Source: Macrostomum lignano (Eukaryota). Taken from it: a DNA stretch of 34,143 bases. Location: contig NIVC01004089.1 of assembly GCA_002269645.1 (NCBI GenBank), positions 1 to 34,143 of the forward strand. The letters run 5' to 3'. The first letter of the stretch is position 1. Every line of letters begins with the position of its first letter. This document shows, piece by piece, positions 1-34,143 of this stretch. The notes beneath the pieces were generated by a model. It ran no database searches. It was given only the letters and a program-made list of their open reading frames with translations, and was not told the DNA's origin. Made by a program: the position numbers and the translations under genes.

Positions 1-140
1 ATCTGACGACACCGTGGAGACAGGGCCTTGTAAGAGCGGTTTCCGCACCAGCATTCTTATCACTATCGCGCAACACCGAGGGACACTGCCAAAAGAATGT
101 GAAGAAGGTTACTAGCCCTGCAGATCGAAGAAAGCAACTG
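1..140 (+). CDS. Partial exon (module type A) of the Cys/Lys-rich repeat protein gene; frameshifted as written
   Basis: Frame 2 gives SDDTVETGPCKSGFRTSI; another frame gives RNTEGHCQKNVKKVTS. Both match module A (GPC..GFR.NI.Y...R..EG.C). About 3 missing bases are needed to restore the frame. GTGAGT donor at 141. Confidence 0.55.
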
Positions 141-214
141 GTGAGTTTCTGGTTTAGATTGGCTGCTGACAGTAGCAAACGAGTGTGATTTTGCTGCTCA
201 AAAACTCATTGCAG

Positions 215-385
215 AATGCCCTCCAAAGCGAGTGAAGAAGGTCGGAGGCTGCGAGGACCGGATCCAAAGGTGGCTCACAGTCTACTTCGAGTGGAACAAG
301 CTCAAGGGTCGGTGCGTGAAGAAGTTCAGAGCGAGAGAAAAACCGTGTAGAGAGGCTGCCTCAGGATCTACAGGAGCTGCAAAGA
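215..385 (+). CDS. Exon, module B (CPPKRVKKVGGC...RCVKKFRAREKPC)
   Basis: TTGCAG acceptor ends at 214; A|GTGAGT donor at 386; 171 nt, phase 1-1, open frame. Confidence 0.8.
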
Positions 386-486
386 GTGAGTAGACCAACT
401 AATTATCTCGAGCACGTACTGTACTTAGCCACAATTCCGGTACAACAGTCGAGCTACAATACTTCTCAATCTTCAATCGTTACCAG

Positions 487-828
487 GTAAAAAGTGTCCG
501 AAGCGACGAGTGATGGAGCCCGGACCGTGCATTGACGGATCCAGAAAGGTGCTCGTCGAGCATTATGAGTACAGTGAGAAGCGAGGTCGCTGTATCGCTC
601 ACAGAGACCTCATGCATCAGAAGTGCGGCGAGAAGGCCAAGAAGAAAAAGAAGAAGTCTACTCCCGGAGTCGACTTGAAGCACGAGTGTCCGGAGAAGAC
701 GGTCAATCAGGGAGCGTGTCGGAAGGGGGGCTACAGGACAGTGAACACAGTGTACTTTGTGTTTGTGAAGGCTCTGGGTCGATGTGTGAGGAAGGTCAAA
801 CAGGAGGACGAGAAGTGCGCCTTGCTGG
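487..828 (+). CDS. Exon, modules C1+C2 with poly-Lys linker
   Basis: ACCAG acceptor ends at 486; G|GTAAG donor at 829; 342 nt, phase 1-1; overlaps ORF 510..851. Confidence 0.85.
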
Positions 829-1289
829 GTAAGACATTAGCAATATTTTAATCAAAAAAAATTTTTCGATATGATTTTTTGATCCCCACTGTACCATGCA
901 GTACGAGTAATTCTATATTGTCTTGTATGTTGTTTTACCTTGCACTTAACGGTATTAGCTACTGCATTTAGCGCTTGTACTCTGCCTTTATGGCGAGACT
1001 GATATTTTCAGTCAGTCAGAAAGGCAGAAACTGCTGCAAAGACGTACTATAAATATTTTGATTGTCTCCGGATCTGTTCTTCTGTCTGAGTGTGGCACCA
1101 CACCAAGGCAGGATTTTTAAACACCTCAGGGACCAATTTCATGAAGCACTGCTAACTGTTACACTGTATTTCACAGCTGCTAGTGAACTTTTGGTTTTAT
1201 GAGTCTAGCTGTTGTAAACAGATTTTTACCAGCCTGCTAACTTTTGTCTTCACGAGCTAAAGTTTAGCATCCTTGATAGGCGACTAAGA

Positions 1290-1605
1290 ATGGAGATTCC
1301 ACTTTTCGACGCGCTTCAAGCAGCTGATCTCCCGGTCGATAGTCGTCTGCCGAGAGAGTTTAAAGATCGCATGAATTTCGCCGCCGCTGATGACTTTTAG
1401 CAGCGCTTCCGAATGAACCCAGAATTACGTTCAATTTCTGGCGGGGGTCTTTTGGCCCGAAGTTGGAATACGATGCGCCAAGAAGTAGAAGCTTGAGCGC
1501 ACGTGAGCAAACGCTGACCACTTTGCGATGCTACGCACCCATTAGTTTCTATCAGACGTACTCTGGGATGCAAATGGGCCTTCTGAATCGACAGTGACAA
1601 ATTTG
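1290..1605 (+). pseudogene. Degenerate PIF/Harbinger (HARBI1-like) transposase N-terminal fragment in intron
   Basis: Across one stop and two frameshifts it reads MEIPLFDA..RLPREFKDRMN...DDF*QRFRMNPEL / FNF....GPKL....RSRSLSAREQTLTTLRCYA...FY / GDANGPSESTV. This resembles the Harbinger N-terminal pattern F..RFRM...F..L...LS...QLL..LRYYA.G....GD..G.S.STV (recognised from memory). Confidence 0.6.
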
Positions 1606-2491
1606 AATTCGAAGTCACGAAATGCCGCTTCACTGGCCCAACGTCAGCGAGCTCCGAATATTTGAGCCTTCTCGCTTTAAAAGAGCCATATTCGCCCCCA
1701 CATACATGTAGATGTTTGCCTATGGCACAACCTGCTGTTAACTGGCTGGCTCTGCTAGTTAGCAGCTCAGACATGAAACCAAAGTTTCTCTCAACAGTCG
1801 GTTAGCAGCGTGAAGTGGGCCCAAAAGTGTATTTTTTGAAACAAATAGGTACGCTCGTAATGATTGCATTTTTTGCGCCCACCGTTACTACACTTATAGC
1901 GCTTCACTTACTTCATGTAATCTTAGTATGCGCAGCAGGGTTGAGGTCAGCATCCAATGAATTATTATCCGTTGCTCTGTTTAAAAGCTTAAAAGTTCGT
2001 GCACCTGCAATTTGTCGTTGGTCTTAACAGCTCTCGCCATGGCTTGAATAGCTTGTATGCATCAGGATCTAATGTACACGTACTTTGATCTTGATGTAGT
2101 GAAAGTTTTTGTGTACGCTCGTATAAACATAACGCAAAAATTTTAATACCCGAACGCATGGCGACAAATTGAGGGATAGCTACGATTTTCTACTAAACGC
2201 ATTCAAGCCTTTTTTTCTTAGAACAATGATTCGTCCACAAAAGGATATTTCATCTACATATTTAGGCCTGTAATTTTTTCATACATCATCATTGATTACG
2301 AGTATGTATCGAATTATAACGTTAAGCAGGGCTTTAACAACTACAAGTAGTTTACAATACTCACAGTAATGAAGTAAAAACTGAAATACGGATTTTTCGC
2401 AAAAGTCTGCTTCTTTGAGTGCAGGCGTTTACTTGTGAAGCTAAAAAGCAAATTTATATGATATAATATACACTTTATATTGAAAATTCAG

Positions 2492-2653
2492 TGAAAAACA
2501 AGAGCTGCCCAGCGGACGTCACTCAAGAAGTCGGACCCTGCGTGAACGGGTACCGCACTAACATCGTCTACACATTCAAGAGAGATCTGGAAGGTCGATG
2601 CGAGAAAAAGTCCAAGAAGATCACAATCACTTGCAGTGATGAGAAAGCCAAAG
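2492..2653 (+). CDS. Exon, module A (CPADVTQEVGPCVNGYRTNIVY...C)
   Basis: TTCAG acceptor ends at 2491; G|GTAAAT donor at 2654; 162 nt, phase 1-1. Confidence 0.8.
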
Positions 2654-2731
2654 GTAAATGCGAGAGTACGTATTTGCATTTTTCCAGGTAGTTCTGGATT
2701 AACAATGAATTGCCAATTTCGATAATTTCAG

Positions 2732-2902
2732 TCTGCCCTCCAAAGCGAGTGAAAAAGGTCGGAGGCTGCGAGGACCGGATCCAAAGGTGGCTCACAGTCT
2801 ACTTCGAGTGGAACAAGCTCAAGGGTCGGTGCGTGAAGAAGTTCAGAGCGAGAGAAAAACCGTGTGGAGAGGCTGCCTCAGGATCTACAGGAGCTGCAAA
2901 GA
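2732..2902 (+). CDS. Exon, module B (copy 2)
   Basis: TTTCAG acceptor ends at 2731; GTGAGT donor at 2903; 171 nt. Confidence 0.8.
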
Positions 2903-3003
2903 GTGAGTAGACCAACTAATTATCTCGAGCACGTACTGTACTTAGCCACAATTCCGGTACAACAGTCGAGCTACAATACTTCTCAATCTTCAATCGTCTC
3001 CAG

Positions 3004-3345
3004 GTAAAAAGTGCCCGAAGCGACGAGTGATGGAGCCCGGACCGTGCATTGACGGATCCAGAAAGGTGCTCGTCGAGCACTATGAGTACAGTGAGAAGCG
3101 AGGTCGCTGTATCGCTCACAGAGACTTCATGCATCAGAAGTGCGGCGAGAAGGCCAAGAAGAAAAAGAAGAAGTCTACTCCCGGAGTCGACCTGAAGCAC
3201 GAGTGTCCGGAGAAGACGGTCAACCAGGGCGCGTGTCGGAAGGGGGGCTACAGGACAGTGAGCACAGTGTACTTTGTGTTTGTGAAGGCTCTGGGTCGAT
3301 GTGTGAGGAAGGTCAAGCAGGAGGACGAGAAGTGCGCCTTGCTGG
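3004..3345 (+). CDS. Exon, modules C1+C2 (copy 2)
   Basis: CTCCAG acceptor ends at 3003; GTAAG donor at 3346; 342 nt. Confidence 0.85.
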
Positions 3346-3808
3346 GTAAGACATTAGCAATATTTTAATCAAAAAATAATTTTTCGATATGATTTTTTGA
3401 TCCCCACTGTACCATGCAGTACGAGTAATTCTATCTTGTCTTGTATGTTGTTTTACCTTGCACTTAATGGTATTAGCTACTGCATTTAACCGCTTGTACT
3501 CTACCTTTATGGCGAGACTGATATTTTCAGTCAGGCAGAAAGGCAGAAACTGCTGCAAAGACGTACTATAAATGTTTTGATTGTCTCCGGAACTGTTCTT
3601 CTGTCTGAGTGTGGCACCACACCAAGGCAGGATTTTTAAACACCTCAGGGACCAATTTCATGAAGCACTGCTAACTGTTACACTGTATTTCACAGCTGCT
3701 AGTGAACTTTTGGTTTTATGAGTCTAGCTGTTGTAAACAGATTTTTACCAGCCTGCTAACTTTTGTCTTCACGAGCTAAAGTTTAGCATCCTTGATAGGC
3801 GACTAAGA

Positions 3809-4124
3809 ATGGAGATTCCACTTTTCGACGCGCTTCAAGCAGCTGATCTCCCGGTCGATAGTCGTCTGCCGAGAGAGTTTAAAGATCGCATGAATTTCGC
3901 CGCCGCTGATGACTTTTAGCAGCGCTTCCGAATGAACCCAGAATTACGTTCAATTTCTGGCGGGGGTCTTTTGGCCCGAAGTTGGAATACGATGCGCCAA
4001 GAAGTAGAAGCTTGAGCGCACGTGAGCAAACGCTGACCACTTTGCGATGCTACGCACCCATTAGTTTCTATCAGACGTACTCTGGGATGCAAATGGGCCT
4101 TCTGAATCGACAGTGACAAATTTG
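3809..4124 (+). pseudogene. Second copy of the Harbinger-like transposase remnant (co-duplicated with the cassette)
   Basis: Near-identical to 1290-1605, with the same stop and frameshifts. Confidence 0.6.
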
Positions 4125-5015
4125 AATTCGAAGTCACGAAATGCCGCTTCACTGGCCCAACGTCAGCGAGCTCCGAATATTTGAGCCTTCTCGCTTTAAA
4201 AGAGCCATATTCGCCCCCACATACATGTAGATGTTTGCCTATGGCACAACCTTGCTGTTAACTGGCTGGCTCTGCTAGTTAGCAGCTCAGACATGAAACC
4301 AAAGTTTCTCTCAACAGTCGGTTAGCAGCGTGAAGTGGGCCCAAAAGTGTATTTTTTGAAACAAATAGGTACGCTCGTAATGATTGCATTTTTTGCGCCC
4401 ACCGTTACTACACTTATAGCGCTTCACTTACTTCATGTAATCTTAGTATGCGCAGCAGGGTTGAGGTCAGCATCCAATGAATTATTATCCGTTGCTCTGT
4501 TTAAAAGCTTAAAAGTTCGTGCACCTGCAATTTGTCGTTGGTCTTAACAGCTCTCGCCATGGCTTGAATAGCTTGTATGCATCAGGATCTAATGTACACG
4601 TACTTTGATCTTGATGTAGTGAAAGTTTTTGTGTACGCTCGTATAAACATAACGCAAAAATTTTAATACCCGAACGCATGGCGACAAATTGAGGGATAGC
4701 TACGATTTTCTACTAAACGCATTCAAGCCTTTTTTTCTTAGAACAACAATGATTCGTCCACAAAAGGATATTTCATCTACATATTTAGGCCTGTAATTTT
4801 TTCATACATCGTCATTGATTACGAGTATGTATCGAATTATGACGTTAAGCAGGGCTTTAACAAGTGCAAGTAGTTTACAATACTCACAGTAATGAAGTAA
4901 AAACTGAAATACGGATTTTTCGCCATAGTCTGCTTCTTTTAAGTGCAGGCGTTTACTTCTGAAGCTAAAAAGCAAAGTTATATGATATAATATACACTTT
5001 ATATTGAAAATTCAG

Positions 5016-5177
5016 TGAAAAACAAGAGCTGCCCAGCGGACGTCACTCAAGAAGTCGGACCCTGCGTGAACGGGTACCGCACTAACATCGTCTACACATT
5101 CAAGAGAGATCTGGAAGGTCGATGCGAGAAAAAGTCCAAGAAGATCACAATCACTTGCAGTGATGAGAAAGCCAAAG
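5016..5177 (+). CDS. Exon, module A (copy 2)
   Basis: TTCAG acceptor ends at 5015; GTAAAT donor at 5178; 162 nt. Confidence 0.8.
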
Positions 5178-5255
5178 GTAAATACGACAGTACGTGTTTG
5201 AATTTTTCCAGGTAGTTCTGGATTAACACTGAATTGCCCATTTCGATAATTTCAG

Positions 5256-5426
5256 TCTGCCCTCCAAAGCGAGTGAAGAAGGTCGGAGGCTGCGAGGACC
5301 GGATCCAAAGGTGGCTCACAGTCTATTTCGAGTGGAACAAGCTCAAGGGTCGGTGCGTGAAGAAGTTCAGAGCGAGAGAAAAACCGTGTAGAGAGGCTGC
5401 CTCAGGATCTACAGGAGCTGCAAAGA
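5256..5426 (+). CDS. Exon, module B (copy 3)
   Basis: TTTCAG acceptor ends at 5255; GTGAGT donor at 5427; 171 nt. Confidence 0.8.
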
Positions 5427-5527
5427 GTGAGTAGACCAACTAATTATCTCGAGCACGTACTGTACTTAGCCACAATTCCGGTACAACAGTCGAGCTACAA
5501 TACTTCTCAATCTTCAATCGTTACCAG

Positions 5528-5869
5528 GTAAAAAGTGTCCGAAGCGACGAGTGATGGAGCCCGGACCGTGCATTGACGGATCCAGAAAGGTGCTCGTCGA
5601 GCACTATGAGTACAGTGAGAAGCGAGGTCGCTGTATCGCTCACAGAGACTTCATGCATCAGAAGTGCGGCGAGAAGGCCAAGAAGAAAAAGAAGAAGTCT
5701 ACTCCCGGAGTCGACTTGAAGCACGAGTGTCCGGAGAAGACGGTCAATCAGGGCGCGTGTCGGAAGGGGGGCTACAGGACAGTGAGCACAGTGTACTTTG
5801 TGTTTGTGAAGGCTCTGGGTCGATGTGTGAGGAAGGTCAAACAGGAGGACGAGAAGTGCGCTCTCTTGG
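5528..5869 (+). CDS. Exon, modules C1+C2 (copy 3)
   Basis: ACCAG acceptor ends at 5527; G|GTGAGT donor at 5870; 342 nt. Confidence 0.85.
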
Positions 5870-5928
5870 GTGAGTTGTTGCTTCTTTAGAGCATGCTTCA
5901 TATTTGGGTGTGAGCGCTGGATTTAAGC

Positions 5929-6124
5929 TGTAGTCTGGCTTGTTGGTGCGCGTGCACTTAGATGTGCACGTCTGGCTGGTTTGGGGGTTGGGGTTTAGCG
6001 CTGCGGCGTGTGCGTGCTTAGGGTGGTTACACCCACCCCAACTTTGGCAATAAATATATTGGCGTGAGCCAGTGAGGTCTCCTCACGTTTTGTTATTCTC
6101 TGCAATTCAACCCACGGTCTTACA
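5929..6124 (+). repeat. 5' LTR (196 bp)
   Basis: TGTAGTCTGG...GGTCTTACA; identical by eye to 11067-11262; contains AATAAA. Confidence 0.96.
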
Positions 6125-6125
6125 C

Positions 6126-6138
6126 TGGTGGCAGCGGT
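6126..6138 (+). promoter_or_regulatory. Primer-binding site complementary to the tRNA-Leu 3' end
   Basis: TGGTGGCAGCGGT, 1 nt after the LTR; its reverse complement ACCGCTGCCA-CCA matches the 3' end of eukaryotic tRNA-Leu (AAG/TAG type). Confidence 0.85.
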
Positions 6139-6144
6139 CTCAGT

Positions 6145-7326
6145 ATGGCCAAATCAGAGCAAGCCAGTTTATTGCCTCCAAAGTTCAGCGGCGACTCCAA
6201 CGTGAGAATGTGGCTAAGCACGTTTGAGGACTTCGCCGACGACTGCGAATGGGACGACAAGAAGAAGGCAAAGAAGCTGAGACTGCTGGTGACAGGAGAA
6301 GCGCAAATCTTCGTCTGGGAGCAGCCGGCAGACGTGTCAGCCAGCTATGAAAGGCTGAAGGAGAAGCTGATCGAGTGCTTCGGCAACAGTCTGAGCTGCT
6401 ACAGAGCAATGGAGGAGTTTGAAGAGCGAAAGCGACAGCCCAACGAGTCGCTGAGGGAGCTCGCCTACAGCCTGAAGCTTCTCCACCTTCGGGCCCGCCC
6501 GGACGACTCCGTGGCGGCTCGGGAAAAGGACGTGAAGTTTCGTCTGATGCGCCTCCTGCCATCTGCCGTGAGAGATGCGCTGTTGAAGGACCAGGACGCG
6601 GACTCGTGTTCGCTGGCCGCCATCGTCGACAGAGCTGCGCAGCTTGAGCTGGTGAGCCACGCAACTACAGCCTCATCAGCCGCGGTGTCGGTAGAAGACA
6701 GACGGCTGAGCCAGCTGGAGCAGCAGATGCAGCAGCTGACAGCCGGGGTGGCACGAGACCAGCGTCCACGTCGCGCCCCTGGACACCCCGCCAATGTGGC
6801 AGGAGCTCCGTGCGTCCCTGCCATCGACGGGGTGACGAATTGGTCTCACCTCCGGGTATGCAGCCTGGGAGAGCTGTCCCCCAACGTTGGGTTGGCGGTG
6901 GATGGCGGTTTTTACAGCGTAAGTCGGTCTGCGGAGGAGCCCTGCGCACCGGGACTCGGGTCCCCACGCTCTCTGGCCACCCGCCGCAGGCCGCAAATTG
7001 GATTCCGCCGTCTACTGCCCGCCCGCGCAGGGTCAGCGCCCCGGCTGCATGGGGCTACGCCCCCGGTCCTATTAGCTACGTCTAGCTACAATGTCCGTGA
7101 CCCGAAAAAGAAAGAAAGAAAGCTGACAGCCAGCGTGCGAACGGGACCACCCGGAAGAGACAGGCGTCAGAAGGGACCCATTAGGTGCTTCAGCTGCGGC
7201 GAGCCGGGTCACATTGCTAGGCGGTGCCCAAAGGCGATCGGCAGCCGCTGCAGCCGGTGCTCAGGCAAGGGTCACTCCGCCGCGGTGTGCCCGACACCAA
7301 CTGGTCAGCCGCAGGGAAACTTCTGA
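6145..7326 (+). CDS. gag: Gag with two CCHC zinc knuckles, carrying a 129-codon in-frame insertion
   Basis: PPKFSGD..V..WL..FE capsid-like start; CFSCGEPGHIARRC and CSRCSGKGHSAAVC knuckles. Confidence 0.9.
   Translation: MAKSEQASLLPPKFSGDSNVRMWLSTFEDFADDCEWDDKKKAKKLRLLVTGEAQIFVWEQPADVSASYERLKEKLIECFGNSLSCYRAMEEFEERKRQPNESLRELAYSLKLLHLRARPDDSVAAREKDVKFRLMRLLPSAVRDALLKDQDADSCSLAAIVDRAAQLELVSHATTASSAAVSVEDRRLSQLEQQMQQLTAGVARDQRPRRAPGHPANVAGAPCVPAIDGVTNWSHLRVCSLGELSPNVGLAVDGGFYSVSRSAEEPCAPGLGSPRSLATRRRPQIGFRRLLPARAGSAPRLHGATPPVLLATSSYNVRDPKKKERKLTASVRTGPPGRDRRQKGPIRCFSCGEPGHIARRCPKAIGSRCSRCSGKGHSAAVCPTPTGQPQGNF
6745..6847 (+). ncRNA. HDV-like self-cleaving ribozyme (predicted fold)
   Basis: P1 GGGGU(G) 6745-6750 / (C)GCCCC 6774-6779; P2 GAGACCA 6755-6761 / UGGUCUC 6841-6847; P3 GCG/CGC around L3 UCCACGU 6765-6771; P1.1 CC 6766-6767 / GG 6781-6782; P4 CACCCCG 6784-6790 / CGGGGUG 6828-6834 plus UGGCAGG 6797-6803 / CCUGCCA 6817-6823; J4/2 ACGAAU with putative catalytic C6836. 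Confidence 0.8.
6745..7120 (+). mobile_element. Short non-autonomous non-LTR retroposon (SINE-like) nested in gag
   Basis: Flanked by the direct repeat AGCTGACAGCC (6734-6744 and 7121-7131); 3' tail GAAAAAGAAAGAAAGAA (7104-7120). Removing insert plus one TSD restores ..QQLTA|SVRTGPP.. of gag. Confidence 0.85.
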
Positions 7327-7372
7327 GGGTCGGCAGCCTGGGGCCAGCACCGACCCGCTCAAAAGGGGCCCT
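7314..7372 (+). promoter_or_regulatory. Programmed -1 ribosomal frameshift signal (slippery heptamer plus stem/pseudoknot)
   Basis: G GGA AAC (7314-7320) in the gag frame; 6-nt spacer; GGGTCGG 7327-7333 / CCGACCC 7350-7356 stem; pol is in the -1 frame. Confidence 0.85.
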
Positions 7373-10300
7373 CAGATCAGCGCCTTCAGTCTTCGTGAAG
7401 GTGCACTTTGGCAGCGTGTCAGCGCCTGCTCTGCTCGACACCGGCGCGCAAGTTTCGTTGATGGACAAGTCGCTGTTCGACAGACTGCAGTGCAAGATCG
7501 ACTCCACCGACATCGGTGCGCTGCCGACGGCTGTCGACGGATCCCGGCTGCGCTGCCTTGGCCTGTCAGCAGCGGATGTTTCGATCGGCCAGACCATCCG
7601 CGTGCGCCATCGCTTCACAGTCGTGGACGGCATCCAGCCCAGCCTGATCATCGGCATGGACTTCATTGGCGAGGTGTCGCAGGCGATGACCATTGACATT
7701 AAAGAAGGCGTCGTCAGGTTCGACGGCACAGCTGTGCCTTTCAGCAGCGAGCCGGCTCGAGCAGATTGTCGCCTGGTGCCGAGTGTCCTGGTGGCGCGTG
7801 TGGCGGCAACTACGGAGCTGCCCGCCCGCAGCGAGAAGCTGGTGTGGCTCAAGGTGGATTCCAGCGGCGAGCAGGGAGTCTTTGAGCCGTCTGAGGACTT
7901 CGTGAAGTCCACTGCCGTCCTGCCGGGCCGCGTGCTGGCGGTCTCGGACGACTGCCGCATCCCGGTGAAAATGTGCAACCTTGCAGAGGAGCCCGTGCTG
8001 CTGTACGCCAACAAGGCGGTCGGCACGTTCGAAGGCGCGATGACAGACGGGGACAGTCGCCAGGAGGCGGCCCAGGAGAACCCCGTCGGTTGGAACATCA
8101 ACGCGGAGCTGCCCGAACCGGATGCTGCGAGGCTGCGACAGCTGTTGGAGAGCAACGAGGACCTGTTCGCCAGGCACGAGTACGACCTGGGCACGACGGC
8201 GTTGCTGCAGCACCAAATCGAGCTGGAGCCGGGAGCGCGGCCACACCGGCAGGTCCAGCGCCGGCTGCCGCTGTCTGTGCGAGACCAGGTGGACAAGAAG
8301 ATCGGTCAGATGCTGGAAAGCGGCATCATCGAACCGTCGACATCGCCATGGGCCAGCAACCTGCTGGTGGTCCGCAAGAAGAACGGCGACATCAGACTGT
8401 GCACGGACTGGCGGCAGCTCAACGCCTGCACGGTCAAGGATGCATACCCGCTGCCGCACCTGCAGCAGGCCATGGATGCGCTTGTCGGATGCTCCTGGTT
8501 CTCCACCATCGACTGCCGGCAGGGCTACCACCAGGTGGAGGTGGCGGAGGAGGACCGGTACAAGACGGCTTTCTATTCGACGCGCGGCCTGATGCAATTC
8601 TGCAAGATGGGCTTCGGGATGTGCAATGCCCCGGCGACGTTCCAGCGGCTCATGGAGCTGGTGATGTCCGGCCTGTCCTGGGAGTCCGTGCTGACTTATA
8701 TCGACGACATCATTGTCTTCAGCAGGACGTTCGACGAGCACTTAGAGAGGCTGGCGGAAGTTTTTAAGCGGCTGCGAGACGCGGGACTCAAGCTGCACAA
8801 GGCCAAGAGCGCGTTCGGCCATCGCCGGGTGCTGTACCTGGGACACCTGATCAGCGAGCAGGGCATCGCACCGGATCCCGGCAAGGTCGAGGCCATTCGC
8901 AGCATGCCCAGCCCAACGACGAACGAGGAGGTGAAGCGGTTTCTTGGAATGCTGGGTTTCTACCGCCGGTTCATCCGAGGCTTCAGCCAGACGGCGAGGG
9001 TCCTGCACGACGTCAGCGTGAAATCGAGGGACTTCGCGTGGAGCAGCGACTGCGAGCGAGCGTTCCGCGAGTTGAAGGACCGGCTGACGACAGCTCCGGT
9101 GCTGAGACTGCCAGATTTCACCAAGCAGTTTGTGCTCAGCTGCGACAGCAGTCAGTTCGCCGTCGGCGCGGTGCTCAGCCAGCTGCACGGTGACGCCGAG
9201 CTGCCTGTGGCGTTCGCCTCTCGCACCCTCAACAAGGCCGAGCGCAACTACTCGGCGACCGACCGCGAGCTGCTGGCGCTTGTCTGGAGTTTGAAGCACT
9301 TCAGGACGTACCTGCTGAGTGTTCCGAGCTTCAGAGTCTACTCGGACCACCGGCCACTGCAAGGTCTGCTGGCAACGAAGGACCCCGAAGGTCGGCTGGC
9401 GCGATGGCTTTCTACGCTGCAGCAGTTTTCGTTCGAGCTGCTGTACCGGCCTGGCATGGACAACGTCGTGCCGGATGCGCTGAGCCGGGTGGCCGGCACG
9501 CGCCTGCAGCCTCGGTGGGACGACAGCCGCCTGCACGAGGAGCAACTGCAAGATCCGCTGCTGAGCAAGGCGTTCCAGGCGCTGACCGAAGGGATTGACA
9601 GCCTGTCCGATTCATGGGCGGCGCAGGTTCGCGAGCTGCTGGACGAGGCCTCGGTGAGCTCGGCGGGAGTCCTGCTGGTCGGTGGCCGGCCAGTCATTCC
9701 CGGTCACCTGCGGCCACATTTCCTGCAGCAGGCGCACTCGTGTGACCAGAGCGGACACCTCGGCGTCGACAAGACCGGAGCGAGATTGTCTGAGCGCTGC
9801 TGGTGGCCTGGTCTGCGACGGGACGTCGAGAACTGGGTGGCCAGCTGTGCGGTCTGCCTGGCCAAGAAGAGTCCAACCAAGCCGCAGAAGGCGCCGCTAC
9901 AGTCGACGTGCCAGCCGACGGCTCCGTGGCGGCTGGTGCAGATCGACATCAAAGGGCCGCTTCCGCGTACGACTGATGGCAAAGCGTACATCCTGAGCAT
10001 GTGCGACGCCTTCTCCAAGTGGATGGAGACGGCAGCCCTGGCGGCAATCGACGCGGTTACGGTGGCGGATGCGCTGCTCAAGTCGGTGGTTCTGCGTCAC
10101 GGCGCTCCTCAGGTGCTGCACAGTGACCAGGGACGGCAATTCGAGAGCGAGGTGTTCGGCCGGCTCTGCGAGAAGCTGGGCGTCGAAAAGACGCGCACGT
10201 CGCCGTTTCATCCGAGCGGCAACGGAATCGTCGAGCGAGGCAACCGGACGCTCGGCGATATGCTGGCGACGACGGTGGCCGAGAACCAGCAGGATTGGGA

Positions 10301-11030
10301 CAGCAAGCTGCCATATGTGACCTGGGCCTACAACACCTCCGTGCACAGCACCATCGGCCTCAGTCCGTACCAGGTCCTCCACGGCTGGCCACCGAGGCTG
10401 GATCTCGACAGCTGGCTGATAAGCGGCGACCGGCCGGCAGCCGACGGTGGACATCACGGCTTCCTGCGGCGGACTCAGGAGAACCTGCAGAGCGCCTTCG
10501 ACACGGTGCACGGCCGACTGCGGAGCGCCCAGGCCGAGCGCAACCGGCTGGCCAACCAGGACTCTCGGTTTGTGCCGTTCGAAGAGGGCCAGCTCGTGAT
10601 GCTGCGCAACTCCGTCGTCAAGCGCGGCCAGACGCGGTGTTTGAGCGCCAAGTGGAAGGGGCCGTACCGAGTCCTGAGGCGCCTGGGCGAGGTCAATTAC
10701 CGCATCCAGGACGAGACCGGCCGCAGGCGCCGGCTGGTGGTGCACCACGACCGCCTCAAGTGCTTCGTGCAGCGGCGGGCGTCACTGGAGCTTCCGGCCG
10801 CAGCAGACCACCAGCCGCCGGCCGCCGACTTCGACAACGACGACACCGTCGCTGAGCCGCCCGGGCAGGCGACCGATCCTGGCGGCGACGCGGTGACCTT
10901 CTGGCCCGAGCTGCAGGCAGACGAGGCACCCGAGGAGCAGCCGGCGGCACCGGCCGAGCCGGTCACGGTTCCGCGGCGGTCGGCGAGAGAGCGGCGGCCA
11001 CCTGACTTGTACATGGCGGGCTTTGCTTGA
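7314..11030 (+). CDS. pol: Pol polyprotein: protease, RT, RNase H, integrase (open ORF 7224-11030; translation probably enters via the frameshift at ~7320)
   Basis: ALLDTGAQVS (protease); YIDDII (RT); CDSS..AVGAVL, ELLA, SDH, DALSR (RNase H); H..SGHLG..C..C, DIKGP, HSDQG, ERGNRTL (integrase); WKGPYRV (GPY/F). No stops. Confidence 0.95.
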   Translation, partial: GKLLRVGSLGPAPTRSKGALRSAPSVFVKVHFGSVSAPALLDTGAQVSLMDKSLFDRLQCKIDSTDIGALPTAVDGSRLRCLGLSAADVSIGQTIRVRHRFTVVDGIQPSLIIGMDFIGEVSQAMTIDIKEGVVRFDGTAVPFSSEPARADCRLVPSVLVARVAATTELPARSEKLVWLKVDSSGEQGVFEPSEDFVKSTAVLPGRVLAVSDDCRIPVKMCNLAEEPVLLYANKAVGTFEGAMTDGDSRQEAAQENPVGWNINAELPEPDAARLRQLLESNEDLFARHEYDLGTTALLQHQIELEPGARPHRQVQRRLPLSVRDQVDKKIGQMLESGIIEPSTSPWASNLLVVRKKNGDIRLCTDWRQLNACTVKDAYPLPHLQQAMDALVGCSWFSTIDCRQGYHQVEVAEEDRYKTAFYSTRGLMQFCKMGFGMCNAPATFQRLMELVMSGLSWESVLTYIDDIIVFSRTFDEHLERLAEVFKRLRDAGLKLHKAKSAFGHRRVLYLGHLISEQGIAPDPGKVEAIRSMPSPTTNEEVKRFLGMLGFYRRFIRGFSQTARVLHDVSVKSRDFAWSSDCERAFRELKDRLTTAPVLRLPDFTKQFVLSCDSSQFAVGAVLSQLHGDAELPVAFASRTLNKAERNYSATDRELLALVWSLKHFRTYLLSVPSFRVYSDHRPLQGLLATKDPEGRLARWLSTLQQFSFELLYRPGMDNVVPDALSRVAGTRLQPRWDDSRLHEEQLQDPLLSKAFQALTEGIDSLSDSWAAQVRELLDEASVSSAGVLLVGGRPVIPGHLRPHFLQQAHSCDQSGHLGVDKTGARLSERCWWPGLRRDVENWVASCAVCLAKKSPTKPQKAPLQSTCQPTAPWRLVQIDIKGPLPRTTDGKAYILSMCDAFSKWMETAALAAIDAVTVADALLKSVVLRHGAPQVLHSDQGRQFESEVFGRLCEKLGVEKTRTSPFHPSGNGIVERGNRTLGDMLATTVAENQQDWDSKLPYVTWAYNTSVHSTIGLSPYQVLHGWPPRLDLDSWLISGDRPAADGGHHGFLRRTQENLQSAFDTVHGRLRSAQAERNRLANQDSRFVPFEEGQLVMLRNSVVKRGQTRCLSAKWKGPYRVLRRLGEVNYRIQDETGRRRRLVVHHDRLKCFVQRRASLELPAAADHQPPAADFDNDDTVAEPPGQATDPGGDAVTFWPELQADEAPEEQPAAPAEPVTVPRRSARERRPPDLYMAGFA

Positions 11031-11053
11031 CTCTGGAACTGTCTTTTGCTTCT

Positions 11054-11063
11054 AGGGGGAAAG
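11054..11063 (+). promoter_or_regulatory. Polypurine tract
   Basis: AGGGGGAAAG ending 3 nt before the 3' LTR. Confidence 0.8.
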
Positions 11064-11066
11064 TAG

Positions 11067-11262
11067 TGTAGTCTGGCTTGTTGGTGCGCGTGCACTTAGA
11101 TGTGCACGTCTGGCTGGTTTGGGGGTTGGGGTTTAGCGCTGCGGCGTGTGCGTGCTTAGGGTGGTTACACCCACCCCAACTTTGGCAATAAATATATTGG
11201 CGTGAGCCAGTGAGGTCTCCTCACGTTTTGTTATTCTCTGCAATTCAACCCACGGTCTTACA
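11067..11262 (+). repeat. 3' LTR (196 bp)
   Basis: Identical by eye to the 5' LTR; followed by the AAGC TSD. Confidence 0.96.
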
Positions 11263-11294
11263 AAGCCAATAATTCGAGCATTCTTGCTTTCTAG

Positions 11295-11453
11295 TAAAGC
11301 TGGCCTCCTGTCCAAAGGATGACGTAGTGGAGACCGGTCCGTGTCACCGCGGCTTCCGCACGAATATAATCTATCAATACACACGCGACCTGGAGGGCCG
11401 TTGCGCTCGCGCCGAAAAGTCTGTTACCGAAGAGTGCAAAGGCAGCACTGCTG
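11295..11453 (+). CDS. Exon, diverged module A (CPKDDVVETGPCHRGFRTNIIY...C)
   Basis: TTTCTAG acceptor ends at 11294; G|GTAAC donor at 11454; 159 nt, phase 1-1. Confidence 0.8.
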
Positions 11454-11860
11454 GTAACTACGAACACTATGTTTTCGTACTTTACGCTCGTATACTCGTA
11501 CAGTTGAGAGATGATCATAGGACTGCTGTCAGGCCAAGTGAGAATGTGGGCATCCACAAATGGCACTGCATGCGTAGTTAGCCCGTGTCCCTGTATAGTT
11601 AGCGGAACTCTAGCTGGTTTCAACGCGGGATAGAGGTATGTTCAAATTTTAAATTGCACCTACGGTGACGGTGTCAAATATAGATTTGTAGACAGGAATA
11701 CAGACATGAGTTGGATCCCTGTCAGTGGAATCCCAGTCAATGGAATTCCAGATGGAAATTCTCCTCCGTGGATTAGACGGTTAAATATGACGGCCAAAGT
11801 ATGATCCGAATCGCGTCATGAATAATTATTGTATGCTTGCCCTAACAACCATTCACCTAG

Positions 11861-12010
11861 ACTGTTTGCCTCCATCTCGTAAGCTGGCCAAACCGTGCTC
11901 AGCCTCTGGATTCGAGCGCTGGCTAACCACATACTATGTTTATAACAAGCTCAAGAAGCGCTGCGTGAGGAAGCTTCGAGTTAAAGAAGTTTCCTGTCAT
12001 CGAGTGAAAA
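11861..12010 (+). CDS. Exon, diverged module B (CLPPSRKLAKPC...RWLTTYYVYNKLKKRC...C)
   Basis: CCTAG acceptor ends at 11860; A|GTAAG donor at 12011; 150 nt, phase 1-1. Confidence 0.8.
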
Positions 12011-12141
12011 GTAAGCAGCTAGCGTACTGTGTCAAATGTACATGAGATAATACAAACTGACGCTTAAATAATAATTAAAACCAAAGTCAGTCTCCTAAAT
12101 TCAGACAAAACAGAACGCTTCCTCGCCCCAACAAACCGCAG

Positions 12142-12459
12142 AGTGCCCAACGCCGCGGGTGATCGAGCCCAGCCCCTGTAGCAAAGGCAAGCAGCGCCTG
12201 CTGATTGAGCACTACGAGCTGGACGCTAAGCTGGGCCGCTGTCGAATGAAGCAAGATTACGTAAATAGAAAATGCGGCAAGCCAACGAAGCGACAGGCCG
12301 CAGCGGCCAAGCACCACTGTCCGGACTCCACTTATCATCAGAAGCCCTGCCGGAAGGACGGCTACCGGAGCGTTCTGAAGATCTATTATCGATACAACTC
12401 GGCCAAAGGTCGATGCGTTAGAAACGTTCGAGTCGACGACGAGAAATGCAGCCGATTGG
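12142..12459 (+). CDS. Exon, diverged modules C1+C2
   Basis: CCGCAG acceptor ends at 12141; G|GTAAG donor at 12460; 318 nt, phase 1-1. Confidence 0.8.
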
Positions 12460-12534
12460 GTAAGGATTCTGCTACAATGCATTTGTATATTACGCATATT
12501 GATAGCTATATAACTACAATTCCTTCTCACAAAG

Positions 12535-12704
12535 TCGCCACGCGAGCCACCTGCAAAGCCGACGAGATGGTCGAAGAGGGCCCCTGCAAGAAGGGATTCC
12601 GGGAGAACATCATCTACAGGTACGAAAGGAACAAAGACGGCAGCTGCGTGAGGAAGGAGCGTCGAGTCAGCCTGGCTTGCGTTGAAAAGAAGGTTGTACC
12701 TTAG
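12535..12704 (+). CDS. Terminal coding exon, module A then stop (..CVEKKVVP*)
   Basis: Follows a 75-nt GT..AAG intron; TAG at 12702-12704. Confidence 0.75.
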
Positions 12705-12866
12705 GCCTATGCAGTACGCAAAAGAACAGGCTATATGCTCAATCATTTTACAGTTCACGATGGAAACAGTTATACCGAGTATATATTTTTGCTGACAGTG
12801 AAATTCAAACCTTATTTAATCGGTTTTTTCCTTTTAATGTTAGTGGTTGTAGTTGGTTAAGTTCTA

Positions 12867-12872
12867 AATAAA
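12867..12872 (+). terminator. Candidate polyadenylation signal of the repeat-protein gene
   Basis: AATAAA ~160 nt after the stop codon. Confidence 0.4.
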
Positions 12873-13186
12873 CAATTACACATAACAATAATAAGTGCGC
12901 ACTTTCAATTTGAGAAATCGATCTGAAAGTCCGCCATCGGTGATTGGTTGGCTCCAAAATTCTCGTCCATTATGTTTAATTCAGCACTTGAAAATCGTAA
13001 AATCCGAATAAAAAATCTGTGTATGTATAAATACTTCCTTTTGCTACTGACAGTAGAGACATACGAGCGTGTACTTGTATGATGATACCAATAACGTCAG
13101 ATAAGTGTCTATTCTTGTTTTATATAGCCTTACTTGAAGTACATGTAAACATGTTCAAAGAAGGTATCGATTACAACGCACGACAG

Positions 13187-13473
13187 CCCGACCGCTGACG
13201 ATGTCCATGGCCAAAATACTATTGATTCGCCCCTATATTGAACGAAGGCAGACGAGAAATACACAGTTTTATTCAACTGAATGATGCAGCCAGCCTACAA
13301 GTGTATACGTACTAGCGTACGTACTTGTGCTGTAGCTATATGTAGCTAGCATGGCCCCAAAGTGAGGATTCACCAACAGACAGTCGCATTTCGTGCAAGC
13401 CCGTGACTATGCATTTACGCTGAATCAGTTTGGCTTTTGCCTTTTGGCCATAGACATCCTCTCAGCGGGCGGG
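13187..13473. mobile_element. MITE-like element with ~30-bp imperfect terminal inverted repeats
   Basis: CCCGACCGCTGACGATGTCCATGGCCAAAA (13187-13216) versus the reverse complement of TTTTGGCCATAGACATCCTCTCAGCGGGCGGG (13442-13473). Confidence 0.55.
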
Positions 13474-16400
13474 CAATCTGTTATGCGTTTAAATTACAAT
13501 AGGTTAAGTGTATCTGTGTATTCGATAAGGGCCGTAACTTAGTCTTCGATTGGGGGGGGGAGGGGGTGGGCAGGAGTGCCAGTGAAGGGCCGGAACCACT
13601 TTTGACCATAGACAACGCAATCTGGGCTTTCTAATTTGGCGAACAGCGCCTATTTTAGCAATTCTGTGTACAGATAGAAAAGGTAATAACTTTCCCAAGA
13701 TCATTTGCTGACCATGCTGGTTGTTGTTTTAAGGGTCATACCATTAGATAAATGTACACTACATGTGCATGTACGTTTGTGCGTTTATTTTTAATATGTA
13801 ACTGCATTACGTAATGTTTTGCAGTACTTGTACTGCATAATGCTCTGCATAATATAAAAATGCATGTATTAAAGAGCTACTAAATGGAACTCGAAATGCT
13901 CCAGCATACGCTCGTTGAATGCAAAATTTAAAATTATTTTGCTAAAAATACACCTACACAGTTAGAATTAACGAACGTAGTTCTCAAGAAGCACTGGGTG
14001 GCATGCAGTATGGCATAGAATTCCATATCTAATAATTGTTCATAACTTACTCCGAAGTATAGCGTCGTGCTTGAGAATGCAATTAAGCACTTAATCCACA
14101 GGTTCGTTAGCTTATTGAATCAATTTTGTTATTAAATAATAAGACAATAATCAATATCAAACGACCCCAAATCTTGAAAGAATGCGTAGCTGAATTTTCT
14201 AAATTAGCAAGCAGCTTAACCAGCGCTGACGGCAATTCTGGCCATTCCGCTGACAGCTCCTGAGCACATACAAGCGCGCCAATACTGCACGCAGGTACGC
14301 ACTCGTTCATGCGCTCATGCACATAGGGTGTACAGCTGCCCTGGCTTTCTAATCATCAGGGATGATGTACACTTTCTGTGCCTTGAGGGTTGGCTAATTT
14401 TTAGAGCACAAAAGCCACATACAAATGTGGTCGCTAATGGGGCGGAATCGAACCATGCAGCACCTGGGGTCGTGGCAGATGAGTCAGACGTGGGAGTCAG
14501 GAGGGCTACAAGGCGATTCCCAACTTTGAGACGTTGAGACACTGCCTTGAGAGTCAGGATAGAAATGCATAAAATCAGCGGCGCTCACACTTGAGCAGTG
14601 CAGTTGGAGGAGTAGAATCTCATCATCGCGATTGACACAGAAAGCAGTGGTCGATAATTACATATGCGACCCATGCACGTCAAAAATTGGATGCTTGACG
14701 AGATACAACTCTCTCCACTAAACTGCCAAGTTGTTTTTCAATCTATGAAGTTCTCTGATATTGCTTCAGTTAAGACGCTTTAGATAGAATGTTGAGGTTT
14801 TGTTCAGCCATTAAAGGCTCTTGGCAATAGACTATTGATGACCGAATCCTCTCTAGTTTGGATCGATAATAAAAGCAGCTATAATAGCTATGGCGCGAGT
14901 AGGCCAGGCTTTGACTTTTATAAATTAAAACTGCTTTCAACGTTTCTTAACGACACTGAAAACGCAAGCAATTTATTCGTTGCATTCATTGAACATGCAA
15001 GAGGCCGTACTCACCGAACTCATGCAGACTGATAGGGGAAGATAAGAAATCATTGGGCTAGCTAGTAGCTAGCTAGTCGTGCCCTATGGGGAGTCGGGGA
15101 TCGCACACAAGCTGTGTTGTGCTTGGGGGTTGGGTTGGGGTGTCGTAAAGGTAAGACGAATTCTGCTGTACCGAGCAAAACTCGAAGCTCAAGCAAGCAG
15201 GCAGGCTTCTTTAAACCACAAGGAAGGAACTATAATCAGCGTGTGCACGTGGCTTTTGTCAAAGTTGGTGACTAAATAAATAAACCAAGTTAAATAGAGA
15301 TATAAGATAAGGAATAGTATTCTGTGGAATCAACTTAACACCACCTTAGTATCGAGGCAAAATCTTGACAGTCATGGATAACCTGATAAGCTGTTCGAAG
15401 TTCGATAAATTACACATATTTAATTCGAACCAGGGGAAGTTGGTTAAGAATAAGTTGTCTGACTAGCTAAGATCAGGGACGTCAGAGCGAAGCGATAGCT
15501 ATAAAATTTATTGCCAAAGTTGAGTACCAATCGTGCTAAATCCCGAGGCAGTATGGACAGGACAAGTACACAGAGTCAATTTCATTAGCTAAAACTCTTA
15601 GTAGCTTTGTATGTACAATAAGAAGCCTAAGATTTGTTTTTTTGGTTGTAATTTTAATGCGTTTAATTTGTAACGCAATAGAAACGACACCGAACGATTA
15701 TTAGGGACTGACTTTTTAATTCGTAATGACAAGTTAGGGGGGGGGGGGGGTTGAAAAACATTTGGACATAGCTCGTATATTGACTTTCATTTACAACAAC
15801 TAAGGATTGTGACCCTAGAGTGGGCTTGCTCTTGCTCTTGTGGGGGAGAGGGTCGTTTTTACGCCCTGACTGGCACAACTAACCCCCTAAACTTACTGCA
15901 ATTAAAGTACAGTGTCGCTATTTAACTATCATGTGTATGTACAGCTCGAGCTCAGGTTTTACGAAGCCCGTGTAATGTACTTATTATAGCTTGACTTCAT
16001 GGTGGGCTGGATGGCATTGGACAATTAAAGGCTCATTTCACACTGCCATTCAAACGACACCAAATCACACGGCCAATAAGTACAAAGAAATCAAATTTGA
16101 TGTACAAATTTTGTGATGACACGAAATTAGGTCTTACTAGCAATCTAGTGCCCCCTTTCGGGGCGGCCAATAAGCAAGGGACGAATCCTTTAAAATGAAA
16201 GGAATTCTTAGGAACAGAATTCTCATTTTCAAAATGTTCAAAATGTTTCGTTTCCATAGAATAAATAATTATATAGTAAAATATGTTTTAAATCGACTGT
16301 TTTAAAGCTGAAATTACATGTAAACGTTGTTTTTAAAAGTACAGTTCTTAAATTCCTCAGCAACGCTCTTTTACAATATTATTAAACAAATTTTGGAGCA

Positions 16401-17835
16401 TTGTAGAGTGTTTAGATGCCCTAAGCTAATTATTCTATCCACATGCGAAAAACAACACTATAAGTAGCATCATACAAACATCAATTGTTAATTCTATAAA
16501 GCATCCATTTCAGAAGTACAAACGTATTTAGTAATACCCAAGTTCGCCAGCTCATCAATCATAAGAAGTCAGCTAACTCGCTGAAGTCGTGTGTGATGGA
16601 TTTATTGAGAACGCATTCGAACTCATAATTAGAGAGCTATAGATACTGCACCGGCCCAAGATCTTAGTTATAACAACTATACATGCAGTAATTGCATATT
16701 AATTTCAGATACTGCACAGCTTATCTTTTTTCAAAGCTAGGTTTTTTTCCAAACTAGGACTGAACCAAATTTATCCTTTCGCTTATTTATTAAAGGTATA
16801 GGAATCATTTCACTATTTAATTTGAGCTGATCAATTTTTTAATTGTAATTTCGTTCATTGTGTGGTAGGCACGGCCTCCCACTGCTCCCACCGAACGAAA
16901 CTTTGTTTCCGCCGAGTGGATTTGCTCACCCAGTGAATTGCACTTTTTTGACGTCATTCCCTGTGAGGAATCCGCTTTTCGCCTAATGTAATTTTCCCTT
17001 CCCACCTCCCGAATGTTTTGTTTTACCGTGTTTTCCCTAGGGTCCACCCGGTGTTTAGTCGTCACCACCCGGTGTACCCTCCTCTCTCCTCACCTGGTGT
17101 CTCTCCTGTCCCACCCGGGGTATTAACCCCTTTTTCCTCCCGGTGGCTCATGAGAGCACATTTAAGAGTCTGCGCCCCTCCTTTCCAGCCAGACTCTCGA
17201 CTGGAACCCCTTCTCATTTGAATTCACCCGTCCCGAACTCCGAGCTCCAGATATTCGAGGGGACCCTACCTGTAAGCCCAGCATCCCGACCCGACCAGCT
17301 CCTCGCCTCGCCTATCAGTTTAACGATTAAGATTTAAGTTTAGTCAATTGCTACTGTGTGCGTGAAACTATTGCCTTAATAACCGTCAATAATAAGATCC
17401 AGCTCAACCGGCCACTTAGTTACTTCGGCCAAGTTAATATTTGTGTGTGAAAACGGTGTCTTAGCCTTCGTGACCGCGGAAGCATTTATTTGACCCTTAA
17501 TTGGAGGTCTACTGAGAAGCGCTAGAGCGAACTCAAGCTAGTTTCAAGCTTTAGAGCTTTTCCCGCACACAATCGCGGTGGTGGCAGCGACCTAGTATTA
17601 GTAAGACTCTCGACAACAATCTAGCTTATTTTGAAGTTCCCTTATCGGCTACAAATCTCTGCATTCGGCCTTCTGAACGTCGGCACAACTAGACCGCTCA
17701 GCCGAGACCACAGCTACCCTCCCCCTGAGCCTGAGGAACTCAGCAGCGGAGCTCCCGTCATCTGCAAGCCGAGGTTTTCGTTTAAGTTTGTTTGAAACGT
17801 CGAAGCGCACCGATTCGAACGGCTGGGACAAACGA

Positions 17836-18209
17836 ATTTTCTCTCATGAAGCATGTAGACTGTGTGGAGCGAGAAATAGTTCCGATATCCTACACTACTT
17901 GACCGAATGTCCACAAACTGAAAAGATCAGAAAAAATACTTCTGTCAGTACCTCTTAAATGACAAGCAAGTACACAAGATAGGATATGCTACAAATGAAA
18001 AAAGAGTCAGAAAAGAGCTCACTGGTGTAGCTAAAATATATGATGTCATGAATAGTTAAAACAGTTCTGCAAACTGAAACAGATATATCAGCAGTGTAAT
18101 AAATCCGCTTTTCAGTTGTTTATTCATTGAAACAGATATATCAGCAGTGTAATAAATCCGCTTTTCAGTTGTTTATTCATTTACTGTCTTTTTAATTTCC
18201 TATTTAATT
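17836..18209 (+). mobile_element. 3'-end fragment of the adjacent LINE (zinc-knuckle coding region plus 3' UTR) placed directly upstream of it
   Basis: Matches 21851-22174 with scattered substitutions; contains an extra 53-bp tandem duplication (18075-18127 and 18128-18180). Confidence 0.9.
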
Positions 18210-21200
18210 CGTCGTTAATCGCAAGACGTTAAGTTCGTTCGAAGTGTGTTTATGCTTGTTTTTCACGCTTTAAAATATCACGCGCTTTCAAAAATACTAT
18301 ATCTTTTTACAAAAATCGCCTATTATTGAGAACAATCCTCAATTATACTAGATATTTGCTATATTGACAAAATAATATTTAACTACCTTTTCTGAATCGC
18401 ATTTTAGAAGAATCGTTTTGCATTAAGGTCATATTTATACAACATCGATTTTCTATTTTTCCCTGCTTAGATTCTTGCTGCTTCCGTCGTTAGTCGTTAA
18501 TCGGCTAAAAAACCGTAAAAAAATTCTTGACGCCCTTTCAAATACCTTACTTAATACAAAATACACTAGAAAGTACCTCATTTCTATTAGAAATAACAAT
18601 GCTCAAAAGATCAAAAAAATTCCTTACAATATCAAATCAAAACTCCTTGAATTTAATATTATCCAAAAAATTGATAAAGAAAAATTTACTATTAGCAGCT
18701 GGAATCTCAATGGACTTTACACAATAAAAGACTCTGTGATGATTCCCAAACTTGAACTACTGGAAACTGAATCAATTTTTAAGAATAATATTCTCTGCCT
18801 TCAAGAAACTTGGATAATAGACACAAAAAATGAAAACAAGCGACTCAAAATCAACAACCTGTCTGAAAACTACATGACATACCAAAAGCCTGCAAACAAA
18901 AAAGGCTGTAAATTCATTGGCAGAGCTTCTGGTGGATTATTAACAGCTTACAAAAAGTCACTAGATACACAATACAATGTTACAGAATCTTTCAAACATT
19001 ATAAAAACTTCTTGACACTAAATTTTAAACACAAAAAGGATAAAAACAAAAGCTTTACCTTAATAAACGCCCATATACCCCCACTGTCTTCAAAATATTA
19101 TGAAGAAGAAAATTGGGAACAGTTAACAATTCTCCTGGATGCTTATCACTCCGAAGAAAACATCTTCCTTATTGGAGACTTCATGCTCATATATACAATA
19201 CCTCGTACATAGATTTAAATTCAATATATACCACCAGAGCAAAAAACATCTCACTTACTAGACAAAGCCAAGACAAGAAAACCTGCAAAAATGGTAGACT
19301 ACTTAACCAGATTGCTGACTCATACAACCTGCATCTAATCAATGGTAGATCACTATCAGACACAAATGGTGAATTCACCTTTCTCTCAAAATCTGGTTCC
19401 TCTGTTATAGATCTCTGTTTCGTCTCTACCAGCTTACTCCAACACCTCGAAGACTTTAAAGTAAAGAACCACACCTACTTTAGCGACCACAACCAAATAG
19501 TGCTCTCCCTATCAAGTGAATTCACAGAGGAAATCACAGAAACTAAACAAGCAACCAATAACTCGAAAACGAGATACAGAGTCCTAAAAAAGTCACATAA
19601 ACCCAACCTGCAACAAGAAAAACATATCAATAACTTCGCAAATGACCTGAAAAACATGCATGACAAAATCACAAATCTAGACATACAAAACCCAGCTTTT
19701 ATAAATGAATTAAGTAGAAAAGTTAGACAAATTCAAAACAACATCACAGTAGAGATAAAGAACCCACTATGCTCAACACTGCCTCGTTTCCTTAAAGATT
19801 TAAGAAACGCTGCTAGACATGCCTGCAGAAGATATAAAACCTTCCCTACTCCCAACAACCTCTCAAGCAAAGTACAACTCAAAAAAGCATACGAAAAAAA
19901 GCTCACTTCATGGAAATTTGAAACAACTCTCTGTGCAGACAACATGATCAACCAGGCCTTTATTCAAAACGATACAAAACAACTTTGGAACTTATTAAAA
20001 ACACCAAATCCCTCAAACAACAGAGTAACAATTGATGAAAAATTTATCATACACTTTCAAAATCTTGTAACTGAACAAGACAGCAGCATTAGACTTTCAT
20101 ACAATCTTCACCTTGACAACCCTATTCTGGCTGATTTAGAGGATTTCAATGCCCCATTCACCAAAGAAGAAGTTATAAAACATTTTAAAAAGCTCAAAAC
20201 CGACAAAGCACCTGGGCACGATAAAGTATATGTAGAAACACTCAAATACCTCGAGAACGAACTTGCTGACCTCCTATGCTCACTTTTCAACGAAGCACTC
20301 AAACAAGGAACCTTCCCAACTAGTTGGATAACAAATACACTTCATCCGATTTATAAAAACAAAGGCAGCAGTGCCGACCCCAACAATTACAGAGGAATCT
20401 GCATTCAACCAATTCTTGGCAAGCTCTTTTGCCAAATTATTAAATCCAGACTCGAAAACCTAGCATACGCAAACAATCTTATATCAAAATACCAATACGG
20501 TTTCAAGCCCAATCACAGCACAATCGACCAATGTTTTAATCTTTACAACATTATAAACCAATCCATCTACAACAAAGAAGAACTCTTTATTGGATTTGTT
20601 GACTATGAAAAAGCCTTCGATAGCTTAAATCAACCGACCCTTTGGCACAAAACGGATAACCAGGGTATTAAAGGTCAAATGACGGAACTTATCAAGAACA
20701 TGCATAAAAATGCCTGCTTCATTCTAAAAAATGAAGATGATGATGATGAAACCCAGCCAATCCCAATATCAAAAGGTGTTCTTCAAGGCAACCCTCTCTC
20801 TACCATCCTTTTTGAACTATATATTGACGACATTGTTGAATATCTTGAACTCTCTAGCGCTAGGCGCTCTCTTACGAGATCTGCTTTCCCACTCATCCTA
20901 CTCTTTGCAGACGACGATCAAGCCATTCTAGCTAAAAACAAAGACGAACTTCAAGACACATTTACGACTATGGAAAATTACTGCAAACAAAATTACTTGA
21001 AAGTAAACGCAAGCAAAACAAAGTTCATGCAGGGCAATACCAGACAAAAAAACGACGCAGAAAGCATTGCTACAAAAATATACTACGACAACCAAGAAAT
21101 AGAGGAAGTAAATGAATTTAAATACCTGGGAATTATTTTTGAACCAAAAAACAGCTTTAAAAAATGTATTGAACACCAAACTAGCAGGGATATACAGCCA

Positions 21201-22174
21201 TGTTTTCCCTACTCCATAGGGTAAAGAATACGTCCCTAGACATCACACTCATTCGCAGACTATTTGACGCGCTTGTTACCCCCGTTATCACTTACAGTTG
21301 TGAGCTCTGGGGCCCTCTGGCTACCATGTCTGATACAAAAGCTATTGATAATATTCAGCTGAAGTTCTACAAATATCTCCTCAATCTACCAAAATTTGCT
21401 AGCAACAGTGTGATATCATCAGAACTTGAGCTTACTCCAATCTCTCAACGAATCGCTAAAACCTACCTCATCTACTGGCTGAAGATTAGACACAAAAAAC
21501 TCTGCCAAACGACTCTAGAAATTTTCTACTCAAACACCAGCCAAAAAAATCCATGGAAAACAAATGTACTAAAGAAACTGGAAAGTATAGACTTTAAAGC
21601 ACTAACTGAAGATAAACTTTCCCAAAGCTTTAATAACGAGAAATACCTAGTGAAAAAGCACCTCAAGATACACAGAGAAAGAGAACTTAGCCAAAAGCTA
21701 GAGAATCAGCAACATATTAAACTCTACAAAAACGCCTATCTCTACAAAAAAATCTGCAGGCCCGACCTTTCAGATTACTTTCCATGCACTTTTAGAAACA
21801 AAAAATTCTTAACAACCCTCCTAAAACTGAAATGCGAAATTACACCCAACATTTTCTCTCATGAAGCATGTAGACTGTGTGGAGCGAGAAATGGTTCCGA
21901 TATCCTACACTACTTGACCGAATGTCCACAAACTGAAAAGATCAGAAAAAAAACTTCTGTCAGTACCTCTTAAATGACAAGCAAGTACACAAGTTAGGAT
22001 ATGCTACAAATGAAAAGAGTCAGAAAAGAGCTCACTGGTGTAGCTAAAATATATGAAGTCATGAATAGCTAAAACAGTTATGCAAACTGAAACAGACATA
22101 TCAGCAGTGTAATAAATCCGCTTTTCTTTTCTTTTGTTTATTCATTTACTGTCTTTTTAATTTCCTATTTAATT
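18210..22174 (+). mobile_element. Non-LTR retrotransposon (LINE) with APE endonuclease, RT and C-terminal CCHC; clade not resolved
   Basis: SSWNLNGL, LCLQETW, GRASGGL, IGDF[N]AH, TFLSKSGSSVIDL, SDH (APE); KAPGHD, NYRGI, QYGF, DYEKAFDS, GVLQGNPLS..LF, LFADD (RT); CRLCGARNGSDILHYLTEC. Confidence 0.92.
18475..21973 (+). pseudogene. LINE APE-RT ORF split by two frameshifts
   Basis: Three overlapping ORFs (18475-19212, 19113-21224, 21200-21973). A 1-nt loss at ~19183 breaks GDFNAH; the second shift is at ~21190-21200. Confidence 0.85.
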
Positions 22175-22394
22175 AGCATTTAATTAATATTTAATTAGTT
22201 TCCTATCTAATACCTGTTTAAATCGTCGCTATTCGTTTAACGTAAATTTCTTTCGAAGTTCGTTTTTGTTCATTTTTCGTTCGTTTTTCACGCTTTGAAA
22301 TATTGCGCGCTTGCAAAATACTATATCTTTTTACAAAAAACGCTCTTTCAAATACCTTAATAATTTTACAAATATCGTAACTCGCATCGTAACT

Positions 22395-22663
22395 CGTGTA
22401 AAAATTTAACCTTTTGAACAAATTTAACCTTTTGAACTTAATCGTAATTAAACAACTAATGCTAAAATAACTTAAATACACAGAAATATACTGGCCAAAC
22501 AGGCTTCTTGCCTGAGCCAACTTACTACTACTACTTACTACTACTATCGTGTAGTACTCGTTTTCAGCGACCGTGTAAAATTTAACCTTTTGAATAAATA
22601 AATCGGATCATACTGGCATAACAGGCTCCTTAAGCCTGAGCCAAATTTACTACTACTACTACT
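22395..22663 (+). repeat. Two tandem retroposon-like 3' ends (AGGC..GCCT hairpin plus (TAC)n tail)
   Basis: TACTGGC.AA.CAGGCT.CTT..GCCTGAGCCAA followed by (TAC)n at ~22489-22546 and ~22611-22663, each preceded by CGTGTAAAA(A)TTTAACCTTTTGAA. Confidence 0.6.
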
Positions 22664-23714
22664 AAAACCCACGGCACAGAGCCTTTTTCTTTCAACCCCC
22701 CCCCCCGACCCCAATTGAGCTAATTGCATGCAGTGGTTGCTCAGTGGTTTTGTGGTAGAATTTAAAATTTATAAATCAAATTATAGATCCTAATTCGCGG
22801 GAAATTAATCCACCTAAATCCTAGAAAAGCACGCGCGCAAAAACGGTCAGCACCAACGCCTCTTTTAATTTTCTGTTTCATGGAATGCTACACAACGTCA
22901 CAAGGAAGAAAACAGACCACTTTATTTAAGATTAAGACAAGACACGAGCAGACACAAACATGGATTATCTGAATGAAATTAGCAGAAATATATCTGGCCT
23001 AAACTGAATTAAATTGTTGAAAAATTCGAATGCAGAATATTTTTATAAGGCTACTTTTTCACTTTCAGTCAGTCCGCATCATGGTCTTAGACTCTTAAAC
23101 TATATCGAGAAAGCTCAGTAACACCCTCTGGCCTCTTTCAATTTCAGTGTTCATGTTCACACAAGGCCTCCTAGGCCTAAACTATACATGATTTAAATTT
23201 AAATAAGTACCAGCAAAACACCAAAATGACTTAATAATAATATTAATATTTAAGTGTAAAAATTAGGGCCTACATAGGGCCTAAAATTCTACCAAATTGT
23301 TCTAAGACTAGAGCTAAGTAAATTACTTCATTTGACTAGGCTTATGTCCATTATGCCTGGATGCCTATGCAGCTATGCTTAGGCCTAGGCTAGACTAGTT
23401 CACTAGGCCATCTTTTTAATTTATATCCTAATATTAAATTATGTTTGGCTAAAATGGACTTATATTTTTATCCAACTAGATTACTAGAATAGAAATAGAA
23501 GCTAAGCTATTATCGTAGGGCTTAACTTCTGTCTTTATAAATAATTTCAAAATGCCACCAAAGTTGAAACAGGCCTTTTAGCTCTCTCTAGAAATCTAGT
23601 AAGTCACCAAAGTTGTGTTAGGGATTTGCTTCTATTTCTATAAATTGTCCTAAATGCTTTTAGAGTTATTAAAGTGATGATTGTTCTTACTATGAATATT
23701 CTAAGGCCTATTGT

Positions 23715-23974
23715 CAGTGGCAGATCCAGAGTTTCATTTTGGGGGAGGGGCAGTCCAAGTTTGAGGCGCCAACATAAGTGTAAGGGATGCCTAGGTAGGG
23801 AGTGCTAAAAATGTGCATAAAGGGCAAAAAATCAAGCTTAAAAGTGCTATAAAGGTGTTTGCAGGCAAAAAATCACATTATGGGGCACAAATTTAGGTTT
23901 TTTTGGGGGCACAATGTTTGGTTTGGTTAAGCTATTTTGGGGGGCAGCTGCCCCCCCACCCTAAATCCACCCCT
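23715..23974. mobile_element. Possible degenerate MITE
   Basis: Left end CAGTGGCAGATCCAG..GGGGGAGGGGCA; right-end reverse complement AGGGGTGGATTTAGG..GGGGGCAG; only loosely inverted. Confidence 0.35.
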
Positions 23975-24067
23975 ATCTACTGTTGTCACTAAGTTGTACT
24001 ATGGCTAAATTTATTATACTAATCTTGCGTGTTCTCAATGTTAGTAGCTGCTACCAAGATTATTCTA

Positions 24068-25367
24068 CAAGGGTTGTTTGGAAAGTCCACAATCAAAAGT
24101 GTCTAACAATTTAAGGGATTGAACAAATATAACACTACTCTTCCTGCTTCTCAATGTAGGCACCTTTGAGGCTTATGCATTTGTGCTACCTCTCAGGCAA
24201 CTTCTCAATGCTAGAAGCATAGAAATCGGCAGGTGACCCCCTGACCTACTGGCTGATGGCCGATGCTATAGAGAGCTGTACTGGCAACCTCGGAAGGTTT
24301 TTTCATCTCTCTGAATAGCCAGAAGTCACTGGGTGCGAGGTCCAGCAAGTAGGGTGGGTGTGGCAGCACTTCAAAGCCCAGGTCCGAAATGGCAGCCATT
24401 GTTGCCTAGCTGGTGTGCGGCCTGGCATTGTCGTACTGAAGCAGGATACCATGGCTCAGTTTGCCACGCCGCTGGGCCTTGATGGCTTCACGCAACTTCT
24501 GCAGGACTTAGATGTAGTACTCACTGTTTATTGTGGCACCACAAGGAAGCCATTCAATGAGCAGAAAACCCTCCTTGTCCTAGAAGATGGTGGCCATTTG
24601 CTTTCCAGCTAAAGGTGCAGTCAGGGCCTTGACAGGTGTGGGCTCATGGCTGGCCTTCTATACACTGCTCTGCATCTTGGACTCTGGCTCACTATAATGA
24701 AACAAGGATTCATCCCCAGTCACAATCTGGTCCAAAAAGTTGGGATCACTGCGATATGACTGGAGGAGCTGCCAACACACCTGGACCCGCTCTCGCTGCT
24801 GCTGGTCAGTCAGAAGTTTCGGGACCCAATGAGCAACAATGCATGACATACTGAGCTTAACCATCAAGATTGAATGAATGGCCATTGATGAGATGCCAGT
24901 AATGGTTGACAACTCTCGCACTGTAGCTCGGCAGTCAACATCTAGAGCACGATGCACAAGCTCAATGTTTGACCTGTTGACCGTGGTGGCAGGCTAGCCA
25001 TTCTGTGGAAGGTCATTGACTATCTCCCAGCCATCTTCAAAATGCTGCACCTTCTTGTTGACCATTGTTTTTGATGGTGCACATTTGCCATACATTGCTT
25101 GCAACTTGCAAAGAATTTCTGCCTGTTGCTTTCCTTGTTTCCACAAAAACCAAATGATACTTTGCTTTGCTTTTTCGTTATTCAGCATAGTGATGGAATT
25201 CGTGTGTGACTAAAAACACTGCAAGAAGGAAATTCCTGGCTTAAACAAGACCACTTGATTTAAAACATTCAGGGTATGATATTTGTCTATGGTATAAAGT
25301 TTCAAGACAAAGTAGTGACTCAAAAAATATATGCATGTTTGATTCTGGACTTTCCGAACAACCCTTG
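24068..25367 (-). mobile_element. Decayed mariner DNA transposon (1300 bp)
   Basis: 30-bp TIRs (28/30) at 24068-24097 and 25338-25367; TA TSDs; minus-strand fragments with an HTH N-terminus, WVPKLL, IVTGDES and HPPY(LL)DLAPSDFWLF; stops and frameshifts. Confidence 0.92.
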
Positions 25368-26102
25368 TATTAATAAATTATGAGTTTATTAATCTTAGAA
25401 TGAGTCTATTAAATAATATTATTTTTTAGAATATATCTGAGTATTTGTCTAAGTATAATTCTTGGAATACCATTTAGCTTTTACAAGTATTGTTTTTCTG
25501 TTATTCTGGTAGCATTTTATTAGTAATTTGGCCTGGGTGGTATATTGCCATTGGCTTACTGGTATATATATTGCATATATTTTCCAAATCCTAGACGTAA
25601 CTGAAATCAGAGGGTCATAGCCTCCAGTTATTCTTATATATATTGATTTAGGATCTACTTTGTATTCTTTTACTACTTCTACTTTTTAGTAGTATATAGT
25701 GTATATACTTCGTTTACTTTCCTCTTACTTTTACAAATGAATAACTCAGAAAACGGCTTCACTTATATTTGCTTAGAACACACCTTTCTTAGTATGCTCA
25801 CTGATTACTTCTTTCTTAGGAACTGCACTAGAGCAAATTGCTCTCTCCTTGGCTTAGATTGCATCTATTTATACTAAATTTTTTAGTAGTTTTAAACAAA
25901 AATTAATTTGCAAAAATATCTTGAAAAATATATATATTATAACAAATTGTGTTTCTTAGTTTTTTGCATGTTTGGCAAAATTGTATAATATAAACTTGAA
26001 GGCAAGGCATCTGTTACACTATTATAACATTTCCCAGTTAATTTGGTCCTAGAAGCACTCAATTAAATCTGAAATAGTAAATTCCAATTCATTCTGCCAT
26101 CA

Positions 26103-26232
26103 CTAAAGATATGTCTATGGCCGAATATGCTGTTTCATTCCACTCAATTTAATCCTGGGGGCACTTATTTTGTGTATTTATTTTAAATTAAGTAAAACAA
26201 AATAGTCTATTTGGCCATAGACATATCTCTAG
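26103..26232. mobile_element. Short MITE-like inverted-repeat element, interrupted at its right end by a hAT MITE
   Basis: CTAAAGATATGTCTATGGCCGAATA (26103-26127) versus the reverse complement of 26208-26232 (23/25). Confidence 0.55.
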
Positions 26233-26529
26233 CATACATGCGCAATAGTCGGCCGAGTCGGCCAATCCGGCTGACCGATTTGGCAGCCAACCAAGGAAGT
26301 CGCAAAAATGCCCACCCAAAAAAATAACCAAGTAGTAGTACTAAGTAGCTGACGAGGCATTTTGGCTTAATAAGACCGTCATAGTTATTCTTGCCGTTTA
26401 CCCAAAGTTGCATTAATTTTGCTTTAGGGTTTTTTACATGTAAGTCGCATTTTTGGCCAAAAACTACGTCACATTTTTGTTAAAACTAAGTCGCATGGCC
26501 AACCGAATTTCAGAGGTTGCACATGTATG
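26233..26529. mobile_element. hAT-type MITE (297 bp)
   Basis: TIRs CATACATGCGCAA / TTGCACATGTATG (12/13); perfect 8-bp TSD ATCTCTAG (26225-26232 and 26530-26537). Confidence 0.85.
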
Positions 26530-27234
26530 ATCTCTAGTGTTAGCAAATTGAATTGGAGTTCTCTATTGCAGATTAAATTGACTGCTTCTAGGACCAAATT
26601 GACCAAGAAATGCTATAATATTATTATCAGTTAGATAATGGAATTAATGGATAACATATTAATAATTTAAACTAGCAAAGATTGTAGTTATTGCTTTTTA
26701 TAAGCCAAATATGGTAGTTTTTAATTATTTTTTTGCTTTATCTCAATTCCTTTCTATTTGTACAATAACAAATCTAGGATACTAGGCCCTAATATTGGCT
26801 GGGATCCTAATCATCTTATCCCACCTGGCTTCTATCACAATGTATAATATTATCCTAATTGTTACTAATTTATACTATTTTTTGTTTGTTAGTGATTTGC
26901 ATAGCAGCTAGGTTTTTTGTGTCATAGGCATGCCATGAAATGTCAAAACTAAAAATGACATAATGATTTTGATGCTATTACGAGCCTCATATGCTACAAT
27001 GGCTTAAATGATTTTTGCCATTATGCCATTGCCAAATTGCTAATGCTGAATCCCCAATTTAAATTTCAGTTTTGCTTTTAAATTTGTTCAAATATTATCC
27101 TAAAAAGAAACAGTAATATGAACTTACAAAGTGCTATTTTATATTTAATGCCAATGGCATATCAAAATTGAAAATGACATAACAATTTTGATGAAAAAAG
27201 CAGCATTAATTTGTTTTGTATATCATCCTTGCAG

Positions 27235-27520
27235 CTTTTTTCAGCACTTTTGCAGCTAGCTTATCTTGAGTCATCAACTTTCTCTTTAGTAACTTGGCAT
27301 CATCATATAGAGCTCTGGCCTCTTGCTCTTTTAACAATTTTCTTCTAGTACTCAAGTAGCATAGCTAAAGTAGCTTGCTTCTTAGCTTCAATTTTTCATG
27401 CTCTGTAGCCAACTTTTTAGCAACTTCTAATTCTATCTTCTTTTTGTTTACTTCAATCTTAGCAGCAAGCTGCTCTTCTATCTGTTTTATGCATCTTTCT
27501 TGGCCTTATTAGCATTTTTT
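27235..27520 (-). pseudogene. Degraded coiled-coil-like coding remnant, origin unknown (possibly a TE)
   Basis: Minus strand reads ..IEEQLAAKIEVNKKKIELEVAKKLATEHEK..KLLKEQEARALYDDAKLLKRKLMTQDKLAAK.. with interruptions. Confidence 0.3.
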
Positions 27521-29721
27521 TGCTATTGAAGGAATTCTATAAATGCTAGCAAGCCTTCCTAGCTGACTGAATGTAGACATTTGTCAATGGAAAGTTTTTG
27601 CAGGTTATAGACTCTTTTCACTAGCTAGCCCAGATTAGTGTACATAGTATCAAACAAAAAGGTAGGCATCAATCAACAATTTACTAAGCTTGTTGAATTT
27701 TTTGTTAAGAAGTTCAATAGCTTACTAAAGACTTGCTTAATTGTAGCTTTGCCTAGCTGAATGGTCAGAGTACCCAAAGCTAGTTGGGTTAGTATGTCAT
27801 ATTTTTTTGATTACCAAGCTCTAGTGCTAACATGCAAAGCCTCTATATTGATGTTCCTTATTACCCAACTTCCAATAATCAAGGAGCAATCACTTCTAGC
27901 TCTGTAGCTAGGCAACCCAGTAAGTCAACTGAAGGTATTCAATTACCTTTAATCAGATTCGTAGCTCTCATCCTTGAGTAGTTCTCAACTATAGATCTCT
28001 CAGTAGATCTTGTAGACTTCTAGACGTCTTCAGGTATAGATCAGGTCCGAGTTTCCTTCTTCTCTTCTGTAGAAGTTAGTTCTGGCCAGAATCTGTCATT
28101 CGGACCAATAGGAAGCTTCCAAATTAACAATGGGTACCCTGAGCCAAACTGCCATTTAATATAAGCCTACTCCTTCTAGCAGTGCCTCTATGCACTCTAG
28201 GTATAGCTCCAGAAACCACTGATAGTCTTCTAAGATATATCAGGGGCAGTCCTTCTGGAGACTGCAACCAGTGGAGTCTAACTAGACTCAAGAGTCTCAA
28301 CAGACTCAAACAAACTCAAGTCACACTAGACTTAAGCAAGATGTCTCACACAATGGGCACAAATGAGTAAGGCTTACCACAAGAACTCAACCAAGGCTCG
28401 GTTGACTTGATTCCAGGAAGTCCAACTATGGCTTCCTCTTTGGAGCTTCTCTCTCTTGGAGAAGTTGTTGGCTCTGGGTCCATTCCGGACCACTTGTATT
28501 TATAGGCAATCAGACCCTCATGGGGTTATTAATTGTGCACTGGGTACAATTTCTGAAAATGTCAAAGGTTCAGCTTCTGGCCGCTGTCAAGCATGACAGG
28601 GCAGAAAGTTGTGCAACTATTCTAGTGTAAGCACAAATGATTGGTTACCATATCTGGTGTTTTTCTGTAGCGTTTGATTGGTTTGCTTGGTGCAGACTGG
28701 GTGCAAGCCAGATGATGAATTGCAGATAGGGTTAGACTTGACAATTGTGGGTCACGAGTGATTGGTTGGTTACTAAAATAACATGACCAACTTTTTTGCA
28801 GTTTCGATTGGTTAACATAAGTGTAGTCATGGTTCAATACTTATTTTTGTACGTGCTCTTTGCTATATTACTGAATAAAATTTATAAGTAGTATGTTAAC
28901 AATTTGTATGACTTTTCTTGGGAGATATAGCACTCTACAATATGTCCTCACATTCCAAGTCTTATAAAACTTTTCCTAGGGTTTCATTTTGTATAGCTAG
29001 AATCCTAGAGCATAATCATAAGGTACTTAATTACTAATTAACTTATTAATTTGTCTTACTGACTTATACTAAAATCGAATTAAATTATTATTAAATTTTC
29101 ATTTTATCTTATCTATATTTCTAGCATTATTGAAACCTATAAAAAGTTGTATAGACATAATAATTATTTTAATTAATTTTTAAGTTATGTTTTAGACTAT
29201 GATATATTATTATATCTTATAAATATACCAAAAGTGACTATGTGACTTATACAAAGATCATAGAGAAATCAAGTATGCTCATTGAAGCTATTTTATATTG
29301 TCATTGTTGGAGAACTCTGGTTAAGTTTATTATACAGAAAAAATATTCTGATAGGGTATAGCTAGTTTCTTTGTAATCCATAATTCTTTTGTTTAATCTT
29401 TTGTGTTCTTTTGATGAAGATTGAAGTAATTCCCTAAATATCTAAAATCAAATCTCTTTTTTAAATCTTTTCAAAATAATAGATACTATCAATACTTTTC
29501 TCAAAAATGGCATCTTGGAGATTTTGTGCAATTTTTTTACTTTGCTATCTCATAAAAATTGATTCAAAATACATTAAAAACTTTGTTAGAATACTCTTAA
29601 AATAAAAAAAACAAACAAAAAGGTTAAAACAAAATATTGTTATAAAAACCTTATAAAAGTTCTATATTTTCTCCCAATATTCGCATGTCCCAAACAAATC
29701 CCAGACTATCTAGTCATCAGC

Positions 29722-30403
29722 ATGTCTGCTTACATTGACGCTAGTCAGACTGCCTCAATCACTGACAATGAAGAAGTTGATCACGTCGACCTGCAGGACG
29801 ATGCGCAGGTGACCACCGCTGATGGCTCAACCATAGACAACTCATCTGGCAGTCAGCCAACAATCAGCAAATCCGAAGCTCTGATCTCAATTGCTGTACT
29901 GTGCTGCATTAATTTGCTCAACTATATGGACAGATTCACCGTAGCAGCAGTACTCGATCGAATCGAAAAAGATTACAAAATAGACAATAGTGAAGCTGGA
30001 TTATTGCAGACTTCATTTATTGTATCCTACATGCTGCTTAGTCCGTTATTTGGCTACTTGGGCGATCGCGGCAGTCCTGGCAGTCTGTGGAGCCGCAAGA
30101 CCATCATGATTGGCGGTGTGCTCGCCTGGTCTGCGGTCACTTTGGCCAGTTCGTTCGTGCCTAAGAACCAGTTCGGCCTGTTCCTGCTAACCCGTTGCCT
30201 AGTTGGCATTGGCGAAGCCTCTTATATTACGGTGTCAACACCTATTGTGGCCGATTTGTTTGTGGGCGACGCTCGCACCGTGGCATTGATTGTGTTCAAT
30301 CTGCAGGTACCCCTGGGCAGCGGTCTGGGCTACGTGGTTGGCGGCCAGGTGGCTCAGGCAGCCGATAGCTGGAGATCAGCGCTACGGGTCACGCCAGGTC
30401 TTG
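29722..30403 (+). CDS. spns: Spinster-family MFS transporter, coding exon 1
   Basis: LLNYMDRFTVAAVL, LQTSFIVSYMLLSPLFGYLGDR, R.LVGIGEASY, GSGLGY, ALRVTPGL motifs; G|GTGAGT donor at 30404. Confidence 0.9.
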
Positions 30404-30529
30404 GTGAGTTTCAAGTTTTAGGATTGTTGTTTTGCTGTTCAAGAGGATTGAGGTTGTTAAAGGGCTTATTATCCTGCTGCTGGATCTCTGTAATAGTATC
30501 TGGATCCTCAGATAGATTATCTCGGTATA

Positions 30530-31741
30530 TTCAGGTAGATTATCTCCGAATCTTCAGGTAGATTATTGGACTTTCAGGTAGATTAATAAAATTTTCAGGT
30601 AGATTATTGAAATCTTCAGGTAGATTATTGAAATCTTCAGGTAGAATAAATTGAAATCTTCAGGTAGAATAAATTGAAATCTTCAGGTAGATTATTGAAA
30701 TCGTCAGGTAGATTAATAAAATCTTCACGTATATCTTCAGGTAGATTATTGAAATCTTCAGGTAGATTATTGAAATCTTCAGGTAGATTATTGAAATCTT
30801 CAGGTAGATAATTGAAATCTTCAGGTAGATAATTGAAATCTTCAGGTAGATAATTGAAATCTTCAGGTAGATAAATGAAATCTTCAGGTAGATAATTGAA
30901 ATCTTCAGGTAGATAAATGAAATCTTCAGGTAGATAAATGAAATCTTCAGATAGATTATTGAAATCTTCAGGTAGATTATTGAAATCTTCGGGTAGATTA
31001 TTGAAATCTTCAGGTAGATTATTGAAATCTTCAGGTAGATTAAATTGAAATCTTCAGGTAGATTAATAAAATCTTCACGTAGATCTTCAGGTAGATTATT
31101 GAAATCTTCAGGTAGATAATTGAAATCTTCAGGTAGATAATTGAAATCTTCAGGTAGATAAATGAAATCTTCAGGTAGATAATTGAAATCTTCAGGTAGA
31201 TAAATGAAATCTTCAGGTAGATAAATGAAATCTTCAGATAGATTATTGAAATCTTCAGGTAGATTATTAAAATCTTCGGGTAGATTATTGAAATCTTCGG
31301 GTAGATTATTGAAATCTTCAGGTAGATTATTGAAATCTTCAGGTAGATTATTGAAATCTTCAGGTAGATTATTGAAATCTTCAGGTAGATTATTGAAATC
31401 TTCAGGTAGATAAATGAAATCTTCAGGTAGATAAATGAAATCTTCAGATAGATTATTGAAATCTTCGGGTAGATTATTGAAATCTTCAGGTAGATTATTG
31501 AAATCTTCACGTAGATCTGCAGGTAGATTATTGAAATCTTCAGGTAGATTATTGAAATCTTCAGGTAAATTATTGAAATCTTCAGGTAGATTATTGAAAT
31601 CTTCACGTAGATCTGCAGGTAGATTATTGAAATCTTCAGGTAGATTATTGAAATCTTCACGTAGATCTGCAGGTAGATTATTGAAATCTTCAGGTAGATT
31701 ATTGAAATCTTCAGGTTGAGTAATGAAATCTTCAGGTAGAT
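30530..31741 (+). repeat. 21-bp minisatellite (consensus GAAATCTTCAGGTAGATTATT, roughly 55 units) filling the spinster intron
   Basis: Direct reading; variants ..GATAATT, ..GATAAAT, ..CGGGTAG, and a longer CACGTAGATCT(T/G)CAGG unit. Confidence 0.97.
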
Positions 31742-31771
31742 CTTATCAGAATCTCCCAAACCCTTTCCAAG

Positions 31772-32703
31772 GCGTGGTCTGCGTCCTGTTGCTGCTGCTC
31801 CAGTTCCGGGAGCCGGCCTGCGGCCAAGCCGAGAAATCCACGCACATGCACGCCACCTCCTGGCGGGACGATGTCCGCCATCTGCTGCGCAATCGCAGCT
31901 TCATGCTCAACACCCTCGGCTTCACCGCTGTTGCCTTCGTAGCCGGCGCCCTGACCTGGTGGACTCCGCTGATGCTGGACTTGGATCTGCAATTGCGCGG
32001 CGGCCCAGTTAAACCCGACCAAGCCGCCCTGGGCTTCGGCATTGTCACCTGCGTGGCTGGCATCGCCGGGGTGGCGCTGGGCAGCGAGATCGCCAGGCGG
32101 CTGCGCCATCGAATGCCGAATATTGATCCCATTGTGAACGGCGCAGGCCTGTTGCTGGCTGGCCCGTTCCTGTGGGCCACCCTGTACCTGGTGCCAGTTA
32201 GCGTGTACCTAACCTTGGTGCTGATGTTCGCCACGGAGTTGCTGCTGTGCTTGAACTGGGCTCTGGTTAATGAGATCACACTGAGAGTGACGGTGCCAAC
32301 CAGGCGGTCAATGGCTACTAGTATCAATATATTGGCCAGCCACCTGCTGGGAGACGCCGGTTCGCCTTACCTGGTTGGCCTGGCGTCGGATCTGATTGCC
32401 AAAAACTCGGCCTCGGTAGCTGTGAAATTCAGCGCCCTGCAGCTGGCCATGTACTGCTGCTGTTTCGTGTCCGTGCTGGGCGGCGGCGCCTTCCTAGCCT
32501 GCTCGCTGACTTACCTGGCCGACTGCGAGAGAGTGATTCGAATTGAACGGGAAGCGAATCGGTATTATCGAGCAGAGGGCGAGGCTTACACACCGCCCGC
32601 TAGCTTGCAGGCCTCCTCCTGTGATGGGGATCCGCAGCAGCAGTCTCCTACTGATAACAATGGCGGTCTGGTGGTTAACTGGGATGCCAATGCTATTGCT
32701 TGA
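31772..32703 (+). CDS. spns: Spinster-family MFS transporter, coding exon 2 (joined protein 537 aa)
   Basis: CCAAG acceptor ends at 31771, giving TPGL-G-VVCVLLLLLQFREP; TLGFTAVAFVAGAL, NWAL, HLLGDAGSPYLVGL motifs; 682+932=1614 nt, in frame. Confidence 0.9.
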
Positions 32704-33373
32704 TTTGGCTGGGGTCGGTGGGGTGCACAGGCTCCAAATAATGTAGAGTTCGACAAAATGACAAATATAAAAATGACGCAAGTTCAAAATGACATAACTT
32801 TGAAATTACGAAAAAAAACTCTTGAAAGGACCAGGTTCGAAATTACATAAGCTGGAAATGACAAAAATTTCGGACAAGATTACAAGCTGGAAAATTTCCT
32901 AAACCCGATAGTTTTTTTTACTACTCGTACAATTACCAGCCTTACAAGCTCGCAGTTTCGCATATAAGCAAACCCCATAGGTTAGCTTGAAACCAATGCT
33001 ACACAACGCTTGTGGATTCATCGAACTGCGGACTTACACTAGTAGATTACTTGTACGAGCTATTAGTGTCATTCTCTATTGTATAAAGATTTATCGATGT
33101 TTTAATCTAACGTTTGATTCCCGGATGAAGCGAGTATATTTTGATTTATTACCTTTGCTTGGTGTTACTTACAGAAACTGACACAACTAGATGCGTCACT
33201 TTAAAAGTTGTGAAAAAGTAGGCGTCTACTCTTTTTCAGTAGTTTTTCTGCGCTACTGAAAAGTGTCACTTAAATTTATGTGGCTTTTGGCTTTTCTTTC
33301 CTCTGGGTTTGCGGCCCGAGAATATTGGGTTGAGAATGAACAACAGGCATTTAATTCGATGTAATTGAACACA

Positions 33374-33764
33374 AGACGGACGAAACTCAGCCTAGGGGGA
33401 GCAGCCCAATCTAGCTTAGCCAATGAGAGAGCACTAGGGAGAGAGGTTAAAGTTAGACGGACGAAACTCAGCCTAGGGGGCAGGCCCAATCTACGAGTAG
33501 CTCAGCCAATGAGAGAGCAGTAAGGAGAGAGGTTAAAGTTAGACGGACGAAACTCAGCCTAGGGGCAGGCCCAATCTGGCCCAGCCAATGAGAGAGCACT
33601 AGGAGAGAGGTTAAAGTTAGACGGACGAAACTCAGCCTAGGGGCAGGCCCAATCTACGAGTAGCTCAGCCAATGAGAGAGCAGTAAGGAGAGAGGTTAAA
33701 GTTAGACGGACGAAACTCAGCCTAGGGGGCAGGCCCAATCTAGCTCAGCCAATGAGAGAGCAGT
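33374..33764 (+). repeat. ~78-86-bp tandem repeat, ~4.7 copies, two CCAAT motifs per unit
   Basis: AGACGGACGAAACTCAGCCTAGGGG starts at 33374, 33455, 33541, 33619 and 33704. Confidence 0.95.
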
Positions 33765-34143
33765 ATGATAAGATGTCAAAGTCAGACACAAGCAGGCACG
33801 AGAAAAGTCCAACTGTTTATCAGCCTGGCTGGGGGCTGGGGTGCCATCCCTTTTCTCTCTTGCTCGCTCTGCAAAAGCACTGGCTTTAAGTGTAGCTTCA
33901 GAAACTAAATGTCTTCATAAAAAAGCAATTTCATAAATAAAGGCAGAAAACCTAAATTTGCTAATGAAAAAGAATGAATAGGCGAATTTTAGCGAGTGAC
34001 CTATCTAGTTATTTCAGTGATCTTTCCTGTTTGATGTCACGCACTAATTTTATAAAAAAAAACTCCGATTCTATCATCTCTATTTTTATCCTGTAAATCA
34101 TGATTGCAGAATTGCGATTCAATTTGTGCAGTTTCCATTCAAA

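What the first reader, a model, noticed from the sequence alone, without database searches (positions are those of the whole stretch)
1..12704. Unrecognised modular protein: about 17 tandem basic four-Cys domains with pleiotrophin/midkine-like spacing
Seen: splicing the 13 predicted exons gives about 930 aa of repeated modules, all C-x9/10-C-x19/21-C-x10-C, usually with G-x-C, (G)-x-R, a Tyr/Phe-rich strand and GRC. They are arranged (A-B-C1-C2)x4-A-stop and are rich in Lys/Arg. Established: the pleiotrophin C-terminal heparin-binding domain has C-x9-C-x21-C-x9-C spacing (1-3, 2-4 disulfides) and a TSR-like three-stranded sheet, and occurs in small two-domain proteins. Inference: a polymeric, disulfide-bonded, polyanion-binding extracellular protein (adhesive, cocoon/eggshell, seminal or antimicrobial precursor) from a family I cannot name. 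No signal peptide is visible because the 5' end lies outside the window.
Basis: partly seen in the sequence, partly recalled or inferred. Interest (0 to 1): 0.85.

Follow-up and report, generated by a model that had tools for sequence, protein, structure and literature searches.

The report
Secreted basic four-cysteine repeat protein, flatworm
The region holds most of a real, expressed gene of the flatworm Macrostomum lignano for a secreted, strongly positively charged protein made of 24 copies of a small four-cysteine domain found in no described family; its function is untested.

Summary
Window 1-12704 (+) holds 13 exons (12 complete, one cut by the contig end). All are phase 1-1 with AG/GT sites. 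They encode 16 intact four-Cys modules plus one partial module (C-x9/10-C-x19-21-C-x10-C), against 0.01 expected by chance.

The window is a whole Macrostomum lignano contig. The gene is already in GenBank as "hypothetical protein BOX15_Mlig000884g5, partial", and my model matches it. An overlapping contig supplies the 5' end. The full product is about 1352 aa: a signal peptide plus six B-C1-C2-A units (24 modules), pI 9.7, net charge +165.

AlphaFold predicts each module as a separate three-stranded antiparallel sheet joined by disordered Lys-rich linkers.

There is no Pfam, PDB-sequence or Foldseek match. The comparison with midkine/pleiotrophin gives 0.2% probability, so their shared cysteine spacing is a resemblance, not membership.

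Relatives are few: other M. lignano copies, a monogenean, unidentified transcripts, and possibly bacteria.

Published positional RNA-seq classes two related gene models as not limited to tail, testis or ovary. This argues against adhesive-organ, seminal or eggshell roles.

The most likely role, by inference only, is a body-wide extracellular binder of polyanions. This is an undescribed domain family of moderate interest.

The parts
1..140 (+). Exon A1, 3' part, cut by the contig start. It encodes an A-type module and has three 1-bp deletions relative to contigs L003 and L004.
   Evidence: the intact reading is seen in P0002
215..385 (+). Exon B1 (one B-type four-Cys module), phase 1-1
487..828 (+). 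Exon C1 (two modules, C1 and C2 types, joined by a KKKKKK linker), phase 1-1
2492..2653 (+). Exon A2 (one A-type module)
2732..2902 (+). Exon B2
3004..3345 (+). Exon C2 (two modules)
5016..5177 (+). Exon A3
5256..5426 (+). Exon B3
5528..5869 (+). Exon C3 (two modules)
208..5861 (+). Recent tandem genomic duplication, about 2.52 kb period and about 2.2 copies of [B exon - C exon - 1.67 kb intron - A exon]. Copies are about 97-98% identical.
5929..11262 (+). Intact Ty3/gypsy LTR retrotransposon inserted in the C3-A4 intron, which was about 87 nt before the insertion. It is not part of the protein. LTRs lie at 5929-6124 and 11067-11262, the target-site duplication is AAGC, gag is 6145-7326 and pol is 7224-11030.
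11295..11453 (+). Exon A4 (older, diverged unit)
11861..12010 (+). Exon B4
12142..12459 (+). Exon C4 (two modules)
12535..12704 (+). Exon A5 (last module) with stop codon TAG at 12702-12704
12867..12872 (+). AATAAA, candidate polyadenylation signal 163 nt after the stop codon
   Evidence: read from the sequence

Best explanation
Window 1-12704 (+) is the 3' two-thirds of an expressed Macrostomum lignano gene, GenBank PAA48661.1 (hypothetical protein BOX15_Mlig000884g5, partial). The 5' part lies on an overlapping contig (PAA67191.1).

The full product is about 1352 aa. It has a signal peptide followed by 24 modules of about 45 residues, each with four Cys, ordered as six B-C1-C2-A units.

Shown or predicted:
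- Each module is predicted to fold on its own into a three-stranded antiparallel beta-sheet.
- The linkers are short, Lys-rich and predicted to be disordered, so the protein is beads on a string.
- The mature protein is strongly cationic: 23.5% K+R, net charge +165, pI 9.7.
- All 96 Cys of the mature protein lie in modules.
- The coding exons are under purifying selection.
- The four-module unit is conserved in a monogenean flatworm.
- Two related gene models are not restricted to tail, testis or ovary in published RNA-seq.

Inferred:
- Two disulfides (1-3 and 2-4) pin each sheet.
- The protein is secreted from somatic cells along the body. It acts as a multivalent electrostatic binder or cross-linker of polyanionic material: sulfated or acidic glycans of mucus, glycocalyx or extracellular matrix, or microbial surfaces. 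Many weak cationic modules on a flexible chain would give high avidity.

The producing cell type and the ligand are unknown.
For: Gene model and chance test. Identity with the deposited protein and the organism.

5' end and signal peptide: the overlapping contig is 99.87% identical over 10 kb. Composition and module count.

Fold: the single-module AF2 model has pLDDT 86 with strands 6-9, 17-27 and 33-43. The four-module AF2 model shows four such sheets, linkers with pLDDT <50 and pTM 0.27.

Selection: between recent exon copies, synonymous changes exceed non-synonymous ones, for example C2 vs C3 with 7 against 0. All 16 Cys of the unit are invariant across M. lignano, P0004 and Cichlidogyrus.

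Expression, from Brand et al. 2020, PMC7336406, Tables S6, S8 and S9. Mlig000808.g3 is P0003, a second genomic copy of this gene. Its counts in fragments A/B/C/D (A = head only, D = whole worm) are 239/271/302/341, class 'Non-Specific'. Mlig000884.g7 gives 157/147/180/179, also 'Non-Specific'.

The family is small and unnamed.
Against: No ligand, localisation or secretion has been tested. The function rests on charge, the signal peptide and the architecture.

Cardin-Weintraub heparin-binding motifs are not enriched: 11 observed against 7.1 +/- 2.4 in shuffles.

The disulfide pairing is deduced from strand geometry, not read from coordinates.

The expression data are for sister gene models, not Mlig000884.g5 itself. 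Only Mlig000808.g3 was shown by sequence to be a copy; that Mlig000884.g7 is related is assumed from its cluster number. Bulk fragment data cannot name a cell type.

A 5.3-kb retrotransposon sits in one intron and could impair this particular copy.

The AF2 alignments are shallow (8-9 sequences).
Confidence: 0.5

Rival explanations
1. The modules are diverged members of the midkine/pleiotrophin (TSR superfamily) heparin-binding domain. The protein would then be a polymerised MK/PTN-like glycosaminoglycan-binding factor.
For: The Cys spacing is similar: C-x9/10-C-x19-21-C-x10-C against C-x9-C-x21-C-x9-C in the MK/PTN C-domain sequences used. Both are basic. Both are three antiparallel strands with two disulfides (PMC3267162).
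Against: hhalign probability is 0.2% against both human MK and PTN. There is no PF01091 or PF05196 hit even at E<=10, while the controls hit at about 1e-27. PDB profile searches find no MK/PTN chain at E<=10. No MK/PTN or TSR structure is among the 50 Foldseek matches listed. The conserved Trp after Cys1 is absent; the position is Pro in 84% of modules. The same module profile reaches 89% probability with an unrelated-looking bacterial repeat, so the method can detect distant relatives.
Confidence: 0.07
2. It is a glue, cement, eggshell or seminal-fluid protein made in a specialised gland of the tail or reproductive tract.
For: It is secreted, Cys-rich, very basic and repetitive, like many bioadhesive proteins. 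M. lignano adhesion depends on cationic Lys/Arg-rich regions of Mlig-ap1 and is blocked by heparin (PMC6410801).
Against: Positional RNA-seq classes two related gene models as 'Non-Specific', with head-fragment counts about equal to whole-worm counts. Tail-, testis- and ovary-limited genes show zero counts in the head fragment in the same table. The protein is not Mlig-ap1 or Mlig-ap2, which are 5,407 and 14,794 aa with VWD, TIL, EGF and TSP-1 domains. None of the three gene-cluster ids occurs in the supplementary files held for the seminal-fluid screen paper, though those files may not use these ids.
Confidence: 0.07
3. It is a polyprotein precursor or multivalent immune effector. Single cationic disulfide-stabilised modules, or the whole chain, would bind and damage or agglutinate microbes in mucus or gut.
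For: The modules are cationic, disulfide-stabilised small beta-sheets. Expression is body-wide in somatic tissue. Dibasic sites are abundant. There is copy-number variation of the recent [B-C-A] repeat between genomic copies.
Against: Dibasic sites are not concentrated in linkers; many lie inside modules, for example CPKRRV. The ordered four-module unit is conserved between distant flatworms, which fits a structural chain better than a set of released peptides. No similarity to known antimicrobial families was found.
Confidence: 0.15
4. This copy is a decaying pseudogene or an assembly artefact of a repeated sequence.
For: The first 140 bases are out of frame. A 5.3-kb retrotransposon lies in an intron. 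The near-identical 2.5-kb repeats could be mis-assembled. Deposited models differ in repeat number.
Against: The three indels are 1-bp deletions at the extreme contig end and are absent from two other contigs. All other exons are open with intact splice sites. The copies differ by about 2-3%, with synonymous changes in excess. The element sits cleanly in an intron with a target-site duplication. Related gene models have RNA-seq counts.
Confidence: 0.03

Closest known systems
Midkine / pleiotrophin C-terminal domain (Pfam PF01091 PTN_MK_C; TSR superfamily)
   Same: A small basic extracellular domain with four Cys at nearly the same spacing, two disulfides and three antiparallel strands. A heparin/GAG-binding role is plausible for both.
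   Different: No sequence, profile or Foldseek similarity. No Trp after Cys1. There is no N-domain or hinge. Here there are 24 tandem copies in a 150-kDa chain instead of a 13-kDa two-domain cytokine.
Macrostomum lignano adhesion proteins Mlig-ap1 and Mlig-ap2 (Wunderer et al. 2019, PMC6410801)
   Same: Same species. Both are secreted, large and repetitive. Mlig-ap1 has extremely cationic Lys/Arg regions whose function is blocked by heparin.
   Different: As described in the paper, Mlig-ap1 pairs Lys/Arg-rich regions with a separate block of known domains (C-type lectin, VWD, C8, TIL, EGF), and Mlig-ap2 has VWD, TIL, LDL and TSP-1 domains plus 221- and 255-aa repeats. Both are expressed in adhesive glands of the tail. 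The two related models of the present gene are not tail-limited.
Tandem small disulfide-rich extracellular modules in general (TSR, EGF, sushi/CCP, FN1) encoded by phase 1-1 exons
   Same: Beads-on-a-string architecture, symmetric phase-1 exons that allow duplication and exon skipping in frame, and 1-3/2-4 disulfide logic as in sushi and FN1 (the comparison rests on established knowledge of these families).
   Different: The signature does not fit any of them. It is C-P-x8/9-C-x2-G-x-R-...-aromatic-...-G-[KR]-C-x10-C over 43-45 residues. No Pfam model matches.
Bacterial Thr/Ser-rich repeat proteins (P0009 from MAG GCA_035018645.1; a relative in Undibacterium sp. GrIS 1.8)
   Same: Modules with C-P, C-x9-C-x20-C-x10-C spacing and a central aromatic residue. 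hhalign probability is 89% over all 42 aligned columns and HMMER E is 2e-6.
   Different: They are not basic but rich in Thr, Ser, Gly and Asn. They occur in a prokaryotic context. Homology against convergence is unresolved.

Membership tests
PTN/MK heparin-binding family (PF01091 / PF05196) | Significant match to the Pfam C-domain or N-domain model | tested here: not met
   No hit at E<=10 for the modules or whole proteins. The positive controls, human MK and PTN, hit both models at about 1e-27.
PTN/MK heparin-binding family (PF01091 / PF05196) | Profile or structure similarity to MK/PTN | tested here: not met
   hhalign probability 0.2%. PDB profile searches return no MK/PTN chain. The 50 Foldseek matches listed contain none.
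PTN/MK heparin-binding family (PF01091 / PF05196) | Conserved Trp downstream of the first Cys of each domain (TSR-like) and a 10-Cys two-domain layout with hinge and tails (PMC3267162) | tested here: not met
   The position after Cys1 is Pro in 84% of 49 modules and there is no conserved Trp. The architecture is 24 x 4 Cys.
PTN/MK heparin-binding family (PF01091 / PF05196) | C-domain: four Cys, two disulfides, three antiparallel strands | tested here: inconclusive
   The spacing and the predicted three-stranded sheet agree. However, the feature is generic and the disulfide map was not read from coordinates.
Thrombospondin type-1 repeat (TSR) | WxxW motif, Trp-Arg layered core, six Cys, Pfam PF00090 match | tested here: not met
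   Four Cys per module and 0.6% Trp overall. No Pfam hit.
M. lignano adhesive-organ proteins (Mlig-ap1/ap2) | [quoted passage not shown] | tested here: not met
   Two related gene models are in positional class 'Non-Specific', with head-fragment counts about equal to whole-worm counts. None of those domains is present.
M. lignano putative seminal fluid proteins (prostate-limited, tail class) | Tail-limited expression in positional RNA-seq and prostate in situ signal | tested here: not met
   Not in the tail class. The three gene-cluster ids do not occur in the supplementary files held for the screen paper. In situ hybridisation was not done.
Secreted extracellular protein | N-terminal signal peptide, even Cys count confined to modules, phase 1-1 module exons | tested here: met
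   The N-terminus is MRRQRLLPPILLLLALILLLLDCGQC on the overlapping contig's protein. The signal peptide was judged by eye; no predictor was available. There are 96 Cys, equal to 24 x 4. Relatives P0004 and P0005 also start with hydrophobic leaders.
Ty3/gypsy LTR retrotransposon (the intron insertion at 5929-11262) | Identical LTRs with TG..CA ends, target-site duplication, gag with CCHC, pol in the order PR-RT-RNaseH-INT | tested here: met
   196-nt LTRs are 100% identical. The TSD is AAGC, with a primer-binding-site-like TGG and a purine tract. Pfam domains appear in that order.

The most novel reading that the evidence does not exclude
The module is a previously undescribed extracellular domain family: a four-Cys, three-stranded mini-sheet with the signature C-P-x8/9-C-x2-G-x-R...aromatic...G-[KR]-C-x10-C. 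It would be shared by free-living and parasitic flatworms, unidentified meiofaunal animals and possibly Burkholderiales-type bacteria. In flatworms it has been multiplied into a polycationic chain that is a structural glycan-binding component of body-wide secretions such as mucus or rhabdites, or of the matrix. That would be a class of protein not yet characterised in flatworm biology.
Probability: 0.3. Interest if true: 0.55.

Novelty: new variant of a known kind. Interest (0 to 1): 0.4.

Why it matters
If the inference holds, this is a new small disulfide-stabilised domain and a natural polycationic beads-on-a-string protein in a genetically tractable flatworm. It would be relevant to how flatworm mucus, glycocalyx or matrix is organised. 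It would also be relevant to charge-based biological adhesion and release, which M. lignano already exemplifies. The conserved four-module unit in a monogenean parasite suggests an old flatworm-wide function. The gene also shows how phase-1 exon cassettes expand by recent tandem duplication and tolerate a retrotransposon in a tiny intron. It is not a surprise of principle: secreted Cys-rich repeat proteins without annotation are common in invertebrate genomes.

Tried and rejected
- The search for homologous proteins was run with the 265-aa last unit and with a 49-module alignment. Both returned nothing. The exhaustive HMMER search and the cluster look-up show that the proteins are in the collection, so the word-index search simply missed them.
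- Pfam on modules, whole proteins and relatives gave nothing credible. A borderline whole-protein score for EVH1_PP4R3 (27.5-28 bits against a cut-off of 27) is the sum of three partial matches (profile positions 39-90) to near-identical repeat copies. It drops to 18.8 bits with two copies. I rejected it as a repeat artefact.
- The UniRef names of older gene models (SUEL-type lectin, VWFD and DUF4789 'domain-containing') were not reproduced by Pfam scans at E<=10.
- PDB sequence profile searches found nothing relevant.
- Foldseek with the single-module and four-module models returned only generic beta fragments: E>0.2 for the single module, and rmsd above 20 A for the four-module model.
- Literature searches for the gene ids, the SRA run and the JGI sample found nothing in main texts. 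DUF4789 occurs in one unrelated paper.
- The A1 frameshifts were considered as evidence for a pseudogene. I rejected this after comparison with L003 and L004.
- Cardin-Weintraub motif enrichment was tested and is not significant.

Full report
**1. What is in the sequence**

The first 13 kb have about 43-47% G+C, apart from a block of about 5.3 kb at about 63%. Stop-to-stop translation of the + strand shows repeated Cys-containing peptides.

Reading the DNA around them gives canonical AG acceptors and GT donors. Every exon starts with two bases that complete a codon and ends with one extra base, so all exons are phase 1-1.

The exons are:
- A1 (partial) 1-140, B1 215-385, C1 487-828
- A2 2492-2653, B2 2732-2902, C2 3004-3345
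- A3 5016-5177, B3 5256-5426, C3 5528-5869
- A4 11295-11453, B4 11861-12010, C4 12142-12459
- A5 12535-12704, ending with stop codon TAG

An AATAAA lies at 12867-12872. A and B exons carry one module each and C exons carry two. Spliced from B1 to the stop, the product is 886 aa.

A pattern scan finds 16 intact modules, all in this gene and on this strand, against 0.01 expected in shuffled sequence.

**2. Where the window comes from, and the missing 5' end**

An exhaustive HMMER search with a nine-module profile found 13 proteins at E<=0.001 among 1.84 billion representatives. The cluster look-up names the best ones as Macrostomum lignano proteins. It also shows that PAA48661.1 ('hypothetical protein BOX15_Mlig000884g5, partial', 893 aa) lies on a contig of exactly 34,143 bp. 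Its sequence equals my spliced model plus seven residues of A1.

Window 1-10082 is 99.87% identical to the end of contig NIVC01001502.1 (L004). That contig carries PAA67191.1 (P0002). P0002 starts MRRQRLLPPILLLLALILLLLDCGQC and continues with eight more modules before reaching B1.

Joining the two gives a protein of about 1352 aa: a signal peptide plus 24 modules ordered (B-C1-C2-A)x6. The mature protein has these properties:
- pI 9.7
- K 14.3%, R 9.2%, C 7.2%
- net charge +165
- 96 Cys, exactly 24 x 4

The A1 piece at the window start is out of frame. This is because of three single-base deletions that are absent from both L004 and a second genomic copy, L003. This is a contig-end error, not decay.

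**3. History of the locus**

Positions 208-5861 are about 2.2 copies of a 2.52-kb unit (B exon, C exon, 1.67-kb intron, A exon). The copies are about 97-98% identical. Between copies, synonymous codon changes outnumber non-synonymous ones: 6 against 2 for C1 vs C2, and 7 against 0 for C2 vs C3. This indicates purifying selection. The last unit (A4-B4-C4-A5) is old and diverged.

Contig NIVC01000834.1 (L003) has two rather than three recent copies. Deposited models differ in repeat number and in the presence of B exons. Because every exon is phase 1-1, any cassette can be duplicated or skipped in frame.

An intact Ty3/gypsy element lies at 5929-11262. It has these features:
- 196-nt LTRs that are 100% identical
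- a target-site duplication AAGC and TG..CA ends
- gag with a CCHC zinc knuckle
- pol in the order protease, RT, RNase H, integrase

It lies in what was an intron of about 87 nt between C3 and A4. The same insertion is present in L003.

**4. The module and its relatives**

In a 49-module alignment only the four Cys are invariant. Other frequent features are:
- Pro after Cys1 in 84% of modules
- Gly at three positions in 51-63%
- an Arg/Lys two residues after the Gly that follows Cys2 in 53%
- an aromatic residue in the middle strand in 90%
- [KR] before Cys3 in 59%
- a basic stretch after Cys3

The credible relatives are few:
- other M. lignano copies and gene models
- a complete 502-aa transcript from run SRR26183987, with a leader peptide and nine modules
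- a 426-aa intronless gene of the monogenean Cichlidogyrus casuarinus
- short ENA and Logan fragments
- a 964-aa Asn/Thr-rich protein on a metagenome contig that also carries a metazoan LINE fragment

The ordered four-module unit aligns module for module between M. lignano, the SRR26183987 transcript and Cichlidogyrus, with all 16 Cys invariant. The super-repeat is therefore old within flatworms.

A protein from a bacterial MAG (P0009; a relative occurs in Undibacterium sp.) has Thr/Ser-rich modules with the same spacing. hhalign gives 89% probability against the flatworm profile. Homology against convergence is open.

**5. Fold**

AlphaFold2 on one module with nine aligned sequences gives pLDDT 86 and three strands at 6-9, 17-27 and 33-43. 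On a four-module unit with eight aligned units it gives four such sheets. The linkers have pLDDT <50 and pTM is 0.27, so the modules are independent beads.

Cys3 and Cys4 lie at the two ends of the same strand, and Cys2 and Cys4 lie at the open end of the hairpin. The only geometrically sensible pairing is therefore 1-3 and 2-4.

Foldseek against the PDB gives no significant match. The listed hits are generic beta fragments, and no midkine, pleiotrophin or TSR entry is among the 50 listed.

**6. Comparison with what is known**

No Pfam model matches the modules, the whole protein or any relative. A borderline EVH1_PP4R3 score is the sum of partial matches to identical repeat copies. The UniRef labels (SUEL lectin, VWFD, DUF4789) are not reproduced.

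PDB sequence profile searches are empty. The midkine/pleiotrophin idea was tested directly:
- hhalign of the module profile against them gives 0.2% probability.
- The family's hallmark Trp after the first Cys (PMC3267162) is absent.

The spacing and the three-stranded, two-disulfide layout are thus a resemblance, not membership.

The protein is also not one of the M. lignano adhesion proteins. Those are 5,407 and 14,794 aa with VWD, TIL, EGF and TSP-1 domains and adhesive-gland expression (PMC6410801).

**7. Expression and likely function**

The evidence comes from the re-analysis of the positional data set in Brand et al. 2020 (PMC7336406, Tables S6, S8, S9). Fragment A is the head only and fragment D is the whole worm.

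- Mlig000808.g3 is 1851 nt and equals P0003, the second genomic copy. Its counts in fragments A/B/C/D are 239/271/302/341.
- Mlig000884.g7 has counts 157/147/180/179. That it is a relative of this gene is assumed from its cluster number only.
- Both are classed 'Non-Specific'.
- Genes limited to tail, testis or ovary have no counts in the head fragment in the same table.
- Mlig000808.g3 is also lower in worms kept in groups of eight than in isolated worms (log2 fold change -1.25, adjusted p 0.005).

This argues against adhesive-organ, prostate/seminal and eggshell/cement roles. It points to somatic cells present along the body.

My best explanation combines this with four other features: the signal peptide, the disulfide-stabilised modules, the flexible Lys-rich linkers and the net charge of +165. 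On that basis the protein is most likely a secreted multivalent polycation that binds or cross-links polyanionic glycans or surfaces, such as mucus, glycocalyx, matrix or microbes.

This is inference. Heparin-binding consensus motifs are not enriched and no cell type is known.

**8. Verdict**

The finding is real and accurately described. The gene is already deposited as a hypothetical protein. Its domain family is undescribed and small. The midkine/pleiotrophin link is unsupported. Three of the four proposed roles are disfavoured by published expression data. Interest is moderate.

Noticed in passing
window 5929-11262 (+): An apparently intact, very young Ty3/gypsy retrotransposon. The LTRs are 100% identical, the target-site duplication is AAGC, gag and pol are open, and G+C is 63% against about 43% in the host gene. 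It is inserted in sense orientation in an intron that was only about 87 nt long. The same insertion, with an internal deletion of about 360 bp, is in a second genomic copy of the gene (L003).
   Followed up: partly
window 1-140: Three single-base deletions relative to two other M. lignano contigs break the reading frame of exon A1 at the extreme contig end. This is probably an assembly or polishing error.
   Followed up: yes
window 18475-21973 (+): A non-LTR (LINE) retrotransposon with endonuclease and reverse transcriptase domains. Its reading frame is split into three overlapping ORFs, so it is probably decayed or carries indel errors.
   Followed up: partly
window 24358-24957: Short ORFs on both strands that look like a mariner/Tc1-type transposase remnant. 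Pfam gave no hit for the one piece tested.
   Followed up: no
window 29722-30561 and 31723-32703 (+), with repeat at 30530-31741: Two large exons of an MFS transporter (Spinster-like by my reading; Pfam hit is MFS_1). They are separated by a 21-bp minisatellite of about 58 copies (consensus TTCAGGTAGATTATTGAAATC) that fills the gap between them.
   Followed up: partly
window 33374-33762 and 18075-18181: A 163-bp tandem repeat (2.4 copies, 94% identical) and a perfect 53-bp x2 repeat, both of unknown meaning.
   Followed up: no
L005 2412-4801 (MAG GCA_035018645.1) and L007 3001-4053 (Undibacterium sp. GrIS 1.8): Bacterial secreted proteins built of Thr/Ser-rich modules with the same C-P...C-x9-C-x20-C-x10-C layout as the flatworm modules (hhalign probability 89%). 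This may be a distant relative or convergence.
   Followed up: partly
L003 and L004, upstream of the gene (minus strand): Both M. lignano copies of the gene have a G-alpha subunit gene as upstream neighbour on the opposite strand, which confirms that they are copies of one locus.
   Followed up: no
L002 1-264: The metagenome contig that carries the 964-aa Asn/Thr-rich relative also holds the C-terminal end of a metazoan-type LINE reverse transcriptase. The relative is therefore from an animal (probably meiofauna), not a microbe.
   Followed up: no

What the first reader, a model, noticed from the sequence alone, without database searches (positions are those of the whole stretch)
6734..7131. 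HDV-like ribozyme-headed retroposon nested in frame inside a Gypsy gag
Seen in sequence: a 376-bp insert with an 11-bp TSD (AGCTGACAGCC) and a (GAAA)n tail, no ORF of its own, and no Pol III A/B box that I can find. Its first ~103 nt satisfy every element of the HDV double pseudoknot (P1, P1.1, P2, P3, L3=UCCACGU, long P4, J4/2=ACGAAU). Established: RTE- and R2-type non-LTR elements use 5' HDV-like ribozymes to free their RNA from host transcripts, and short non-autonomous derivatives exist. Inference: this is a ribozyme-processed, promoterless SINE-like family mobilised by a LINE. It may be a bipartite RTE derivative, since SYNVR just before the tail weakly resembles the APE start motif.
Basis: partly seen in the sequence, partly recalled or inferred. 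Interest (0 to 1): 0.9.

Follow-up and report, generated by a model that had tools for sequence, protein, structure and literature searches.

The report
Ribozyme-headed short retroposon inside Gypsy gag
A 376-bp non-coding retroposon that begins with a hepatitis-delta-like self-cleaving ribozyme fold and ends in a (GAAA)n tail has recently jumped into the gag gene of a young Gypsy element, probably in the flatworm Macrostomum; it is a well-preserved new example of a kind of mobile element that is already known.

Summary
Window 6745-7120 is a 376-bp insert flanked by a perfect 11-bp target-site duplication. It ends in G(A)5(GAAA)2GAA. Eight... seven related Gag proteins and one related DNA contig have the uninterrupted site.

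The insert's first 103 nt thread onto the HDV-like nested double pseudoknot. P2 is 7 bp, P3 is 3 bp, P1.1 is 2 bp and P4 is a long hairpin. L3 is UCCACGU and J4/2 is ACGAAU, with the putative catalytic C at 6836. A structure-only descriptor is not significant in this window. Structure plus the conserved L3 and J4/2 letters occurred in 0 of 1000 shuffles. The fold also starts exactly at the first inserted base.

Weak points: P1 has only 5 bp, or 6 if it takes a base from P3. The G·U pair at the cleavage site is missing in this copy. Rfam scores it far below threshold. Cleavage is untested.

A second, near-identical copy sits inside a Macrostomum lignano gene model. A metagenome contig carries a retroposon with the same core, a covarying P2, a 3' hairpin and a (GAAA)n tail.

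Best reading: a promoterless, ribozyme-processed, LINE-dependent non-autonomous retroposon, like R2 SIDEs or NARTc. The LINE partner is unidentified and the 'SYNVR/RTE' idea is unsupported. It is a new member of a known kind.

The parts
5929..11262 (+). Host element: an intact-looking Ty3/Gypsy LTR retrotransposon. The LTRs are 5929-6124 and 11067-11262. The 4-bp target-site duplication AAGC lies at 5925-5928 and 11263-11266. The gag ORF is 6145-7326 and the pol ORF is 7224-11030, in the -1 frame.
   Evidence: The LTR pair is 196 nt at 100% identity (D9). The ends TG...CA and the flanks were read. Pfam finds zf-CCHC in Gag and protease, RT, RNase H and integrase, in that order, in Pol.
6734..6744 (+). 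Left copy of the 11-bp target-site duplication AGCTGACAGCC.
   Evidence: A single copy is present at the homologous site of L001.
6745..7120 (+). The 376-bp non-autonomous retroposon. It is in the sense orientation relative to the Gypsy and is 65% G+C.
   Evidence: It is absent from seven Gag homologues. The whole-element fold has z = -4.4.
6745..6847 (+). HDV-like ribozyme fold, a nested double pseudoknot. The predicted cleavage site is immediately 5' of G6745.
   Evidence: Helices were checked pair by pair. It is the only descriptor hit on this strand. No shuffle out of 1000 combined the structure with the conserved letters. There is a weak CPEB3_ribozyme match covering P3-L3-P1'.
6745..6749 (+). 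P1 5' strand, GGGGU. It pairs with GCCCC at 6775-6779. G6750 could add a sixth pair with C6774 at the expense of P3.
6755..6761 (+). P2 5' strand, GAGACCA. It pairs with UGGUCUC at 6841-6847, giving 7 Watson-Crick pairs.
   Evidence: Direct reading. A 7-mer complement within 150 nt arises in 1.3% of shuffles. P2 also appears in the centroid fold of the whole element.
6762..6774 (+). P3 (GCG/CGC) enclosing L3 (UCCACGU). C6766 and C6767 pair with G6781 and G6782 to form P1.1.
   Evidence: This stretch is 12 of 13 identical to the CPEB3 ribozyme consensus GCGUUCACGUCGC printed.
6775..6782 (+). P1 3' strand GCCCC, then unpaired U6780 (J1/4), then GG of P1.1.
6783..6835 (+). P4, a long imperfect hairpin.
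   Evidence: The fold energy is -29.4 kcal/mol with z = -4.15, and 0 of 200 shuffles fold as well.
6835..6840 (+). J4/2, ACGAAU. C6836 is the putative catalytic cytosine.
   Evidence: CGAAU matches the CPEB3 consensus.
6841..6847 (+). P2 3' strand, UGGUCUC.
6857..7052 (+). Body of the element: a 196-nt rod-like hairpin.
   Evidence: The energy is -112.6 kcal/mol with z = -5.2 on the + strand, against z = -2.8 for the complement. This indicates an RNA-level, G·U-containing structure on the sense strand.
7073..7088 (+). 3' hairpin UAGCUA-CGUC-UAGCUA (6-bp stem, 4-nt loop), 15 nt upstream of the tail. It is a candidate recognition site for the partner reverse transcriptase.
   Evidence: An equivalent 6-bp/4-nt hairpin lies 11 nt before the (GAAA)n tail of the related element in L005.
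7104..7120 (+). Simple-repeat tail, G(A)5 GAAA GAAA GAA.
   Evidence: It is the only (GAAA)n run of 3 or more units in the window.
7121..7131 (+). Right copy of the 11-bp target-site duplication.

Best explanation
Window 6745-7120 is one copy of a short, non-coding, promoterless non-LTR retroposon. Its 5' end is an HDV-like self-cleaving ribozyme.

Proposed life cycle:
- Shown by sequence: a copy has no Pol III head and no ORF.
- Inferred: the copy is therefore transcribed only as part of a host transcript. Here that would be the sense transcript driven by the Gypsy 5' LTR.
- Inferred: the ribozyme folds and cuts immediately 5' of its own first G, which frees an RNA whose 5' end is the first base of the element.
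- Inferred: the reverse transcriptase/endonuclease of an autonomous LINE recognises the 3' module, a 6-bp hairpin plus a (GAAA)n tail.
- Shown by sequence: the RNA was copied into a staggered nick by target-primed reverse transcription. This left the 11-bp duplication and a 5' boundary that coincides with the predicted cleavage site.

The insertion is recent. The duplication is perfect and the host LTRs are identical. It most likely followed integration of this Gypsy copy.

Consequences for the Gypsy are inferred. Gag gains 129 foreign residues between its capsid-like part and the zinc knuckle. If the ribozyme is active, the Gypsy genomic RNA would also be cut.

This particular copy may be impaired for cleavage, because it appears to lack one 5' G that would close P1 with a G·U pair.

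The partner LINE is unknown. An RTE-like element is the best guess, because RTEs combine 5' HDV-like ribozymes, a lack of promoter and simple-repeat tails.
For: Insertion by target-primed reverse transcription:
- There is a perfect 11-bp duplication and a simple-repeat tail.
- The empty site is seen in seven Gag homologues and in contig L001.

Ribozyme:
- All helices are present in the HDV order.
- P4 is exceptionally stable, with z = -4.15.
- The P3-L3-P3' stretch is 12 of 13 identical to the CPEB3 ribozyme consensus, and J4/2 is CGAAU as in CPEB3.
- Structure plus these conserved letters occurs in 0 of 1000 shuffles.
- The fold starts at the first inserted base. The background rate of structure-only hits is about 2.7e-5 per position (derived).

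Family:
- UniRef100_A0A1I8HT69 of Macrostomum lignano contains the element in two frames. Stretches of 21 and 50 residues are identical to the window's translation, and the match starts at the same 5' end.
- Metagenome contig L005 carries a roughly 978-bp element with a 27-of-28-nt identical core.
- Its P2 arms, GUGACA/UGUCAC, differ from the window's by four double compensatory changes. The chance of such a complement is 0.03.
- L005 also has a hairpin inserted in J1/2, a 3' 6-bp hairpin, a (GAAA)15A10 tail and a degenerate 13-14-bp duplication.

No Pol III head.

Literature:
- Ribozyme-headed non-autonomous elements are known (PMC3414825, PMC3383444, PMC4035085).
- RTE and Baggins elements are promoterless and ribozyme-processed (PMC6765202).
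- RTE 3' ends consist of simple repeats (PMC2887409).
- Natural R2 ribozymes have P1 of 6-7 bp, with one deviating example of 4 nt, and J1/4 of 0-2 nt (PMC3774820).
Against: - No Rfam family reaches its gathering score. The best is CPEB3_ribozyme at 15.3 bits against 35, with E = 0.34 on 551 nt.
- P1 is 5 bp with an unpaired U6780, so the G·U pair at the cleavage site is missing in this copy.
- The structure-only descriptor also hits two chance loci in the window.
- Only one further copy of the family and one distant relative could be seen. The relative's J4/2 (CAUAUUG) lacks CGAA, and its 5' end is 2 nt shorter, so it does not confirm the catalytic core.
- No autonomous LINE sharing the 5' or 3' end was found.
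- Nothing defines the 3' end of an RNA transcribed from inside the Gypsy.
- Self-cleavage has not been tested.
Confidence: 0.75

Rival explanations
1. This is a retro-copy of a host transcript rather than a dedicated mobile family. A cellular RNA that happens to be processed by an HDV-like ribozyme was occasionally captured by a LINE reverse transcriptase, in the manner of a processed pseudogene.
For: Only two copies were seen (window; P0008). The element has no promoter or ORF.
Against: The tail is (GAAA)n, not poly(A). A 3' hairpin-plus-(GAAA)n module and the same ribozyme core recur in an otherwise unrelated element, with its own target-site duplication, in another sample (L005). This points to a shared retrotransposition module rather than a gene.
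Confidence: 0.1
2. This is an ordinary dead-on-arrival LINE fragment or internally deleted LINE. Its 5' ribozyme-like fold is a coincidence or a decayed relic that plays no part in making the RNA.
For: A relaxed structural descriptor gives about 1.8 chance hits per window. Rfam is below threshold. P1 is short.
Against: No shuffle out of 1000 combined the structure with the L3 and J4/2 letters. The fold starts at the first inserted base. The M. lignano copy starts at the same base, so the 5' end is not a random truncation point. P2 covaries in L005. No LINE coding similarity appears in any frame.
Confidence: 0.08
3. This is a retro-copy of a small rod-like, ribozyme-bearing RNA. That would be an HDV-ribozyme analogue of the hammerhead 'retrozymes', or a viroid- or delta-like circular RNA, whose linear monomer starts at the cleavage site.
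For: The element is 376 nt. It has a 196-nt rod-like hairpin body with z = -5.2 and a sense-strand preference, and a 5' HDV-like ribozyme.
Against: It is a single copy, not a tandem, so this locus cannot release a circle. It has a typical LINE-type 3' tail and an 11-bp duplication. No second ribozyme lies on either strand. The related L005 element is 978 bp and shares neither the body nor the rod.
Confidence: 0.04

Closest known systems
R2 SIDEs and R2/R1 hybrid SIDEs of Drosophila (Eickbush & Eickbush 2012, PMC3414825)
   Same: They are short non-coding non-LTR derivatives made of a 5' HDV-like ribozyme joined to a 3' end that a LINE reverse transcriptase recognises. They are propagated by target-primed reverse transcription, and the hybrids make 14-bp duplications.
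   Different: SIDEs are demonstrably internal deletions of known R2 or R1 elements and insert only in rDNA. Here no parent LINE is known, the target is an ordinary coding sequence, and the tail is a (GAAA)n repeat.
NARTc, SIDER and RIME elements with the L1TcRz/Pr77 ribozyme in trypanosomatids (PMC3185411, PMC3383444, PMC4035085)
   Same: They are dispersed non-autonomous partners of an APE-type LINE, and their first roughly 77 nt form an HDV-like ribozyme that sets the RNA 5' end.
   Different: Pr77 is also an internal promoter. The tails are poly(A), and there is no sequence similarity. Here the P4 is long and the core is CPEB3-like.
RTE and Baggins LINEs with 5' HDV-like ribozymes (Ruminski et al. 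2011, as summarised in PMC6765202); RTE simple-repeat tails (PMC2887409)
   Same: They are promoterless elements co-transcribed from host or LTR-element transcripts and released by a 5' HDV-like ribozyme. Their 3' ends consist of simple repeats, and they have APE-type duplications.
   Different: Those elements are autonomous, with a single APE-RT ORF. This element has no detectable coding remnant, so descent from an RTE is a guess.
Mammalian CPEB3 ribozyme (Rfam RF00622)
   Same: It has the same fold. P3-L3-P3' is 12 of 13 identical and J4/2 is CGAAU in both.
   Different: CPEB3 is a single-copy intronic ribozyme with a 7-bp P1, a weak P1.1 and an 18-nt P4. This one has a 5-6-bp P1, a 2-bp G-C P1.1 and a 53-nt P4, and it heads a mobile element. 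The score is well below the family threshold, so it is not a member of RF00622.
Perere-3 (RTE) of Schistosoma mansoni with 5' twister-variant ribozymes (PMC8501958)
   Same: It is a flatworm APE-type non-LTR element that uses a 5' self-cleaving ribozyme and inserts with duplications at non-specific sites.
   Different: The ribozyme class differs (twister rather than HDV-like), and the element is autonomous.

Membership tests
HDV-like self-cleaving ribozymes | Nested double pseudoknot with strands in the order P1-P2-P3-L3-P3'-P1'-(P1.1)-P4-J4/2-P2' | tested here: met
   All helices are present in the right order (and as a descriptor hit). P2 is 7 bp, P3 is 3 bp, P1.1 is 2 bp and P4 is stable.
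HDV-like self-cleaving ribozymes | P1 of about 6-7 bp closed by a G·U (or G-C) pair at the cleavage site, directly followed by P1.1 | tested here: inconclusive
   There are 5 bp, or 6 by borrowing C6774 from P3, and U6780 is unpaired. This lies within reported natural variation, where J1/4 is 0-2 nt and one R2 ribozyme has a 4-nt P1 (PMC3774820). In the M. lignano copy the base before the element must be G, because the preceding codon is Arg and so ends in GG. That G would restore a G·U pair, but it could equally be flanking DNA.
HDV-like self-cleaving ribozymes | Conserved core letters: a catalytic C at the start of J4/2, U and G in L3, and C residues in L3 for P1.1 | tested here: met
   L3 is UCCACGU and J4/2 is ACGAAU. 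No shuffle out of 1000 gives the structure together with these letters.
HDV-like self-cleaving ribozymes | Match to a curated Rfam model at its gathering score | tested here: not met
   There are no hits at gathering scores. CPEB3_ribozyme scores 15.3 bits against 35. The model cannot score the pseudoknot helix P2 and expects an 18-nt P4.
HDV-like self-cleaving ribozymes | Site-specific, Mg2+-dependent self-cleavage | not testable with these tools
   This needs in-vitro transcription with a C6836U control.
Non-LTR (target-primed) retroposon | Target-site duplication, an A-rich or simple-repeat 3' tail, and a precise empty site | tested here: met
Non-LTR (target-primed) retroposon | Dispersed multi-copy family | tested here: inconclusive
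   One further copy lies in a M. lignano gene model. One related element lies in L005. No host genome was available to count copies.
Classical SINE (Pol III-transcribed) | A head derived from tRNA, 5S, 7SL or snRNA with internal A and B boxes | tested here: not met
   No A or B box lies within 6745-7120 even at 1 mismatch. ARAGORN finds no tRNA. Rfam finds no small-RNA match at E up to 10.
SIDE (internally deleted LINE) | The 5' and 3' ends are identical to those of an autonomous LINE in the same genome | not testable with these tools
   No host genome is available. The only LINE in the window (18475-21973) shares nothing with the insert.
RTE-clade derivative | Residual similarity to the RTE APE/RT ORF or its 3' end | tested here: not met
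   Pfam finds only zf-CCHC in the Gag-insert fusion frame. Six-frame and single-frame protein searches return only P0008. The simple-repeat tail is compatible with an RTE but is not specific to it (PMC2887409).

The most novel reading that the evidence does not exclude
The element is not a mere SINE analogue but an HDV-ribozyme counterpart of the hammerhead 'retrozymes'. It would be a small, highly structured, rod-like RNA of about 376 nt that exists as an abundant, possibly circular, RNA species in Macrostomum and is retro-copied by a LINE. Alternatively, sense-oriented copies inside LTR elements could serve as master genes that borrow LTR promoters while cutting the LTR element's genomic RNA.
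Probability: 0.05. Interest if true: 0.8.

Novelty: new member of a known kind. Interest (0 to 1): 0.4.

Why it matters
The copy is unusually clean. It has a perfect duplication, an empty-site control and a young host element, and its 5' boundary equals a predicted ribozyme cleavage site. That makes it a good natural illustration of how promoterless retroposons obtain defined RNA 5' ends.

The library searches used here found no paper linking Macrostomum to self-cleaving ribozymes, apart from one incidental co-mention. If the ribozyme is active, this would therefore add Macrostomum to the hosts of HDV-like-ribozyme retroposons, alongside the twister-headed RTEs of schistosomes. The library does mention a planarian R2 ribozyme.

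It would also give a compact three-part module (ribozyme, rod, hairpin plus (GAAA)n) for finding the partner LINE. The core is almost letter-for-letter that of the mammalian CPEB3 ribozyme, which bears on the idea that cellular HDV-like ribozymes descend from retroelements.

None of this changes current concepts.

Tried and rejected
- Rfam at gathering thresholds over the whole window gave nothing.
- The permissive Rfam scan gave only a sub-threshold CPEB3 match.
- A structure-only HDV descriptor was rejected as evidence on its own, because it yields about 1.8 chance loci per window.
- No other copies exist in the window.
- A six-frame concatenated translation of the insert, searched against 5.8 billion proteins, returned only P0008.
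- A full phmmer search of frame +2 against 1.84 billion representatives returned only P0008 plus one spurious hit.
- A six-frame translation of the L005 element returned nothing.
- An exact look-up of the Gag-insert ORF and of P0008 in the assemblies found no record.
- The metagenome scan with the 21-nt core gave 6 contigs. Five are chance matches in contigs of 60-73% G+C, probably bacterial, without any further similarity.
- The viral-contig scan gave 0 hits.
- The window's own LINE (18475-21973) was rejected as a partner. It has no shared sequence, no (GAAA)n, no HDV-like hit and no Rfam ribozyme.
- A MAFFT alignment of the two ribozymes mis-registers the P2 3' arm by one column. I therefore did not run pair counting on it, and the covariation is read directly from the sequences.
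- A DNA transposon or MITE was rejected: there are no terminal inverted repeats.
- An intron was rejected: there are no GT...AG ends, and the segment is flanked by a duplication.
- The papers by Ruminski et al. 2011 and Webb et al. 2009 are not held in the library.
Full report
**Observation**

- AGCTGACAGCC occurs at 6734-6744 and again at 7121-7131.
- The 376 bp between the two copies (6745-7120) are 65% G+C and end in GAAAAAGAAAGAAAGAA.
- A7121 can be assigned to either the tail or the duplication.

**Host element**

The insert lies in the gag gene of a complete-looking Ty3/Gypsy element at 5929-11262.
- The two 196-bp LTRs (5929-6124 and 11067-11262) are 100% identical. They begin with TG and end with CA.
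- They are flanked by a 4-bp duplication, AAGC.
- Gag (6145-7326) carries a CCHC zinc knuckle.
- Pol (7224-11030, in the -1 frame) has protease, RT, RNase H and integrase in Gypsy order.
- The element is 60-68% G+C in a 30-48% G+C background.
- Insert plus one duplication copy is 387 nt, or 129 codons. One frame is open, so the gag ORF reads through. Given the composition, I regard this as chance: roughly 1 in 3 for the length, times a moderate chance that the frame is open.

**Empty site**

A search with the Gag ORF returned seven homologues, P0001-P0007, at 39-77% local identity.
- P0001 is 264 residues long, which is exactly 393 minus 129.
- In the alignment all seven lack the 129 residues and read ...QQ|LTA.V... 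without interruption.
- The Logan contig that encodes P0001 (L001) aligns to both flanks at 85-89% identity, and the two alignments overlap by 11 bases. It therefore has a single copy of the target, AGCTGACTGCC.

The segment is thus a genuine insertion with a target-site duplication, not part of the ancestral gag.

**Ribozyme anatomy**

The numbering below counts from 6745 as position 1 (the P2 coordinates are corrected by direct reading).

| Element | Positions (element) | Sequence | Note |
|---|---|---|---|
| P1 | 1-5 with 31-35 | GGGGU / GCCCC | G6 could also pair with C30 |
| J1/2 | 6-10 | | |
| P2 | 11-17 with 97-103 | GAGACCA / UGGUCUC | 7 Watson-Crick pairs |
| P3 | 18-20 with 28-30 | GCG / CGC | |
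| L3 | 21-27 | UCCACGU | |
| J1/4 | 36 | U | unpaired |
| P1.1 | 22-23 with 37-38 | CC / GG | |
| P4 | 39-91 | | -29.4 kcal/mol, z = -4.15, 0 of 200 shuffles as stable |

This is the strand order of the HDV-like nested double pseudoknot.

Rfam gives nothing at gathering scores. A permissive scan gives only CPEB3_ribozyme at 15.3 bits (gathering score 35; E = 0.34 on 551 nt). That alignment shows why the score is low. The model has no P2 and expects an 18-nt P4, so it mis-places the 3' part. It also shows that P3-L3-P3' (GCGUCCACGUCGC) is 12 of 13 identical to the CPEB3 consensus, and that CGAAU is shared.

**Is the fold more than chance?**

I wrote a relaxed structural descriptor with these limits: P1 of 5-7 bp, J1/2 of 0-6 nt, P2 of 5-9 bp, P3 of 3 bp, L3 of 7-8 nt, P1.1 of 2 bp, a P4 stem of at least 4 bp, and J4/2 of 4-6 nt containing a C.
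- It finds this locus and two others in the window.
- It finds a mean of 1.83 loci in 1000 dinucleotide shuffles done separately for the Gypsy and its flanks. Structure alone therefore proves nothing.
- Only this locus also has the L3 consensus UYCNCGY and CGAA in J4/2. The L3 consensus occurred in 0 of 1000 shuffles, CGAA in 29 of 1000, and both together in 0 of 1000.
- Independently, the hit begins exactly at the first base of the duplication-defined insert. At a background of about 2.7e-5 structural hits per position, that coincidence is itself very unlikely.

I conclude that the fold is real and that its cleavage site defines the element's 5' end.

**Weak points of the ribozyme in this copy**

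- P1 has 5 pairs, or 6 at the expense of P3.
- U36 has no partner, so the closing G·U pair is absent.
- Published R2 ribozymes have P1 of 6-7 bp and J1/4 of 0-2 nt, with one 4-nt P1 noted as deviating from most (PMC3774820). This copy is therefore at the edge of natural variation, not outside it.
- The second copy (below) is preceded by a G that would complete a G·U pair. The family may therefore start with five Gs, and this copy may have lost one at the 5' junction. This is an inference from one codon.

**The rest of the element**

- Positions 6857-7052 fold into a 196-nt rod-like hairpin. The energy is -112.6 kcal/mol, with z = -5.2 on the sense strand and -2.8 on the complement. The whole element has z = -4.4.
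- A small hairpin, UAGCUA-CGUC-UAGCUA (7073-7088), lies 15 nt before the tail.
- No frame has a homologue other than the second copy.
- There is no A or B box, tRNA, 5S or 7SL similarity.
- There are no terminal inverted repeats.

**Other copies**

A six-frame concatenated translation of the insert found one protein, P0008. This is UniRef100_A0A1I8HT69, a WD-repeat gene model of Macrostomum lignano.
- Its residues ...QR|GWHETSVHVAPLDTPPMWQEL-PWESCP-QRWVGGGW...STARPRR|KQQ... reproduce frames +1 and +2 of the insert, with identical stretches of 21 and 50 residues.
- The match starts at the same first bases as the window's element.
- It differs by one C in a C-run.
- It skips two pieces bounded by GT...AG, which look like model 'introns' placed around stop codons.

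This is a second, independent, nearly identical copy. It suggests that the window comes from M. lignano or a close relative.

Five are chance matches in contigs of 60-73% G+C. The sixth, L005 (47% G+C), carries on its minus strand (1363 to 386) a roughly 978-bp element with these features:
- The same 27-of-28-nt core.
- P2 arms GUGACA/UGUCAC at the expected places. Relative to the window's P2 there are four double compensatory changes. Such a 6-mer complement arises in 3% of shuffles.
- A 40-nt hairpin inserted in J1/2.
- A 5' end GGTGGCG that matches positions 3-8 of the window element.
- A 6-bp/4-nt hairpin 11 nt before (GAAA)15A10.
- Flanks GAC-CCCCATCCCC and GACTCCCCGTCCCC, which look like an old duplication.

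The body of the L005 element is unrelated. Its J4/2 (CAUAUUG) lacks CGAA, so it supports the architecture and P2 but not the catalytic core. It also gives a sub-threshold CPEB3 match.

**Mechanism**

The most likely mechanism is that of the known ribozyme-processed non-LTR elements.
- The element has no promoter and is co-transcribed with its surroundings.
- The ribozyme then releases an RNA that starts at the element's first base.
- A LINE enzyme that recognises the 3' hairpin and repeat tail copies this RNA into a staggered nick.

The steps shown by sequence are the insertion signature, the absence of a promoter-type head and of an ORF, and the coincidence of the cleavage site with the 5' end. 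Cleavage itself, the source of transcription and the partner enzyme are inferred.

In this locus the element is in the sense orientation behind an intact LTR, so the Gypsy could supply transcription. Conversely, an active ribozyme would sever the Gypsy genomic RNA, which argues that the insertion followed integration of this Gypsy copy.

**Comparison with known systems**

The closest known relatives are:
- R2 SIDEs and R2/R1 hybrid SIDEs (PMC3414825).
- NARTc, SIDER and RIME elements with L1TcRz (PMC3185411, PMC3383444, PMC4035085).
- The promoterless, ribozyme-headed RTE and Baggins elements summarised in PMC6765202. That review also notes hundreds of intergenic HDV-like ribozymes with conserved downstream and variable upstream sequence.

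RTE 3' ends consist of simple repeats (PMC2887409), so an RTE partner is plausible but untested. Flatworm RTEs of schistosomes use twister variants instead (PMC8501958).

There is no endonuclease signal in Pfam, no LINE protein hit in any frame, and the motif lies next to the tail.

**Novelty and interest**

The kind is known. This is a new and very clean member in a host for which the literature searches found no work on self-cleaving ribozymes. Its core is strikingly CPEB3-like and its body is an unusual rod. I rate the interest as moderate (0.4).

The most novel reading not excluded is an HDV-ribozyme analogue of retrozymes, or a rod-like circular RNA copied into DNA. Its probability is low, because the locus is a single copy with a LINE-type tail and duplication.

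**Dead ends**

These are listed under Tried and rejected. The main limitation is that no host genome could be searched, so copy number, the consensus 5' end and the partner LINE remain open.

Noticed in passing
window 1-5548: A unit of about 2.52 kb is repeated head-to-tail roughly 2.2 times at 95-100% identity (families D3-D8 and D15). Its nature was not examined.
   Followed up: no
window 17836-22320: There is an AT-rich APE+RT non-LTR element whose coding region (18475-21973) is broken into three ORFs. The same ~340-bp 3'-end sequence both precedes it (17836-18181) and ends it (21851-22184). A 5'-UTR-like sequence recurs after it (18249-18293 resembles 22274-22318). It therefore looks like a head-to-tail tandem of LINE copies. 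It has no (GAAA)n tail, no HDV-like descriptor hit and no Rfam ribozyme.
   Followed up: partly
window 29722-32703: Two ORFs (29722-30561 and 31723-32703) match the N- and C-terminal halves of an MFS/OATP-type transporter. A 21-bp minisatellite array of about 1.2 kb (30530-31741) separates them and is presumably intronic.
   Followed up: no
window 33374-33762: A 163-bp unit is repeated 2.4 times in tandem at 94% identity.
   Followed up: no
window 14444-14454 (-): A perfect Pol III B-box consensus, GGTTCGATTCC, is present without a tRNA gene call from ARAGORN. It may be a tRNA-derived SINE or a decayed tRNA.
   Followed up: no
P0008 (UniRef100_A0A1I8HT69, Macrostomum lignano): A public WD-repeat gene model has about 80 residues translated from a copy of this retroposon. 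It is stitched across two frames by a 1-nt difference and two GT...AG 'introns' that avoid stop codons. This is a likely annotation artefact, or possibly an exonisation.
   Followed up: partly
window 6857-7052: The body of the retroposon is a 196-nt rod-like hairpin. It is much more stable on the sense strand (z = -5.2) than on the complement (z = -2.8).
   Followed up: partly
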